This document shows, one piece after another, positions 1-64,000 of a stretch of DNA of 64,000 nt. The first letter of the stretch is position 1. Each line of letters begins with the position of its first letter. A model generated the notes under the pieces. That model was not told where the DNA came from and did no database searches. It saw only the letters and a program-made list of their open reading frames with translations. A program made the position numbers and the translations under genes. The DNA is from Spirochaetales bacterium (GTDB lineage: Bacteria > Spirochaetota > Spirochaetia > UBA9216). Location: assembly GCA_016342585.1 (NCBI GenBank), contig JAEINK010000007.1, forward strand, positions 40,042 through 104,041. Direction: 5' to 3'.

Positions 1-693
1 GCCGGAATCGACATTTGGGCAGCTGACACTGATCCCGCAAACTTTCAGGGTATCTCTTTCAACGAACATGAAGCTGGTTACCTGGCTGGTGTTGTTGCCG
101 GTATGATGACCAAAGAGTATGCATCCGCTTCCGACAAATTAAATGATGCAAATGTTCTTGGCATCGTTCTTGGAATGTTCATTCCTCCTGTTGAAAAATT
201 CGAAGTTGGATTTATTGCCGGGGCCAAATCTGTTAATCCCGATGTTGAAATCATCTCTGTTACATCCGGATCCTTTGTTGATCAGGCGAAAGGAAAAGAG
301 GCTGCTTTGGCTATGATCGAGCAGGGTGCTGACATTATTTTCCATGCGGCTGGACTGACAGGTCTTGGTGCAATTAATGCCTGTACTGAAGCCGGTGTTA
401 TGGCTATCGGTGTTGATGTAGACCAGAACAATGTTGCACCTGATACAGTTCTTACTTCCGCAGAGAAGAAAATCGTTCAGGCAACCTACCTTACAGCCAA
501 ATCTGTTATCGATGGTAACTTCAAGAGTGGAAATGCTATCTATGGTATCCAGCAGGATGCTGTAGGAATCTCTCCCTTCCATGGATTTGATTCCATCGTT
601 CCCCAGGCTGTTAAAGATGAAGTTGCAAGAGTTACTTCTGAGATGAAAGCAGGGAATATTGATGTTCCTGTTTCCAGAGCAGACTTAAACTAA
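1..693 (+). CDS. BMP-family (PnrA/Med-like) nucleoside-binding lipoprotein of an ABC transporter; 5' end cut by the window edge
   Basis: Frame 1 is open from base 1 (AGIDIWAADTDPANF...) and runs into the tracked ORF 103..693. Segments GYLAGVVAGMM, GMFIPPVEKFEVGFIAGAKSVNPD, GADIIFHAAGLTGLGAI and GVDVDQ are typical of the Bmp/PnrA binding-protein family. A strong terminator follows. Confidence 0.8.
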   Translation, partial: AGIDIWAADTDPANFQGISFNEHEAGYLAGVVAGMMTKEYASASDKLNDANVLGIVLGMFIPPVEKFEVGFIAGAKSVNPDVEIISVTSGSFVDQAKGKEAALAMIEQGADIIFHAAGLTGLGAINACTEAGVMAIGVDVDQNNVAPDTVLTSAEKKIVQATYLTAKSVIDGNFKSGNAIYGIQQDAVGISPFHGFDSIVPQAVKDEVARVTSEMKAGNIDVPVSRADLN

Positions 694-718
694 TTGTAAT
701 CCGGAATTAGCTTATCAT

Positions 719-757
719 ACCGCCTAAAGAGTGTACTCTTTAGGCGGTTTTTTTTAT
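719..757 (+). terminator. Rho-independent terminator after the Bmp gene
   Basis: 13-bp stem accgcctaaagag / ctctttaggcggt with loop tgta, followed by a run of 9 T. Confidence 0.85.
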
Positions 758-885
758 TCCATACGGGGCTTTGTCTATATTTTGAGGTATAAGAGTTGGG
801 TAGAATCGATTAATTCCTTTAAAATTGGGATTGATACGATTTATTTCGGTATCCATCTTACCTCATTTATATTATCCTTAAATTT

Positions 886-1707
886 ATGAAAGATTTAGCA
901 GGTTTGAAAAGGGCCGCCGATTATATTCTTTCGAAGACGAAATATAATCCGCAGATAGGTATGGTTCTCGGTTCGGGACTTGGGGTTCTTGCCGAAGAGA
1001 TCGAAGATACCGATGTCATTGATTATTCTGATATCCCGGGCTTCCCCGTCTCCACTGTAGAGGGGCATGCCGGAAAGCTGGTAATCGGAATGCTAAAGGG
1101 TAAGTGCGTCCTTGTCCTTCAGGGCAGGTTTCATTATTACGAAGGTTATGATATGGATAAAGTTGTTTTTCCTATCCGGGTCATGCTCCTTCTCGGGATA
1201 AAAAACCTCCTTGTGACGAATGCTGCCGGGGGGATTCCCCGTGACTGGGACCCCGGAGATCTCATGCTGATTACCGATCATATAAACTTTACTGCTGTAA
1301 ATCCTCTTCGGGGAGAAAACATTTCAGATTTTGGTCCACGATTTAACGATATGTCCACAGCCTACACCCCTGTTCTGCAGGATATGGCACGTGAGGTCTC
1401 GTCCAACCTGGGAATAACCCTTCGGGAGGGCGTCTATGTTTTCATGGGCGGACCAAGCTTCGAGACACCTGCAGAGATTCGGATGGTAAATACCATGGGA
1501 GGACATGCTGTCGGAATGTCCACTGTTCCAGAGGTTGTTGTGGCTGCCCACGGTGGAATGAATGTCCTGGGTCTCTCCTGTATATCAAATATGGCCGCAG
1601 GGATCCTCGATCAGCCCCTGAACCATCAGGAAGTTATTGATACCGGAAAAATGGTAAGAGAGAAGTTTTTATCCCTCGTGAAGGGACTTGTCAACAACTG
1701 GGACTAA
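886..1707 (+). CDS. Purine nucleoside phosphorylase (trimeric PNP/PunA type)
   Basis: 273 aa. Contains GSGLG, VEGHAGKLVIG, GRFHYYEGY, VTNAAGG, GPSFETPAE and AVGMSTVPE, the conserved blocks of inosine/guanosine phosphorylases. Confidence 0.9.
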   Translation: MKDLAGLKRAADYILSKTKYNPQIGMVLGSGLGVLAEEIEDTDVIDYSDIPGFPVSTVEGHAGKLVIGMLKGKCVLVLQGRFHYYEGYDMDKVVFPIRVMLLLGIKNLLVTNAAGGIPRDWDPGDLMLITDHINFTAVNPLRGENISDFGPRFNDMSTAYTPVLQDMAREVSSNLGITLREGVYVFMGGPSFETPAEIRMVNTMGGHAVGMSTVPEVVVAAHGGMNVLGLSCISNMAAGILDQPLNHQEVIDTGKMVREKFLSLVKGLVNNWD

Positions 1708-1718
1708 TAGGAGAATTC

Positions 1719-2357
1719 GTGATGACACCAAGAGAAGCTTTTAACAACATACTCGGAGGTGAGGTTATCAATAACCTTGAAAAAAGGGGGTTTGATGCCC
1801 GTTATGTCTCCACTTCGGCAGAAGCTCTGGAACAGGTGAAAAAGATGGTTCCTGATGGTTCTCTTGTTTCCTGGGGAGGAACAATGACTCTGGAGGAGAC
1901 GGGGATCAAGGAATACCTCAAATCTGGCAAATATGATGTCATCGACAGGGCCGCCGCCAATGGACCGGATGAAATCCGGGAGGCTTATCATAAGGCTCTC
2001 AATACGGATTACTACTTTATGAGTACGAACGCCATCACAAGGGATGGGATTCTGGTTAATATTGATGGAAATGGGAACAGGCTTGCCGCTCTGATCTATG
2101 GTCCTGAAAACATTATCATTGTCGCCGGGATGAATAAAATTGTGAATACCGAAGAAGAAGCTGTTCCTCGCATCCAGAATACGGCCTCTCCCTTGAATGC
2201 CCACAGACTTGGACGGCAGACTCCTTGCTTATTGACTGGCTCATGCGGAGATTGTCTCAGTCCCGATTCAATGTGCAGTCATACCGTTGCGACACGCCGT
2301 TCTCATCCAAAGGGGCGGATCAAGGTTATCCTTGTTGGTGAATCTCTAGGGTATTAA
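1719..2357 (+). CDS. LUD-domain (LutC/YkgG-like, DUF162) protein
   Basis: 212 aa. N-terminal LVSWGGTMTLEETG, central NAITRDGILVNIDGNGNR, and a C-terminal Cys cluster CLLTGSCGDCLSPDSMC, as in lactate-utilisation-type LUD proteins. Confidence 0.7.
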   Translation: MMTPREAFNNILGGEVINNLEKRGFDARYVSTSAEALEQVKKMVPDGSLVSWGGTMTLEETGIKEYLKSGKYDVIDRAAANGPDEIREAYHKALNTDYYFMSTNAITRDGILVNIDGNGNRLAALIYGPENIIIVAGMNKIVNTEEEAVPRIQNTASPLNAHRLGRQTPCLLTGSCGDCLSPDSMCSHTVATRRSHPKGRIKVILVGESLGY

Positions 2358-2381
2358 TTCTATAAAATGATAATTTTATAA

Positions 2382-2418
2382 AGCAGTCGAAGATGAGATC
2401 TTCCGACTGCTTTTTTTT
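2382..2418 (+). terminator. Rho-independent terminator after the LUD gene
   Basis: Stem agcagtcgaagat / atctt(c)cgactgct with loop gag and one bulge, then 8 T. Confidence 0.8.
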
Positions 2419-2453
2419 ACTCTTTTAAAAATTTGTTAGGCTTCCTGTGGTTT

Positions 2454-3002
2454 TTAATCCGAGGCAATGAGACTTCCGAATATGGTATTCGCTTCAATGT
2501 AGAGGCTGTGGCCTCCCCGGGATCCATCCTGTCGGAATGTCTTCTCGCCAAAAGCCGCTGTATTGCCGTCAGGGTAGTTGCTTGCTCCGAAGATAGTTGT
2601 ACCTTTCAGGGTTGTCTGAGTATCCCGGGGAAGAAGGAGCTCTGCCGACCCGAAAATAACCGAAACCTCAATATTTATTGGATCCTTTTCCGGATCCCAT
2701 GCTCTGAGGTCGATAACATCTTTGCCAAAGATAATATTATACTGCCTCTGGATCGGTCCATTCTCAAACTCATCGCTGCTGAAAATCGTTGTCACACCAC
2801 TTTTTTCTCTGTATACGTGACTGCGGAACATACCCCGTCCTGTAAGGAGGGATATCCCGAACAGGATAACAATGGCCGCAAAGAAAACTCTTCCCAGATG
2901 AAGATCTATATGGAAAACTGTTTTCACAATCACTGAAATTCCAAATAAAATAAGGAGGACACCCCAAAAAAGGCCCCCGAATAAAAATCCATTCATACGC
3001 AT
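2454..3002 (-). CDS. LiaF-like (DUF2154) membrane protein
   Basis: 182 aa. Two N-terminal TM helices, then a repetitive beta-type C-terminal domain with recurring IFG motifs (NIIFGKD, VSVIFGSAELLLP, GTTIFGAS, ANTIFGS), as in LiaF/YvqF C-terminal domains. Confidence 0.5.
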   Translation of the reverse strand: MRMNGFLFGGLFWGVLLILFGISVIVKTVFHIDLHLGRVFFAAIVILFGISLLTGRGMFRSHVYREKSGVTTIFSSDEFENGPIQRQYNIIFGKDVIDLRAWDPEKDPINIEVSVIFGSAELLLPRDTQTTLKGTTIFGASNYPDGNTAAFGEKTFRQDGSRGGHSLYIEANTIFGSLIASD

Positions 3003-3136
3003 TATTTATCTCCTTTCCTCTCTTCAACAATATTCTACTCTTGAAGTGTTACTATTATTTAAAAATTGGTATACATTTTTATGAAATATAATCTAATGAG
3101 AACAATCTGAGCAAAGGATAGAAACCTGGAGGACTC

Positions 3137-3796
3137 ATGGGGATCAAGGCTGTAATTTTTGACATGGATGGACTTCTTTTTGATACGGAATCGCTCTATA
3201 TCGGGGAATCAAAAAAAATCGTTGAATCAATGGGTCATCATATACCGGATGCTGTTTATCTTGATTGTGTAGGGGCAAGCCATCCCAGAACTAGGGAGAT
3301 CTTGATCGAAAATCTGGGCGGTGATTTCCCCCTTGAAGAGTGGGAAAAGAGGATCCATCATCAGGTGATAGAACATCTTGAAACCAGGGGTGTTGATAAA
3401 AAGAGCGGTGTTGATGGGATCCTTAGTGCTTTGAAGGCTCAACATATTCCTATGGCTGTCGCCAGCTCAACCCGCAGGAAAAATGTGGAAGGGCTCCTTA
3501 AACTGGGCGGGATCCGGGACTATTTTGATTACCTTGTCTGTGGTGATGAGGTTAAACATTCGAAACCGGACCCGGAAATTTTCCTTAAGGCCGCCGGAGC
3601 TCTGGAGATTAAACCTGCGAATTGCCTTGTTTTTGAAGATTCATTTCAGGGGATCCGGGCTGCCAATGCCGCAGGAATGCGTCCTGTTATGATTCCTGAT
3701 CTGAAACAGCCTGATAGTGAGATTTCCGGATTATGCTTCAGGGTTTGTGATTCCCTTCTCACGGCTGAAAATCTCCTGTCGGAGCTCTTAAGTTGA
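3137..3796 (+). CDS. HAD-IA family hydrolase (phosphatase / beta-PGM-like)
   Basis: Motif I FDMDGLLFDTE, motif II VASST, motif III/IV K...FEDS..G..AA.AAGM. Confidence 0.8.
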   Translation: MGIKAVIFDMDGLLFDTESLYIGESKKIVESMGHHIPDAVYLDCVGASHPRTREILIENLGGDFPLEEWEKRIHHQVIEHLETRGVDKKSGVDGILSALKAQHIPMAVASSTRRKNVEGLLKLGGIRDYFDYLVCGDEVKHSKPDPEIFLKAAGALEIKPANCLVFEDSFQGIRAANAAGMRPVMIPDLKQPDSEISGLCFRVCDSLLTAENLLSELLS

Positions 3797-3804
3797 TGAG
3801 GGTA

Positions 3805-4824
3805 CTATAGTGGAGCTTTCAGAACAGGAAGGATAATCTCTGTTTTATTATTATTTTCTTGAATATCGGTACTTCCTCCTCCCGTTATATCCGCTATAAG
3901 TTTTGTAACAGCCCTTCGGTATATTCTGTTTAATCTAAGATCGACAGTAGCCGGGTTCTCATTAAAGAGGGGAAGAACGGGAAGATTGTCATAGCCTGCC
4001 ATGGCAATGTCTTCGGGAATGGGCACTTCTTTGTCTCCTGTCATGATCCCCAGCAGGGTCATATCGTTTACAAACCCGATACCGTCTATTTTATTCTTAA
4101 CTATAAATTTTCTGATTTCCGCCGCCCGGGCTCTTGCCTCTTCAAGGCCGGATAGATCATCGATAAGCAGGAGGTTTTTCCGACCGTAAACCTCTATAAA
4201 CCCCTCCATTCTCTTTCTATCGGCCGGTACCTCATCTATCCTCCCTGTGATATAGAGGGGCGTCTGAACCCCCCTTCCCTGAAGCCAGCGGGCTTGTATT
4301 CGACCTCCTTCAAGGTTGTCGGTCCTCACTGCCGGGTGAGATCCCAGGTCCTCCGTATGATGGCAGATTATATAGGGCTTTTTTAAGGCTGATAGAGCTT
4401 GGGCCTCATGTTCAGTATCCACATCGTATCCGATGATTCCGTCGGACTGTTTCAAGGATTCAAGATCGCCCTCTGTTTCAATTGTCTGGATCTGAAGGTG
4501 GAACATGGATTGGGACACTTCATCCATAACCGATCTGATAACATCGGCATACATCCATTTTAGAAGGGGCTGGTTTCCCCAGTAGTAGGGTCTATCCTTT
4601 TTCCTGAATGCTGCCAGAGTAATCGTTCCGGATCCCCGGCGTCGCAGGCTGCTGGCTTGTCTATTTGGCTCATAGCCCAGGGTTTCCGCCGCACTGAGAA
4701 CCTTTTCGGCTTTTTCGGGGGATACGGAATCGGGATTATTATAAACCCGGGAGACAGTAGCGGAGCTGACACCTGCTTTTTCAGCCACATCGTTTCTGGT
4801 TGGTCTTGACAATGGATCGTTCAT
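3805..4824 (-). CDS. LacI/GalR-family transcriptional regulator
   Basis: N-terminal HTH TRNDVAEKAGVSSATVSRVYNNP...LGYEPNRQASSLRR, followed by a periplasmic-binding-protein-like sugar-binding core. Divergent from the gal operon. Confidence 0.9.
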   Translation of the reverse strand: MNDPLSRPTRNDVAEKAGVSSATVSRVYNNPDSVSPEKAEKVLSAAETLGYEPNRQASSLRRRGSGTITLAAFRKKDRPYYWGNQPLLKWMYADVIRSVMDEVSQSMFHLQIQTIETEGDLESLKQSDGIIGYDVDTEHEAQALSALKKPYIICHHTEDLGSHPAVRTDNLEGGRIQARWLQGRGVQTPLYITGRIDEVPADRKRMEGFIEVYGRKNLLLIDDLSGLEEARARAAEIRKFIVKNKIDGIGFVNDMTLLGIMTGDKEVPIPEDIAMAGYDNLPVLPLFNENPATVDLRLNRIYRRAVTKLIADITGGGSTDIQENNNKTEIILPVLKAPL

Positions 4825-4831
4825 ATATCAT

Positions 4832-4849
4832 AATGTACACGTGTACATT
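4832..4849. promoter_or_regulatory. Candidate LacI/GalR-type operator (perfect 18-bp palindrome)
   Basis: aatgtacac|gtgtacatt is a perfect inverted repeat with a central CG, as in LacI-family operators. It lies 8 bp upstream of the regulator start codon and 77 bp upstream of galT. Confidence 0.65.
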
Positions 4850-4925
4850 GCCTGTGTCAACTTAAAAGCAATCATATTTAGATATACTTAATAGTGGATT
4901 TCCAAACCGCTTACAGGAGGAATCA

Positions 4926-5978
4926 ATGAATTTGAATGAGAATCCCCACAGAAGATATAACCCCCTATCGGGTGAGTGGGTCAAAGTCTCCCCCCATCGA
5001 ACCAAAAGACCCTGGGATGGTCAGGTAGAAGATCCGGTCATCGACGATTTGCCTGCCCACGATTCCGGTTGTTATCTCTGCCCCGGCAACACCAGGGCGG
5101 GTGGTCATAAAAACCCCGATTATAAAGAAACTTTCATCTTCGATAATGATTTTGCCGCCCTCCTGCCAGAACAGTTGAAAGGTGACACTGAGGTCAATAA
5201 AGCTGGCGGTCTAGTCCGGGCTTCTGCCGACCGGGGGCTTTGCCGGGTTCTCTGCTTTTCTCCCAGACACGATTTGACATTGGCCCGAATGAGCTGTGAA
5301 GAAATTCAGACAGTTGTTAAAATGTGGACCGATCAATATGAAGAGATTGGATCAAAAGATTTCATCAATCATGTACAGATCTTTGAAAACAGAGGAGCCA
5401 TGATGGGGTGTTCAAATCCCCATCCTCACGGCCAGATCTGGGCGGAAGAGGCGATTCCTGATCTTCCAGCCAGAGAGATCAATAATCAAAAAGCGTATTT
5501 TGTCAAAAAGGGGAGCCAGATGCTTTCCGATTATCTCACCTTCGAGTTGGGTGAAAAGGAGAGGATTGTCTATCAAAATGATCACTTCGCTGTCCTTGTC
5601 CCCTTCTGGGCTCTCTGGCCCTTTGAAACCATGATTCTGCCAAAGCGGAATATCTCTTCCCTTTCGGAAATGACCGATCATGAATGTGCCTCGCTGGCCG
5701 AGGCAATCAGGATTCTCGGGATCAAATATGACAACCTTTTCTCCACCAGTTTTCCCTACTCCATGGGTATTCATCAGGCGCCCACCGATGGGGAAGAGCA
5801 CCCCGAACTGACCCTGCATTTCCACTACTTCCCCCCCTTGCTCAGGTCGGCTACGGTTAAGAAGTTTATGGTGGGATATGAACTCATGGCCATGGCCCAG
5901 CGGGATATTACATCCGAACTGAGTGCGGCTCGCCTCCGGGAACTTCCTGAAGTACATTTCAGGGATAGATTGAAATAG
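4926..5978 (+). CDS. galT: Galactose-1-phosphate uridylyltransferase (HIT-type, class I)
   Basis: 350 aa. Zinc motif CYLCPGN and active site CSNPHPHGQIWA. RBS aggagg upstream. Confidence 0.95.
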   Translation: MNLNENPHRRYNPLSGEWVKVSPHRTKRPWDGQVEDPVIDDLPAHDSGCYLCPGNTRAGGHKNPDYKETFIFDNDFAALLPEQLKGDTEVNKAGGLVRASADRGLCRVLCFSPRHDLTLARMSCEEIQTVVKMWTDQYEEIGSKDFINHVQIFENRGAMMGCSNPHPHGQIWAEEAIPDLPAREINNQKAYFVKKGSQMLSDYLTFELGEKERIVYQNDHFAVLVPFWALWPFETMILPKRNISSLSEMTDHECASLAEAIRILGIKYDNLFSTSFPYSMGIHQAPTDGEEHPELTLHFHYFPPLLRSATVKKFMVGYELMAMAQRDITSELSAARLRELPEVHFRDRLK

Positions 5979-6002
5979 AGGATTCAAGGAGAAGTTACAA
6001 GA

Positions 6003-7295
6003 ATGAAGAGCATTGCAGATATAAAGAGTTACCTTCTCTCCAGAGAGGGAATAGAAAAATTAAAGGTGATCTATGGCGGTCATGAGATAGAGAAAGAACA
6101 GAAGAGGTGTCTGGAACTTCTGAATCTCCATGAGTCAAATTTCCCCAATGTCTCCGGATCTCAGGCAAATGGGCTTTTTTCATCACCGGGAAGAACTGAG
6201 ATTGGCGGGAATCATACGGATCACAATCTGGGCAAAGTCCTGGCAGCGGGTGTTGATCTGGATACCCTTGGGGCTGCCACGGCTGTGAACGAAAAAATGG
6301 TAACAATAAATTCTGAAGGGTATCCCGTTTTTCAGGTGGACCTTTTAAATTTGGAGCCGGTTGAGTCTGAAAAGGAGACCCCGAACTCTCTGGTAAGGGG
6401 AATTGCCCGATATTTTATCGACAAAGGATATAAAATCGGTGGATTCAACTGTTCGGTCACTTCCAGGGTTCTCCCCGGTTCCGGCCTTTCCTCCTCCGCT
6501 TCATTCGAGGTGCTGGTAGCTGCCGTTTTCAACGGTCTGTTCAACGACAATAACATTACAAATGAAGAGATGGCTCAGGCCGGCAAGTTCGCTGAAAATA
6601 ACTACTATGGGAAACCTTCCGGCCTAATGGATCAGATGGCATGCTCCCTGGGTGGCATTGCCGGTCTTGATTTTAAGGTCCCGGCAAAACCCGGAATTCG
6701 TCAGCTCAATGTTGATTTTTCTGAACTTGGTTATGCCCTTATCGTAACGGACACGCAGGGGGACCACGCGGACCTCTCTTATGCCTACGCTTCCATGCCA
6801 AAGGAGATGAAGGTGGTGGCCGAATTTCTGGGCGGAAAGACCTGTAGGGATATCACCATGGATCAGCTCCTATCAAAGAGTTCTGAGGTTCGAAATTCCT
6901 GTGGTGACAGGGCCTTTTTAAGGGCCTACCACTACCTGAAAGAGAATGATCGGGTCGATGCCCAGCTTGCCGCCCTGGAGCAGGGTGACGGCACCAGATT
7001 CATAAACCTTGTTAATGAGTCGGGGCGATCTTCATCCCGTTATCTACAGAATATCTCGATCCCCGGGGATGATAAATCACAGAATATTGCGGTCGCCATT
7101 GCCGTTGCCGAGGATGTGCTTGGTGATCGAGGCGCTGTCCGGGTTCATGGCGGAGGTTTTGAGGGAACAACCCTTGCCGTGGTTCCTTTAGATCTGATAA
7201 AAGAATATACTTCCCGTATGAATCTTGTTTTCGGTGAAGGTTCTGCCATTGAAATTGCCGTTAGAAATGCACCTGCCGGAATGATTGCAGGTTAA
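6003..7295 (+). CDS. galK: Galactokinase (GHMP kinase, long form)
   Basis: Galactokinase signature GRTEIGGNHTDHN and GHMP motif PGSGLSSSASFEV. Confidence 0.9.
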   Translation: MKSIADIKSYLLSREGIEKLKVIYGGHEIEKEQKRCLELLNLHESNFPNVSGSQANGLFSSPGRTEIGGNHTDHNLGKVLAAGVDLDTLGAATAVNEKMVTINSEGYPVFQVDLLNLEPVESEKETPNSLVRGIARYFIDKGYKIGGFNCSVTSRVLPGSGLSSSASFEVLVAAVFNGLFNDNNITNEEMAQAGKFAENNYYGKPSGLMDQMACSLGGIAGLDFKVPAKPGIRQLNVDFSELGYALIVTDTQGDHADLSYAYASMPKEMKVVAEFLGGKTCRDITMDQLLSKSSEVRNSCGDRAFLRAYHYLKENDRVDAQLAALEQGDGTRFINLVNESGRSSSRYLQNISIPGDDKSQNIAVAIAVAEDVLGDRGAVRVHGGGFEGTTLAVVPLDLIKEYTSRMNLVFGEGSAIEIAVRNAPAGMIAG

Positions 7296-7305
7296 GGAGT
7301 TAGAA

Positions 7306-8280
7306 GTGAAAATACTTGTTGTCGGCGGAGCCGGCTATATAGGAAGCCATGTTGTGAAGGCCCTTCTGAAGGCGGGGCATGATGTTACTGTTTTTGATAA
7401 TATGTCATCCGGCAGGGAGGAGAACCTTTTTCCCCAGGCAGGATTTATCAGGGGTGATATCCTGAATACTAAAGATCTGGATAGCTGTCTCTCTCAGGGG
7501 TGGGATGCGGCGATTCATCTGGCAGCCTTTAAGGCGGCCGGTGAATCCATGTTGAAGCCGGAAAAATATTCTATCAATAATATTACAGGAACCTTGAACC
7601 TGTTGAATGGTTTTGCTGAATATGGTGTAAAAAAGGTCGTTTTCTCTTCTTCGGCGGCCATTTACGGTGAACCCCAATATCTGCCCATCGATGAAAACCA
7701 TCCCAAGGATCCGGAGAACTATTATGGTTTTACCAAGCTTGAGATCGAAAGGTTTCTACATTGGTATGACAAACTTAAGGGCATCAGATTTGCTGCTCTC
7801 CGTTATTTCAATGCCGCCGGTTATGACATCGATGGTGAGATAAAAGGTCTCGAACAGAATCCGGCCAACCTACTCCCTGTCATTATGGAGGCCGCCGCCG
7901 GATGGCGTGAGGCTCTCAAGGTTTTCGGTAATGATTATGATACCAAAGACGGAACAGGGGTCAGGGACTATGTCCATGTCTCAGACCTTGCCGACGGGCA
8001 TGTGAAGGCCCTGAATTACATTACCGAAAAAGATGAAAGCCTTATCGTCAACCTGGGAAGTGAAGAGGGCTTAAGCGTACTTCAGCTCCTTGAAGCTGCC
8101 AGAAAGGTTTCCGGACGGGAAATCCCTGCCGATATTGTTGAACGGAGACCGGGAGATCCTGCCAAGCTGGTGGCCTCATCCAGTCTTGCCAAAGAACTTC
8201 TCGGCTGGGAGGCAAAATACAGTGATGTGGAAAGCCTTGTGAGAACCTCATGGGATGCCTATAAGGATGCTAAAAAATAG
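7306..8280 (+). CDS. galE: UDP-glucose 4-epimerase
   Basis: VKILVVGGAGYIGSH Rossmann motif, YGFTK catalytic YxxxK, and DGTGVRDYVHVSDLA. I prefer the GTG at 7306 (aaggag 6 nt upstream) over the tracked TTG at 7285, which overlaps the galK stop. Confidence 0.9.
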   Translation: MKILVVGGAGYIGSHVVKALLKAGHDVTVFDNMSSGREENLFPQAGFIRGDILNTKDLDSCLSQGWDAAIHLAAFKAAGESMLKPEKYSINNITGTLNLLNGFAEYGVKKVVFSSSAAIYGEPQYLPIDENHPKDPENYYGFTKLEIERFLHWYDKLKGIRFAALRYFNAAGYDIDGEIKGLEQNPANLLPVIMEAAAGWREALKVFGNDYDTKDGTGVRDYVHVSDLADGHVKALNYITEKDESLIVNLGSEEGLSVLQLLEAARKVSGREIPADIVERRPGDPAKLVASSSLAKELLGWEAKYSDVESLVRTSWDAYKDAKK

Positions 8281-8326
8281 ATTGACAGTGGGTTCAAAAG
8301 GAGCTTTGTACAAGTTCTGAATAAAG

Positions 8327-8367
8327 AAGGCCTTTCCAGGTTTATACCCGGGAAAGGCCTTTTTTTA
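8327..8367. terminator. Bidirectional terminator between galE (+) and pspF (-)
   Basis: Stem aaggcctttcc.gg / cc.gggaaaggcctt. A T-run follows on the plus strand and an A-rich tract precedes it. A second hairpin, gtgggg-ttttata-ccccac, lies just downstream. Confidence 0.7.
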
Positions 8368-8408
8368 TTCGAGTGGGGTTTTATACCCCACAGTTTGCTT
8401 TTAGAAAA

Positions 8409-9446
8409 TTATTCTGAAACCGGTCCATGTTTTCGATAGAGACCCCGGAACTGATCATAGGTCAGTTTCAGGAGTTCGGCAGCCTTTTTCTGGTTGTATT
8501 GGGCTTTCTGCATGGCGGCTTTTAAATACTGAAGTTCTATTTCCTTCATATTTTCCTTGAAGAGGCTCAAATCTTCCGGTGCTCTGGTTTGATTCTCCGT
8601 TTCTGATCCATCATGATTGGTATTTTCTTCTATGTTATCCCTGGCTTTCTCATCGGTTCCTTCGATCTGGTATGGATTCAGAAAGGGATCCAGGACGAGT
8701 TCATCGATAACACCATTTTCACTTGAATAGACAGCCCGTTCGATAACATTTTTCAGTTCCCGGATATTTCCCGGCCAGTCATACATAAGCAATGTCTGAA
8801 GAACCCTCTCGGATACGGAAAAATCATCGGGCATCCCGATTTCCCTGGCCATCCTTAGACCAAAATGCCTGGCCAGGAGACCAATATCCTCACTTCTGTG
8901 CCGTAAAGGGGGGAGGAAGAGCACTTCAAAGGAGAGGCGATCGAGCAGGTCGGCTTTGAATCTACCCTCCTGAACGAGGGCCGGCAGATCGGCATTGGTG
9001 GCCCCGATGATTCGGACATCCGATTCAATAGTTCGGGAACTCCCCACCCTCTCATACTCACCATATTCAACCACCCTGAGGATCTTTTCCTGAACCTCCA
9101 GGGGGATGAGACCAATCTCATCAAGGAAAAGGGTCCCTCCGTCTGCCTCCTCAAAACGTCCAATCCTTCGCCCCTTTGCCCCGGTGAAGGCTCCGGCTTC
9201 ATGACCGAAAAGTTCAGTTTCGATAAGGGAGGGGGGAAGGGCGGAGCAGTTTAAGGTAACCAGTGGGGCCTCCCATCGGGGAGACAGGTAGTGGAGTCTG
9301 GAGGCGGCAAGTTCTTTTCCGGAACCTCGCTCTCCTATAATGAGTACGGATCTGTTTACTTTTGCGACCCGGCTTAACTTTTGCTGAAACTCAATGAAAG
9401 ATTTGGACTGGCCGAGGGCATCATCTCTATGTTTTGAATTATTCAT
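8409..9446 (-). CDS. pspF: Sigma-54-dependent activator without receiver domain (PspF-like bEBP)
   Basis: The AAA+ core starts almost at the N-terminus. Contains Walker A GERGSGKE, the GAFTGA loop (HEAGAFTGA), Walker B LFLDEI and a C-terminal Fis-type HTH (AAELLKLTYDQFRGLYRKH). Divergent from pspA. Confidence 0.85.
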   Translation of the reverse strand: MNNSKHRDDALGQSKSFIEFQQKLSRVAKVNRSVLIIGERGSGKELAASRLHYLSPRWEAPLVTLNCSALPPSLIETELFGHEAGAFTGAKGRRIGRFEEADGGTLFLDEIGLIPLEVQEKILRVVEYGEYERVGSSRTIESDVRIIGATNADLPALVQEGRFKADLLDRLSFEVLFLPPLRHRSEDIGLLARHFGLRMAREIGMPDDFSVSERVLQTLLMYDWPGNIRELKNVIERAVYSSENGVIDELVLDPFLNPYQIEGTDEKARDNIEENTNHDGSETENQTRAPEDLSLFKENMKEIELQYLKAAMQKAQYNQKKAAELLKLTYDQFRGLYRKHGPVSE

Positions 9447-9633
9447 ATGGTAAAATATACCTTTAGTTGGTCAATAAAGCCAGAATATTAATAATATTTA
9501 TGACGGCTCACGGACTTTTCAAGGGACTGAAGTTTTTCTCTGATCCTTTATTAAAAAAAATATTTTCCATAATTACTTAAAGCGTAAGCAATTATCAGTT
9601 TCTATCGAAAAAAAGAAAATTTAAAATGAATAT

Positions 9634-9649
9634 TGGCACGTTCCTTGCA
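9634..9649 (+). promoter_or_regulatory. Sigma-54 (-24/-12) promoter of pspA
   Basis: tggcacgttccttgca matches TGGCAC-N5-TTGCA exactly. It lies about 38 bp upstream of the pspA ATG. Confidence 0.85.
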
Positions 9650-9686
9650 ATATAAAGAGTAAGACAACCAAATATGGAGGAAAGAT

Positions 9687-10385
9687 ATGGGAGTTTTTAC
9701 AAGATTCAAGGATATTATCGGGGCCAATATAAATTCAATTCTGGATAAGGCCGAAGATCCTGAAAAGATGATTAGATTGATGATGCAGGAAATGGAAGAT
9801 ACCATGGTAGAGCTTAAAACATCTTGTGCAGAGAAGATCGCGACTGTTAAATCCATGGAAAGAGAGAAGCTTGGACTTCTTGACCTGTTGAAAAGATGGG
9901 ATGCAAGGGCTAAACTTGCTGTAGAGACAGGTAAAGATGATCTTGCCAGGGAAGCTCTTCATGAGAAGAGAACCTGTACGAATCAGCTTGAGTTTATTGA
10001 AAAAGAGATAGCTCATGTTGAGGGGATAGTCAATGAATCCAAGGCTCACATAGTACAGCTGGAAGAGAAACTTGAGCAGGTCAGCCAGAAACACAGGCTC
10101 CTGATTCAGAGAGGAATTCATGCGCAGGATAAGAAGAGAGCCAAGGAGACCATGTACTACGCAACCGGAGCCGATGCCATGAGAAGGTTTGATGATATGG
10201 AGAACCGGATCGAAAGAATGGAAGCCGAGGCAGACCTTGCCGGTTCGACTACTTCAAGAGAGAGTGATCTTGAACGAGAGTTCAGTAAGATGGAAAACTC
10301 TTCCGAGGTAGAGGATGAGCTGGCCGCTCTGAAGAAGAAGATGGGGCAGAAGGATTCTGCAAAGAGCAGTGGAAGTAAAGAATAG
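9687..10385 (+). CDS. pspA: Phage shock protein A (PspA/IM30 family)
   Basis: MGVFTRFKDIIGANINSILDKAEDPEKMIRLMMQEMEDT is the canonical PspA N-terminus. The rest is coiled-coil. RBS ggagg. Confidence 0.9.
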   Translation: MGVFTRFKDIIGANINSILDKAEDPEKMIRLMMQEMEDTMVELKTSCAEKIATVKSMEREKLGLLDLLKRWDARAKLAVETGKDDLAREALHEKRTCTNQLEFIEKEIAHVEGIVNESKAHIVQLEEKLEQVSQKHRLLIQRGIHAQDKKRAKETMYYATGADAMRRFDDMENRIERMEAEADLAGSTTSRESDLEREFSKMENSSEVEDELAALKKKMGQKDSAKSSGSKE

Positions 10386-10420
10386 TGTATACCTGTGGCG
10401 CACGAAGATGGAGGTGTGGA

Positions 10421-10741
10421 ATGTATTCAAATAACCAGCGAAAACTTTACCGTTCGAGAGACGGGGTTATGTTCGGTGTATGCCAGGGGTTTGCAGATTG
10501 GAGAGAGCTTCCAGTAGCACCTGTACGGTTTCTGTTCATACTGATTGCTCTTTTTACAGCCGTTGTACCCTGCCTGCTGATTTACTTTGGTCTGGCCATG
10601 TTTCTTCCCCTGGAACCCAGGAAGAGAGACCGGGATGATCGCTGGGAATCTGGTAGACCCGAAGATGATGGCGGGAAATCCCGTCGAGGTAAAGATAGGG
10701 AAAGAGATTGGGACCAGCGGTTCTATGACGGTCCTAAATGA
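10421..10741 (+). CDS. pspC: PspC-domain membrane protein
   Basis: KLYRSRDGVMFGVCQGFADWRELPVAPVRFLFIL is a PspC domain followed by a TM helix. The ATG at 10421 follows ggaggtg. The tracked start 10385 is a GTG overlapping the pspA stop. Confidence 0.75.
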   Translation: MYSNNQRKLYRSRDGVMFGVCQGFADWRELPVAPVRFLFILIALFTAVVPCLLIYFGLAMFLPLEPRKRDRDDRWESGRPEDDGGKSRRGKDRERDWDQRFYDGPK

Positions 10742-11748
10742 TATTAGATAAACCGGGAGATAGAGGAGCAGGCACCATTACCGTAAAGCAACCGGTGCTT
10801 GTTCTCGCTCCCATGGCAGAGATAACCCATTCAGCCTTCCGTCATCTGACGGAAGGTTTTGGTGGTTGTGACCTCTATTATACAGAAATGCTGTCGGTTG
10901 GTGCCCTTCTGAATGTTTCTCCCTACGAAAAATTTTATACGGATCTGCTTCCCCTTCCTTCAAAGACTATAATTCAGTTCGTAGGGGAAGAGCCGGAGTA
11001 CTTTCACCGGGCGGCTGTGAAAATGGCCGGGACAGGGGCAGCAGGTTTTGACATTAACATGGGCTGCAGTATCGGAACCATCCGGAATAAAGGGTGGGGG
11101 ATCGAGTTAATGTCTCAGCCGGAGAAGGTGCGGGAGATCCTGCGGGGGGTGCGTTCTGCGGCTCCGGATAAAAGTCTCTCGGTAAAGCTTCGTCTGGGAA
11201 TTATGGAAGATGAAAAATCCCTCTTCAACTTCTGTGAGTTGCTTCTTGAAGAGGGCGTCGATTTCATAAGCCTGAACCCCAAGACCGGTCGTGAGGGGCG
11301 AAACAGGACGGGAAGATGGGAGTGGGTTTCTCTGCTCCAGAAGAGGCTTCCCATCCCTGTTTTTGGCAACAGCGATATAACAGGATGGGAAAGTTACAGG
11401 CGCAAGGTTGAGACGGCCACCCCTGCCGGGGTCATGATCGGCCGAGGCGCAGCCGCCTGCCCCTGGATTTTCGCGTTGATCAAGGGGCGGGAGAAATCTA
11501 CGGATTTCAAGATGGAAATAAACCTCAAAGAGACAGCGGAAGATTTTTTTAGACTGTTAAAAAAATATCAGCCGGATGATTTTCATCTATCAAGATCACG
11601 ACGATTCTTTTTTTATTATTGTGAAAATCTGAAATTCAGTCATAGAACACGATATGATATTCAAAATTCTTCATCTTTGAACTGTGTTGAAGATTTAATC
11701 TTTTCGTATTTCGAAAGGAACCCCGAAGAGGTTTGTCGTATTTTTTAG
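10738..11748 (+). CDS. tRNA-dihydrouridine synthase (Dus family)
   Basis: LAPMAEITHSAFR, DINMGC and a TIM-barrel FMN pattern. Its ATG overlaps the pspC stop (ATGA). Confidence 0.8.
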   Translation: MILDKPGDRGAGTITVKQPVLVLAPMAEITHSAFRHLTEGFGGCDLYYTEMLSVGALLNVSPYEKFYTDLLPLPSKTIIQFVGEEPEYFHRAAVKMAGTGAAGFDINMGCSIGTIRNKGWGIELMSQPEKVREILRGVRSAAPDKSLSVKLRLGIMEDEKSLFNFCELLLEEGVDFISLNPKTGREGRNRTGRWEWVSLLQKRLPIPVFGNSDITGWESYRRKVETATPAGVMIGRGAAACPWIFALIKGREKSTDFKMEINLKETAEDFFRLLKKYQPDDFHLSRSRRFFFYYCENLKFSHRTRYDIQNSSSLNCVEDLIFSYFERNPEEVCRIF

Positions 11749-11749
11749 T

Positions 11750-13054
11750 CTATTTCTTTAAGAATCTTTCGGAAAATTCCATCGCCGCCACGGGTGGACT
11801 TACTATATAACCCTGAATCATATTACATCCTTCCTTTATAAGAAGATCAAACTGATCCTGATGTTCCACGCCCTCGGCCAGGGTAATAAGACCGAAGCTC
11901 TTAGAAATAGATTGAATAGCCTTCACAACATCCAGGTTTTTTTGATTTGTTAAAATATCATCGACAAACTCTTTTGCTATTTTTAGGGTATCAATTGGAA
12001 GCTGATGCAGATAGCTTAAAGATGAGTAGCCTGTCCCGAAATCATCGAGCATAATTTTAATTCCCATATCTCTTAGTTCATCGAGTTTTTTGACTATTTC
12101 CTCTGGTTCATCCATCAAGGTTGATTCGGTTACTTCAAGATGAAGACACTCCCCATCCATATCAAGAGATTCCAGTACACTCCTCACATTCTCTATATAG
12201 TGGGAATATTCAAGCTGAATGGAAGAGACATTGACCGATACCGTAATGTTGAAACCGGTTTCCTCCCTCCATTTTTTTACCTGAAGAATGGAACTGTAGA
12301 GAATCCAGTGTCCAAGAGTGTTTATCAGCCCTGTCTCTTCAGCTATTGGGATGAAGCTATCCGGTGAAACAGATCCGAACCCGGGAGCGTCCCAGCGCAT
12401 GAGGGCCTCACAGGAAAGGACCTCTTTGTCTTCATTAACCAAAGGCTGATAGACAATATGGAAACCCTGGAGGTTGTTTCCCACTGCTTTTGTCATTATG
12501 GTTTCAAGGGTTCTTCTTCTATTATGAGCCTCTCCCAGCGCCTGAGAGTATATATAACCCTGATCATGGCGTTGTTCAAAAATACCTAAAGCAATCTCTG
12601 AATTATCCATAAGTTCTTCGACGGTCTCTGCATGGGTTGGATAGAGGGCCATTCCCATATGACATCCGAAGGAGAGATCTGAGGCTGGCTGGTTATATGG
12701 TTCCGAGATTTTATCCATCAGGTTTTGAAAAAATGGGTCTAACTCTTCTTCTGAATTGACCCCAGGAATTATAACAAGAAATTCATCGCTTCGATCAGAT
12801 TGAAAAAGAAACTCCTCTCCTACGATCTCTTTGATTCGCTGGGCTGTTATATACAGTAGTATTTTCTGACGATCTCTATAGTGGCGGATTCTCTGGTAAT
12901 GCTCGTCCATTCGGATTATTCCATATGCAAATGGAGATTTTGGATTTTCTCTTATTCGTCGGCTTAAATTCTGGAGGAGTATATGACGACTATATAAACC
13001 CGTATCCGGATCCCTTTTAAGGAGTTCGTTGAGTTTATCTACATTATCAGTCAT
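11750..13054 (-). CDS. Degenerate-GGDEF / EAL-domain c-di-GMP phosphodiesterase
   Basis: The GGDEF position reads SDRSDEF, which is presumably inactive. The EAL domain has EALMRW, DDFGTGYSSLSYL, KIAKEF and EGVE. Confidence 0.85.
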   Translation of the reverse strand: MTDNVDKLNELLKRDPDTGLYSRHILLQNLSRRIRENPKSPFAYGIIRMDEHYQRIRHYRDRQKILLYITAQRIKEIVGEEFLFQSDRSDEFLVIIPGVNSEEELDPFFQNLMDKISEPYNQPASDLSFGCHMGMALYPTHAETVEELMDNSEIALGIFEQRHDQGYIYSQALGEAHNRRRTLETIMTKAVGNNLQGFHIVYQPLVNEDKEVLSCEALMRWDAPGFGSVSPDSFIPIAEETGLINTLGHWILYSSILQVKKWREETGFNITVSVNVSSIQLEYSHYIENVRSVLESLDMDGECLHLEVTESTLMDEPEEIVKKLDELRDMGIKIMLDDFGTGYSSLSYLHQLPIDTLKIAKEFVDDILTNQKNLDVVKAIQSISKSFGLITLAEGVEHQDQFDLLIKEGCNMIQGYIVSPPVAAMEFSERFLKK

Positions 13055-13183
13055 TAATTCAAGCTCTATACGAGCTGTTCTTAATTCGTCTTCACACCTC
13101 GAAATGGGGAGACTCCTTTTTCTGGGTTGATTGTTTATCTACTTATAATTATAAGTTTCATATCGTTGAAAAGTCAAATTTCG

Positions 13184-14491
13184 TTAAGGATTATTATACA
13201 TTTTCAGTATTTCAAAGAAGATAAATGCACCCGGGAGTTCCGGGAACAATCTGATAAGGGCTCTTTTTTCCATATTGTTTTTTGCTGTACCTGTTATTAT
13301 CTCCCCGGCCTTTATCAACTCGTAGGGGGAGAGTTTTTCCCTCATATTTTCCGGATTTAATTCCCGCATTTTTACTTTTATTAAATGAAAAAATTCCTGA
13401 AAAACCGGTTTTTCCACGGCGGGTCTGCTTTTCTCAACTTCCATATACCGGGAATAGATTAAATCAAGTAGATTGTCATAGTCATACAATGTAATCCTTG
13501 GGAGCTTTAAGGCCAGGGCCGCACATTCTGTGAGGGCTGGTATGGGATTTTTCCAGTATCGGTACTCTTTCGGGAGAATCTCTTTAAGAATCGGTTCCTT
13601 TGATGGTACTCCATATTCACGGATCATCCCTTGGATTTCAGGTGAATACAGATATGTGGTAAGCTTGTTTTCCGTATGAAGATTCGGTTTATAGAAGTAT
13701 TTCAAACCCTCATTTTTTCCAAATATCTTCATTGTATCAAGATATCCAAGATTCTGGTTCTCTTTTATCTGCACAGGATTAAAGTCGAGTATTCCGCCCG
13801 TGTCCATGGAGTTTTTTATATAGATGGTTTCCGTTCCTGCGATTTCAGGTCTTCGGTTTAGACCCAGACCGGAAATATCGATCACAATAAACCTTTTGTA
13901 ACCCCGTCCCTTCATCATATGAAAAGGGATATTGTCGTGGAAGGCCCCATCCAGATACTTTTTCCCCTTAATTTCGGTTGTTTTGAACACGGGTAGAGAT
14001 GAGGAGGCAAGAAGGAAATGCTCCAGCATTCCCTCTTTTATATCATTGAGAAAGAGCTCTTCCGGTCGAAAGTCCGTCCTGTTAACCGTGACTATCCCAA
14101 GGTCAAAACCCCGGTTTCGGATTTTTTCCTCATTAAGGTTTTCCTTGATGAGATTTTTAAGGGGGGTTGTATCCAGGAGAATCCCATTTTTCCATGCCGA
14201 GCTTAGAATTTGAGGATCCGTAAGAACATCCCGGCTTAAATGAATCCGGCCATTCTTGATGAGCTTTTCGGGAATCTCGACAACCTTATTGATGTTGATG
14301 CTTTCCCATATTTTTTCTGCTGTTTTAAAATCATCCTGCCCGATTAAAGCCGCATTTAATGCACCTATAGACGCCCCGGCTGCCGCAAGGATGGGGATTT
14401 TCTCCTCTTCCAGGGCCCGCCATGCTCCTATCTGATAAGCTCCCTTAGTGCCTCCGCCGGCAAGGATGACCGTATACCCGTCTTTTTTCAT
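13184..14491 (-). CDS. Patatin-like phospholipase with a roughly 200-aa C-terminal extension
   Basis: Oxyanion GGGTKGAYQIG, nucleophile GASIGA (GxSxG) and DGAF catalytic Asp motif. Starts 4 nt after the upstream lipoprotein stop. Confidence 0.85.
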   Translation of the reverse strand: MKKDGYTVILAGGGTKGAYQIGAWRALEEEKIPILAAAGASIGALNAALIGQDDFKTAEKIWESININKVVEIPEKLIKNGRIHLSRDVLTDPQILSSAWKNGILLDTTPLKNLIKENLNEEKIRNRGFDLGIVTVNRTDFRPEELFLNDIKEGMLEHFLLASSSLPVFKTTEIKGKKYLDGAFHDNIPFHMMKGRGYKRFIVIDISGLGLNRRPEIAGTETIYIKNSMDTGGILDFNPVQIKENQNLGYLDTMKIFGKNEGLKYFYKPNLHTENKLTTYLYSPEIQGMIREYGVPSKEPILKEILPKEYRYWKNPIPALTECAALALKLPRITLYDYDNLLDLIYSRYMEVEKSRPAVEKPVFQEFFHLIKVKMRELNPENMREKLSPYELIKAGEIITGTAKNNMEKRALIRLFPELPGAFIFFEILKMYNNP

Positions 14492-14495
14492 TCGT

Positions 14496-16646
14496 CTACT
14501 CTTTTACAATTAATGTAATCCTTACCCCCGAACCTTGTGTAAATCGGCGGTAGATTTTTCCTGCTGTTGAATTGTCTTTACAGTATATATTGGATGCAGG
14601 TTCATGTTCTGTGAATACCAGATTCCCGGTGGAGATCGAGCCACCCGAGGTTTCGTTTTGGTAATACCAGGGGCCTGAAAGTTCTACATCTCCATTATCA
14701 TCAAGGAAATCAAAATTGTTGAAATTTACAGCACCAAGACTGTATGTGAGGTTATTTCCCTCTATTCCCGAGTTGGATGGAAAGGCAGAATCACGGTTAA
14801 ACTGAAACCCCTCTTCGTCTATTATATTATCTGAAAGGATAACAGCGGTCCCCCAATCGGCAAGAAGATCTTCAAAGGTTTTTGGATCGATAGAAGCGCC
14901 TGAATAATTGTTTACCGCATCGGTTACAGCCTCTGTCCCATAGAAATTGTTCTGAACTATCTCCTTAAAGAGTTCCGCCCCGCCATAGTTCCTGGCGAGG
15001 TATGCACCGAAGGAGTAGGCCGAGGAGTAGTTCATAAGGACTCCCCCATAATCTTGATAGGAATCCCAGGAGGTAAGAGAATCATCATTATAATAGTTAT
15101 ACAGGGGAATCCTTCCATCCGTGTTTCCCGGATCACCCTCTGTGTAGTCTGTTCCCGGAATTCCCCGGGGACCGGTAACAGCCATCTTATCGGAGACGAG
15201 ATCTTCGGCGATCATGGAACACATTTCGTTCAGCCAGGTATCAGTATTACTGCTGTAACCCTCGCGAATATTATTCTGATAGAAATTTATCATGTGCTGA
15301 AACTCATGGGCCAGGGTGGAAATCTGGTCCTGGGGATAGTAATTGGTTACAGCCCAAGTGTCTCTCGGACGTTGTGTTTCGGAATTATCGGGACAAGCAT
15401 AAACCGGGGCGTCAATGAAAAACATTATTCTTTGGTTTGAATTTATAGTATCTCTATTCTGCTCCGACCAGAAATAACCGGCAGTATAATACCCCTGCTC
15501 CAGATCGTAAGGTGCTTCAGTTCCTCCTCCATCTCCATCGATATCGTATAGTAAGATTGTTATCTCATCATTGTTGCCTATATATGAGGAGTTATCGTGT
15601 TCACCCCATTCATCTCCAAAGATTCCTGTGATCCATTCATAAATTTTATCTTCACCCTCTTTCAGGAAGGCATCGGCCATGGCATTTACTTTGGTCTCAT
15701 CTACAAGAAAGGCTTTTGTTTCAGAATCTTCCCAGCAGTCATCAGCTACCCATATGTTTAGTTGCACATCTGGTTTTGTGATAACAGCTCGGCAGGTAGC
15801 CTCAATGGAGCCATCAGAATAGGTTTGAAATGAAATATCTGTTTTACCTACAACATCTTCACTTGCCGGCCAATCTGTAACGGCACGGGATATACTTCTT
15901 GGTAACCAAGCTAATGAAGAGTCGGTTTCCTTTTCCAAGGTTTCCGGAAGACCTCTGATCCCCACGGGGTAGGTAGGGGTCCACTCTTTTTTCACTGATG
16001 GAGAAGGATTGGATTCAATCGTTCTTGCAGTTGAGGTAGAGGTTTCAACAGCATTCAGCTCTTCTATCTCCGGCCGGATACCCGGCTCTTCTGTTCCATT
16101 GGTAAAAAGATAGTATATCTCGTGATCCGATTCTCCATCGTTAGTAAGTTCTGTTAGATCAAGTTCATAATAGAAACTCTCTATCCCCGTAGATGGAACT
16201 GTTTCGATCAGATACCCTTTGTCTGTCGAGGTGTAAATAGTTTTTATATAGGCTGTCTGGCTATAAGCGGTTTTATTTTCGGCATTGTCTTTAACAACCA
16301 GGTTAAAGTAGGTTGTTCCTGCAAAATCAATATCTGAAACATCAACGACTAAACTCGCCAGATCAGGGTACCATCGTGTTACCTCTTCTCCAGATGCGAT
16401 GATCGAATCCAGATCTGGAAGAGGTACATCGGATGAGTAGAGCATATATTCGAGGTTTCGATCCGAGGTAGAATTATCACTGGCGGAATTCCAGGAAAAT
16501 TTAATCTCGGAGGTATTTGCTGACACGATAATGAGTTGATCCGAATCTATAATTTCCGGGGCCTGGATGTCGTTTCTATCGGTACACCCTGAAAATAATG
16601 AGATTAAGAAAATTATTGTTGTAAAACCAAAGATGACCTTTTTCAT
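14496..16646 (-). CDS. Lipoprotein with HExxH zinc-metalloprotease motif (gluzincin, possibly M30 hyicolysin-like)
   Basis: Signal peptide plus lipobox LFSGC. An FN3-like N-terminal segment is present. HEFQHM is followed about 25 aa later by NEMCS, a candidate third ligand. Confidence 0.6.
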   Translation of the reverse strand: MKKVIFGFTTIIFLISLFSGCTDRNDIQAPEIIDSDQLIIVSANTSEIKFSWNSASDNSTSDRNLEYMLYSSDVPLPDLDSIIASGEEVTRWYPDLASLVVDVSDIDFAGTTYFNLVVKDNAENKTAYSQTAYIKTIYTSTDKGYLIETVPSTGIESFYYELDLTELTNDGESDHEIYYLFTNGTEEPGIRPEIEELNAVETSTSTARTIESNPSPSVKKEWTPTYPVGIRGLPETLEKETDSSLAWLPRSISRAVTDWPASEDVVGKTDISFQTYSDGSIEATCRAVITKPDVQLNIWVADDCWEDSETKAFLVDETKVNAMADAFLKEGEDKIYEWITGIFGDEWGEHDNSSYIGNNDEITILLYDIDGDGGGTEAPYDLEQGYYTAGYFWSEQNRDTINSNQRIMFFIDAPVYACPDNSETQRPRDTWAVTNYYPQDQISTLAHEFQHMINFYQNNIREGYSSNTDTWLNEMCSMIAEDLVSDKMAVTGPRGIPGTDYTEGDPGNTDGRIPLYNYYNDDSLTSWDSYQDYGGVLMNYSSAYSFGAYLARNYGGAELFKEIVQNNFYGTEAVTDAVNNYSGASIDPKTFEDLLADWGTAVILSDNIIDEEGFQFNRDSAFPSNSGIEGNNLTYSLGAVNFNNFDFLDDNGDVELSGPWYYQNETSGGSISTGNLVFTEHEPASNIYCKDNSTAGKIYRRFTQGSGVRITLIVKE

Positions 16647-16830
16647 TTGCGTTCTTCCTATATCTAATATAGTACAGAATACCTGAATCTACTTAGTCTC
16701 AATTGTAAGATTTACATAGAATTTACAATTATATATGTATAGCTGCCAATATGTTACCTGGAAACTTATTAATCAAATAAATTCTTTGATTTTTTTTAGA
16801 ATAGTTGTGATAATGGAATTAGAGGTAGAG

Positions 16831-18066
16831 ATGAAGAAAATACTTATAGTTGATGAATCAAAGCTTTTCCGCAGTTATCTTGTGGGAAAACTTGAAGATC
16901 AGGGTTTTGAAGTTGTAGAGGCAAAGAATGGGCTCGACGGCAGTATTAAGATGCGTAATGAAATGCCCGATTTGATTCTGATGGATTTTTTCCTTTCAAG
17001 AAGGAGCAGCCAGGAGTTGTTGGCTGAGAGAGCTGCCAATCCGAATGTATCGAAAGTTCCGGTCATTATGATCTCCAACAAGATCAGCAAGGAACAAATA
17101 ATTCAGGTTTCGCGCTATAATATCGTTAAATTTTTTAATAAACCTCTGAAAATAGATGCCTTCCTGAATACTGTCTCCGAACTTCTGAATGTCTCTGTGA
17201 CTATCGATAATACACCCTGTATCATCGAAGCTCATTTCAATGATGATATCCTGTTTGTGGAAATTGCGCGGGGACTGAATAAGGAAAAAATTGAACTTTT
17301 AAGTTTTAAAATTCGGGAACTGCTGGAATTATATGAAGTCAAGAGCCCCAAGATCCTCGTCATGATGAGTAATCTGGAAATTGGGCCCTCTGAATCGGAA
17401 AAGCTGGAAGCTCTACTGAATGTTCTGAAGGAAGAGACCGGGAGTCCAAATAAGTATATAAAAATACTTACCTCTATTGAATATGTAAATAAATATGTAA
17501 ATGAGCATGGTGAGCTTAAAGGGATCGGGGTTGCCGATTCTCTTGATAAAGCGATGGATGATCTGATAGGAATTAAGGCCGATAATATTGCTCACGATAC
17601 CGCTGCGGCAAAGCTGCTTACCAAAACAGCTCCCCGTTCCAATAAACAGGAGTCCATAGAGTTAAGATTTCAGCAGGAGAGCCTTGCGGGTGGACGGGAT
17701 ATTAATATCGCTGTTGTGGATGATGATTTAATCATTCAGGAACTGGTTAAAACGGTTGTCGGTGAGGCTGGTTGGAGCTGTTCTGTTTTTGAAAATGGAA
17801 AACTATTTGTAGATAGTGTCAAAGATGCTTCCGATTTTGATGTTGTTTTTCTTGATCTTGTCATGCCGGAAATGAATGGTTTTGAAGTCCTGCATAATTT
17901 GAAACAGAGGGGAATTAAAATTCCTATAATTATCTTCTCCGCACTCACAAAAAAGGAGACTGTGGCGAAAGCAGTCAGCTATGGGGTGAAAAGTTATATA
18001 ATTAAACCTATTAAGCCGGATAAGCTTTTCCGTAAAGCCACAGAAGTGCTAAAGGCTAACTTCTAA
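16831..18066 (+). CDS. Response regulator with two receiver domains flanking an unassigned central domain
   Basis: REC1 is KKILIVDES...PDLILMDFFL...FFNKP. REC2 is NIAVVDDD...VVFLDLVMPEMNG...YIIKP. About 170 aa between them is unassigned. I prefer the ATG at 16831 (MKKILIVDE) over the tracked 16735. Confidence 0.8.
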   Translation: MKKILIVDESKLFRSYLVGKLEDQGFEVVEAKNGLDGSIKMRNEMPDLILMDFFLSRRSSQELLAERAANPNVSKVPVIMISNKISKEQIIQVSRYNIVKFFNKPLKIDAFLNTVSELLNVSVTIDNTPCIIEAHFNDDILFVEIARGLNKEKIELLSFKIRELLELYEVKSPKILVMMSNLEIGPSESEKLEALLNVLKEETGSPNKYIKILTSIEYVNKYVNEHGELKGIGVADSLDKAMDDLIGIKADNIAHDTAAAKLLTKTAPRSNKQESIELRFQQESLAGGRDINIAVVDDDLIIQELVKTVVGEAGWSCSVFENGKLFVDSVKDASDFDVVFLDLVMPEMNGFEVLHNLKQRGIKIPIIIFSALTKKETVAKAVSYGVKSYIIKPIKPDKLFRKATEVLKANF

Positions 18067-18079
18067 GCGTGGAGGAGCA

Positions 18080-20665
18080 TTGTTGAAAATTCCCGAAAGT
18101 GTTTACCACAATACAATCCTCTATTCAGCTTTTGGTGTAGCCATTTTAGGAAGTAGTGGTACTATTCGCATGGCAAATAAAAGTTTGGAGCGAATGTTAA
18201 ATCGGAACCGGGAGGAGTTGGAAGGTAAGGACTTTTCCGACTTTCTAAATCTGGAGGATCAGCATAAATTCAGAAATGGGATGGATTCCATTAAAGGTGG
18301 AGTTAAAGATAATGTTGTAATGGAAGTTCATTTTCCAGGTAAAGATGGAGAAGATTGCTGGTATAAACTGCGAATGCATTTGATTCCTCATCCGGAAAAG
18401 GATTCCTGGATTCTGAATTTATGCCTTGAGGATATTACCGAACATTATAAACTAATACAAAAACTCACATCGGCAAGCCGTCAGGCGGAACGAGCCCGGG
18501 ATGAGGCAGAGCTGGCTACCCGGACAAAGTCTGAATTTCTTGCCAATACAAGCCATGAGATACGAACTCCTATTCATACAATTATCGGAATGACCGAGCT
18601 CTTGCTCGATACTGCCCTCGATCCGGAACAGCAGGAGTATGCAGAACAGGTTCAGTTTTCTGCCGATGTTCTTTTAAGCCTTATAAATGACATTCTGGAT
18701 TTTGAAAAAATCGAAGCCGGTAAACTCAAACTTGAAGCAATTGAGATGGGGCTTTACGAAATTCTCGAAAATGCCATGGATCTTGTTGTTCTTGAGGGAC
18801 ACCGCAAGGGACTTGAGATGATTCTGGATATAGGGGCTGAGGTCCCGGACAGGATTATAGGAGATCCTGTAAGGCTGAGACAGATCCTCGTTAACCTTGT
18901 GAATAATGCTATAAAATTTACTGCATCCGGTGAAATTCATACAACCGCCCGATTGGAGTCCATCCAGGATAATCGCTGTATTGTTAAATTTGTGGTGAGA
19001 GATACGGGGATTGGAATTTCTGAGGCAAAGAAAAGCAAACTTTTCAAAGAATTTTCCCAGGTTGACTCTTCGACTACCAGGAAATATGGCGGTACTGGTC
19101 TGGGATTATCGATCTCCAAAAAACTTTCAAAAATGATGAATGGTAAGATTGGTGTCGAAAGTCTGGAAAATGAGGGGTCATCGTTCTGGTTTACCGCCGA
19201 ATTTGAAGCCCTTCAAGATGATGATAGAAATATTACGAATAACAGGTTTCCCGACCATTCCGTTCTCATTGTTGATGATAATCTGAACTCTCTTAATGTT
19301 CTTAAGCGATATATTGAAGAGTGGGGCTGCCGGGTTGAAACGGCTACTTGTGGTCAGGATGCATTGGAGATGTTGAAAGCGGCTCATGCCTCAGGGAACC
19401 CCTTTAAATCCTGTTTTGTCGACCTGGTCATGCCTAGGATGGATGGCTGGCATTTTGCCAATGAGGTGAAGACCAGTGAAGACCTTAAGGATACAGCGCT
19501 TTTTCTGCTAAGCCCGGCGGGAAAGGGAACGATTGAACCCAAAATGAAACTGTTAAACTGGTTTTCAGATTATCTGGATAAACCAGTCAAAAGGCGGAAG
19601 CTCTTTCTCTCCTATTGCAAAAAGTGGGAAGAGGGACTTGTTTCCGAGATCCTGGAACACTCTGCTTCAACTTTAAGGGATGATGAAATGAGTCTTGGCA
19701 ATGGAAACATCCTCGTTGCCGAAGATCATGAGGTTAATCAGCAGCTCTTTAAAACTATCCTTGAGAATCTTGGCCAGATGGTTTCCATTGCGAATAATGG
19801 GCTTGAAGCCGTTCGCGCCGTAGAAAGGGATGAGTTTGATATCATCTTTATGGATGTTCAGATGCCGGAGATGAACGGTTATGAGGCAACCATGAAGATT
19901 AGAGAGTTGGGAGTTAAAATACCCATCGTTGCTGTTACTGCAAGTGCTATCAAGGGTGAAAAAGACAAATGCCTTTCGGTAGGGATGACGGATTTTTTGA
20001 CCAAACCCTTTAAAAAGAGGGATATCTCTCCTGTACTATATAAATATTTGGGAGAAGAGATTGCCTGCCTTGAAGAGCTGGAAGATGGCGAATGTCTTGT
20101 CGATGAGATTACAGAGATCGGAGAACTCGAAGCTGTTTCAGATGAGCTGGAGCCAATAGAAGAACTGTCCGTTGAGGATGAATCATTCGAAGAGTTACCC
20201 TCTGTCGAGGAATCCATTCAGACAAAGCCTATTGAAGAGGATTTTGATGATGAGGATTCTTCCTTGGTATATACTTCCCAAAATCAGGATGATATTTTTG
20301 CCGATCTCTCCTCTGACCCCCTTGATATTTTTAATCTTGAGGAGGCTAAGGATACTTTTATGGGGAAGACGGACCTTGTCCTTAAACTCCTTAAAAGTCA
20401 GGTCGAAAAGGTCGCTGGTCAAATACCCGTCATGGAAGATGCCCTTGCTGCTGAAGAGTGGGATACCTTTCGTGAAAGTGCTCACTCCATCAAGGGAGGC
20501 AGCTGGAATCTTGAGGCAAAGCAGATGGGGGATTGTGCTTTCGAGGCTGAAACTGCCGGGAAGGAACATGATGGTCTTGCAGGAAGACGAGCATTGGACA
20601 GGGTCGGTGAAGCCTATCGTCGTTTTAAAACCAGGGCCGAAGAGATTGTGGGAGAGAGTTTATAA
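18080..20665 (+). CDS. Hybrid sensor histidine kinase (PAS-HisKA-HATPase-REC-REC-acidic linker-Hpt)
   Basis: H-box SHEIRTPIHTIIGMTELL, N/G boxes NLVNNAIKF and GGTGLGLSISKKL, REC motifs DLVMPRMDG and MDVQMPEMNG, and Hpt SAHSIKGG. The start is a TTG just after ggaggag, so its exact position is uncertain. Confidence 0.9.
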   Translation: MLKIPESVYHNTILYSAFGVAILGSSGTIRMANKSLERMLNRNREELEGKDFSDFLNLEDQHKFRNGMDSIKGGVKDNVVMEVHFPGKDGEDCWYKLRMHLIPHPEKDSWILNLCLEDITEHYKLIQKLTSASRQAERARDEAELATRTKSEFLANTSHEIRTPIHTIIGMTELLLDTALDPEQQEYAEQVQFSADVLLSLINDILDFEKIEAGKLKLEAIEMGLYEILENAMDLVVLEGHRKGLEMILDIGAEVPDRIIGDPVRLRQILVNLVNNAIKFTASGEIHTTARLESIQDNRCIVKFVVRDTGIGISEAKKSKLFKEFSQVDSSTTRKYGGTGLGLSISKKLSKMMNGKIGVESLENEGSSFWFTAEFEALQDDDRNITNNRFPDHSVLIVDDNLNSLNVLKRYIEEWGCRVETATCGQDALEMLKAAHASGNPFKSCFVDLVMPRMDGWHFANEVKTSEDLKDTALFLLSPAGKGTIEPKMKLLNWFSDYLDKPVKRRKLFLSYCKKWEEGLVSEILEHSASTLRDDEMSLGNGNILVAEDHEVNQQLFKTILENLGQMVSIANNGLEAVRAVERDEFDIIFMDVQMPEMNGYEATMKIRELGVKIPIVAVTASAIKGEKDKCLSVGMTDFLTKPFKKRDISPVLYKYLGEEIACLEELEDGECLVDEITEIGELEAVSDELEPIEELSVEDESFEELPSVEESIQTKPIEEDFDDEDSSLVYTSQNQDDIFADLSSDPLDIFNLEEAKDTFMGKTDLVLKLLKSQVEKVAGQIPVMEDALAAEEWDTFRESAHSIKGGSWNLEAKQMGDCAFEAETAGKEHDGLAGRRALDRVGEAYRRFKTRAEEIVGESL

Positions 20666-20728
20666 TTTAAAAATATTGATTCGTTTGGAATTATCTTTTA
20701 TTTATAGAACCGTGTATAATTTTTCTAC

Positions 20729-20764
20729 AAAAAAAGGCCGGAGAAGGTGATCTCCTTTCCGGCC
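20729..20764 (-). terminator. Rho-independent terminator (minus strand; possibly also serves the plus-strand kinase gene)
   Basis: Read on the minus strand, the hairpin is ggccgga-aagg ... cc-tt-c-tccggcc with one bulge, followed by 7 T. Confidence 0.7.
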
Positions 20765-20853
20765 GTTAATTTCTTTCAATTGGAATTATTTCCGAAAGCC
20801 TACCATTATCATCATTATTACTTCCCTCCTTGTCGTTTTCCTTTCGATTCGAC

Positions 20854-21171
20854 TTAGACCTGAAATCCTGATGGTCTTACATTTCCCTGTTTTGCTTCGG
20901 CAGCATCCCGAAGTTTTGTTCCCAGGTTAATCAGACCCTTTCCCAACTTTTCAAGTCTTTGTCCACATCCGGCACAGATTCCTGTCCACCAGGGGGAGGA
21001 ACCACTCTTTACTGCCGAAGATCCGGTTTTGAAGGATGAACCATTGATTCTTACCCTGGCTGCATTTGCTGCCGCGATAGAATCGGCGAACCTTATGGCC
21101 CTGATTTCTCTTCCCATGTCCCTCCTGCCCTCTTCCAGAGCACGGAGATCCGCTGAATCGTGGGTTAACAT
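20854..21171 (-). CDS. Hypothetical protein, 105 aa, no recognised family
   Basis: ATG preceded by aaggag at 8 nt. Visibly more GC-rich than the AT-rich flanks. Bounded by terminators on both sides. No motif recognised. Confidence 0.45.
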   Translation of the reverse strand: MLTHDSADLRALEEGRRDMGREIRAIRFADSIAAANAARVRINGSSFKTGSSAVKSGSSPWWTGICAGCGQRLEKLGKGLINLGTKLRDAAEAKQGNVRPSGFQV

Positions 21172-21190
21172 ATACCCAACTCCTTTTTTT

Positions 21191-21221
21191 AAAAAAAAGA
21201 CCGTACTTCAATAGTACGGTC
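21191..21221 (-). terminator. Rho-independent terminator (minus strand)
   Basis: gaccgtac-tattgaa-gtacggtc followed by 8 T on the minus strand. Confidence 0.7.
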
Positions 21222-21255
21222 TTTTCGTTCGTGGAAAATCCATTTTCCACGGGCT

Positions 21256-21285
21256 AAAAAAAAACCGCAGTCTTCATGACTGCGG
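21256..21285 (-). terminator. Rho-independent terminator (minus strand)
   Basis: ccgcagtc-atgaa-gactgcgg followed by 9 T on the minus strand. Confidence 0.75.
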
Positions 21286-21532
21286 CAACTTCTCAAAATA
21301 TATATTCCTAGAAGAAAATGGCAGACACAAAGTTCTTATATACTACAGCTGAAAGCTGAAAATCTCTGATATAAGTCATGTATCCGCTCCTTTTTAGCAA
21401 TTAATTCAGGTTTCCCTGTTATTCAAATAAGAATGGCCTATAAAATAACATTTGTCAACTCGGGTATGTAAAAAATCATATGAAATAACTCGAAATCCAT
21501 AGTTTTTTCCCGATCGAACTCCTTTTAAACGA

Positions 21533-22138
21533 TTAAAGGTCTCTATTCTTATCAATTTCCATCATGAGCTGTTTATAATTAACGGCTACAGGCAGATCGG
21601 GGTTTTCCTGAACAATGTTATCCGGGGGACAGTACAAAACTCCGGCATCCGCTTTTCTGATCATGGTAAGATCGTTGTAGGAGTCTCCTGCCGCAATGAC
21701 TTTCAGTCCCATGGAATGAAAACCTTCAACAGCCTTGCGTTTTCCATCCTGCTGTCTGAGGGCGAAATCTACAACACAGTCATTCTCATCAATGACAAGA
21801 GAGTTACAGAAGATAGTGGGCCATGACAGTTTTTTCATCATTGGTTTGGCAAACTGGGTGAATGTGTCTGAAAGGATTACCACCTGGGTTTTTTCCCTTA
21901 AATTGTTCATAAACTCAGCAGCTCCGGGAATGGGATCCATTGTGCCGATCACTTCCTGGATATCGGCCAGCTTAAGGTTGTTTTCTTTGAGAATCCCTAT
22001 GCGTTTTTTCATTAAAACACTGTAATTGGGTATATCTCTGGTTGTTAATCTTAACTCTTCAATACCTGTTTTTTCTGCAAAATTGATCCAGATTTCCGGA
22101 ATCAGTACCCCTTCGAGGTCCAGACATACTAGGTGCAT
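21533..22138 (-). CDS. thrH: ThrH-like phosphoserine phosphatase / homoserine phosphotransferase (HAD family)
   Basis: CLDLEGVLIPEIWINFAEKTGIEEL...TTRDIPNYSVLMKKR...VVILSDTF...AAGDSYND closely parallels Pseudomonas ThrH as I remember it. Confidence 0.7.
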   Translation of the reverse strand: MHLVCLDLEGVLIPEIWINFAEKTGIEELRLTTRDIPNYSVLMKKRIGILKENNLKLADIQEVIGTMDPIPGAAEFMNNLREKTQVVILSDTFTQFAKPMMKKLSWPTIFCNSLVIDENDCVVDFALRQQDGKRKAVEGFHSMGLKVIAAGDSYNDLTMIRKADAGVLYCPPDNIVQENPDLPVAVNYKQLMMEIDKNRDL

Positions 22139-22162
22139 TATTATCTCCTGTTGATGGAATAT

Positions 22163-22897
22163 TTATTCTGCTAAACGAAACTCTTCCGGGAGGGCCGAGC
22201 TGATTATCTGCTCAATTTTTCCGGTGAGTGCTTTTCTCTCTTCCCTATCCATACCGACGGTTTCGATTGGGTTGTGAATCGTGATTTTAGTTGTATTCGC
22301 TGTTACTCTTCCCGTCTCCTCAAAACAGCGGAAGAGTCCATTTATGGTGATGGGAACGATAGTTATATCATATCTGACAGCCATCTGAAGGCCGCCTGCT
22401 TTGAATTTTTTCATTTTTCCGTTTTTTGCTCTGGTTCCTTCAGGAAAGAGGACTTTAGGGTATCCCATTGTTATCTGTTCCATTCCCGTTTCAATGGCTC
22501 TTAAAGCCTGTCTTCCCTGGCCGCGATCGATGAAGATACAGTGGATGGCGCGAATCCAAAAGTTTAGGATGGGAACCCTGTTCAACTCTTTTTTGGCAAT
22601 GAAACCGACCCTTTTCCCCATAAATCCCATGACCATTGGAATATCACCGTAGCTTTGATGATTAGCAACAAAGCAAATTCTGTTATGCTCAGGGATTTTT
22701 TCCATACCCTCAAACTCGAATTTCTGACCGGCAACGAAGAACATGAATTTTGACCAGGCGGCAGTCATCCAAATTAAGAATTTCTCTTCACTCTTTTTAA
22801 GTTTGAACAGATTCAGAAATCCAAGGGGAATAAAGAAAACACTTAAGAGTATGAGTGTTACCCAAAAGACAAGGGCAAAAATAATTGTTCTAATCAT
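22163..22897 (-). CDS. plsC: 1-acyl-sn-glycerol-3-phosphate acyltransferase
   Basis: N-terminal TM helix, HX4D motif NHQSYGD, and FPEGTR. Confidence 0.85.
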   Translation of the reverse strand: MIRTIIFALVFWVTLILLSVFFIPLGFLNLFKLKKSEEKFLIWMTAAWSKFMFFVAGQKFEFEGMEKIPEHNRICFVANHQSYGDIPMVMGFMGKRVGFIAKKELNRVPILNFWIRAIHCIFIDRGQGRQALRAIETGMEQITMGYPKVLFPEGTRAKNGKMKKFKAGGLQMAVRYDITIVPITINGLFRCFEETGRVTANTTKITIHNPIETVGMDREERKALTGKIEQIISSALPEEFRLAE

Positions 22898-23025
22898 GGT
22901 AGTATTTTAGATAATTTTTCTGGTTTTGCAAATACCCTGAAAGCACCCACCAATTTGAATACATTTGCTCAGGTCTTTAGAATTCCGGGCTTGACCGGAG
23001 GGGATTCGGGGTTTACCTTTCAATA

Positions 23026-24138
23026 ATGAAAACAATTAATCAGATTAATCCACAACTAATGAACGCCGCCAGGGTTGCCATCAATGATGCCCTTCAGGTT
23101 AAAAAAGATGAAAAAGTCCTTATTATTACAAACCCGGAAGAAGAAGTTTCGGAAATCTCACAGGCCTTATACAGGGCCTCTAACGATGCAGGCGCAAAAA
23201 CCGTCCTTGTTTATCAGGACATAAAAAACCAGCTCTCCTTTGCCGAGGATTGTGTGATCGGAGCCATCGGTGCTGCTCCGGATGTACTCATCTCCATGAG
23301 TCATGACAAGTTGGGAAAGGATTTTATGGCTATTACCGAACCCTTCGAATATGAGGGAAAGTCAATCAATAACACATTTCATTATCTCTTGAAGTCCAAA
23401 CAGACCCGATCATTTTGGTCACCGTCAACAACTATTGATATGTTTACGAACATGGTACCTATCGATTATGCCCGGCTGAAAAAGGAAGCCCTCTGGGTTA
23501 AGGAAATATTTGATAAGGCCGCATCTATCCGTGTGACAGCTCCCGGAGGAACAGACATTACCTTTGGGGTCCAGGCGAGAAAAGGGATGCTGGACGATGG
23601 CGATTTTTCCAGGCCGGGGGCCGGGGGCAATCTGCCTGCCGGTGAAACTTTCATCTCTCCCGAGGTGGGGAGTTCTGAAGGGGTTATTGTTTTTGATGGT
23701 TCCATCTCCTCCTACAATGGAATTATTCTGATAGAAGAGCCTATCCGCGTTGAATATCGTAATGGTTTTGCTGTCTCTGTTACTGGAGGTAAAGAGGCGG
23801 AAGAACTCCTGAAAACTATCACTTTAGCAGAAGAGAATGCTATTGCTTATGAGAAAGAGGGAAAAATCCCTGCCGGGGCAGGTGAAGCCTATAAAAAAAA
23901 TGCCCGCTCGCTTGGAGAATTGGGAATCGGATTGAATCCAGCGGCTACTATTACCGGAAATATGCTTGGTGACGAGAAGGTATATAAAACTTGTCATTTT
24001 GCTATAGGAAGCAACTATGATGACGATGCCGAAGCATTGATCCATCTTGATGGTCTGGTTCTAAAACCGACGACTCTGGCGATTATGGAAGATGGGAAAG
24101 AGGTTGTTATTACCAAAGATGGAAAATTAAATATTTAA
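23026..24138 (+). CDS. M29-family aminopeptidase (aminopeptidase T/PepS-like)
   Basis: 370 aa. GGNLPAGETFISPE, ELGIGLNP and HFAIGSNY blocks are typical of M29. Confidence 0.7.
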   Translation: MKTINQINPQLMNAARVAINDALQVKKDEKVLIITNPEEEVSEISQALYRASNDAGAKTVLVYQDIKNQLSFAEDCVIGAIGAAPDVLISMSHDKLGKDFMAITEPFEYEGKSINNTFHYLLKSKQTRSFWSPSTTIDMFTNMVPIDYARLKKEALWVKEIFDKAASIRVTAPGGTDITFGVQARKGMLDDGDFSRPGAGGNLPAGETFISPEVGSSEGVIVFDGSISSYNGIILIEEPIRVEYRNGFAVSVTGGKEAEELLKTITLAEENAIAYEKEGKIPAGAGEAYKKNARSLGELGIGLNPAATITGNMLGDEKVYKTCHFAIGSNYDDDAEALIHLDGLVLKPTTLAIMEDGKEVVITKDGKLNI

Positions 24139-25394
24139 TTTTTTTTGTCTTCGTCTATCGGAACTATCCTGCAGATTAAGGTTTTTATCCTGTTTTTCTC
24201 AACCTTTTCTGCAGTAAGTTCTGCTCCCGGAACGGATATTGTTTCTCCCTCGTGGGGGAACCGATCTAAAATCTCTACCATATATCCGGCGATGGTCTGA
24301 AAGTTTTTGCTGTAATCCAGGTGAATGTCCAGGATATCGTGAACCTGATGAAGGCTTGTATCACCTTGAATCCTGTACAGGCCTTTACCTGTTTCCGCTA
24401 TTTTTTCACTTTCCACCGATTCATTTTCATCCCAGAGTTCTCCCATAAGCTCTTCAATTACATCTTCCCGGCTCACAATTCCCGCCAGACCACCGTATTC
24501 ATCGAGGACTACCGCCAGGTTCAAATGTTCTTTTTTAAACTGGTGGAAGAGCTTGTTGAGCTTCCGGTTTTCAGGAACGAAGATGGCTTCCCTGGCGATC
24601 TCTTTCAGCTTGAGCTGCTCTTCCCCTGTCATCAGGGTGGATGCCGCGTCACTTGCCAGGATCACTCCGGTAATCTGTTCAGAATTATCCCTGAATATCG
24701 GGATTCTGGAAAACCCTGAATCGTGGATCAATGGAAGAGCCTCTTTAAGGCTGATAGATTGATCGAGACTGAAGACTTCTGTTCTGTGAGTCATGATCGC
24801 ACCGGCGGTTACATTATTGAACCTGAAAACCCCTTTTACCAGATCCTGTTCATAATCTTTAACCACACCCTGGGCGTTTGCCATGGTCATTAGATGTAGC
24901 AGTCCTTCCAGGGAGATCTGATCCGCCTCTGTTCTGGCAAAGATTCTTGTTATCCTGTTGCTGACAAGGTTTATTATCCAGATAAAGGGTCGGAAGACCC
25001 AGGAGAGAACCTGTACCGGAACTACCGCGGCCATAGCGATCTCTCCGCACCGGTTAATGGCTATCTGCTTTGGTGTGACTTCTGCGAAAATCAGGATTAA
25101 AAGGGTGAGGATTCCCGTGGATGCACCTACCGCATAGTTACCGAAAAGTTTTACAGTAGCCAGGGTTGCCAGGGAAGAGGCCGCAATGTTTACCAGATTA
25201 TTTCCGATCAGTATTGTTGTAAGGAGAATTTCGGGCTTCTCCATCATCGCTTCTACTTTTTTCCCATTCTTACTGTTTTTTATAATCAGTTCCCGAATCT
25301 TCAGCAAGGAGAGAGAGGTAAAAGCGGTCTCAGTGGCTGAAAAAAGGGAAGACATCAGAAGAAGGAGAACCAGGGCTATGAAAGTCATTGTCAT
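24135..25394 (-). CDS. CNNM/DUF21-CBS-CorC_HlyC family protein (hemolysin-family, putative Mg/Co efflux)
   Basis: N-terminal 4-TM DUF21 (SATETAFTSLS), a CBS pair and a C-terminal CorC_HlyC-like domain. Confidence 0.8.
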   Translation of the reverse strand: MTMTFIALVLLLLMSSLFSATETAFTSLSLLKIRELIIKNSKNGKKVEAMMEKPEILLTTILIGNNLVNIAASSLATLATVKLFGNYAVGASTGILTLLILIFAEVTPKQIAINRCGEIAMAAVVPVQVLSWVFRPFIWIINLVSNRITRIFARTEADQISLEGLLHLMTMANAQGVVKDYEQDLVKGVFRFNNVTAGAIMTHRTEVFSLDQSISLKEALPLIHDSGFSRIPIFRDNSEQITGVILASDAASTLMTGEEQLKLKEIAREAIFVPENRKLNKLFHQFKKEHLNLAVVLDEYGGLAGIVSREDVIEELMGELWDENESVESEKIAETGKGLYRIQGDTSLHQVHDILDIHLDYSKNFQTIAGYMVEILDRFPHEGETISVPGAELTAEKVEKNRIKTLICRIVPIDEDKKN

Positions 25395-25595
25395 CAGCGC
25401 AGGTTCCGGCTTATAGGTTCAGGGTAAGGGTCATCGTCCATAGGCAAAGTATAATCGGTAGGTAATTTTTATACAATATCTGGGTTTCATGTTTGGCCTT
25501 TGGTGAAAAATTTATTATATTCTCATAAATAACTACTTTCAAAGCGTTTTTTATGCGCCATTAACATTACAAGCTGATAGGAGAATTAAAGAGTC

Positions 25596-27473
25596 ATGTC
25601 CAACAAAAAATTCAAAACGGAGGTTTCTCAGCTTCTAAAGCTGATCATTCACTCCCTCTATTCCCACAAGGAAATATTTTTAAGGGAGCTTGTATCCAAT
25701 GCCTCAGATGCGCTGGATAAACTGAAATACCTGACGATTACTGATGATGAGTATAAAAAACTCGACTTTAATCCAAGGATTGATATTACCTTTGACGATG
25801 AGAAAAAGAAGATCCTTACAATAGCAGATTCAGGAATTGGAATGAACGAAGAGGATCTGGATAAGAATCTGGGAACCATTGCCCGTTCCGGAACTCAGAG
25901 CTTTTTATCCCAGCTGACAGGAGACGCCAAAAAGGATTCAAATCTTATTGGTCAGTTTGGTGTGGGATTTTACTCTTGTTTTATGATTGCCGATAAGGTT
26001 GAGGTTATTTCCCGCAAGGCTGGTGAGGATAAGGCCTGGATGTGGACCAGTGATGGTGAGAGCTCCTATTCGATTAAAGAGTCCGAAAGGGAAACTTTTG
26101 GAACCACCATCAAGCTTTACCTGAATGAAGAGGGCGAAGAGTATGCCAACAGATGGCAGCTTGAACAGCTTGTAAAGAAATATTCGGATCACATCGCATT
26201 TCCTATTTTTCTTGAGTATGATCAGAAGAGTTATGAAGGCGAGGGAGATGATAAAAAAGAGGTTATTGAGCACAAAGTTGAACAGATCAACAATGCTTCG
26301 GCCATCTGGAAAAGATCCAAATCCGAGCTAACCGATGAGGATTATAATGAGTTTTATAAAACCATTGGTCACGATTCTGAAGAGCCCCTTCACTATATTC
26401 ATACAAAGGCTGAAGGAACACAGGAGTACACAACTCTTTTTTATATCCCGAAGAAAGCTCCCTTTGACATGTTTCAGGCCGATTTCAAACCTGGTGTTAA
26501 GCTTTATGTCAGCCGTGTTTTTATCACCGACGATGAAAAAGAGCTTATGCCCGTATATTTAAGGTTCCTCAGGGGTGTTATCGATTCGGAAGATCTCCCC
26601 TTGAATGTAAGTCGTGAGATTCTTCAGCAGAACAGGATCATGACAAATATCCGAAGCTCCTCTGTAAAAAAGGTCCTTTCTGAACTTAAAGGGCTTGCCG
26701 AGAATAATGCGGATAAGTACCTGGATTTCATCAAACAGTACAATCGACCTCTTAAGGAGGGGCTCTACAGCGACTATGCAAACAGGGAATCCCTCATGGA
26801 GCTTGTCCGATTCAAAACAACAGATTCTGAAGATGGTTATACAAGTCTTGCAGACTATGTTGAAAGGATGCCTGAAGATCAGAAGGGCATCTACTACATT
26901 ACCGGTGATAATGAGGATACTTTAAGAAACTCACCTTTGCTTGAAGCCTATAAAAAGAAAGGGTGGGAGATCCTCATCATGGATGATGAGATCGATGAAA
27001 TCGTTGTTCCCACTCTCGGTAAGTATAAAGAGAAGGATTTCAAGGCTGTTAATAAATCAAGTTCGGATGAGGATCTTAAGACTGATGTCGACAAGAAGAA
27101 AGAGGAGGAGTTGAAACCTGTTCTTGACAAGATCAAAGAGATTCTCGGTGACAAGGTCAAGGATGTCGTGGCTTCCTCCCGACTTTCAGACTCACCTTCC
27201 TGTATTGTAACGGATGATAATGATCCTACGGCTCAGATGCAGCAGATGCTTAAGGCTATGGGTCAGGGTGATATGGCGGATATCAAACCCATCCTTGAGG
27301 TGAATCCCGATCATGAGATCGTGACAAAGCTTCAGAATACCGAGGATAAGGTTGTTCTCGAGGATGTTTCTTTTCTTCTGCTGGAGCAGGCAATGATTGC
27401 CGAGGGCATGATGGTTAAAAAGCCCGCTGAATTTGTAAAGAGGCTGAATAGGGTATTGGGGAAATCACTCTAG
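25596..27473 (+). CDS. htpG: Molecular chaperone HtpG (Hsp90)
   Basis: FKTEVSQLLKLIIHSLYSHKEIFLRELVSNASDALDK, IGQFGVGFYS and LNVSREILQ. Confidence 0.97.
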   Translation: MSNKKFKTEVSQLLKLIIHSLYSHKEIFLRELVSNASDALDKLKYLTITDDEYKKLDFNPRIDITFDDEKKKILTIADSGIGMNEEDLDKNLGTIARSGTQSFLSQLTGDAKKDSNLIGQFGVGFYSCFMIADKVEVISRKAGEDKAWMWTSDGESSYSIKESERETFGTTIKLYLNEEGEEYANRWQLEQLVKKYSDHIAFPIFLEYDQKSYEGEGDDKKEVIEHKVEQINNASAIWKRSKSELTDEDYNEFYKTIGHDSEEPLHYIHTKAEGTQEYTTLFYIPKKAPFDMFQADFKPGVKLYVSRVFITDDEKELMPVYLRFLRGVIDSEDLPLNVSREILQQNRIMTNIRSSSVKKVLSELKGLAENNADKYLDFIKQYNRPLKEGLYSDYANRESLMELVRFKTTDSEDGYTSLADYVERMPEDQKGIYYITGDNEDTLRNSPLLEAYKKKGWEILIMDDEIDEIVVPTLGKYKEKDFKAVNKSSSDEDLKTDVDKKKEEELKPVLDKIKEILGDKVKDVVASSRLSDSPSCIVTDDNDPTAQMQQMLKAMGQGDMADIKPILEVNPDHEIVTKLQNTEDKVVLEDVSFLLLEQAMIAEGMMVKKPAEFVKRLNRVLGKSL

Positions 27474-27534
27474 GCTGTGTAATATCAGCAGGCTTTTTTA
27501 ATAAACCCGGGACATTGTTAATGTGTCGGGATCT

Positions 27535-27574
27535 AAAACCCGCCGGATAGGGTTTCCTGTTTGGCGGGTTTTTA
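27535..27574. terminator. Terminator between htpG (+) and the threonine aldolase gene (-)
   Basis: 10-bp stem aaaacccgcc / ggcgggtttt with a long loop. T-run on the plus strand and a matching A-run for the minus strand. Confidence 0.6.
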
Positions 27575-27587
27575 CTATTTTAATGGT

Positions 27588-28619
27588 TTATAGTTTTAAT
27601 TCACGAATGATTTTGCATGCCTCATCGATCTCTTCATTTCTGACCGCAAGACTGGTAACCATCCTTATCTGTCTGGGGCCCATGGCTCCGACAATTATTC
27701 CCTTCTTTCCAAGGGCATCAACAATTTCCGGGGCTTTTCTTCCGGGCGTATCAAAATAGATAATATTAGTTTCTACAGTATCCAGGTCGATGTGCCCCCA
27801 GGAGGTTTCTGATATGACCATTGCCAGTTTTTTAGCGTTTTCATGATCCTCTATCAGACGGGTTATATTATTTTCAAGACCATATATCCCTGCCGCGGCA
27901 AGGATCCCCACTTGTCTCATTCCTCCACCAAGCATCTTCCTAACCCTTCGTGCCTCATTTATGAATGGGGTATCCCCACAGAGCATGGATCCTGCCGGAG
28001 CTCCCAATCCTTTTGAAAGGCAGAAGGTGAGGGAATCTACATAGGAGCAAATCTTTTTAACAGGTGTATTGGATGCCAGGGAAGCATTAAAAAGCCGGGC
28101 GCCATCCATATGGATAGGAATGCGGTTCTTTTTAGCAAAGTCCTGAAGGTCCTTCAGCTGATCCTTTGTATAACAGGTGCCCCCCTCTTTATTGTGGCTG
28201 TTTTCAATTTCGATCAAACCGACTCGAGGCATATCGTAGGCGCTTTCATCCCTCAGGTGGGATTCAAGATTCTTCGGGGTAAGGATACCCCGTTCCCCTT
28301 CTACCTGTATGGGTGTTACCCCGGCGATTGCTGCGCAGGAGGAGAGTTCATAATGGATAATATGGCTGTTTTTATGGGTCAGGACCTCTTTTCCTCTTCC
28401 CGCTAATATCATCAGAGGGATTAGATTTCCCATGGAGCCTGAAGAAACAAAGAGAGCATCTTTCTTACCGGTAATCTGGGCTGCTTTTTTCTGAAGTTCA
28501 TTTACGGTAGGATCTTCGGCATAAACATCATCACCGACTTCTGCGCGGGCCATTGCTTTTCTCATCTCTCTGGATGGTCTGGTTATTGTATCGCTTCGTA
28601 AATCAATTCGCGTTGTCAT
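27588..28619 (-). CDS. ltaE: Low-specificity L-threonine aldolase
   Basis: DLRSDTITRPSREMRKAMARAEVGDDVYAEDPTVNELQ and a PLP-fold type I pattern with SLTFCLSKGLGAP. Confidence 0.9.
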   Translation of the reverse strand: MTTRIDLRSDTITRPSREMRKAMARAEVGDDVYAEDPTVNELQKKAAQITGKKDALFVSSGSMGNLIPLMILAGRGKEVLTHKNSHIIHYELSSCAAIAGVTPIQVEGERGILTPKNLESHLRDESAYDMPRVGLIEIENSHNKEGGTCYTKDQLKDLQDFAKKNRIPIHMDGARLFNASLASNTPVKKICSYVDSLTFCLSKGLGAPAGSMLCGDTPFINEARRVRKMLGGGMRQVGILAAAGIYGLENNITRLIEDHENAKKLAMVISETSWGHIDLDTVETNIIYFDTPGRKAPEIVDALGKKGIIVGAMGPRQIRMVTSLAVRNEEIDEACKIIRELKL

Positions 28620-28782
28620 TTCTGTTTCCTCGTCTTACTGTTCTGGTTAGGATCTTACGGTCAGGGAGGGATAAAGTCAATTATACATTGGAGATACACA
28701 TAAAGTATTAATGCAAAAATCCTAAAACGGTTGTAAAATGTTTGTAGTGAAATAATTAATAATATTTAAGAGGCAGGACATT

Positions 28783-29943
28783 ATGAAAACGTACTTTGCC
28801 CCCGCGGAAAGGGCGGATAATGAGCAGTTTCAATATGAGCTGAAGCTCGTTTGTGAAAATCCTTTGATTTCCGGACTTTTAAATACTGTTGGTGGAGTTC
28901 TGGCTGTCCTTAATAATCATCGCCAGATTGTCTCTGTCAATAATGATTTTCTGAAAATGCTTGGTTTTGATGACCCGGAAAAATCTCTCGGGCTTCGTCC
29001 CGGAGAAGTCCTCGACTGTAATTACTCCAGTCTGGAGGAGGGGGGATGCGGTACCTCAAAATATTGCTCAACCTGCGGTGCTGCTCTTGCCATCGTCTCG
29101 GCTCTTAACAATGAGGTTCCCGAGAAACGAATCTGTGTGCTAAGCTGTAAACATGATGACAAAGACATCGATGTGGCCCTGCTTGTCAGAGCTCAACCTC
29201 TTAAAATCAATAATATAAAGCTGGTTCTTCTTTTTCTTCAGGATATTACAATTCAGCAGCAGAGGGCGGCTCTGGAGAGGACTTTTTTTCATGATATTCG
29301 AAATATTCTCAGCGGGATCATGGGTGCCAGTGAAATTCTTTCGACCACTGAAAACCGGGAGCGCCAGTTATCTCTTTCCAGGATGATCCACAATTCGGCC
29401 CTCCGGATGAATAAAGAGGTGGAGATACAGCGGTATTTATTGGTGAATGATGCTATTAATTATACACCAATATATGATCAGGTAAATTATTCCGATTTTA
29501 TTCAGGAGCTCCATAGCTATATTGCGGGCCATCCTTCAGCCGATACAAAAAAACTTACCTTCGACCCTCCCGAAAAAGAGATTACCTTTCGGACAGATAT
29601 TTCTCTCCTTATCCGGATAATTACCAATATGCTCACAAATGCACTTGAAGCCACTGATCAGGGGGGCGAAGTTCGACTTTGGGTTGAGGAGGAGAAGGAG
29701 AAGGAGAAGGATATACTTAGATTTTATGTCTGGAATAAAAGGGCTATCCCGGAAGAGATTAAGCTGCGAATTTTCCAAAGGAATTTTTCAACCAAGGATG
29801 GTGACGGTCGGGGGATTGGGACCTATTCAATGAAACTGTTTGGAGAGAAAATCCTTTGTGGTGATATATCCTTCACCTCTTCCGAAGAAGAAGGGACGGT
29901 TTTCTGTTTTTCAATTCCCGTGGATCGTTACAAGGGGATGTAA
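28783..29943 (+). CDS. Cytoplasmic sensor histidine kinase with a Cys-rich PAS-like input domain
   Basis: No TM helix. PAS-like LLNTVGGVLAVLNNHRQIVSVNNDFLKMLG...LLFLQDIT is interrupted by C-x13-C-x6-C-x2-C. H-box FFHDIRNIL. HATPase N and G boxes NMLTNALEA and GRGIGTYS. Confidence 0.8.
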   Translation: MKTYFAPAERADNEQFQYELKLVCENPLISGLLNTVGGVLAVLNNHRQIVSVNNDFLKMLGFDDPEKSLGLRPGEVLDCNYSSLEEGGCGTSKYCSTCGAALAIVSALNNEVPEKRICVLSCKHDDKDIDVALLVRAQPLKINNIKLVLLFLQDITIQQQRAALERTFFHDIRNILSGIMGASEILSTTENRERQLSLSRMIHNSALRMNKEVEIQRYLLVNDAINYTPIYDQVNYSDFIQELHSYIAGHPSADTKKLTFDPPEKEITFRTDISLLIRIITNMLTNALEATDQGGEVRLWVEEEKEKEKDILRFYVWNKRAIPEEIKLRIFQRNFSTKDGDGRGIGTYSMKLFGEKILCGDISFTSSEEEGTVFCFSIPVDRYKGM

Positions 29944-29973
29944 CGGACGATTGAGTTTTTGTTTCTTTTAGAT

Positions 29974-30786
29974 TTAGCCTAATGCGACATCGAGGGTCAT
30001 CATCACGGTAAAACCGATCATTGCTCCGATTGTCGCCACATCAGAATGTGTATCCCTCTGGCTCTCAGGAACCAGCTCTTCCACAACAACATAAATCATA
30101 GCACCGGCAGCAAAGGCCAGAGCATAGGGGAGTATTGGTCGGAATACAATTACAGCAATTGCTCCCAGAACTCCCGCAATAGGTTCAACGATACCCGAGG
30201 CCTGTCCATATAAAAATGCTTTTCGGCGTGAGAACCCTTCCCTTCTTAAGGGAACAGAAACCGAGGCTCCTTCGGGGAAGTTCTGTATGCCAATACCTAT
30301 GGCGAGGGCAACGGCCGCCGCTATTGATGCTGAAGGAATTCCCGCAGCAACAGCACCGAAAGCCACTCCTACTGCCAGTCCTTCAGGAATATTATGAATT
30401 GTTATCGCCATGACCAGGAGTATGCTTCTCTGCCAGCTTGTTTTTTTTCCCTCTGCATTTTCCATCTTCATTCCGGGGTGAAGGTGTGGAAGAGTTTTAT
30501 CAACGATGAAAAGCATTGCTCCCCCCATGAGGAACCCGACAGCGGCCGGAATCCAGGCAGATCCGCCCATTTCTTCGCTTAATTCTATGGCTGGTGCCAG
30601 GAGGGACCAGAATGAGGCCGCGATCATTACCCCGGCGGCAAAACCCATCATTCCATCAAGAACTTTCTTGTTTATACTTTTAAAGAAGAACACAACCGCG
30701 GCACCAAGGGCGGTAACAGCCCAGGTGAAAAGTGTTCCAATTAAGGCCTGAATTATGGGACTAAATTGTGATATCCATTGGATCAT
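29974..30786 (-). CDS. ZIP-family divalent metal transporter (ZupT-like)
   Basis: 8-TM profile with [10 protein letters not shown] and QNFPEGASV motifs. Confidence 0.85.
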
Positions 30787-30818
30787 TATCGGCTCCTATA
30801 TTAAATATTTATTATATA

Positions 30819-32714
30819 CTAATCAACTTTGAAGGATTTGACCAGTTTTTTTGTGGCAGAACTGATCTTATCTGTTTTCTCTGTTATAGAAAGCAGATTT
30901 TCAATGCTATACTTCATTTTGTCATTTTTGTCGGATATCTCTCCGCAATTTTTAAGAGATGTGGTGGAGTTTGCTTCCAGTTCTTTCAATGCCCTGAGCA
31001 TGGTTTCCCCGCCCCGGGAGATATTCCCTGTAATACTGTTCAGTTCGTCAGCAATTTCTTTTGTATCTGTTAGCTGGTCCAGCACGAGCTTATTGGCAAG
31101 GTCATGTTCGGTCATTGACTGGGAAATTGAATAAGCTTCATCATCAATTTCTGAAATACCAGTTCTCATTTCCTTGAAAATCTCACCGGTTTCCCGGGCA
31201 ACCGAAAGGGAAATCTCAATCTCTCCACTAATCTGTTTCAGATTTTCTGAACTTGTTTTCGTATGTATTGCTGTATTTTCAGCGAGCTTCCTGATCTCAT
31301 CGGCGACAACGGAGAACCCTTTTCCCGCCTCTCCCGCATGAGCCGCCTCGATAGCCGCATTCATGGCCAGGAGGTTTGTCTGGGCGGCAATCCCCGATAT
31401 GAGATTATTTATTTCCGAAAGGCTATTCGAGAATTCAGAGACTTTTGATACAGAAGATACGGTTTTGTCTATCTTGCTTTGTCCGCTAGTGAAGATCCCC
31501 TTGATCTTTTCGGTGTTTTCCTTCACATGGCTGGTCCTGGTCGTTACCTCGCTTATGGACGCAATCATCTCTTCAACAGCCGCCGATGATTCATTTACAG
31601 ACTTGGACTGCTCCACGACCTTTGTTACGATCTTACCAATGTTCTGAATCAGTTCATTTCCGGTTATCATTGATTCTTTTACCAGTTCATACTCTTTTTC
31701 GATTATACCGAAGAGAGACGAATTATAATTGGAGATTTCAGTTACACCCGAGGATGACTCGGAGATATTCTCAAAAAGCTTCTCCTGATAGGAGCTGAGT
31801 TCATTGAACATCGATTCAGTAGATTTAAGGTGATCACGAATAATATCACTAAAGACATTAATTCTACCGCTGAGAGTTGCAATTTCATCGACTGAACATA
31901 TGTTAATCCTCTTTGTCAGATCTTTTTCTCCGGAGATCATCTCCTCAAGTCTTCCATTCACAAGGGCATAGAGTAGCGCCGTGTTTCTGCTCCAGATTAA
32001 TACCAGCGAAATGACGATCCCAAGGTAAATAAGGAAGTAAGGTAGTGATGAAGATATAATTCCGGAAAGAACGGTATTTGGATCTGCCCCCTGACTCAGT
32101 AAATTCATGAGCTGAATAAAGGTGAGGAAAAAAGCGATCATTAGGGACATTATAGCCATGAAGGCAGGGATGATTATATTTTTACTTTTCTGTCTATTCG
32201 CCATAAGATCTTTTGGGTAAACATTGATGTTCAGGTTGTCAAAATGCCTTAAGATGAGACGATCAAGAAGGACATAGCTGAAACTTGCTGCCAGCATAGA
32301 AACGGAAAACATCAACAGAGAGAAGGATAAAATTAGCTCTGACGGAAGTTCATTGGTCCTGTTAATATAATAATTCAAGATGACATTCACAGCTATTGCT
32401 GATAATAAGAATATGAGAAGAGTTTTTAAGGGGGTTCCTCCAATCGTATCAAAGTATTTTTTATACTTCTCTGTTTCTTCCGGAGCCGGCACCGGACTTT
32501 TCGAATTGTTGAAGAGCTTGATTTTGGAAGCAAGCACCAGATTCAAAAAGAGAGCTCCTATGATTCCCAGGGGAAGAATAATTTTTATACTGTCAGTGAA
32601 ATTGATCCCGATAAGCATGTTTGATAAAAGTATACATACTAAGGTATAGGTAAATACCGGGATAGTAATTATTACTCGGAATTTGCTTGAATTCGTCATT
32701 GTTTCTCCATTCAT
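30819..32714 (-). CDS. Methyl-accepting chemotaxis protein
   Basis: Polytopic N-terminal membrane region, a HAMP-like segment and the conserved hairpin [34 protein letters not shown]. Confidence 0.92.
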
Positions 32715-32824
32715 CTTTGGTCAAAAATAATTCGCATATTAATAATAATCTATTTTAAAAAAAAATGTAGAATATTCCCGAATAAATATTGGGATCTGCT
32801 CGCTTTCGAACTACTTTATTAATC

Positions 32825-33658
32825 ATGAAATATACAGGCGCTCACGTTTCAATTTCCGGCGGCTTATTCAAGGCTCCGGAGAACGCAAATAGGCTTGGTG
32901 CAACTGCTTTTGCCATGTTTACAAAGAATCAGCGGCAGTGGCTGACCAGGCCTTTAACAGAAGAGGATATCTCCGGGTTTAAGAACGCAATGGATGAATT
33001 CGGTTATAGGCCTTTTCAGGTCCTACCCCACGATGGATACCTGATTAATCTGGCCAATCCCGATGATGAAAAAAGGAAGAAATCCCTCGAGTCATTCATA
33101 GATGAATGTCGCCGATGTGAAGCCCTCGGGCTGACTGGTTTGAATTTCCATCCGGGGAGTCGGTTGGAGGGGGATGAAGAGTCCGGTTTAAAATTAATTG
33201 CGGACTCTCTTAAGACGGCAATTTCCGAGACAGAAAAAGTCAGGCTGATAATCGAAAACACAGCCGGTCAGGGTTCTGCTTTGGGTAATGACTTTAAACA
33301 TCTGGAGCGATTGATCGAACTTGTGGGTAAGGATGAAAGGATGGGGGTCTGTATTGATACCTGTCACTCCTGGGCTGCCGGTTATGATCTGAAAGAGGGA
33401 TTTGAAGATGTCTGGGATGAATTTGACCGGCTGATAGGGTTTAAATTCCTGAAAGGGATGCACCTGAATGATGCTAAAAAGCCTTTGAACAGCCGGGTGG
33501 ACCGGCATGCTCCCCTGGGAGAAGGAACAATGGGTTGGGGAGTTTTTGAAAAGATTATGGCGGATAAACGGTTTGACAATATCCCCCTGATCCTTGAGAC
33601 CCCGGAGCTGGAAAGATGGTCTGGAGAACTTCAGCGGTTGAATGAGGCCTTTAAGTAA
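32825..33658 (+). CDS. nfo: Endonuclease IV
   Basis: MKYTGAHVSISGG, NFHPGS, IENTAGQG, CIDTCH and HLNDAK metal-ligand blocks. I prefer the ATG at 32825 over the tracked TTG at 32789. Confidence 0.9.
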   Translation: MKYTGAHVSISGGLFKAPENANRLGATAFAMFTKNQRQWLTRPLTEEDISGFKNAMDEFGYRPFQVLPHDGYLINLANPDDEKRKKSLESFIDECRRCEALGLTGLNFHPGSRLEGDEESGLKLIADSLKTAISETEKVRLIIENTAGQGSALGNDFKHLERLIELVGKDERMGVCIDTCHSWAAGYDLKEGFEDVWDEFDRLIGFKFLKGMHLNDAKKPLNSRVDRHAPLGEGTMGWGVFEKIMADKRFDNIPLILETPELERWSGELQRLNEAFK

Positions 33659-33698
33659 TTCATGGATTAAGGTTCTATCAATATTAAGGAGTATTAAT

Positions 33699-35105
33699 GT
33701 GAAAATGTTTTTTAAACTGGTCTGTATGATTTCGATCTTCCTGCTATTTGCAGCCTGTGATCCCAATGGAACCGTGGATGGGGTGGATACCGGAATATCC
33801 GCAGCCCTTGTTTCCTTCCCCGATTCATTGAGCTCATCTACGGCTGGCAGGGACAGTGTGGATGTCAGTGATACGGTCATCACTCACCTCGCCTACTTAT
33901 ATAATCCTGTAAGAAACGAGTTCAACCTTATGGCCGAGAATGTTATTGAATTTATCCGGGACCTCCTGGATAGTGTTGAGATTAATGTATTGAATAATGA
34001 TGATTTTATGGCCTATCTGGCAGAGAATGATTCCTGGACGAATATTCCTTCTACGGGTACAAAGAGCGGTTATCTGATTGAAAAAGGTACTATTGAAGGG
34101 GATTACACCCTTGAATGCTGGGAAGATGATGCTCTTATTCTGTATCTTGAGTTCACAGAGGATGGGAATAATTTTGAAGGAACGGCCTGGGTTGCCGGGA
34201 CCGAAACCGATGATGGTATATATTATAGAGCCGATTTTAATACCGATGATGCTGAATATGGAAGTGTAACCGAGCTGTCGGCTCTTAATCTTTCACAGGA
34301 TGCTTCCGAAATGAACTCCCCCGATAGACTCTGGCTTAAGGCCTGGGAGAAGGATGGGAACTTTTATATAAACGCCAATATCCGTTACCTCAGGGCCGAC
34401 CTTGAGGATGATGATACCTTTTTTAAACAATATTTGATGACAGTTCTTAAGGGTAGCGAATGGAATAGGGGAGATGTTTTCGGTGGAAACTATATTTATC
34501 GCTGTGTGGCTAAAACGGATTTGGATCAGGGTGCCGTCTCACTTGCCCTTGTTCCTGAATCAATTACGACCACTGATGCGGATGATATTTTTACCGGGTA
34601 CAGCATTGGTGAAATGTATAAGAAGGCATTTTCTGCATGGTTTAATGCGACCGGTGGTGAGTATGAATCCGAGCCGGAAGAGGGCGGTTATGGACGGCTT
34701 ATTGATTTGATGACGACTAACAGCAGTGGACTGGATTTTACAGGATCGGAATTGAATACTCAAGGAAGTGTGGGGTTAAGTACAACGCTTCCCATGACTC
34801 TGACTGATGATCAGGTTTTTACCTATCTGGAAGATTTTCGTGCCTATCTCGCGGAATTCGTTACAACTAATAATTTGACCTGGGACCTCTCTGATTTTGA
34901 TGCCATCCTCTTTGCTCCCAATATAGATAACCCCGGCTACTTCACCTCCGATGGATTTGTCGGAACAGCCTCGGCGGATGCTCCCGACTGGTGTATCGAT
35001 TTTCCTGTTGCTTCGGGAGATATTTCCTATTCCGCGGCTGGAATAGCTGGTGATGTGACAACGGATGAATTTCTGGCGCTTTTTAATGAGATAATCCCGG
35101 ACTGA
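33699..35105 (+). CDS. Acidic lipoprotein of unknown function
   Basis: aaggag lies 7 nt before the GTG at 33699 (an ATG at 33705 is also possible). Signal peptide with lipobox LLFAAC. D/E/T-rich mature part with no recognised domain. Confidence 0.7.
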   Translation: MKMFFKLVCMISIFLLFAACDPNGTVDGVDTGISAALVSFPDSLSSSTAGRDSVDVSDTVITHLAYLYNPVRNEFNLMAENVIEFIRDLLDSVEINVLNNDDFMAYLAENDSWTNIPSTGTKSGYLIEKGTIEGDYTLECWEDDALILYLEFTEDGNNFEGTAWVAGTETDDGIYYRADFNTDDAEYGSVTELSALNLSQDASEMNSPDRLWLKAWEKDGNFYINANIRYLRADLEDDDTFFKQYLMTVLKGSEWNRGDVFGGNYIYRCVAKTDLDQGAVSLALVPESITTTDADDIFTGYSIGEMYKKAFSAWFNATGGEYESEPEEGGYGRLIDLMTTNSSGLDFTGSELNTQGSVGLSTTLPMTLTDDQVFTYLEDFRAYLAEFVTTNNLTWDLSDFDAILFAPNIDNPGYFTSDGFVGTASADAPDWCIDFPVASGDISYSAAGIAGDVTTDEFLALFNEIIPD

Positions 35106-35153
35106 TCTTTTTTATCTGGATAATCATGAGGATTTTATTTATTATACTGAACC

Positions 35154-35978
35154 ATGAGCACTAAGAAGATTAGGGAGATCTACTTCTCTCCCACAAATAC
35201 GGGGAGGATAATTGCGGATGCGTTTTCCTCCTCTTTTAATTTAATCCCCTCATCTTTGGATCTCACACGGGACAAAGGGATGGGGGAGCATACGGTTTTA
35301 GCGGACGAACTTGCGGTTTTCGCCTTACCTGTCTATGGCGGGAGACTCCCGGCCATTGCCGTGGAACGGATGAAGAGGGTTCATGGGACGGGTGGTCCCG
35401 CTGTTCTTCTGGTTCTCTATGGTAACCGCCATTATGATGATGCCCTCCTTGAGCTGAAAGACCTGGCAGAAGATCAGGGTTTCTCGGCAGTGGCCGGCGG
35501 GGCCTTCATTGGTGAGCACTCCTATTCGAACTCCACAGCCCCTGTTGCTGAAGGTCGTCCGGATAAGAAGGATCTCTCCCTTGCTGCAGAATTCGGAGTT
35601 TCTGTTCAAAAAAAGCTGGGGCTTTTATCATCCCCTGATGAACGAAAAGATTTGAAAGGGTTGAAAGTTTTTCAGCCCCCCGTAATACCGGGAAATTCAC
35701 CGTATAAAACATGGACCCCTCCGGAAGGGATTGCACCGGAAACAGCGGATACCACCTGTATCCTCTGCGGTAAATGTGTGGCTGCCTGTCCGGTGGATGC
35801 TGTTAAAATCGAAGCGGAGCAAGTAAAGACAGCTGCGGCAAGCTGCATTATGTGTAGTGGCTGTGTAAAATCCTGTGCCGTCGGTTCAAGAAGCTGGAAC
35901 GACCCTGATATTCAGAAGATCTCCGACTGGCTTGTGGCAACCTGCATATCCCGGCGGGAGCCGGAACTCTTTCTTTAA
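35154..35978 (+). CDS. Flavodoxin-like / 2x[4Fe-4S] ferredoxin-domain protein (EFR1-family-like)
   Basis: N-terminal flavodoxin-like fold. C-terminal CILCGKCVAACP and CIMCSGCVKSCA clusters. Confidence 0.6.
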   Translation: MSTKKIREIYFSPTNTGRIIADAFSSSFNLIPSSLDLTRDKGMGEHTVLADELAVFALPVYGGRLPAIAVERMKRVHGTGGPAVLLVLYGNRHYDDALLELKDLAEDQGFSAVAGGAFIGEHSYSNSTAPVAEGRPDKKDLSLAAEFGVSVQKKLGLLSSPDERKDLKGLKVFQPPVIPGNSPYKTWTPPEGIAPETADTTCILCGKCVAACPVDAVKIEAEQVKTAAASCIMCSGCVKSCAVGSRSWNDPDIQKISDWLVATCISRREPELFL

Positions 35979-36008
35979 TAAATCGGTGATGAAACCCCTG
36001 GTTCACTC

Positions 36009-36377
36009 CTACTCTTCCAAAGTGATAATCTTTGAATAGTCCGTTGCCGTGTCATTCTCAATAGTGATGATCTCTGTAGCATAGGGACCGCCATTTTCTG
36101 GACCATCAGCATCTTCGATTTTCAGCTGATAGGAAGAGAAAATGTCCATTTCCCAATCGGCCTGCCCCTGTTCATCGGTAGTCATTGAGGCAACAACACT
36201 GTCCTGATTTTTTATCAGGGTCAGTTCAATGTCTGGAATGGGTGTCTCTGTAGGATCCAGGATGGTGACACGTCCGGTTTTTGTCTGCATTGTATAAGCA
36301 ATACCATAACAGGCTGCAAGCAGGAGGGTGAAACTGCCTGTTGCGGCAGCTTTAAGAACATTCTTCATTTTTATCAT
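36009..36377 (-). CDS. Small lipoprotein, unknown function
   Basis: Signal peptide with lipobox LLLAAC. A mature domain of about 95 aa that looks like a beta-sandwich. Confidence 0.6.
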   Translation of the reverse strand: MIKMKNVLKAAATGSFTLLLAACYGIAYTMQTKTGRVTILDPTETPIPDIELTLIKNQDSVVASMTTDEQGQADWEMDIFSSYQLKIEDADGPENGGPYATEIITIENDTATDYSKIITLEE

Positions 36378-36453
36378 ATTTCGTTCTCCGTTCTTTTATA
36401 TTATAGCACAAACATATTATAATATCGGTAATTCATAAATAAGGATGCGGGCG

Positions 36454-37095
36454 ATGAGTAATATTAAAGGTTTCATATTCGATCTTGATGGTGTAATCAC
36501 CGATACTGCGGAATACCATTACCTGGCCTGGAAACGGCTGGCTGATGATGAAGGGGTTTCATTTTCGCGGGAGGATAATGACCAGCTGCGCGGGGTCTCC
36601 CGGGAGGCCTCTTTGAAACTGCTCCTGAAGGGTAAGGTTGTTACAGATGACCATTTTAAGGAGATGGCTGCCCGAAAGAACGCCTACTATGTTGATTATA
36701 TAAAGGGAATCTCCCCTGCGGATATGCTCCCGGGAGTACTGGATATTCTGAAGGAACTAAAAAGCAGGGGTATAAAGATCTCCCTTGGATCGGCTTCCAA
36801 GAATGCCCGGACGGTGATCAAAGGTCTTCAGGTGGGTGAATATTTTGATAATATCTCTGATGGCGGATCGGTAAAAAACGCCAAACCTGCACCGGATCTC
36901 TTCCTTCATGCGGCGAAAAATCTTGGTCTTAAACCGGAGGAGTGCATTGTTGTGGAGGATGCCCGGTCCGGGGTTGAAGCCGGCTTGGCCGCCGGTATGG
37001 TGGTCATTGGAATCGGTCCTGCCGAGCGGGTGGGGGAGGCTCAGTTCCGGTATGATGAACCGGGTGATATTGATCTTTCAAAGGTATTGGGCTGA
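36454..37095 (+). CDS. pgmB: Beta-phosphoglucomutase
   Basis: IKGFIFDLDGVITDTAEYHYLAWKRLADDEG, LRGVSREASL, GSASKNA, KPAPDLF and VEDARSGVEAGLAAGM. The ATG at 36454 sits 8 nt after aagga. Confidence 0.85.
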   Translation: MSNIKGFIFDLDGVITDTAEYHYLAWKRLADDEGVSFSREDNDQLRGVSREASLKLLLKGKVVTDDHFKEMAARKNAYYVDYIKGISPADMLPGVLDILKELKSRGIKISLGSASKNARTVIKGLQVGEYFDNISDGGSVKNAKPAPDLFLHAAKNLGLKPEECIVVEDARSGVEAGLAAGMVVIGIGPAERVGEAQFRYDEPGDIDLSKVLG

Positions 37096-37115
37096 TAGAA
37101 GCGCTTTCATAAAGC

Positions 37116-37721
37116 TCATTTGAATATTAAACCCATGAAGGTGACCGGGTGTCTCCTGGAAACCTTCAGGGTCTGAAATCCGGATCGTTCATAAAAACGG
37201 ATGGCTCCTTTATTTTCGGTACCTACCCCCAGGTGTACACCGGGGCATTCCGCCCCCTTCAGGTGTCCCAGCATCTCACCCATCATTTTCCCTCCAAGAC
37301 CCATCCCCTGATACTTCGGATGGATATCGATGTGAAGGTGGGCCGGGTACTCCCGGGAGATCCAGCCAGGGAGATTTTCCAGGTAGTGGAGTTTGTGAAA
37401 GCTCTCTTTCAGGTAGGCCCGACAGGTAAACTCAGATCGTCTTTTTTTCAGTTCCTCTTTAATCTCCCCTCTCATCCGTTTATGAAAAGCGGCTTTAAAC
37501 GCTTTGGAGTCGAGGGCAGAAAGGATGTAACCGACAGGCTGGTCCTTTTCATCCACCGCCACAAAACAGTTTTCGGCCTCATAACGGAGGTAGGGGATGG
37601 CCCACCTAAGGCCGGCTAGTCTGTGAAATCGTTCATCCCTTCCATCCCTGAAGGTGGCAAAGCAGACCTCGCCGACAGCCGCTTCATCGGCAGGGATTGT
37701 TTTTCGTATTTTTATTTCCAT
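37116..37721 (-). CDS. GNAT-family N-acetyltransferase
   Basis: QGMGLGGKMM (motif A) and AIRFYERSGF. The ATG at 37721 (MEIKIRK) avoids the 14-nt overlap that the tracked TTG start at 37742 would create. Confidence 0.75.
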   Translation of the reverse strand: MEIKIRKTIPADEAAVGEVCFATFRDGRDERFHRLAGLRWAIPYLRYEAENCFVAVDEKDQPVGYILSALDSKAFKAAFHKRMRGEIKEELKKRRSEFTCRAYLKESFHKLHYLENLPGWISREYPAHLHIDIHPKYQGMGLGGKMMGEMLGHLKGAECPGVHLGVGTENKGAIRFYERSGFQTLKVSRRHPVTFMGLIFK

Positions 37722-37728
37722 CCGATTT

Positions 37729-38649
37729 TTACAGGCTTTCAATGAACCCGATTATCTCCTTCTCATTTTTTATAATACCGGCTGCGGGGAGCCTTTTCAG
37801 AAGAAGCCTCCAGTTTTCATCGGCCTGAAAAATATCCTGGAGCAGGTATTTTACCTGATCAAACTTCCGGTCGTTCAGGAGGGAGACCGCTTTCCAGAAT
37901 TTCAACTCCAGGTTGTCCGGAAGAGTCTCTTCGGCGATTTTATACGCTTCCATGGCCCCGGCATAATCACCGTTCTCCACGGCCAGATCGCCCCTGTCCG
38001 CATGGGTGTAGGCTTTGTGCACCTTTATGAGCCTTGCGAGTTCTATCAGTGGTTCGGGACTATCTTCCACACGGAGATCCATAATCTCATTCTCTCTGAC
38101 ATTTCCTTTATCTTCCAGGGAGACAATTTTTATGGCAGCAGACTGCATTCCCCGAATGTCTCCCCCTTCATTTTCGGCAGCCTGGAGGGCTGTGAGCATC
38201 CGCTCTGCCAGTGGACCTTCCGCCCTTTCAAAGGCTGCCGCCATGGCCTCCCAGACCGTATTCTTTAACATCATGTTTGCCTGGCAGGAGGACTCTCTTC
38301 CTATGCGATGCCCGGCTTCTGCTATGGTGTTACAGCCGGTATGGGCGGCAATCCCTCCCCGGCAGTCCAGGACTGCCGCCTGACGCATTGATTCGCCGGG
38401 GTCCGCTTCTATCAGCCTTTCCAGGACCTTATGAGCATTCAGGCCCTCACTGAGAAGCCTTAACCCCTCAGGTCCATAATCCATGTTAACCATAGCCTGT
38501 GTGGCAACCACCCCCGTATCGGTCTTAGCCCGGATGACAGTACCCCCTACCGAGAAGTAGTGGGACTGAACGGCACCACCCATGACCCCTTCTTTTCTGT
38601 CGATAGCGATTATCGAATATGTATGGACAAGTTCCCTTCCTTTTTCCAT
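37729..38649 (-). CDS. DUF1028-family (Ntn-hydrolase fold) protein with a helical C-terminal extension
   Basis: HTYSIIAIDRKEGVMGGAVQSHYFSVGG is the characteristic DUF1028 N-terminus with a T/S nucleophile after processing. Confidence 0.7.
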   Translation of the reverse strand: MEKGRELVHTYSIIAIDRKEGVMGGAVQSHYFSVGGTVIRAKTDTGVVATQAMVNMDYGPEGLRLLSEGLNAHKVLERLIEADPGESMRQAAVLDCRGGIAAHTGCNTIAEAGHRIGRESSCQANMMLKNTVWEAMAAAFERAEGPLAERMLTALQAAENEGGDIRGMQSAAIKIVSLEDKGNVRENEIMDLRVEDSPEPLIELARLIKVHKAYTHADRGDLAVENGDYAGAMEAYKIAEETLPDNLELKFWKAVSLLNDRKFDQVKYLLQDIFQADENWRLLLKRLPAAGIIKNEKEIIGFIESL

Positions 38650-38759
38650 TTTTTCATTCTGTTCCCAAAGTGGTGTGCTGTCAATTTTTTTCTATCACTC
38701 TCCTCCTTTTGCCTGGATACCGGAGGATTTACTGGAGAGGCCACGTATAAACAAGAAGA

Positions 38760-38788
38760 TTGCAGATTGATAGTTTATATAGTATAGT
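38760..38788 (+). promoter_or_regulatory. Candidate sigma-70 promoter of the class-V aminotransferase-like gene
   Basis: TTGCAG, a 17-nt spacer, then TATAGT. The -10 element ends 24 nt upstream of the GTG start, with aggagg in between. Confidence 0.45.
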
Positions 38789-38812
38789 TTTTATATACAG
38801 GAGGCTTTTAGC

Positions 38813-40315
38813 GTGAGTCATGAAAACCATTTTTTAAAATTCAGGGAAAATATTATAGGAATAGATGCCAGGGTAAAAACACCCTATGGTGTAAAACCCC
38901 TCATCTATGCCGACTGGATTGCCTCCGGAAGGATGTATAAACCAATCGAGGAGAAACTCGTTAATGTGTTCGGCCCTGTCGTGGCCAATACCCACTCTGA
39001 ATCCTCCGAGACAGGGAAAATTATGACCAACTCCTATCATCTTTCACATAAGCTGATCAAAGAACACGTTCATGCCGGGCCTGAAGATGTGATCATCACC
39101 GCCGGTTTTGGAATGACCGCCGTTGTGAATAAACTTCAGAGGATGCTGGGGTTGAAGGTTTCGGTTAAGGAACAGAATCTGGACTTCTCCTGTGGAATAC
39201 CGGGAGACCGGATCGAGATTAAGGATGATGCCACCCGGCCGGTTGTCTTTGTGACACATTTGGAGCATCACTCAAACCACACTTCCTGGCTGGAAACCAT
39301 CGCCGATGTAATCGTTCTGGAACCCAATCCGGATATGACCGTAAACCCTGCCTCCCTGGCAGCCGCTCTGGAGGAGTATAAAAACCGGGAACTGAAAATC
39401 GGTGCCTTCTCGGCCTGTTCCAATGTTACCGGGATCTTTCCTCCTTTTCTGGATCTGGCAAGGCTTATGCATAAAAACGGCGGTTTTGCCTTTGTTGACT
39501 ATGCCGCCTCAGCCCCCTATGTGGATATCGATATGCATCCTGAGGGCGATCCCTGCGGATACCTGGATGGCATCTTCTTTTCACCCCATAAATTTTTAGG
39601 TGGACCGGGAAGCTCGGGGGTTCTAATCTTCAATCAGGAACTTTACCGGAATTCGGTTCCCGATCATCCCGGTGGTGGCACTGTGACCTGGACCAACCGC
39701 TGGGGTAACCGGTCCTATATTACCGATATCGAGGCGAGGGAGGATGGCGGGACCCCGGGCTTCCTCCAGTCCTTTAGAACAGCCCTTTCAATCAATCTGA
39801 AAAACCAGATGGGAACCGCTAATATGGCTGCGAGGGAGGAGGAGCTTCTGGTAAAGGCTATGGCTGGAATCCGGGCTATCCCCGGTGTTCATATCCTGGC
39901 TGATAATCAGGAATCAAGGATTGGCGTGATTTCTTTCTATAACCTGGAGATTCATCATAATCTTTTTGTTCGGCTTTTAAATGATCATTTTGGAATACAG
40001 GTAAGAGGCGGATGTTCCTGTGCGGGAACATACGGCCATTACCTTCTTCAAGTGAGCCAGGAGCAGTCACAGGAGATTACAGAGATGATAGACCATGGCG
40101 ATCTTAGTCTGAAACCGGGCTGGGTACGGCTTTCTCTCCATCCAACCATGACTGATGCCGAGCTGGATTATATCCTGAATGGTATCGAATCCGTTGCATC
40201 ATACCACAAGAAATGGATTGAGGATTATAACTATGATTGTCACTCCAATGAGTTTTTCCATAAGACCTATCCGGCCATGAAGGAAGATGATTTCAGGAGC
40301 TGGTTTGAAGTTTAG
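38813..40315 (+). CDS. Class V aminotransferase-fold PLP enzyme (cysteine desulfurase/lyase-like), 500 aa
   Basis: THLEHHSN, DYAASAPY and FSPHKFLGGPGSSGVL (PLP lysine motif). GTG start 8 nt after aggagg. Confidence 0.7.
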   Translation: MSHENHFLKFRENIIGIDARVKTPYGVKPLIYADWIASGRMYKPIEEKLVNVFGPVVANTHSESSETGKIMTNSYHLSHKLIKEHVHAGPEDVIITAGFGMTAVVNKLQRMLGLKVSVKEQNLDFSCGIPGDRIEIKDDATRPVVFVTHLEHHSNHTSWLETIADVIVLEPNPDMTVNPASLAAALEEYKNRELKIGAFSACSNVTGIFPPFLDLARLMHKNGGFAFVDYAASAPYVDIDMHPEGDPCGYLDGIFFSPHKFLGGPGSSGVLIFNQELYRNSVPDHPGGGTVTWTNRWGNRSYITDIEAREDGGTPGFLQSFRTALSINLKNQMGTANMAAREEELLVKAMAGIRAIPGVHILADNQESRIGVISFYNLEIHHNLFVRLLNDHFGIQVRGGCSCAGTYGHYLLQVSQEQSQEITEMIDHGDLSLKPGWVRLSLHPTMTDAELDYILNGIESVASYHKKWIEDYNYDCHSNEFFHKTYPAMKEDDFRSWFEV

Positions 40316-40419
40316 GTCGCCTTTGGGATCATACCGGGCTTGATCCCGGGCTTTGATATAATATTTTGGGCTTTAAGCCGGGCATTATATACCGGGGATC
40401 TGTCCAGGGCGGGTGTATT

Positions 40420-41556
40420 ATGAAAAATGATTCGGTTGAGATTGTGAAAGTAACAACAAAGCAGGAGCTTAAGGCTTTTATCAACCTCCCCCGGAAGATC
40501 TATCAGAATATCCCCTGCTGGATCCCCCCTCTCTGGAAGGATGAACGGCGAGCCTATAAAAGGGAAAATAATCCCATCCTTGCCAACTCCGATTTTGCCC
40601 TTTTTATTGGTCTGAAAGCAGGCGTTGTTTCAGGGCGGCTTATCGCCTATGTTGATCATGAATTTAACAATTATTATAGAGAGAGGGTTGGATTTTTTGG
40701 GGCGTATGAATCTATAGATGACCCGGGACTCTCGGATGCCCTTTTTGCCGGGGCGGAAGAGTATTTATCCGAGCTGGGGATGGCGCGAATCCGCGGGCCG
40801 ATCAATCCTGTAGCAGAGCATTGGGGATTTCTATATGAAGGGTTTTCCTCCCCGCCGATTTTCCTATCACCTTACAACCCCTCCTATTATATCTCCGCCA
40901 CGGAAAGGGCCGGTTTTCATAAGGTTAAGGATCTCTTTGCATATGAGGCGGATATGGCAAAGGGGTATACCGTACCGGAGCGATTTATCCGGTTTTATGA
41001 TAGATTTCCCCGGCGAAAACCGGGGTATTCAGTTCGTAAATTCAGTTTGAAACACCTGAACCGGGATGCAGAGATTATCTGGCAGCTGACCAATGAATCC
41101 CTGAAAGATAACTGGGGATATGTGCCGGTGGATCGGGATGTGATGGAAGATATGATTGGCCGGCTGAAGCCTATCCTTGATCCGGATGCCATCTGGTTTG
41201 TGGAGCATGGAGGAAGGGCTGTGGCCTACTGCCTGGGCTTCCCGGATCTGAACAGAATCATTGGCAGGGTCAAGGGTCGGCTTTTTCCTTTTGGGTATCT
41301 TCGGATCCTTTCCGGTATGAAAAAAATCCGTCACTATCGCCTCTTCGGTTTGGCCGTACACCCCGACTACCACGGTATGGGGCTGGATGTTCTTCTTTAC
41401 GTTAAGCTTCAGGAGGCCCTTAAGGATAAGGGGGTCTGTATGGAGGCAAATTATATTCTGGAAGATAATCTGAATATTAAGAATGCACTGTTAAAACTTG
41501 GTATGGAAAAGAAGAGGACCTACAGGGTTTATGAAAAGGAGCTTGAACAGGTGTAA
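40420..41556 (+). CDS. Large GNAT-like acetyltransferase-fold protein
   Basis: The C-terminal RLFGLAVHPDYHGMGLDVLLY resembles the GNAT acetyl-CoA motif. I prefer the ATG at 40420 (MKNDSVEIVKV) over the tracked upstream start. Confidence 0.55.
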   Translation: MKNDSVEIVKVTTKQELKAFINLPRKIYQNIPCWIPPLWKDERRAYKRENNPILANSDFALFIGLKAGVVSGRLIAYVDHEFNNYYRERVGFFGAYESIDDPGLSDALFAGAEEYLSELGMARIRGPINPVAEHWGFLYEGFSSPPIFLSPYNPSYYISATERAGFHKVKDLFAYEADMAKGYTVPERFIRFYDRFPRRKPGYSVRKFSLKHLNRDAEIIWQLTNESLKDNWGYVPVDRDVMEDMIGRLKPILDPDAIWFVEHGGRAVAYCLGFPDLNRIIGRVKGRLFPFGYLRILSGMKKIRHYRLFGLAVHPDYHGMGLDVLLYVKLQEALKDKGVCMEANYILEDNLNIKNALLKLGMEKKRTYRVYEKELEQV

Positions 41557-41589
41557 TCCTGAAGAAGGGATCATTTAACCCTCTGTTGA

Positions 41590-42492
41590 TCAGTTTACGG
41601 TCATCCTGTTTTTTCCGGACTCTTTGCTCTTGTACATTAAATCGTCGGCACGTTTTACAAGGGATTTAATCGAGTCCTTTGTGGTAGCGATCGTACCGCC
41701 CATGGATATTGTAACAGATAATTTTTCATCTTCCTTCAGAATGAACGAGTTTTCTACAAGCACCCTGAGCCTGTCACCCAGATAATTCAGATCCTCTTTG
41801 TTTATATTGGGGATAACTCCCAAAAACTCCTCTCCGCCCCAACGTCCAAAGACATCGAATGGTCTGGCTGCCATGGAGAGGGTTTGAGCTACAAATTTCA
41901 GGATATCGTCTCCCACTTCATGTCCATATGTGTCGTTGAAATTTTTAAAGTTATCGATATCTATGAAAATAACACCGAAAGGGATCTTGATCCTCTGAAA
42001 CTCTTTCATCCTTTTTTCAATTTCGTTTTCAATGTATTTTCTATTCGGAACATTGGTTAAAGGATCAATCAGAGCCAGTTTTTCCAGTTCTTTGATCCTA
42101 TGCATTGTGGCTTCCTGCTGGCTGATATCAGTAAAGATTTCAGAACCGCCTATAATTATTCCATCATCATCCTTGATCGTGCTTGTTCTGACGGAAATAT
42201 GAACTCGATGGCCATCCCGATGATGGAGGTATACATCGGCTTCCCTTGGTTTTTCGTCACACAGGCTGGCGGCCAGCGGGCAGAGTCCGAGACAGAGCTG
42301 ATTCCCCTCTTTATCTACATGGTTGAGAATATTATCCGAACAGGCTCTACCTATGACCTCTGACGCCTTAAAACCGGTAATTTTTTCGGCAGCTTTGTTC
42401 CAGTATGTGATTGTTCTGTTTGTATCGGTAAAATAGATCCCGTCATTCAGGTTCTGGATGATGTCCTGGTAAGAATTTTCCTGTATCTTCAT
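41590..42492 (-). CDS. PAS-GGDEF diguanylate cyclase
   Basis: PAS segment (DGIYFTDTNRTITYWNKAAEKITG) and GGDEF domain with RWGGEEFLGV and an upstream I-site-like RLRV. Confidence 0.88.
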   Translation of the reverse strand: MKIQENSYQDIIQNLNDGIYFTDTNRTITYWNKAAEKITGFKASEVIGRACSDNILNHVDKEGNQLCLGLCPLAASLCDEKPREADVYLHHRDGHRVHISVRTSTIKDDDGIIIGGSEIFTDISQQEATMHRIKELEKLALIDPLTNVPNRKYIENEIEKRMKEFQRIKIPFGVIFIDIDNFKNFNDTYGHEVGDDILKFVAQTLSMAARPFDVFGRWGGEEFLGVIPNINKEDLNYLGDRLRVLVENSFILKEDEKLSVTISMGGTIATTKDSIKSLVKRADDLMYKSKESGKNRMTVN

Positions 42493-42605
42493 ATTGATCT
42501 AATAATACGTAACTCCCTGGTTGAAATCAATAGATTCAATGTAAGGATGATAAAATACTTGCTTGTATATAGTAAATGTGATATATTGTGATTTCAGGAG
42601 GATAT

Positions 42606-42896
42606 ATGTTTACAATAAATTCTGAAGCACTGGAGATCCTGGCCGAGATGCAGAAGGATCGTACACGGGATACAGATTTTCTAACGATATGTTCTTCCGG
42701 GACAGGATGTGGTGGCCCTCTGCTTAAAATAGAGCTTAGAACGCCCCTCGATGATGATATTCTTCAGGAGGTCGCCGGCTTTTCCTTTCATATTCGAAGA
42801 GATATTCATGACCGACTTGACGGGGCTGTCATAAAGGGTACTGAAACTTTTTGGGGTAAAAAGCTGAAAATAGATAATGGAACACCATGTTTGTAG
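42606..42896 (+). CDS. Small HesB/IscA-fold protein (Cys form of the HesB-like G-[C/U]-GG-P family)
   Basis: 96 aa. FTINSEALEILAEM...ICSSGTGCGGPLLKIEL parallels the Fe-S_biosyn fold, but the C-terminal CxC is replaced by a single Cys (GTPCL). ATG follows aggagga. Confidence 0.45.
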   Translation: MFTINSEALEILAEMQKDRTRDTDFLTICSSGTGCGGPLLKIELRTPLDDDILQEVAGFSFHIRRDIHDRLDGAVIKGTETFWGKKLKIDNGTPCL

Positions 42897-42959
42897 TTTA
42901 TTAGAGAGGCTTTGGGTAAATCATTTGATCTAAAGTATGGCATCCTTTATCATGTATTT

Positions 42960-44093
42960 ATGAAATGCTATGTTTCACAAAATCTTATACGATTTTTAAT
43001 CCTTATTCTACTGATTTTTAATTCCTGTACAGATTCAACACCTGTCAGGATTGGATTTATATCAGATTTATCAAGCCGAAATTCGCAATTGGGTATAGAC
43101 GGCAGGAACGGGGTTTCGCTTGCCCTTGCAAAAATCGGTGAGGAAAGTGGAATACAGGGGCGTGATTTTGAACTTCTTATCCGGGATCATCAGGGCGACC
43201 GGACCCTGTGTGAGCGTAGGACCCGTGAGCTGATCGATGAGGGTGTTGATGTAATTATAGGGCCCATGGCAAGTGGCATGGCTGCTTCCGTAATTAATGC
43301 TACAAAAGATTCAGGGACCTTGATTATTGCTCCAACCGTTAGCACCGATGAACTGATTGGGTTAGATGACAATTTTTTAAGGGTCGAAGCGCCATCTTTG
43401 CATCAGGGTGAATATTTAGCGGAAGCGGTACTGTTTTCTGGAAATAAACGGATCTGTCTTATCTATGATGAAAAAAACAGCTCCTACGTGGAGGGTGTTA
43501 TTTCCGGTTTTAAATCCAGAATCGTTTCCAGTGATGTAGATATACTGGAGATCCTTCCATTCGGGGATAAGGCGGAGTTTCCGGATCTTGTTGAGACCAT
43601 CGGGAGGAGTAAGCCTGACAGCCTTTTGTTTATGGCCAGCGGAATAGATACGGCAGGAATTATTCAACAGTACGCCAAATCTCATCCACTCCCCTCTTTA
43701 TACGGCTCTTCCTGGGTAAAGGCCACTGGTGTGCTGGAATATGGAGGTAAGGCTTTGGAGGGAATGATGCTGGTTGATTCTTATATGAATAAAATCCCAT
43801 TGATAGCAGAAGTCGAATTTGTAGAACATTTTTCGGCTAAGTATGGTGTTGAACCCACCCATCCTTCCATCCACGCCTATGAGGCTATGTTACTTTATGC
43901 TGAAGCCCTTGAGATCAGTGATTCCACCAACCCCCTCAAAATAAAAGAGGCGATAATCAGAATGGATGAGATCCAGGGGATCAAGGGTGTTTATAGAATC
44001 GATGAGTTCGGGGATGCCTTACGACCCTTAAGTTATTATCTTATAGAGGATGGTGAGATAAAACTAATTGAATTATCTGGTGTGGTGAGATGA
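42960..44093 (+). CDS. LivK-type (type 1 periplasmic binding fold) lipoprotein, orphan
   Basis: Lipobox IFNSC. VRIGFISDLSSRNSQLGIDGRNGVSLAL...IIGPMASGMA is typical of branched-chain-amino-acid-type binding proteins. I prefer the ATG at 42960 over the tracked TTG at 42912. Confidence 0.75.
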   Translation: MKCYVSQNLIRFLILILLIFNSCTDSTPVRIGFISDLSSRNSQLGIDGRNGVSLALAKIGEESGIQGRDFELLIRDHQGDRTLCERRTRELIDEGVDVIIGPMASGMAASVINATKDSGTLIIAPTVSTDELIGLDDNFLRVEAPSLHQGEYLAEAVLFSGNKRICLIYDEKNSSYVEGVISGFKSRIVSSDVDILEILPFGDKAEFPDLVETIGRSKPDSLLFMASGIDTAGIIQQYAKSHPLPSLYGSSWVKATGVLEYGGKALEGMMLVDSYMNKIPLIAEVEFVEHFSAKYGVEPTHPSIHAYEAMLLYAEALEISDSTNPLKIKEAIIRMDEIQGIKGVYRIDEFGDALRPLSYYLIEDGEIKLIELSGVVR

Positions 44094-45211
44094 GAAAAAA
44101 AACAGGTATAATCATTATTATATTGGCAGGACTCTGTGTAACCGGGGCTTCCTTCTTCCTGCTATTACAAAAGCCTCCTATAAAACTTGGGTTTCTCTCC
44201 GATTTTTCACCTAAAAGTGCAGTTTACAGTGTGAATGGACGAAATGGAGTCCTGATGGCTGTTGATGAAATCAATGCATCGGGTGGTGTCCATGGAAGGC
44301 TTCTGGAGCTTGTTTCTGAAAATAATGGTTTGGAGCCTGAAATCTGCAGGGATGCCCTGAGAAAGCTTCTTTTACAGGGTGTTCAGGGGATAATCGGTCC
44401 GTTTCATTCAAGCATGGCACGGGTTGTTATGGATGAGGCAAAAAATGAGGATATACTCATTGTCTGTCCTACTGTTTCCGGCCGTATCCTGCGGGAACAG
44501 GATGATAATATGATTTGTATCAACTCCTCCGCTGATAAGGATGGTTTTCTCCTTGCCCGGGCCTTAGTTGAGCGCGGTGATGAAAATGTGGCCATTGTGT
44601 ATTCTGGTGATAATGTCGAATACTCCGGGACTGTTATCAGTGGATTTAAAGAGGGTCTTGCCGGATCTTCTGTTGAAGTTATTTATGAAGAGATCTTTTA
44701 CGATACAAGTGAGCTTCATGAAATTGTAAACACCCTTATAGAGATTGAACCTGATGGTATCTTGTTATCCAGTAACGGCAGGGATGGGGCTGAAATTATG
44801 CAGCAATATACCCGTATTAAGGACCTGCCTCACCTTTATTCCGATCAGTGGATGCTGCTTACGGATGTTCTTTCCTTTGCCGGGCATACCGCTGAAGGAT
44901 TAATTCTCGTGGATAACTTTTCTCATGATCAGAACGAAAGGGATAATGATTTTAAAAGTAGATATTTCGAGAAATACTCCATCTATCCGAACTATGCGGC
45001 TGTTCTTGCTTATGAAGCAGTGATGGTCTTTTACTATGGTGTGGAAAGAGCCGGGCCAGATGTAAACGTGGAGAAAATAAAAAATGAAATTATTAATAAA
45101 AGACATTTCCAGGGTGTGTACCAGGATTTTCATATAGATTCCTTCGGGGATGGCTTTCGGAATGAGAGTCTGGTAATTATTAAAAATGGTGAATATTCTC
45201 TCTATGAATAG
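44090..45211 (+). CDS. Second LivK-type binding protein, membrane-anchored, orphan
   Basis: N-terminal TM anchor. IKLGFLSDFSPKSAVYSVNGRNGVLMAVDEINASGGV...IIGPFHSSMA. Its ATG overlaps the previous stop (ATGA). Confidence 0.75.
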   Translation: MRKKTGIIIIILAGLCVTGASFFLLLQKPPIKLGFLSDFSPKSAVYSVNGRNGVLMAVDEINASGGVHGRLLELVSENNGLEPEICRDALRKLLLQGVQGIIGPFHSSMARVVMDEAKNEDILIVCPTVSGRILREQDDNMICINSSADKDGFLLARALVERGDENVAIVYSGDNVEYSGTVISGFKEGLAGSSVEVIYEEIFYDTSELHEIVNTLIEIEPDGILLSSNGRDGAEIMQQYTRIKDLPHLYSDQWMLLTDVLSFAGHTAEGLILVDNFSHDQNERDNDFKSRYFEKYSIYPNYAAVLAYEAVMVFYYGVERAGPDVNVEKIKNEIINKRHFQGVYQDFHIDSFGDGFRNESLVIIKNGEYSLYE

Positions 45212-47441
45212 GATAAGCATACGTAGATTTTTATTCAGGAATCTGATTTATACAATTTTTATTCCTATTCTTATTCTCGGGGTTGCGGGTATTTTTATTC
45301 CTTCGAGGATTTTAAGCAAAGAGATTTCTGCGGCAGATAAAAATCAGGCAATACTCATCGAGACTCTTGTTGAATACTACCTTGATGCTCCCCTGCAAGG
45401 GCTGATGTCTGTGGTGTCCATATATGAAAGCGGCCTGATAAAAGATACGGATGAAATGACAAAAGCCCTCAGGTTGATTTCTGCGGCGAACGATGATGTT
45501 TTAAATTTACAGTATGCCGATGCGCGAGGTCATGTCATCGCCGTATACCCAAGAGAAAATCATCTAATTGGTACAGATGTATCGGGGCATGATTATTTTC
45601 ATGAAACAATGAAAGGTGATAAAATTTTCTGGTCACCCTCTTTTATTTCTGAATATGCGGATTACCCCATGTCTACAGTCAGCATTCCTTTTGAAAATGG
45701 GGTGCTCACCGCTTTTTTCTCACTCACCAATAACGGGAAGATCAGGAATGCTGTTAATTTATTAGGGTCAGGCCAGCTAATCACTGTTACCGATCAGAAT
45801 GGGGTTTATATTGTGAGCCCGGACAATCGTAAAGTCCTTTTACGGGAATACAGCCCAATTTTTTATGAAGCAAAAAAACACTGGGAAGGTGAGCGGTTGA
45901 TTTGGCGAAGTGAATATGAAGGGAAATCCTACATTACCAATATAAATTTCCTGGAAGATACGGGGTGGATGATTGTTCTCTATCGTTCGGTTAAAGAGTT
46001 TGAAACCCCGATTAAAACTCTCTATCTCTGGTTCATTTCTCTCCTGATTTTTGTGGTTTTAATATCGGTTTTCATCGGTGGTAAACTGAGTAACCGCCTC
46101 AGTATCCCTCTTGAGATCCTTGTCTCCTCGGTTAAGACAATCGCCGGCGGAGATTATAATATTAAACTTCCCGAAATACAGTTTACCGAACTGGATCTTC
46201 TATCCGAGGCTTTTCAGAAGATGAGTGTGGAGATCAGGCTGAGAGAAAATGAGCTGCGATATACGGGGCGTCACATATCCAATATCATAGATTCCATGCA
46301 GTCGATACTGGTTGGGGTTAATGAGGATTTGATCATTACCCTCTGGAATCGGCAGGCTGTGGAAAAAACAGGACTAACAGCGGAGATGGCGCTGGGTCAG
46401 AGTATAGAACATGCCATACCCAGGTTGTCGGTTGAGATGGATCGGATCAGAGAAGCCGTTACTCATGGTGTAGAAAAATCGGATTTAAAGCATCCTTCTG
46501 TCGTCAACGGGAATACGCTCTATGAGGATATCATGATCTATCCGTTATCAGGAGAAAAGAAGAGGGGCGCTGTGATCAGGATTTCCGATGTTACCGGTCA
46601 GGTGAAAATGCAGGAGATGTTGATCCAGAACGAAAAGATGCTCTCTGTCGGCGGTCTTGCTGCGGGTATGGCCCATGAGATAAATAACCCCCTGGCTGGT
46701 TTACTTCAAACCCTGAGTGTCATGGGCGGGCGGCTTGGAAATGAGACTGGTTTGAAACAGAATTTAATTGCGGCTGAAGAGGTCGGGATTTCCCTTGATG
46801 ATATGAAACGGTATATGGAGATTCGGGAGCTTCCAAGGATGATGGAATCCATATCTGAATCGGGGAAAAGGATCGCCGCTATCGTAGAGAATATGCTTAC
46901 CTTTGCCAGAAAAGATGAGAGTAAAGTAACTTTCTGCAATATCCCGGAACTTCTTGATTCCACCCTGGAACTTGCCTCAACCGATTTTAATCTGAAGAAG
47001 AAATTTGATTTTAAAAAGATTTCAATCCTGCGTGAATATGAAGAGTTTCTACCCGAGATACCCTGCGAAAGGGGGAAGATACAACAGGTAATATTAAATA
47101 TACTTCAAAACGGTGCCCAGGCCCTGGCTGGTGAGAATATTCCCGATCCAGAGTTCCGGCTTAAAGCCTCCTGTTCCAAAGCCACGGATAGCCTTGTTTT
47201 TGAAATCGGGAACAATGGTCCCCCCATAAGTGATGATTTGATAAAACATATTTTTGAACCCTTCTTTACGACTAAGCCGGTTGGTGAAGGTACCGGACTC
47301 GGCCTTTCTGTCTCCTACTTTATTGTTACCGAGAATCATAAGGGGACAATGCGGGTTGAATCCAATGATGAGTTAGGAGTAAATTTTGTGATCTCTTTAC
47401 CCCTTACTGTAAGTTCAGAAAACCAGGATCTACCTTTGTAG
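45186..47441 (+). CDS. Sensor histidine kinase (Cache-like periplasmic domain, HAMP, PAS, HisKA, HATPase)
   Basis: Two TM helices flank a sensor of about 250 aa. HAMP and PAS segments follow. H-box AGMAHEINNPL and G-box GEGTGLGLSVSY. The start is either ATG 45186 or ATG 45204, and both overlap the end of the upstream gene. Confidence 0.88.
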   Translation: MVNILSMNRISIRRFLFRNLIYTIFIPILILGVAGIFIPSRILSKEISAADKNQAILIETLVEYYLDAPLQGLMSVVSIYESGLIKDTDEMTKALRLISAANDDVLNLQYADARGHVIAVYPRENHLIGTDVSGHDYFHETMKGDKIFWSPSFISEYADYPMSTVSIPFENGVLTAFFSLTNNGKIRNAVNLLGSGQLITVTDQNGVYIVSPDNRKVLLREYSPIFYEAKKHWEGERLIWRSEYEGKSYITNINFLEDTGWMIVLYRSVKEFETPIKTLYLWFISLLIFVVLISVFIGGKLSNRLSIPLEILVSSVKTIAGGDYNIKLPEIQFTELDLLSEAFQKMSVEIRLRENELRYTGRHISNIIDSMQSILVGVNEDLIITLWNRQAVEKTGLTAEMALGQSIEHAIPRLSVEMDRIREAVTHGVEKSDLKHPSVVNGNTLYEDIMIYPLSGEKKRGAVIRISDVTGQVKMQEMLIQNEKMLSVGGLAAGMAHEINNPLAGLLQTLSVMGGRLGNETGLKQNLIAAEEVGISLDDMKRYMEIRELPRMMESISESGKRIAAIVENMLTFARKDESKVTFCNIPELLDSTLELASTDFNLKKKFDFKKISILREYEEFLPEIPCERGKIQQVILNILQNGAQALAGENIPDPEFRLKASCSKATDSLVFEIGNNGPPISDDLIKHIFEPFFTTKPVGEGTGLGLSVSYFIVTENHKGTMRVESNDELGVNFVISLPLTVSSENQDLPL

Positions 47442-48531
47442 TTACTTTTTCTCCATTTTCTGATTTAATCTCGATCCCATTACCTTTCGGAATAATTTCT
47501 GAAACTTTTCCAAAGTTCCCGGGAATTTTAACCAAACCCTGAATGTAACGTACTTGGAAATCCTCCTTCCCTGTGAGTTTCTGGAAGGTTTTTATGCCCT
47601 GTCTGTTAATGTCGTTTTCCTCCACCGAGGCGGCGAGACCATGGGCCAGAAAGCTGCAGACATCCTCTACCCCTACACAGGAATTTCTGCCATTCCAGGG
47701 AGTCTGATGTCGTCCTCGGTTTTCAATCCAAACCAGTGTGGAGGGCAGGACCTTTGGATCTTTCAGTCCGAACCAGAGGTAGCCGTCCTCCGGGGCCGAT
47801 ACGGCCGACCAGGCAAAACCCGGGGCCTCTTCATTGAAGAGTTGAAGATGATCTATGAACCCATCCCGGGCAGGAAAAACCGAACAATCTGTATAGGGTT
47901 CATCTTTCCAGATAGTGGGTACCTTTTCGAGGTTTTTAAATTCTTCAGCCGGGGCCAGGGAGAAATATTCACCATTACGGAAGGGACCGGGGAGCCTGTA
48001 ATCGGTAATCCCGAATTTTATCGGTGATGTGCTAATATATTTTTTGGTACCGCCCGGGAATATGGGGTGGTGGCCAAGGGAGGTTGGTCCTGTGAATCCT
48101 TGAATTTTATGGCAGATATAGATGTTGTTTTCACCAGGTCTCAGGTCTATCTGTTTTATAATCTTGCCTTTTCTGGATTTTGTTTTTAATTGAAGTTCTA
48201 TTCGGCTTGTGTCTCCCCCGGATGTAAGCTGCCATTTTTCTTCGGAAACCTCACCGTGGGGCGGGTGGTGTTCGTTTTTCCAGGAGTTGTTTCCGCCAAA
48301 GGGCAGGCAGAAAAAATCACCCCTTATAGGCGTAAGGAGTCCAGGTTGGCCAGTCATATCGATCTTTTCTTCTGCCCAGGGGTTTATATAAAAAGGGTTA
48401 ACCGGTTTATCAGTATCCTTGAAAAAGGTGACGGGAGCCATCATTCCACCCATCTCTGTGAGGCTTAAACTGATTGTGTTGTTCACTATTGTCCAGCTTT
48501 TCTGTCCGGCTATGACTGATGAAATGATCAT
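47404..48531 (-). CDS. Hypothetical protein (possibly galactose-mutarotase-like beta-sandwich)
   Basis: 375-aa uninterrupted ORF. Segments such as GDFFCLPFGGN...HPPHGE loosely recall aldose-epimerase-superfamily proteins, so the family assignment is weak. Confidence 0.55.
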   Translation of the reverse strand: MIISSVIAGQKSWTIVNNTISLSLTEMGGMMAPVTFFKDTDKPVNPFYINPWAEEKIDMTGQPGLLTPIRGDFFCLPFGGNNSWKNEHHPPHGEVSEEKWQLTSGGDTSRIELQLKTKSRKGKIIKQIDLRPGENNIYICHKIQGFTGPTSLGHHPIFPGGTKKYISTSPIKFGITDYRLPGPFRNGEYFSLAPAEEFKNLEKVPTIWKDEPYTDCSVFPARDGFIDHLQLFNEEAPGFAWSAVSAPEDGYLWFGLKDPKVLPSTLVWIENRGRHQTPWNGRNSCVGVEDVCSFLAHGLAASVEENDINRQGIKTFQKLTGKEDFQVRYIQGLVKIPGNFGKVSEIIPKGNGIEIKSENGEKVTTKVDPGFLNLQ

Positions 48532-48624
48532 TGTATTTCTCCTATCGATTTTCCTGAAATAATTATACTGTATAAAGATTTCGGTTGTCTAATATGAATT
48601 ATTAATGAAAGGACCGAAAACCGC

Positions 48625-50133
48625 TTGTTTTGTCCTGCTTCTCCTATTACTCTGAAAAAAGAAAGCTTGGGAGATTGTAGATTCAGGGGTAAACTATTGA
48701 ATAATACCTTTAGCAGGGCAAGGATCGAAAAAGATTCAAATTTTGACGGTGAGTTTTTCTTTGCCGTTAAAACAACGGGGATCTTTTGCCGGCCTTCCTG
48801 TCCCGCCCCTGTCGCGCTTGAAAAAAATGTGGTCTATTTTAATTCTCTTTTCGAAGCCCTGGACGCCGGCTTTCACCCCTGTCACCGGTGCCGTCCCGAT
48901 ATTTCCCTTGAATATCACCGGGGGCATCTTGCCGGTGCGGATCGTATTCAGAGGGGATTGAAGTTAATCTTTGAGGGTTTTTTGAATTATCATTCGTTGG
49001 AGGAGCTTGCCCGCGAATTATTGGTATCTCCCCGTCATTTACGGACCCTGTTTAACGATAGACTTGGACTTCCTCCTGTAAAAATTGCCCGTTATCATAA
49101 GGCTTTGTTTGCTCGAAAGCTTATTATTGAATCCGACATGAAGATAACACAGGCGGCAATGGCCGCCGGGTTCAGATCTACACGACAATTTAATGAAACC
49201 TATCGCTCCCTGTTTGGAGAGTCACCGTCTACGAGTCGAAAAGGCACCCCTCGCAGGGGCAATATTTTTCTGTTGAAATACAGCAGGCCTTTTAATTTTC
49301 AGCAGATCCTTGAGTTTATGCGGCCCCGGGCGATAACAGGAGTGGAGATCATAACGAAGGATGAATTTACCCGGACTTTCAGGCTTGGTGTGGCAACCGG
49401 CTATTTTTCCGTGGTGGATAATACGGATCTCTCGGCCCTTGAGTTGCGAATTGTGACTGATGATCTGCCATGCTGTATGGAAATTTATTACCGGATAAGA
49501 CGGGTTTTCGATTTAGATACGGATTACTCCAGGATAAATCAGATGTTTTCCGATGACCCCATCCTCTCTTCGGGGATGCGGGGGGGATGTGTCCCGGGTT
49601 TGCCTGCAGCCTTCAACCCTTTTGAGTTTGCCATAAGGGCTGTTCTTGGTCAGCAGGTGACGGTAAAAGCGGCCACCACTCTGGCGGGCCGAATTGCGGC
49701 TGAAGCCGGGATTCAATGTGCAGATGGTTTTCCGGAGGGTTTGGCATATTTTTTTCCTAATCCTGCAGAATTATTAAAGACCGATATTCGCGCGCTTGGG
49801 ATTACCGGAACCCGGCAGGAAACCATACGGCGAATTGCCCATGCGGTGGTGGAAGACCGGCTGCGTTTTAATTCAGGCCAGTCTTTTGATGAGTTTAATG
49901 ATTCTTTTTCTTCCCTTAAAGGAATTGGTTCCTGGACTGTTAATTATGTGGCCATGAGGGGATTGGGAATGATTGACAGTTTTCCCGCCTCGGATTTAGG
50001 CATCATCAGGATCCTCTCTCCCCCGGATCAAAAGCTTCCGGAAAAAAAGATTCTTGAAATTGCGGAACGGTGGAGACCATACAGGGCCTATGCGGCGCTT
50101 TGCCTCTGGGAACGGTTTACGAATGGGAAATAA
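48625..50133 (+). CDS. Fusion of Ada N-terminal methylphosphotriester-sensor/AraC regulator with AlkA-type DNA-3-methyladenine glycosylase
   Basis: DGEFFFAVKTTGIFCRPSCP...HPCHRCRP is the Ada Zn(Cys)4 domain. It is followed by an AraC HTH, an AlkA N-terminal domain, and HhH-GPD (LKGIGSWTVNYVAMRGLG...D). The start codon is uncertain: TTG at 48625, with in-frame TTGs at 48667 and 48697. Confidence 0.8.
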   Translation: MFCPASPITLKKESLGDCRFRGKLLNNTFSRARIEKDSNFDGEFFFAVKTTGIFCRPSCPAPVALEKNVVYFNSLFEALDAGFHPCHRCRPDISLEYHRGHLAGADRIQRGLKLIFEGFLNYHSLEELARELLVSPRHLRTLFNDRLGLPPVKIARYHKALFARKLIIESDMKITQAAMAAGFRSTRQFNETYRSLFGESPSTSRKGTPRRGNIFLLKYSRPFNFQQILEFMRPRAITGVEIITKDEFTRTFRLGVATGYFSVVDNTDLSALELRIVTDDLPCCMEIYYRIRRVFDLDTDYSRINQMFSDDPILSSGMRGGCVPGLPAAFNPFEFAIRAVLGQQVTVKAATTLAGRIAAEAGIQCADGFPEGLAYFFPNPAELLKTDIRALGITGTRQETIRRIAHAVVEDRLRFNSGQSFDEFNDSFSSLKGIGSWTVNYVAMRGLGMIDSFPASDLGIIRILSPPDQKLPEKKILEIAERWRPYRAYAALCLWERFTNGK

Positions 50134-50146
50134 AGAGGGGGTGCGG

Positions 50147-50626
50147 ATGTACTACACAGAGTTTGATACAGACCTTTGCCGGATAATTCTTGCCGGGGAT
50201 GAAAACGGGTTAAGGCACCTCCACCTTAATACCGGGAAAGGGGCGGGCGCTTTTATCATCTATAATGATTGGGTTCATAATAATGAATTTTTTATAGAGG
50301 CTATCAAACAAGTAAATGAGTATCTGAAAGGGAAGCGGATGATTTTTGATCTGAAGCTGGCTCCCGAGGGAACTGAGTTTCAAAAGCGTGTCTGGGATGA
50401 ATTGTTGAAGATTCCCTATGGCGGCATCTGCGCATATGGAGAGATCGCCCGAAGAGTGGGACGACCGAAGGCTTCACAGGCGGTGGGGGCGGCAAATAGT
50501 AGAAACCCCATTCCCCTGATTATCCCCTGTCACAGGGTGATTGGCAGTACGGGCAAATTAACCGGTTATGCCTTCGGTCTGGATGTAAAAAAGAGGCTCC
50601 TGGAATTAGAATCCTCCTGCCTTTAG
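50147..50626 (+). CDS. ogt: Methylated-DNA--protein-cysteine methyltransferase
   Basis: Active site IPCHRVIG, plus FQKRVWDELLKIPYG and SYGEIA-like YGEIARRVG. The ATG at 50147 follows agaggggg. Confidence 0.9.
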   Translation: MYYTEFDTDLCRIILAGDENGLRHLHLNTGKGAGAFIIYNDWVHNNEFFIEAIKQVNEYLKGKRMIFDLKLAPEGTEFQKRVWDELLKIPYGGICAYGEIARRVGRPKASQAVGAANSRNPIPLIIPCHRVIGSTGKLTGYAFGLDVKKRLLELESSCL

Positions 50627-50649
50627 AGTCCTTCCCGTTAGAGGTACCC

Positions 50650-51456
50650 TCACTTCAAAGACTGGCCCCGGCTGGAATGGCAATTATTCCTGCCCCCCTT
50701 TTTTTCCTTCTCATTGAATTTCTCTTTGATGATATTCATGGGGTTTGGCAGATCATGCTTATGTTCGAGCAGCCTTTCGCGTAAACCATGACCATGCTCC
50801 CCATGGAAAGGAAGGAGGAAGTGGGTCCGGTTCTTGAGTCCTGATGTGATCCTGTCCCGGAGTTCGAGTTTGAATTTTTCATAATCGACACTCCATTTTT
50901 CCTCCGAATCAATGACAAAGGTCTTTATGCGGCTGGCCAGGTTGAATGAGGACCATAGATCCATGGCAAATATACCGGCATAGATTCCCACAAAAAATGA
51001 GAGTTCCAGATTATTCACAAGGAAAAGAATATTCCGTTCAAGAACAGGATAGATGAAATAATAAAACAAGGTCCCCAGGATCCCCCAGAGGAGAGAGTAG
51101 AAGGGGCATATAATCCCCCGAATATTCCCTTTATTTTTGGTATAATCCCAAAGCTGAATTTTGAAATACTTTATAAAAATTAAACCGGCCATATACTCCA
51201 GAAGGGTCAGTACTACCAGAAAGAGGGGAATGAGATAATATATTTCCAGATTCAGGGTACAGATAAGATAGAGCACTACCGTTCCAAAACCATAAAGGGG
51301 AAGCCAGGGGCCACTTAAAAATCCCGGGTTGATCCATCTTCGGGCTTTGCCGGCATACTTTCGCCAGATAACCTCTATGACCCAGCCGGTCATGGTGCCG
51401 AACATGAATAGAAGAATAAATTTTAGTATAGATAAGATAATTGCGTGGTAATCCAT
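50650..51456 (-). CDS. Polytopic membrane protein of the putative ABC-transporter type IV (CmpB/PF06541-like) family
   Basis: TGWVIEVIWRKYAGKARRWINPGFLSGPWLPLYGFG is the family signature as I remember it. Multiple TM helices. Confidence 0.6.
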   Translation of the reverse strand: MDYHAIILSILKFILLFMFGTMTGWVIEVIWRKYAGKARRWINPGFLSGPWLPLYGFGTVVLYLICTLNLEIYYLIPLFLVVLTLLEYMAGLIFIKYFKIQLWDYTKNKGNIRGIICPFYSLLWGILGTLFYYFIYPVLERNILFLVNNLELSFFVGIYAGIFAMDLWSSFNLASRIKTFVIDSEEKWSVDYEKFKLELRDRITSGLKNRTHFLLPFHGEHGHGLRERLLEHKHDLPNPMNIIKEKFNEKEKKGGRNNCHSSRGQSLK

Positions 51457-51526
51457 AGATCTAATTTATAGATAATGATCTGGAATATAGTCAAGAGGAA
51501 CTTTATAATAAGAGCCGGAGGCGAAG

Positions 51527-52618
51527 ATGGATAATTCAAAAAAGCTTAAAGTGATTATTATAATTGTTGCGGTCACTATCCTGATCGTTCTATTACTTAT
51601 AATCCCCCCGGCACTTGCCAAACAACGTCGCTTAAAGGAGATTTATATTGACCTCTCTGATTTGGATCCCGTCGACTCATTATTTTTTACTGAACTCGAT
51701 CTGTTTTTAGAGAATAATTCCATAGATTTAATTAACGAGGCCGAATCAAACCTTTACATTTTAAATGGTACCGAAATCTCCACATTAGAAAATTCAGACC
51801 TTTCCATAAAAAGGGCTAATTTAAATTCTGATAGATCGAATTTTATTGCCTTTAACTCCTATGTTTTGATTGCCGACACCCGATGGGGACAGTCTCCCAC
51901 CAAAAACAGAGGAGCGAGTATCAGTCAATTGAATGACTGGCTTGTTAATTTAAACCCGTCAATTTCGCCATCCGTAATCGTAGCCGGGGATGAAGAGGAA
52001 GATTTTGCGGCTTTTATTCTGTATTTAGCAGGAGAATTGCTTGAGGATTCATCATTTCATCAACTTATCGACTATCTTCATGAAGGAAATTCGAATAATG
52101 AAAATGATTCGAATTGGCTGGTACAATTAGAACCTGTATTGAACCAGATAAACAATTGGCGCAATAAGGGCATTCTTGCCGCTAATTGGACCAATTGGGA
52201 TTTCATTGCCCTGGAAAATACTATGGAAACCGGGAAGGCACCACTGACCTTTGAGCTCCGCAGCAGATATAAAGCGATGGACTGGAATAGTCGCTTCCAT
52301 CTGGAGAGTCATCCTCTTCCCATGGGAGCCGGGCAAAACCAATCAATTTTGTCAGGTCAGGCAATTGTTCTGGAAGAAGGATTTGGAGTACGAGCAGATA
52401 TCCATTCATCTTTTACTAAAAAATTACAGAACAGTGCCTTTCAGGAAACCATTGAAGAGGGAACCAACTGGAGTCCGGTCAGCATCCCGGCTAAACTATT
52501 GAACAGGGAACATCGCGATATCGTTCGTCTGTATGAAAGTGCCACCTTTTTTAATTTGATAACAACAGAATTGGCCATGCATCCCCTCTTTGAGAGGATG
52601 CATATAGCCTTAAGGTAA
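51527..52618 (+). CDS. Membrane-anchored hypothetical protein
   Basis: 363 aa with a single N-terminal TM helix (VIIIIVAVTILIVLLLIIPP). The remainder is unassigned. RBS ggagg upstream. Confidence 0.6.
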   Translation: MDNSKKLKVIIIIVAVTILIVLLLIIPPALAKQRRLKEIYIDLSDLDPVDSLFFTELDLFLENNSIDLINEAESNLYILNGTEISTLENSDLSIKRANLNSDRSNFIAFNSYVLIADTRWGQSPTKNRGASISQLNDWLVNLNPSISPSVIVAGDEEEDFAAFILYLAGELLEDSSFHQLIDYLHEGNSNNENDSNWLVQLEPVLNQINNWRNKGILAANWTNWDFIALENTMETGKAPLTFELRSRYKAMDWNSRFHLESHPLPMGAGQNQSILSGQAIVLEEGFGVRADIHSSFTKKLQNSAFQETIEEGTNWSPVSIPAKLLNREHRDIVRLYESATFFNLITTELAMHPLFERMHIALR

Positions 52619-52627
52619 ACGGTTTTT

Positions 52628-55600
52628 CTATGGCGTTTCATCCAGTAAAATCGCTTCCTCAATTGTCGAGCCATTATAACCGACGATGATTTGCCCTGCC
52701 AAAGCTGTTGTTGAGTCGGTCTCAATAAATGAGGGATTCTGCCCCGGTGCTGTAGTCGAGATAACAGTTAACACTTCCCAATTGCCTGTATAATTACCAC
52801 TCGATGGATCAGCCCCGTTTTCATAAGCCCATTCTTCCGGAGTATTTGTATCTACATAAGTTCCTTTTGCTGCAACGGGGTATGCAACTCTTAGAGAATA
52901 TTTAGTTCCCCCATAGGACAAGGAGTAAGAACTGATAGTCGGTCGATAATCGGTCCCTGCAGTATCATCAAAATCCTTTATCACGATATCGTTATACATG
53001 CCATTGGTGAACAGAGCATCCACTGTTGATACTGAAATCTCGGCATCTGCAACATCGTAGGAAGATAAGTATGCATATTTCAGATTACTGTTGGTTCCAT
53101 CAAAATAACTTAGATGTATACCCCCAGCAGGATCGACATCCATGGCAACATACTGTCCGGCACCGGTATCGATCGCAGTGGTACGTGTGGTCCATGCTCC
53201 GGGAGAATTACCGGGATCAGTATTATAGGCAAGCTTTAACTCACCATTTTGTTCATCATAGTAGGCAATATAGGCATTGCCGTTTACATCATCCCAGGCC
53301 ATATCAAAGTATTGAGAATCAGCTCCACCGGTGGTTACTTCTGTTCGGGCAATACCTGCGTTTGGTGTTCGAATACCCACATCATATCCGGTACTTCCAT
53401 AATCATTGGTATCATCACTGAATTTCTCCAAATCACTCCACCATCTGGTATTCGTGCCATCACGAGCCAGACGTGTCGTATTTGTTACACCGGTACCGGT
53501 TTGAAAACTCCAGAAAACAATCGAACGTGATTCTGATGCCTGATCGAAATAAGCCACATAATTGGTAGTTCCCGTATCGCCGCCATCAACTTCCATTTGC
53601 AGGTTAATATAACGATTCATGACCACTTCACTGTAACTGCTATAGTTGTTATCATTTATAAACGATAAGTTCCCCAGTCCAAGTCGGTCTGTGCTGGTGT
53701 TTTGCCAGTTATAGGCAGCAGCTTCATATGCCTGGTCTTTTCCCCATTGAACCGAGCCATAATACTGCCATGCTGTTTGTCCGCTACTCCAGTTCATGTT
53801 ATGGAGGTAGATCCACATGGGGGTTCCGTCATCATTATACGCGAAATTCCCTCCTTTAATTGACCATGAATTTGTTAGCTGTGTACCGTTCAGATAAACC
53901 CTCTGTCCATTTTCTACATACATCCAGCTCATGTCGGTTCTTCCACTATTGGGAACCATAACAGCTTCGGTTTTACTGGTATAAGCGGTTGTATCGGTAT
54001 CCCAGAAGGCAAGATAGCGATCATCAGTTAGGTGCGGAGCAAAATCTGAGGGTTCCTGATTTTGGTCGAGAGCATCATTATTCGTTGAATTTATTGACCT
54101 TGTGCCATTAGTGATAATACTCAAGACACCGGATACCGTACTATCTTTTCGGGTATCTACCCACAGGAAATCGGTAGTATCCCAATCATCAATAGTCAGT
54201 GTTTCGGTACCAACATAAACTTCATTCGTACCGGTACCATCCGGATCAAGATTAAACCCGGTTATACGAATCAGATCCGTATTAATATCACTGGTTCCAA
54301 TGGAGTACGTACCACGAGCACTGCGTTTCAGATATTGAAGAGTTCCATTTTCAAAAACAGTTTGAACATCCGTGATATAGGGTACAACATCAACAATAAT
54401 TGAGTCTGCAGCAGTCCGTGGAGTAGATGCTTTATCGGATACAGTGAATGTTATATTTACATTATCGGCAACGACATCTGCCAATCTGGCGGAGTTCCAC
54501 TGAAAACTCCAGTTAAAACCTTCTCCATTATCCTGAGAGATATAGTAAGTATCTGTATCAATTGCGAAAGCCCAGTCAGCACCTGGATCGGCTAATGCCC
54601 CACCAGCCTGCGTATATATATCAAAAGCTGTGCCCCCGTTGTATCCTGGTATGGTTGCCTGTATTCGACCAATCTGCTGATTATCTTCAACCCTTCCTCG
54701 GAATATAATCGTCCCGGAAATATCAGCATCATCATCTGTCGTATCATTTCCACTGTCACCTGGATTCTGAATACCATTATCATATTGTGTCTGTGTTGCG
54801 TACTCAACATGGCCCAATCTTAATGGTGTTGCATCACCACTCATAGCAATATTGTCTTCATAATCTTCAACGGCCGGCGGCTCACCATTACCACCTGGAG
54901 CTGCCGTATGATCCCACTCTCCTGTATGAGCGCTATATTGTTGTCCCAGCGGTGCCGAATAAATGACAGGATCAATTTCATCCTCATTATCGATAGTCAC
55001 AGTAATGATGACTGTTTGAGACAGGTTCTCATCCGGATTATCACTGGCAGCATTTGTGCTATCAAAAACCTGTATACCAAAAGTGTAATTACTGTCACCA
55101 TCAGGGAAATTCGTCGCATTCGATGTATCTATAACAACTTCCGGATTAAGGAGATTAGTAGAACTGTTAAACTCCGTTGCAGAATACACATAAGGATCAA
55201 GCTCGGTACCAGTTCCTCCTGTTATTCGTTTAATTGAATACCGCAAAGTTCCATTCCCGGTATCAGCTATTGTATTTGCTTTGATTAATAATGCATCATT
55301 TACGGCTGTGTATCCAATTGTGCCATAACTGCTGAAATCGGATTTCTCACTTTCTCCAATAATTGGATCAAGACTACCATCTACGTCGCCATTAAGGTTT
55401 GTTCCGATGGTCAGTGAAGAAATCTCCGGTTTGTTATTTGCTATAAAAGCACTTAAAGTTGCTGGTTGGGAACCTGCCGTTCCCGCATCGGAATCATAAT
55501 AATTGCCAGCATCATCCTGGGCGATATAATGAATTGTCACGGAACCGTCATCTATCAGAGACGAGTCAATTTGACCTTCCCAGTTGTAAGTTCCGGATGA

Positions 55601-58600
55601 GAGGGATAAGTATTCTGGAATACCATCATCATCACCGGCAGAACCGTTATCATTTCCATCTTCAAGGGTATTATCAATAACCATTCGGTAGGCTGTATAA
55701 ACAGTATTGCCTTCATCGAGGACATCGGCTTCAGAAAAACCGGCAATTGGAGATGGATAGGTATTACCACTATCTTCATCATCATCCTGAAGAGGAATAA
55801 TTTCACCGTTAATATTTGTTAAATAGACGACAATGCGGTCAATACCGCTGATGAAGCCTTCATCTTTAACGGTTCCTTTAATACTGGCACTGGTTCCCAT
55901 AATTTCGGTATCTCCCGTATAGGTCAGTTCAGTTGGAACCTTATTATCAACATCAAAAGACAATGGATATTGATTTGTGTAGGGCGTTCCTGATGTCGTA
56001 TCTTCAGCAGTTAAGCGAACACTCATTGACCCTGCGCCATTGGGATATAATCCAGTTGCTTCGGTATCAATGGGAATGTTGACCCTGTAATAATAACCAG
56101 GGAATAGTTCACGTCCAGGATTAGTTATCGGATCACCATTTTCATCTTCCAAGTAATCGAAATATGTATCCTCTTCACCGAGAAAATCAACGGTCATATA
56201 CAGACCGCTTCCAGTATCCGTTTCGATCTTGCCAACTTCCTGGTTCGTTGTCTGGTTCAGATTGAGGTAATTCGCTGCACCCGAATCTTTGGTATCCCAA
56301 TCGTTTAAATTAAAAATTATGGTATTATCAAGAAGCGGTCCTTCGTTGCTGTATATAATTCTGGCAATATTACTTTCGTCATGAACAATACCAGTAAGAA
56401 TTACGGTATCTCCAACAGTTGCACCGCTTTCAAGATTCATTCCATCAAATTGCGGGAAAGCTTTATTAAAGGTGATAACCTGCTTGGTATCTTCGCTGTA
56501 ATCACTGTATACACCATCACCGGGGGTTACTTTATAGTCTTTGGCGCGAACCTTGAAACCCACATCCTGTGTCTCGCCAACACCACTCGGATTGAACTCA
56601 TTATTCTCATTCAACGAGATATTCCAGCTATCGGTTCCATTAACTAGATACCAGTAGACATCATCTGAGGTGTTTACTGGTGTACCCATATCATCGATTT
56701 CATCGAGGGTTCCCTCATCCCAGGTGTCGTAGGTGCCGTCATTCGAGATATCAATAGCAATCTGGACTTTCTCAATGTACTGTCCATCGGTTGCTGTTCC
56801 AAAAACCCGTACGAACCCGCCAACCGTATTACCATCTTCCGGGGATAGTACAGAGACTTCCGGACGGTCTTTTTTCGGGTCGATCTGCAGGGTATAGGAG
56901 GTTAAATAAGAAATATTTCCCGCAACGCCTTCACCGGCACTGTCAATCGTTCTGACATAGAAGGTAAAATCCCAAATATCTCCCCAGGTTTCACCGGCAT
57001 CTTCAACACCATCACCGTCAGTATCACCCTGGTTAACAGAAGAGGATTCGTTTGCATAGTTATTGATATTCGTAAACGTATGACTCCAACTCGTAGTCCC
57101 TGCAACCTCTACCCAGGTACTGGCTTCCAATGTTGCCGGTGAAGTGGGATCAATCTGTCGACCCAAACCAATTTTAACACTTTCAACACCGGCGCCACCG
57201 GTATTATCAATAGTCGTTCCCCCGATTGTCAGAGGACCAAATACGGTAGCATTGTTCACAGGCGTTGTGACTGAAATGGTGGGGGCTGTTTTATCTATAT
57301 TGATCTGTTTGGCTGTCAGATTAGTATTATTAACTGAATCGGTAGCCAATACATAAATTGTGTGGGAACCATCACCGAGACTGCTCTGATCAATTGTAAA
57401 ACTCCAATTTGCCGTATCTCCGGATATCGTTGTAGCCCCAGTGGAAAAATCATTGTTATCAATTTTGTATTTTAATGATGTGATAGATGTTTCATCGTCA
57501 CTTGTACCGGTAAAGGTAAAGGAGTTATTGGCTGACCATGTTATATTATCAGCGGGAGTGCTGTAGCTTACTTCCGGAATTTCAGTATCCAGTTTAAAAT
57601 CAATCTTGCCTGTATCTGTTCGGGAATAGTCGGTAGCGGAATAATCCTGACCGTTATTATCATCTGTATCGATGGTGCGAACCCTGATACTCCGTACTCC
57701 ATTTCCATTATTATTTAGGACAACCCGCCAATCGATATCGGTTTGACCGTAAGAACCACTTGTTAATACAACTGTTTCAGATCTTGAAGGCGCTGCGGTA
57801 GAGTTATCCTTATCCCATGTATCAACCAGGATAGTGGAAATTCCATCATCATCAATTACATTTCCGGTTATTGTTGTCGTTGTGATTGTCGAGCTTCCAT
57901 CTGTATCAATATTATTGATAGTAATTTCCGGATTATCCAGAGTTTGATCTGCCTGAAAGATAAGATCATGAACACCGCTGCCATAATCAACACCGCTGTT
58001 CCAAATATTCCCGGCATCATCGGTAACGATAGCCCTTAGGGTAAACTCATAAAGTCCTGAGCCTAAATCGTTAGCGTAGCTTAACAGGCTTGTATTTCTG
58101 GTATCAAAATCTGTAATTTCCCAATAATCAGTCCCAATAAGAGAACCCGTCGGGAGATCCATTTCAGCGTTGCCATTATTCACATCGACGATTTTAAAGG
58201 TAATTGACTGAACCCTATAATTATCACTGGTCTCACCACTTATGGTGATGATATTGTTCTGTGTATCTGCCGAAGTCTCCGGATCAAAGGAAGCCTCTGG
58301 CAATGTTTTATCAACATATATGCTGACACTGCTATTACGGGTAAAAGTCCCATCACTGGCCGTTAAAAATATTTCATATTCGCCGGTTCCAAATGATGTA
58401 TCAATATTTTGACTGAATGTTTTAGATGCAGTACCGTTAAAGTCAAAAATTGTTGTTGGTGCAATAATCTGTGAACCATTACGTTCAACCCGGTACTGTA
58501 AAGATTTTACTAATGTGTCATCCTGTACCGTTCCTGTAATTGAAAAATCTGCTGTCTGATAGCTCCCCGCTGCGGGAGATAAACCTATGAAGTCAGGTTC

Positions 58601-61600
58601 ATCTGTATCAAAATTAAACCCTACCTCTTCAGCAGCCGCCAGAGTTGTTCCATTTACATCGGTAACCATAATCTGGATTGACTTGTTGCCGTCGCTAACT
58701 CCGTTTACCGTAAATGAGAAGCTGCGGTCAGTTATTGCTCCGGTTACATTAAAGTCGGTCCAGAGTCCCCAACTTGTTCCATTATAATATCGATATTGAG
58801 CCGATCCGGAATCTCCACTGATACCATCATCATCGGTTATGGTACCAATTACTGTCGTATTGGTGCTTGATATATTCTGATTTTGTGTCGGTGCCGTAAT
58901 CGTTACATCAGGAATATCACTGCTTTGATCGATTGAAATTGTAAAAGTCTCATTCCCTTCATTTCCATTACGATCTGTAACCTGAATTGCCACATCCAGA
59001 TCACTGGAATCGGTGAAATCAGTTGTCGTAATAGGGCCAATTGTAAAACTGTCACTAATCGGCAGTATTACCCAGCCATTGGTGGCTATCTGATATTGAA
59101 CATTACTGATATTGGCTACGAGTTGATCTTCTAGAATGGTCCCTGACAGTGTCATAACACCATTTCCTGTGGCTGTTTTCGCACCCCCGTCAAAATTTAT
59201 CGATGGTATTGTGCCGGAAAACCCTATAACAGGAGCTTGTTTATCGTAGTTAATCGTTTGAGTCGTTTGACTGGTGTTACCAGCCTGATCTGTAAATTGA
59301 AAACGGTAGAAATAGGTCCCTTCCGCCTGAGAGCCGACAGTACGGTTCCAGGTCCAGGTATGAGCATCATTATCGAATGCAGCTGTAGCAGGATCCGCCG
59401 GACTGAAGTTTGTATTATCTGAACTTGTTTCCACTGCAATGGCAGAAATACCACTACCATCGGTAAACGTTCCTCCAATTGTGAAGTTACCATTTTCATA
59501 CTGAGTACCAGATCCGCCCGTAACTGAGATAACGGGGGCAGCCTGGTCAAAGCCGAAATTATGAGTGGTTATAGCAGAATCATTACCTGCTCTATCAATA
59601 GAATAGAGATGCAGGGTTCGCTCTCCCTCGGCAGCAATAACAACACTGGCCCTCCAGTTACCATCACCATCAACACTGGCTGCTAACCAGGCAGCATTAC
59701 CCTTCGCCGGAGCGACACCACCGCGAAGAGTCTCGGTAAAATAAACGGTATTTATACCCGAGTTCCCATCGGCAGCAGTACCGCTGAAGATATAGGTACC
59801 ACTGTTGAGCCAGGTATCGGCTGTTGGTGTTGTCACCAGGGGTAATTCCGGAGGAGTACTGTCGATGATAACAGTACGCGTTAGGATAGTTTGTTTTGCT
59901 GAAGCATCAGTTGCGGTTATAGTGTAGAGATAATTTCCATCTGCTACCCCGCCCTGAGGCATATCCGGGAGTGTCCAAGTGGCTGATAATCCGGAAAGAT
60001 CCGTATTTAAGACTTCAACTGCGGCATCGGAATCTTTCTTTTCAGTTATGGTAATATTACTTAAGGCATTTGTATCGGACAGATTTCCATCCAACTGATA
60101 TATAGCTGATTTGAACACACTGTCATCAACCAGCGTTTCTTCGGTTAATACCGGAAAGTTACGGTCAACCATCAAATAAATCGGACCTGCAGTTCGAGTA
60201 TCTACAGCTACACCGTCTTTGGCTGATAATTCATCCGAAGCCCGTAAGTAGAACAATGTCGTACCTTCATCAATTACTGTGGGAAGACTCAAATTATGAT
60301 TTGTGCTGATGTTAACACCATCAACAAGAGCATCACCACCATTTCGATTGATAGATTCCCAGGAAGTGTTATCTCCAACAGAAATTTGAATTGTTGAAAC
60401 ATCTACCAGGTCATCATCTGTTATTACAAAACGCAAAACTGCATTGGATTCGATCAGGTTTTTATACGAATCTTCGGCCGTAACAGCCGTCGTATCGATA
60501 CCTGTAAAACTGATAACCGGTAGATCCGAATCCTGATCGACATCAAGATCTTGTGTAATAACCCGGATGTTTCCGGCGCGGTCATAGGTTCTTAACCATA
60601 ATTTATAGTCGACCCCAAGGCCTTGATCCGTTGTTAAATCAACATCATATGTATCAGCATTCACTGCAAAGTTGCTTGTAGTCGCTGTTGTATCAATAGC
60701 AAAAACCGGTGATGTTTTGGAACCGGTTATCGTTGTATAGTTACCATCGACAGGAGTCTCTGCAGCCGGCAACAATGCCCACTGAACATAATCCAGCGCA
60801 ATACCATCAGCAATGGCAGCTCGAATTGTAATTTTTCCATTAACTGTATGGGTATCGATAACCGGTGTTAACGAAGTGATTTCTGCTTCAGGATCTACAG
60901 TATCAATCACGATATTTCGGATTATACTAGTCGTCTTCCCTACCTCATCAAAGGCTGTAATTGTGACTTCATAGGTCCCGTCATCCAGAGCGGTTTCGAG
61001 AGTTGTACTCCATGTTGGATTACCAGTTGTATCATTTAACAGTACGTTTGGAGAACCTGTATCGTTTTTAATATAAGATACAACCACGCTGGCAATTCCA
61101 TTAGCATCTGAGACATCTCCACCGAAATCAATATCAGTGTTTTTGTATACCGTTGACGATCCACTAATGAGAGAATCATTCTCTGTTATAACCGGAGGAG
61201 CCTGATCAATATCAAACTCAACGGTTACCGCTGAACCAAAGTCCGTCCGGTTTCCAGAGGCATCTTCCGCCAGCACATGAATATACCATGTTCCTTCAGC
61301 TCGTCCTGAATCATCAGTACCGCTGCCATCTGTATCAAAATCATCTGTAAAACTCCAGTTACCCGAAGTCGCTAATTCTGTATAATTTCCTAAAGTAGAG
61401 GAGGCCAGGGCGGTCTGATCTATAAGATAATAGATTTTTTCCATTCCCACACCGACATCACCACTGGTTCCACGGAAAGTAAAGGCATCTCCTGAAAGGG
61501 CATTTAAACCAGTCTGTCCCGCACCGGGACTGCTTACTTCAAGTGTATCGGGAGCCGTTTGATCCAGGCGGACTGTAGACACTGTTTCAATGCTGTTTTT

Positions 61601-64000
61601 ATTTGCATTATCGGTAGTAATAATTGTATATACATATTCACCGTCCGCACCGGCTGATAAATCCTGCACACCAATATTGTCGGGATCTCGTGGAAGATTT
61701 GTGAGAGTCCACGAATCTGTTCCTGTTGGACCATTCGTTAAAACCGGAATATCCAATCCGCCGTCTTTGCGCTGAGAAATAGCCACAGAAGCGATTCCAA
61801 AATTATCTGAGGCTGTCCCTGTAATTGAAAAACCAGCCTTAACATCACGGTTAGTTGCGCTGGTGAGAACTGTTACGGGAATTGCCGTATCATAGATAAA
61901 TGCTTCCATATGATTATCATTATGTTCTGCATTTTCCCATAAGCTGAAATTTCCCGCTTTATCTTCCACTTGGACATAAATATTTTTTAAACCCTCGGAT
62001 CCCAGAGCAGCAGCAAGATCGACTGTTGCTGACCATGTCGTTTTACCGGCAGCAAGCTGAGCGCCTGTTCCATCCGGAGCAAAAGAAATTCGAACTGCTT
62101 CGACACCGCTACCCCCTGTATCGGCAGCATTTCCTTCAAAAAGGAAACTGGCTCCATCATTAACATCAGCAGCAGGAACGGACGTTATAGTTGCCGTCGG
62201 AGGTGTTGAATCCATCTCCACTTCCCGGATGACAGAAAAGGGTCGGTTGGCAAGATCTGTAGCCGTAATGGTAAAAATCCAGACTCCATCATTTCCTGGT
62301 CCCAGTGTATAGGGTCCCCAATTTTCAAGATCAGTAACTTCGTTATAGACTTCACCCTGATCAACACTGTCTTTGACAGCTGTAATTACAACAGATTTAA
62401 GACCAAGAGTATCGGAGGCTGTACCCGACATACTTAAAATATTATTCTCAAGGACTCTGGCTGTAGTGTTTAGAGTTTCTTCCTCAATTTCCGGCAGAGA
62501 GTAGTCGGCATCAATGCCAGTTAATATTGTTTCAGCAGATAAATTTCCAAGAACATCATAAGCTCTGAAAGAGATTGTCTCATCGATTGCCTGTGTCAAA
62601 GTAGAAAATGTACTGGAAAATGTAGATGAACTGATTGAACCAGCATCGCTGAAAGAGGTCCAGGAGCCTGAACCGATTCTGTATTGAACATCGGCCAGAC
62701 CACTATCTGTTCCGCTACCACCATTATCACTCCAGGACCCACTAGCAACAAAGGAAAGATTTGTTATAAGCTGATCATCAACAATATTGGTAAGAGAAAA
62801 TGTTGGAGGCGTAGTATCATATTTAACAGTAAGAAACTCTATTGCTTCTTTATTATAAGTGTCAATTGCTTTTACCCTTATAACATGGTTCCCTTCTGCA
62901 CTTCCGTCTGACGGAATAGTCACATCGGCTGTCCAGTCAGGAGCTGTGTAGCTGACACCACTAGTTGAATAGGTCGCTCCTCCATCTGTACTTATCTGTA
63001 TAGAAGCAATTCCATTGGCATCTGTTGATGTCCCATTCAGAGTGAAAGCGCTGTTCTGCCAGGTATCATTGTAGGTATCTTTATTGGTTATGGACAATGT
63101 CGGATTCGAAAGATCCAGTCCGAATGAAATAGCCGGAAGAGTGGTTATCAGGTCGGAATTATCTTTTACTCGGAATTGGATTGAGTTTCCTGCTCCTTCG
63201 GAAAGCCCTGATACAGCCTGGGACCAGCTGATAGTTCCTGTTGCAGTATCCCATCCATCTCCGTTAAGGTTGTATTCAACAAGTTTTATTCCCGCATCAT
63301 CAATAGCTGTTCCGCGAATTGTAAAACCTGAAGTTTCAACAAAATCCCCATCACTTAAATTCGTAACATCCAGAACCGGCGGAGTCGTATCATAGAAGAC
63401 ATTTCTTGTAATTATGCTGGTATTTCCGACAAGGTCGGTAACCGTTATTACATATGTATATGTTCCGTCGGTGGTAGGCTGGGCATCTACATCCCATGCT
63501 CTTGAAACATCTCCCAATGAGCCTGCCAGGGTAAAACCAGGATCGATTCCGGCAGTACCGGAGTTCGCACCTGTTGCTTCGATTGTAACATTGGCAACAC
63601 CGAGATCATCGCTTGCAGTACCTGCAATATTGAATAATACGGATTTGTAGAGAAGATCCGTCCAGTTAACAGTTGTTTCCGGTGAGGCAAAATCTGCATC
63701 TACATTGATGGTTACAACCTCACCAGTATTATCTTTTGCATCTGTTCCCCTGAAGTGAATATCCTGGTTTAAGCCCAGGTTAAAGACCACATTACCATTC
63801 CAGTTTGTGGTTCCTGTTAGGGTTGTCCAGGTATCATTTGAATCATTTGCGTCATCGGAATAATCAAAACTGTATTCAACCGTTGATAGACCACTTCCTC
63901 CATTATCTGTTCCTGTTCCTCTAATATTGAAAGTTGCAGTGGGTATAATGAAATCGTCTACAATATTGGACGGTGTAACAACGGGACCGGAGGAATCATA
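52628..64000 (-). CDS. Giant cysteine-free extracellular protein built from tandem Ig-like modules; N-terminus lies beyond the window
   Basis: Stop TAG at 52630..52628. The tracked start 63790 is an internal GTG. I translated the 70 codons from 63791 to 64000 in the same frame and found no stop (YDSSGPVVTPSNIVDDF...TWTTLTGTTNWNGN), and they continue the same module pattern. Confidence 0.9.
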   Translation of the reverse strand, partial: YDSSGPVVTPSNIVDDFIIPTATFNIRGTGTDNGGSGLSTVEYSFDYSDDANDSNDTWTTLTGTTNWNGNVVFNLGLNQDIHFRGTDAKDNTGEVVTINVDADFASPETTVNWTDLLYKSVLFNIAGTASDDLGVANVTIEATGANSGTAGIDPGFTLAGSLGDVSRAWDVDAQPTTDGTYTYVITVTDLVGNTSIITRNVFYDTTPPVLDVTNLSDGDFVETSGFTIRGTAIDDAGIKLVEYNLNGDGWDTATGTISWSQAVSGLSEGAGNSIQFRVKDNSDLITTLPAISFGLDLSNPTLSITNKDTYNDTWQNSAFTLNGTSTDANGIASIQISTDGGATYSTSGVSYTAPDWTADVTIPSDGSAEGNHVIRVKAIDTYNKEAIEFLTVKYDTTPPTFSLTNIVDDQLITNLSFVASGSWSDNGGSGTDSGLADVQYRIGSGSWTSFSDAGSISSSTFSSTFSTLTQAIDETISFRAYDVLGNLSAETILTGIDADYSLPEIEEETLNTTARVLENNILSMSGTASDTLGLKSVVITAVKDSVDQGEVYNEVTDLENWGPYTLGPGNDGVWIFTITATDLANRPFSVIREVEMDSTPPTATITSVPAADVNDGASFLFEGNAADTGGSGVEAVRISFAPDGTGAQLAAGKTTWSATVDLAAALGSEGLKNIYVQVEDKAGNFSLWENAEHNDNHMEAFIYDTAIPVTVLTSATNRDVKAGFSITGTASDNFGIASVAISQRKDGGLDIPVLTNGPTGTDSWTLTNLPRDPDNIGVQDLSAGADGEYVYTIITTDNANKNSIETVSTVRLDQTAPDTLEVSSPGAGQTGLNALSGDAFTFRGTSGDVGVGMEKIYYLIDQTALASSTLGNYTELATSGNWSFTDDFDTDGSGTDDSGRAEGTWYIHVLAEDASGNRTDFGSAVTVEFDIDQAPPVITENDSLISGSSTVYKNTDIDFGGDVSDANGIASVVVSYIKNDTGSPNVLLNDTTGNPTWSTTLETALDDGTYEVTITAFDEVGKTTSIIRNIVIDTVDPEAEITSLTPVIDTHTVNGKITIRAAIADGIALDYVQWALLPAAETPVDGNYTTITGSKTSPVFAIDTTATTSNFAVNADTYDVDLTTDQGLGVDYKLWLRTYDRAGNIRVITQDLDVDQDSDLPVISFTGIDTTAVTAEDSYKNLIESNAVLRFVITDDDLVDVSTIQISVGDNTSWESINRNGGDALVDGVNISTNHNLSLPTVIDEGTTLFYLRASDELSAKDGVAVDTRTAGPIYLMVDRNFPVLTEETLVDDSVFKSAIYQLDGNLSDTNALSNITITEKKDSDAAVEVLNTDLSGLSATWTLPDMPQGGVADGNYLYTITATDASAKQTILTRTVIIDSTPPELPLVTTPTADTWLNSGTYIFSGTAADGNSGINTVYFTETLRGGVAPAKGNAAWLAASVDGDGNWRASVVIAAEGERTLHLYSIDRAGNDSAITTHNFGFDQAAPVISVTGGSGTQYENGNFTIGGTFTDGSGISAIAVETSSDNTNFSPADPATAAFDNDAHTWTWNRTVGSQAEGTYFYRFQFTDQAGNTSQTTQTINYDKQAPVIGFSGTIPSINFDGGAKTATGNGVMTLSGTILEDQLVANISNVQYQIATNGWVILPISDSFTIGPITTTDFTDSSDLDVAIQVTDRNGNEGNETFTISIDQSSDIPDVTITAPTQNQNISSTNTTVIGTITDDDGISGDSGSAQYRYYNGTSWGLWTDFNVTGAITDRSFSFTVNGVSDGNKSIQIMVTDVNGTTLAAAEEVGFNFDTDEPDFIGLSPAAGSYQTADFSITGTVQDDTLVKSLQYRVERNGSQIIAPTTIFDFNGTASKTFSQNIDTSFGTGEYEIFLTASDGTFTRNSSVSIYVDKTLPEASFDPETSADTQNNIITISGETSDNYRVQSITFKIVDVNNGNAEMDLPTGSLIGTDYWEITDFDTRNTSLLSYANDLGSGLYEFTLRAIVTDDAGNIWNSGVDYGSGVHDLIFQADQTLDNPEITINNIDTDGSSTITTTTITGNVIDDDGISTILVDTWDKDNSTAAPSRSETVVLTSGSYGQTDIDWRVVLNNNGNGVRSIRVRTIDTDDNNGQDYSATDYSRTDTGKIDFKLDTEIPEVSYSTPADNITWSANNSFTFTGTSDDETSITSLKYKIDNNDFSTGATTISGDTANWSFTIDQSSLGDGSHTIYVLATDSVNNTNLTAKQINIDKTAPTISVTTPVNNATVFGPLTIGGTTIDNTGGAGVESVKIGLGRQIDPTSPATLEASTWVEVAGTTSWSHTFTNINNYANESSSVNQGDTDGDGVEDAGETWGDIWDFTFYVRTIDSAGEGVAGNISYLTSYTLQIDPKKDRPEVSVLSPEDGNTVGGFVRVFGTATDGQYIEKVQIAIDISNDGTYDTWDEGTLDEIDDMGTPVNTSDDVYWYLVNGTDSWNISLNENNEFNPSGVGETQDVGFKVRAKDYKVTPGDGVYSDYSEDTKQVITFNKAFPQFDGMNLESGATVGDTVILTGIVHDESNIARIIYSNEGPLLDNTIIFNLNDWDTKDSGAANYLNLNQTTNQEVGKIETDTGSGLYMTVDFLGEEDTYFDYLEDENGDPITNPGRELFPGYYYRVNIPIDTEATGLYPNGAGSMSVRLTAEDTTSGTPYTNQYPLSFDVDNKVPTELTYTGDTEIMGTSASIKGTVKDEGFISGIDRIVVYLTNINGEIIPLQDDDEDSGNTYPSPIAGFSEADVLDEGNTVYTAYRMVIDNTLEDGNDNGSAGDDDGIPEYLSLSSGTYNWEGQIDSSLIDDGSVTIHYIAQDDAGNYYDSDAGTAGSQPATLSAFIANNKPEISSLTIGTNLNGDVDGSLDPIIGESEKSDFSSYGTIGYTAVNDALLIKANTIADTGNGTLRYSIKRITGGTGTELDPYVYSATEFNSSTNLLNPEVVIDTSNATNFPDGDSNYTFGIQVFDSTNAASDNPDENLSQTVIITVTIDNEDEIDPVIYSAPLGQQYSAHTGEWDHTAAPGGNGEPPAVEDYEDNIAMSGDATPLRLGHVEYATQTQYDNGIQNPGDSGNDTTDDDADISGTIIFRGRVEDNQQIGRIQATIPGYNGGTAFDIYTQAGGALADPGADWAFAIDTDTYYISQDNGEGFNWSFQWNSARLADVVADNVNITFTVSDKASTPRTAADSIIVDVVPYITDVQTVFENGTLQYLKRSARGTYSIGTSDINTDLIRITGFNLDPDGTGTNEVYVGTETLTIDDWDTTDFLWVDTRKDSTVSGVLSIITNGTRSINSTNNDALDQNQEPSDFAPHLTDDRYLAFWDTDTTAYTSKTEAVMVPNSGRTDMSWMYVENGQRVYLNGTQLTNSWSIKGGNFAYNDDGTPMWIYLHNMNWSSGQTAWQYYGSVQWGKDQAYEAAAYNWQNTSTDRLGLGNLSFINDNNYSSYSEVVMNRYINLQMEVDGGDTGTTNYVAYFDQASESRSIVFWSFQTGTGVTNTTRLARDGTNTRWWSDLEKFSDDTNDYGSTGYDVGIRTPNAGIARTEVTTGGADSQYFDMAWDDVNGNAYIAYYDEQNGELKLAYNTDPGNSPGAWTTRTTAIDTGAGQYVAMDVDPAGGIHLSYFDGTNSNLKYAYLSSYDVADAEISVSTVDALFTNGMYNDIVIKDFDDTAGTDYRPTISSYSLSYGGTKYSLRVAYPVAAKGTYVDTNTPEEWAYENGADPSSGNYTGNWEVLTVISTTAPGQNPSFIETDSTTALAGQIIVGYNGSTIEEAILLDETP
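54401..64000 (-). repeat. Protein-level tandem array of about 90-110-aa Ig-like modules inside the giant gene
   Basis: At least about 24 boundary motifs of the type [YFIVLM]-D-x-[TSQK]-x-P (YDTTPPVLDV, YDTTPPTFSL, MDSTPPTATIT, LDQTAPDTLEV, IDSTPPELPLV, FDQAAPVISVT, YDKQAPVIGFS, IDKTAPTISVT and others). Each is followed by G-T-[AS]-x-D..G[IV] and a conserved W. I saw no long nucleotide-level repeats. Confidence 0.75.

Follow-up and report, generated by a model that had tools for sequence, protein, structure and literature searches.

Organization of the Giant Gene

The last 11.4 kb of the window (the whole 64,000-nucleotide stretch of DNA that was analyzed) are covered by a single giant minus-strand reading frame, which is open at base 64000 and runs to a stop codon at 52628–52630, with 3,790 codons inside the window (Table 1). 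A search of a protein library identified the translated fragment as an exact substring (residues 941–4730) of a full-length protein of 4,730 aa, P0037. By this match, the window contains the C-terminal 80% of a predicted 4,730-aa lipoprotein of an uncultured Spirochaetales bacterium. The missing 2.8 kb at the 5' end of the gene (940 residues, including the signal peptide and the lipobox) lie beyond the window edge. The mature full-length chain of P0037 is ~504 kDa, with a calculated pI of 4.05. An earlier interpretation made without database searches (hereafter, the sequence-only reading) had already delineated one minus-strand frame over this part of the window, regarded the GTG at 63790 as merely internal and predicted that the true protein is larger than the frame. 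All three points agree with P0037, which begins 940 residues further upstream.

Downstream of the giant gene, the window encodes a protein that belongs to no recognized family, a CmpB-like protein, an Ada/AlkA protein, a histidine kinase, binding proteins and a GGDEF protein. The window also encodes HtpG, for which the named best hits all belong to Spirochaetales or Spirochaetota. There are no secretion genes on the downstream side within the window, as the sequence-only reading had stated, and specifically no ABC, MFP or TolC genes, either here or beside the complete relatives in the loci L006, L010, L012 and L013. A motif scan of the protein found no LPxTG, RTX nonapeptide (GGxGxDxUx, with zero occurrences in 4,730 aa) or PEP-CTERM motif. 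Pfam and NCBIfam scans of the window protein yielded neither a T9SS C-terminal domain nor a sorting domain of another type, so that the previously noted lack of an RTX, LPXTG, type IX or other sorting tail stands.

Table 1. Features of the giant gene and its product in the window (residues refer to the window protein unless P0037 is indicated).
Feature	Coordinates	Strand	Residues	Basis and remarks
Giant gene, 3' 11.4 kb	52628..64000	-	941-4730 of P0037, plus stop	Exact-substring match
Internal GTG, listed as ORF start	63788..63790	-		Frame runs on upstream; P0037 start 940 aa earlier
Ig-like stalk, 24 contiguous divergent modules	56207..64000	-	1-2598	Self-HMM, module alignment, Pfam Big_7
Best single Big_7 match	57350..57577	-	2142-2217	Profile positions 1-70 of 70
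Divergent neck, acidic, predicted all-beta, with degenerate module-like stretches	54401..56206	-	2599-3200	Weak self-HMM hits, strong one at 3077-3186
Ig/IPT-like beta-sandwich	54110..54379	-	~3208-3297	Starts at conserved VDVVPYITD; alignment and AF2 secondary structure
C-terminal beta-propeller	52631..54016	-	~3329-3790	Ends ...VGYNGSTIEEAILLDETP; AF2 and Foldseek

The Ig-Like Stalk and the Neck

A self-HMM, constructed from the sequence of this protein, detects 24 strong, back-to-back modules of ~100 aa that fill residues 1–2598 of the window protein, a further match at residues 3077–3186 and a few weak ones, and brings the total in full-length P0037 to ~32 modules. The module consensus can be written as D-x-x-x-P ... 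F-x-I-x-G-T-A-x-D-x-x-G-I-x-x-V ... W ... D-x-x-G-N; the GT(A/S)xD core recurs every ~97–104 aa and is accompanied by a conserved Trp and a D-x-(T/S)-x-P boundary. In the Pfam scan, the window protein matches Big_7 (PF17957) in five stretches (E 2e-19; 70.3 bits vs. a cut-off of 24.1), with additional matches to Big_13, Big_3_3 and Big_3_2, and the remaining modules are related to the five Big_7 modules via the self-HMM. The modules are highly diverged, with mean pairwise identities of 20% at the amino acid level and 38% in the codon-aligned nucleotide sequences. Tandem Repeats Finder detected no tandem array at the DNA level, and only chance-level direct repeats of 20–32 nt are present. The sequence-only reading is borne out here in its count of about 24 Ig-like modules, in the boundary (given there as D-x-T-x-P) by which it delimited them, in their GTAxD core and Trp, and in its interpretation of the array as old and divergent rather than recently expanded.

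When the first 900 aa of the window protein were used as the query, the homologues retrieved were only generic Big-domain proteins, and with the N-terminal 330 aa, a single weak relative (L001) was found in the genome and metagenome collections. A short match to the OmpL47-type NCBIfam model NF047446 (residues 1447–1482) lies inside an Ig module and, at 39.7 bits, is below the curated cut-off of 40.

The neck that follows the contiguous modules is collinear with the same region of the proteins from five other loci (L006, L009, L010, L012, and L016) in BLAST alignments. It belongs to no Pfam family, even at a permissive threshold, and the AF2 model of residues 2640–3200 is a low-confidence one (pLDDT 48, pTM 0.36).

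The C-Terminal Head

The AF2 model of the C-terminal region, which covers the Ig/IPT-like beta-sandwich (model residues 59–148) and the terminal beta-propeller, has a pTM of 0.77, and the propeller blades have pLDDT values of 80–93. When this model was compared to known structures using Foldseek, the seven-bladed lectins PLL/PHL were the top matches, with sialidases and other glycoside hydrolases ranking next (E 5e-7 to 1e-4); the query-normalized TM-scores are 0.26–0.34. The fold matches of the modeled propeller are generic, and a role as a lectin would be one option among others. The propeller has no match in sequence searches against Pfam, NCBIfam and PDB sequences (the last searched with the single sequence and with the family profile), and nothing credible emerged from Pfam at a permissive threshold.

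Among the relatives, conservation is highest in the propeller (40–60% identity, with the stalks ~24% identical), which is always located at the extreme C-terminus. A conserved head on a variable stalk suits a functional tip carried by a spacer.

The Lipoprotein Signal and the Cysteine Content

P0037 begins with a predicted lipoprotein signal peptide, MNISERLGFFTHKIILILIIFLLSTC, which is followed by DLLQVGLGESVD. All the elements of a substrate of Sec and signal peptidase II are present, namely a positively charged n-region, a hydrophobic core and a lipobox Cys (residues 1–26, MNISERLGFFTHK-IILILIIFLL-STC, with the lipobox LSTC recognized by eye and with a regular expression), and this is the only hydrophobic segment anywhere in P0037. 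Because P0037 and every complete relative that was examined begin with a signal peptide and a lipobox Cys, these proteins are likely to follow the ordinary Sec/signal peptidase II route. The claim of the sequence-only reading that export and anchoring are unexplained is thus superseded: the relevant signal is located beyond the window edge.

The residue at position -1 of the lipobox in P0037 is Thr, which is non-canonical by the E. coli standard but occurs there more often than any other residue among the family members. The +2 residue after the lipobox Cys is Asp, which in E. coli is a signal for retention in the inner membrane. The E. coli +2 sorting rules, however, are not valid for Borrelia, in which surface display of lipoproteins is the default and the outer membrane is crossed in an at least partly unfolded state (bioRxiv 10.1101/2022.12.21.521298). 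Many lipoproteins of T. pallidum are periplasmic (PMC7521688), and for this reason the sequence does not reveal the final location of the protein.

The composition of the window protein is dominated by Thr (12.8%), Asp (10.4%), Gly (9.3%), Ser (8.8%), and Asn (7.2%) and is acidic, in accord with the T/D/N/S/G-rich character noticed earlier and with the pI given above. Cys is completely missing from the 3,790 aa in the window, where 38 would be expected from the frequency in the other 42 ORFs of the window (1.01% Cys; the probability of finding none is ~2e-17). The protein had been described as Cys-free, which is accurate for the part in the window but not for the whole protein: Cys26, in the lipobox, is the sole cysteine of full-length P0037, and only the mature chain after the predicted lipidated Cys is free of this residue. 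The absence of Cys is not a rule of the family because the relatives have 1–20 cysteines.

A Family With Two Conserved Ends

At least 19 complete members of the family, ~1,560–4,785 aa in length, have in common the lipobox, a GLGxxVD motif and the terminal propeller. The family was delineated by a lipobox Cys, a GLGxxVD motif within ~10 residues of it, and a conserved propeller of ~570 aa at the extreme C-terminus ending with ...GYxGxxxEEAxLL; P0037 has both of these ends. The combination of a signal peptide, a lipobox Cys and the sequence (V/I/P/S)GLGxxVDxxxP occurs in 14 complete proteins of the library (P0037 and 13 others) and at five genome loci (L006, L010, L012, L013, and L016). In the library, the family amounts to ~90 proteins at E < 1e-30. 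A locus scan with a 7-sequence alignment placed 12 of the 13 genome family loci in Spirochaetota MAGs, and rumen Treponema MAGs contribute many of the relatives.

The end-to-end architecture is the same in >15 independently sampled relatives. Copy number, length and stalk sequence are variable and mosaic-looking, and the module count differs ~three-fold among relatives. Some ORFs appeared to consist of the propeller alone, as might be expected from a two-gene system. This possibility was rejected: a run of N interrupts L002, a 1-nt frameshift breaks L004, and most loci are fused.

None of the relatives has a functional name; the labels are only of the kind 'hypothetical' or 'large repetitive protein'. 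Judging from the sequences, these proteins appear to constitute an unstudied spirochaete family that could be defined by its two conserved ends. The sequence-only reading, which viewed the giant protein as a candidate for an uncharacterized surface structure such as an adhesin, is supported as regards an uncharacterized family and an adhesin-like layout.

Proposed Function and Alternative Interpretations

By analogy with the Lig proteins of Leptospira, we consider it probable, with moderate confidence, that the giant protein is a long-reach lipoprotein adhesin that consists of a lipobox, ~32 Big_7-type modules, an all-beta neck, a sandwich and a propeller tip, and that would be surface-exposed and bind a ligand. 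Under this scheme, the precursor would be exported by Sec, acquire a lipid on Cys26 and be cut by signal peptidase II, and the N-terminus would thereby be held in the membrane through the acyl chains. By analogy with the Lig proteins and the Borrelia Osps, the anchor would reside in the outer leaflet of the outer membrane. The mature chain, lacking Cys, might cross the envelope as a disulfide-free polypeptide, which is a speculative step. The Ig modules would then form a long stalk, reaching >100 nm at roughly 4 nm per module, the strongly acidic composition suggests that the stalk could be stiffened by Ca2+, and the propeller at the far end would be a putative ligand-binding head, possibly for a glycan.

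A more far-reaching proposal, which we put forward only tentatively and with low confidence, is that the family represents a spirochaete-specific class of half-megadalton surface lipoproteins, in which GLGxxVD would be a sorting signal, the scarcity of Cys would reflect the unfolded passage of ~4,700 residues through an outer-membrane lipoprotein flippase, and the unannotated propeller would represent a novel head for ligand binding. If this is the case, a flippase cargo of ~4,700 residues would be by far the largest known for such a pathway.

The protein might instead stay below the surface, as a periplasmic lipoprotein anchored in the inner membrane or in the inner leaflet of the outer membrane, and serve as a structural tether or spacer rather than an adhesin. 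The lipobox is silent on the final location, the Asp at +2 and the T. pallidum lipoproteins discussed above are compatible with retention, and we know of no precedent for the movement of ~4,700 residues across an outer membrane. Nevertheless, we consider this alternative unlikely: an Ig stalk of ~32 modules would be several times longer than the width of the periplasm, the mosaic-looking variation of copy number, length and stalk characterizes exposed proteins rather than the architecture of the envelope, and the terminal propeller resembles lectins and glycosidases.

The latter resemblance also raises the possibility that the head is an enzyme, such as a glycoside hydrolase, a sialidase or a polysaccharide-lyase-like protein, that attacks polymers far from the cell, a scenario that is compatible with the lipid anchor. 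The structural matches do include sialidases, GH43/GH62, PL24 lyases and a rhamnose-glucuronate lyase (E 1e-6 to 1e-4), and rumen Treponema MAGs are the source of many of the relatives. However, even the profile search retrieved no enzyme family from Pfam, NCBIfam or PDB sequences, the top fold matches are lectins, similarity between propeller folds is generic, and no catalytic motif was identified, so that an enzymatic head seems quite improbable to us.

A subunit of an S-layer or a sheath, with laterally packed copies forming an outer coat, was suggested by the sequence-only reading, and many S-layer proteins are, like this one, acidic, Cys-free and Thr-rich. Pfam and NCBIfam contain no S-layer homology or self-assembly domain that matches the protein, ~32 single Ig modules in a linear array with one globular head are the layout of a fiber or an adhesin and not of a lattice former, and the number of modules varies ~three-fold between relatives; we regard this option as very unlikely.

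Giant repeat genes are often misassembled, and two relatives are split (L002 and L004, see above), but an assembly artefact, a collapsed repeat or a pseudogene is hardly credible here given the lack of collapsible DNA-level repeats in the window, the 3,790 (4,730 in full length) uninterrupted codons and the shared architecture of the independently sampled relatives, all of which favor the real, intact giant gene assumed in the sequence-only reading. A giant adhesin of the RTX type secreted by a type I system, such as LapA, SiiE or MpIBP, which would have in common with our protein the size, acidity and tandem Ig-like extender modules (PMC7493085, PMC6272769, PMC5550230), is likewise an extremely remote prospect and is rejected at the sequence level: there are no RTX repeats, the N-terminus is a lipoprotein signal, which T1SS substrates lack, the C-terminus has, in place of a T1SS signal, a folded propeller whose conservation extends to the final residues, and no ABC, MFP or TolC genes lie on the downstream side in the window or beside the complete relatives. 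Sortase- and T9SS-dependent anchoring were rejected as well, there being no LPxTG motif and no match to a sorting domain.

Giant Ig-repeat adhesins of bacteria with two membranes are known mainly as substrates of type I (RTX) or type V systems; the present protein combines the long stalk of such adhesins with a predicted anchor of the simple lipoprotein type, in a phylum in whose biology surface lipoproteins play a central part. If the protein is exposed on the surface, the manner in which spirochaetes move very large lipoproteins over the outer membrane becomes a concrete question, and the conserved, unannotated propeller would be a candidate ligand-binding head among spirochaetes of the rumen and of sediments; if the protein is periplasmic, it would be an unusual component of the envelope. 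In either case, the two conserved ends could serve as a basis for annotating the family (the ~90 library proteins).

Comparison With Known Systems

To our knowledge, no function has been assigned to the Big_7 domain family. Five modules of the giant protein score above the threshold of this family, and membership in it is silent on the lipobox and the propeller. The best structural matches to the head, the PLL/PHL lectins of Photorhabdus and the sialidase-type propellers (Foldseek E 5e-7 to 1e-5, with TM-scores of 0.44–0.60 normalized by the target), share only 7–13% sequence identity with it, and the head is larger (~460 aa); the likeness is one of the general propeller fold.

With the RTX adhesins SiiE, LapA and MpIBP, the giant protein shares a size of half a megadalton or more, a very acidic composition and tens of tandem Ig-like extenders, which in those proteins hold the ligand-binding domains off the cell (PMC6272769, PMC5466336, PMC5550230, PMC7493085). 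The RTX adhesins, however, have no signal peptide, exit through the T1SS with the C-terminus first, contain RTX repeats and are kept in place by an N-terminal plug, whereas the giant protein has a Sec/SPII signal, no RTX and no T1SS genes downstream in the window or beside its complete relatives; export and anchoring thus appear to be opposite in the two cases.

The differences from the Lig proteins lie in the domains employed. Lig proteins contain 12–13 Big_2 (PF02368) domains and a C-terminal extension with predicted Big_5 domains (LigB and LigC), whereas the giant protein, which is about 2.5–4 times longer, has ~32 modules of the Big_7/Big_13 type with no Big_2 match and ends in a sandwich and a propeller with no Big_5; a search of PDB sequences showed no sequence homology to Lig structures. 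The overall design is nonetheless similar. LigA, LigB and LigC of Leptospira are surface proteins with an N-terminal Cys that is thought to be triacylated and 12–13 divergent Ig-like domains; they are adhesins, and LigA and LigB bind Ca2+ (PMC7821625). The giant protein likewise comes from a spirochaete, has a lipobox for a predicted lipid anchor on an N-terminal Cys and a string of moderately identical Ig-like domains, and, similar to LigB and LigC, ends in a non-repeat C-terminal extension. In this sense, the Lig proteins would be the best functional analogy for the giant lipoprotein.

The reading frame and its Ig-like modules

Translation of the minus strand from position 64000 yields 3,790 uninterrupted codons down to the stop codon at 52628-52630, and the remaining two minus-strand frames from this position reach a stop within 13 codons. 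The GTG start in the ORF list (52628..63790) is internal to the longer frame, as the sequence-only reading had proposed. That reading also described the product correctly as Cys-free and rich in T, D, N, S and G: the 3,790-aa window protein contains no Cys, 12.8% T, 10.4% D, 9.3% G, 8.8% S and 7.2% N. Given 1.01% Cys in the window's 42 other ORFs, ~38 would be expected here (P(0) ~2e-17). The giant gene is real and intact.

Core G-T-(A/S)-x-D repeats recur at a spacing of 97-104 residues, and a self-built HMM delineates 24 strong back-to-back modules of ~100 aa each (window-protein residues 1-2598), one further module at 3077-3186 and several weak ones, in accord with the divergent tandem Ig-like modules initially perceived. 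The Pfam comparison of modules suggested at that stage matched the bacterial Ig families Big_7 (E 2e-19, five stretches), Big_13 and Big_3_3; the sole NCBIfam result was a sub-threshold OmpL47-type match within one module. Any two modules have on average 20% of their amino acids and 38% of codon-aligned bases in common, and only short chance matches were detected as DNA-level repeats in the gene (Tandem Repeats Finder and a repeat finder), so that the claimed distinctness of the modules in DNA stands as well. A search of the protein for LPxTG, RTX nonapeptides and PEP motifs was negative, the first two absences having been noticed already.

The full-length protein is a predicted lipoprotein

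When 1.84 billion representative proteins were searched exhaustively with a profile, the full-length protein was recovered as P0037 (4,730 aa), residues 941-4730 of which are identical to the window protein; thus, the true protein is larger than the window frame, as anticipated, by 940 N-terminal residues. The signal peptide, proposed earlier as a check, was found at its N-terminus (MNISERLGFFTHKIILILIIFLLSTC followed by DLLQVGLGESVDVVPPEV); it is the sole hydrophobic segment and carries the lipobox cysteine, Cys26, the sole cysteine of the whole P0037. The mature chain comprises 4,704 aa (~504 kDa, calculated pI ~4.05) with 32 detectable modules. The earlier view that export and anchoring were unexplained does not hold: the signal seemed missing because the window edge removed the first 940 codons, and the route is predicted to be the ordinary lipoprotein pathway. 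Conservation continues directly after the lipobox, with the family-wide motif C-x(3-5)-(V/I/P/S)-G-L-G-x-x-V-D-x-x-x-P; it may serve in sorting or tethering, or just form the opening strand of module 1.

Neck and C-terminal head

The neck that joins the array to the head (residues ~2600-3200) is collinear across relatives; it has no family match in Pfam, and the quality of its AF2 model is too poor for interpretation. The final ~600 residues are the best-conserved part of the window protein and have no Pfam, NCBIfam or PDB sequence match, whether the query is the single sequence or a profile of the family. AlphaFold2 models this region (pTM 0.77; pLDDT 80-93 in the blades) as a beta-sandwich starting at the conserved 'VDVVPYITD', followed by a beta-propeller that extends to the last residues. 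Foldseek against PDB ranks the seven-bladed propeller lectins PLL/PHL at the top (E 5e-7), followed by sialidases and other glycoside hydrolases, with only moderate TM-scores, a resemblance that amounts to generic propeller likeness rather than family membership.

A blade motif, Y-I-A-Y-Y-D-x-x-x-x-x-L-K-Y-A-Y, lies within the propeller region. By itself, it is matched by thousands of further proteins, 10-27 times in many of them (5,037 representatives in total at E <= 0.001), and this recurrence places it in a very widespread propeller repeat, here without a Pfam match.

Distribution and evolution of the family

A homologue search with the C-terminal region returned 21 relatives (25-58% identity) that bear only generic labels and are otherwise unnamed. 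The head alignment identified 13 loci in species-representative genomes, 12 of them in Spirochaetota MAGs (rumen Treponema, Spirochaetales, Sediminispirochaeta, Spirochaetia) and one labelled Firmicutes. The gene is complete at four loci (1,833-3,299 aa) and a fifth starts right at the lipobox; at all five, the encoded signal peptide closes with a lipobox cysteine and '(V/I)GLGxxVDxxxP' follows. Another 13 complete library relatives (1,561-4,785 aa) combine the N-terminal signal with the C-terminal head as in P0037. Source records call such proteins 'hypothetical protein', 'large repetitive protein' or 'beta strand repeat-containing protein'. Low cysteine content is a family tendency and not a rule, because the complete library relatives have 1-20 Cys each.

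The family is unannotated and essentially confined to spirochaetes. The window HtpG places the source organism among them: it shares 73-76% of its residues with the HtpG proteins of Spirochaetales, Spirochaetota and Sediminispirochaeta MAGs. Two members, L007 (MWCQ01000029.1) and P0180 (MGD9939269.1), come from MAGs labelled 'Firmicutes bacterium ADurb.Bin193' and 'Clostridia bacterium'; all other named sources are Spirochaetota, and horizontal transfer seems a less likely explanation than mis-binning of a short contig.

Comparison of P0037 with two relatives gives opposite patterns: with P0155, one stalk block is 41% identical and the propeller heads only 26%; with P0039, the head is 43% and the stalk 24-34% identical. 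On these alignments, the stalk seems to be a mosaic, with module blocks swapped between family members.

On some metagenome contigs, the propeller is a separate ORF just 3' of the giant ORF. A two-gene system was rejected: the break at locus L002 is a run of N, that at L004 is a 1-nt frameshift within the propeller, and most genome loci are fused. The L004 frameshift ('...KPVLIWKR*', then GSGNKTGAMMWMY in the next frame) belongs to a rumen Treponema lineage shared with L017 and L005, in which the split propeller product is found on 13 contigs; either a genuine pseudogene or an assembly error that recurs could account for it.

Gene neighbourhood

Neither Pfam nor NCBIfam matches two ORFs close to the giant gene. 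One of them, convergent and unrelated, ends 9 bases from the giant gene's stop codon, and no terminator-like hairpin was seen between the two genes. This differs from loci L006 and L010, where a second signal-peptide Big_7 repeat protein (1,604 or 2,372 aa) is encoded directly 3' of the giant lipoprotein; such genes thus form tandem sets in some spirochaetes. The window is dense in signalling genes (GGDEF-EAL, PAS-GGDEF, double-receiver response regulator, hybrid histidine kinases, chemoreceptor).

Coordinates of features in the window, in P0037 and at related loci
Feature	Sequence	Position	Strand	Remarks
Giant gene	window	52628-64000	-	runs off window edge
Convergent ORF	window	51527-52618	+	363 aa
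Nearby ORF	window	47404-48531	-	375 aa
Signalling gene	window	11750-13054	-	
Signalling gene	window	41590-42492	-	
Signalling gene	window	16735-20665	+	
Signalling gene	window	30819-32714	-	
Signalling gene	window	45186-47441	+	
Blade motif	window	~52900-53300		positions ~350-445 of the propeller alignment profile (A2)
Stalk block	window	~58764-61628	-	P0037 1065-2019; P0155 789-1755
Post-lipobox conservation	P0037 (beyond window)	residues 27-40		same position in relatives
Propeller frameshift	L004	9960-10000		
Second Big_7 repeat gene	L006	11535-16346		
Second Big_7 repeat gene	L010	8746-15861		

Proposed function and comparison with known systems

From N- to C-terminus, the sequence shows a lipoprotein signal of the Sec/SPII type, then many Ig-like modules in a row and finally a propeller. 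By analogy with known lipoprotein biogenesis, the cysteine would be acylated and become the N-terminus, the protein would hang from a membrane by this end, and the propeller would be located at the far end of a ~32-module stalk. The head is 40-60% identical among relatives and the stalk ~24%, with family lengths from ~1,560 to 4,785 aa; a conserved head on a fast-evolving, length-variable stalk is what one would expect if a spacer carried a binding tip. Many spirochaete lipoproteins are surface-displayed, which is the default in Borrelia, where passage across the outer membrane takes place in an at least partly unfolded state (bioRxiv 10.1101/2022.12.21.521298). In Leptospira, the lipid-anchored Lig proteins string together 12-13 divergent Ig-like domains; among them, LigA and LigB are Ca2+-binding adhesins, and the low identity of adjacent domains may avert misfolding (PMC7821625). 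Given the head/stalk pattern, the spirochaete surface lipoproteins and the Lig precedent, the best reading is a Lig-like, lipid-anchored, long-reach adhesin, a glycan being a possible ligand of its propeller head. The ligand, like Ca2+ binding and exposure on the cell surface, is inferred. A periplasmic location is possible, many T. pallidum lipoproteins being described as periplasmic (PMC7521688), and so is an enzymatic head.

The likeness of the putative adhesin to Lig proteins extends to the working mode only: the giant protein is not itself a Lig, lacks Big_2 and Big_5 domains and has a propeller as its head. It shares large size, acidity and tandem extender modules with the giant RTX adhesins SiiE, LapA and MpIBP (PMC6272769, PMC5466336, PMC5550230, PMC7493085). 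Nevertheless, the RTX/T1SS class was rejected on its defining features: the protein has neither RTX repeats nor a T1SS-type C-terminus, its lipoprotein signal is of the cleavable kind, and T1SS genes were found neither 3' of the giant gene in the window, which agrees in this respect with the earlier remark on missing secretion genes, nor beside the complete relatives. In a full-text search of a limited library, 'lipobox' occurred in none of the twelve papers listed for giant Ig-repeat adhesins. To our knowledge, no giant lipobox-anchored adhesin of comparable size has been described. The protein is of interest for its size among lipid-anchored proteins (0.5 MDa), for a motif conserved immediately after the lipobox and for a head domain with no assigned family.
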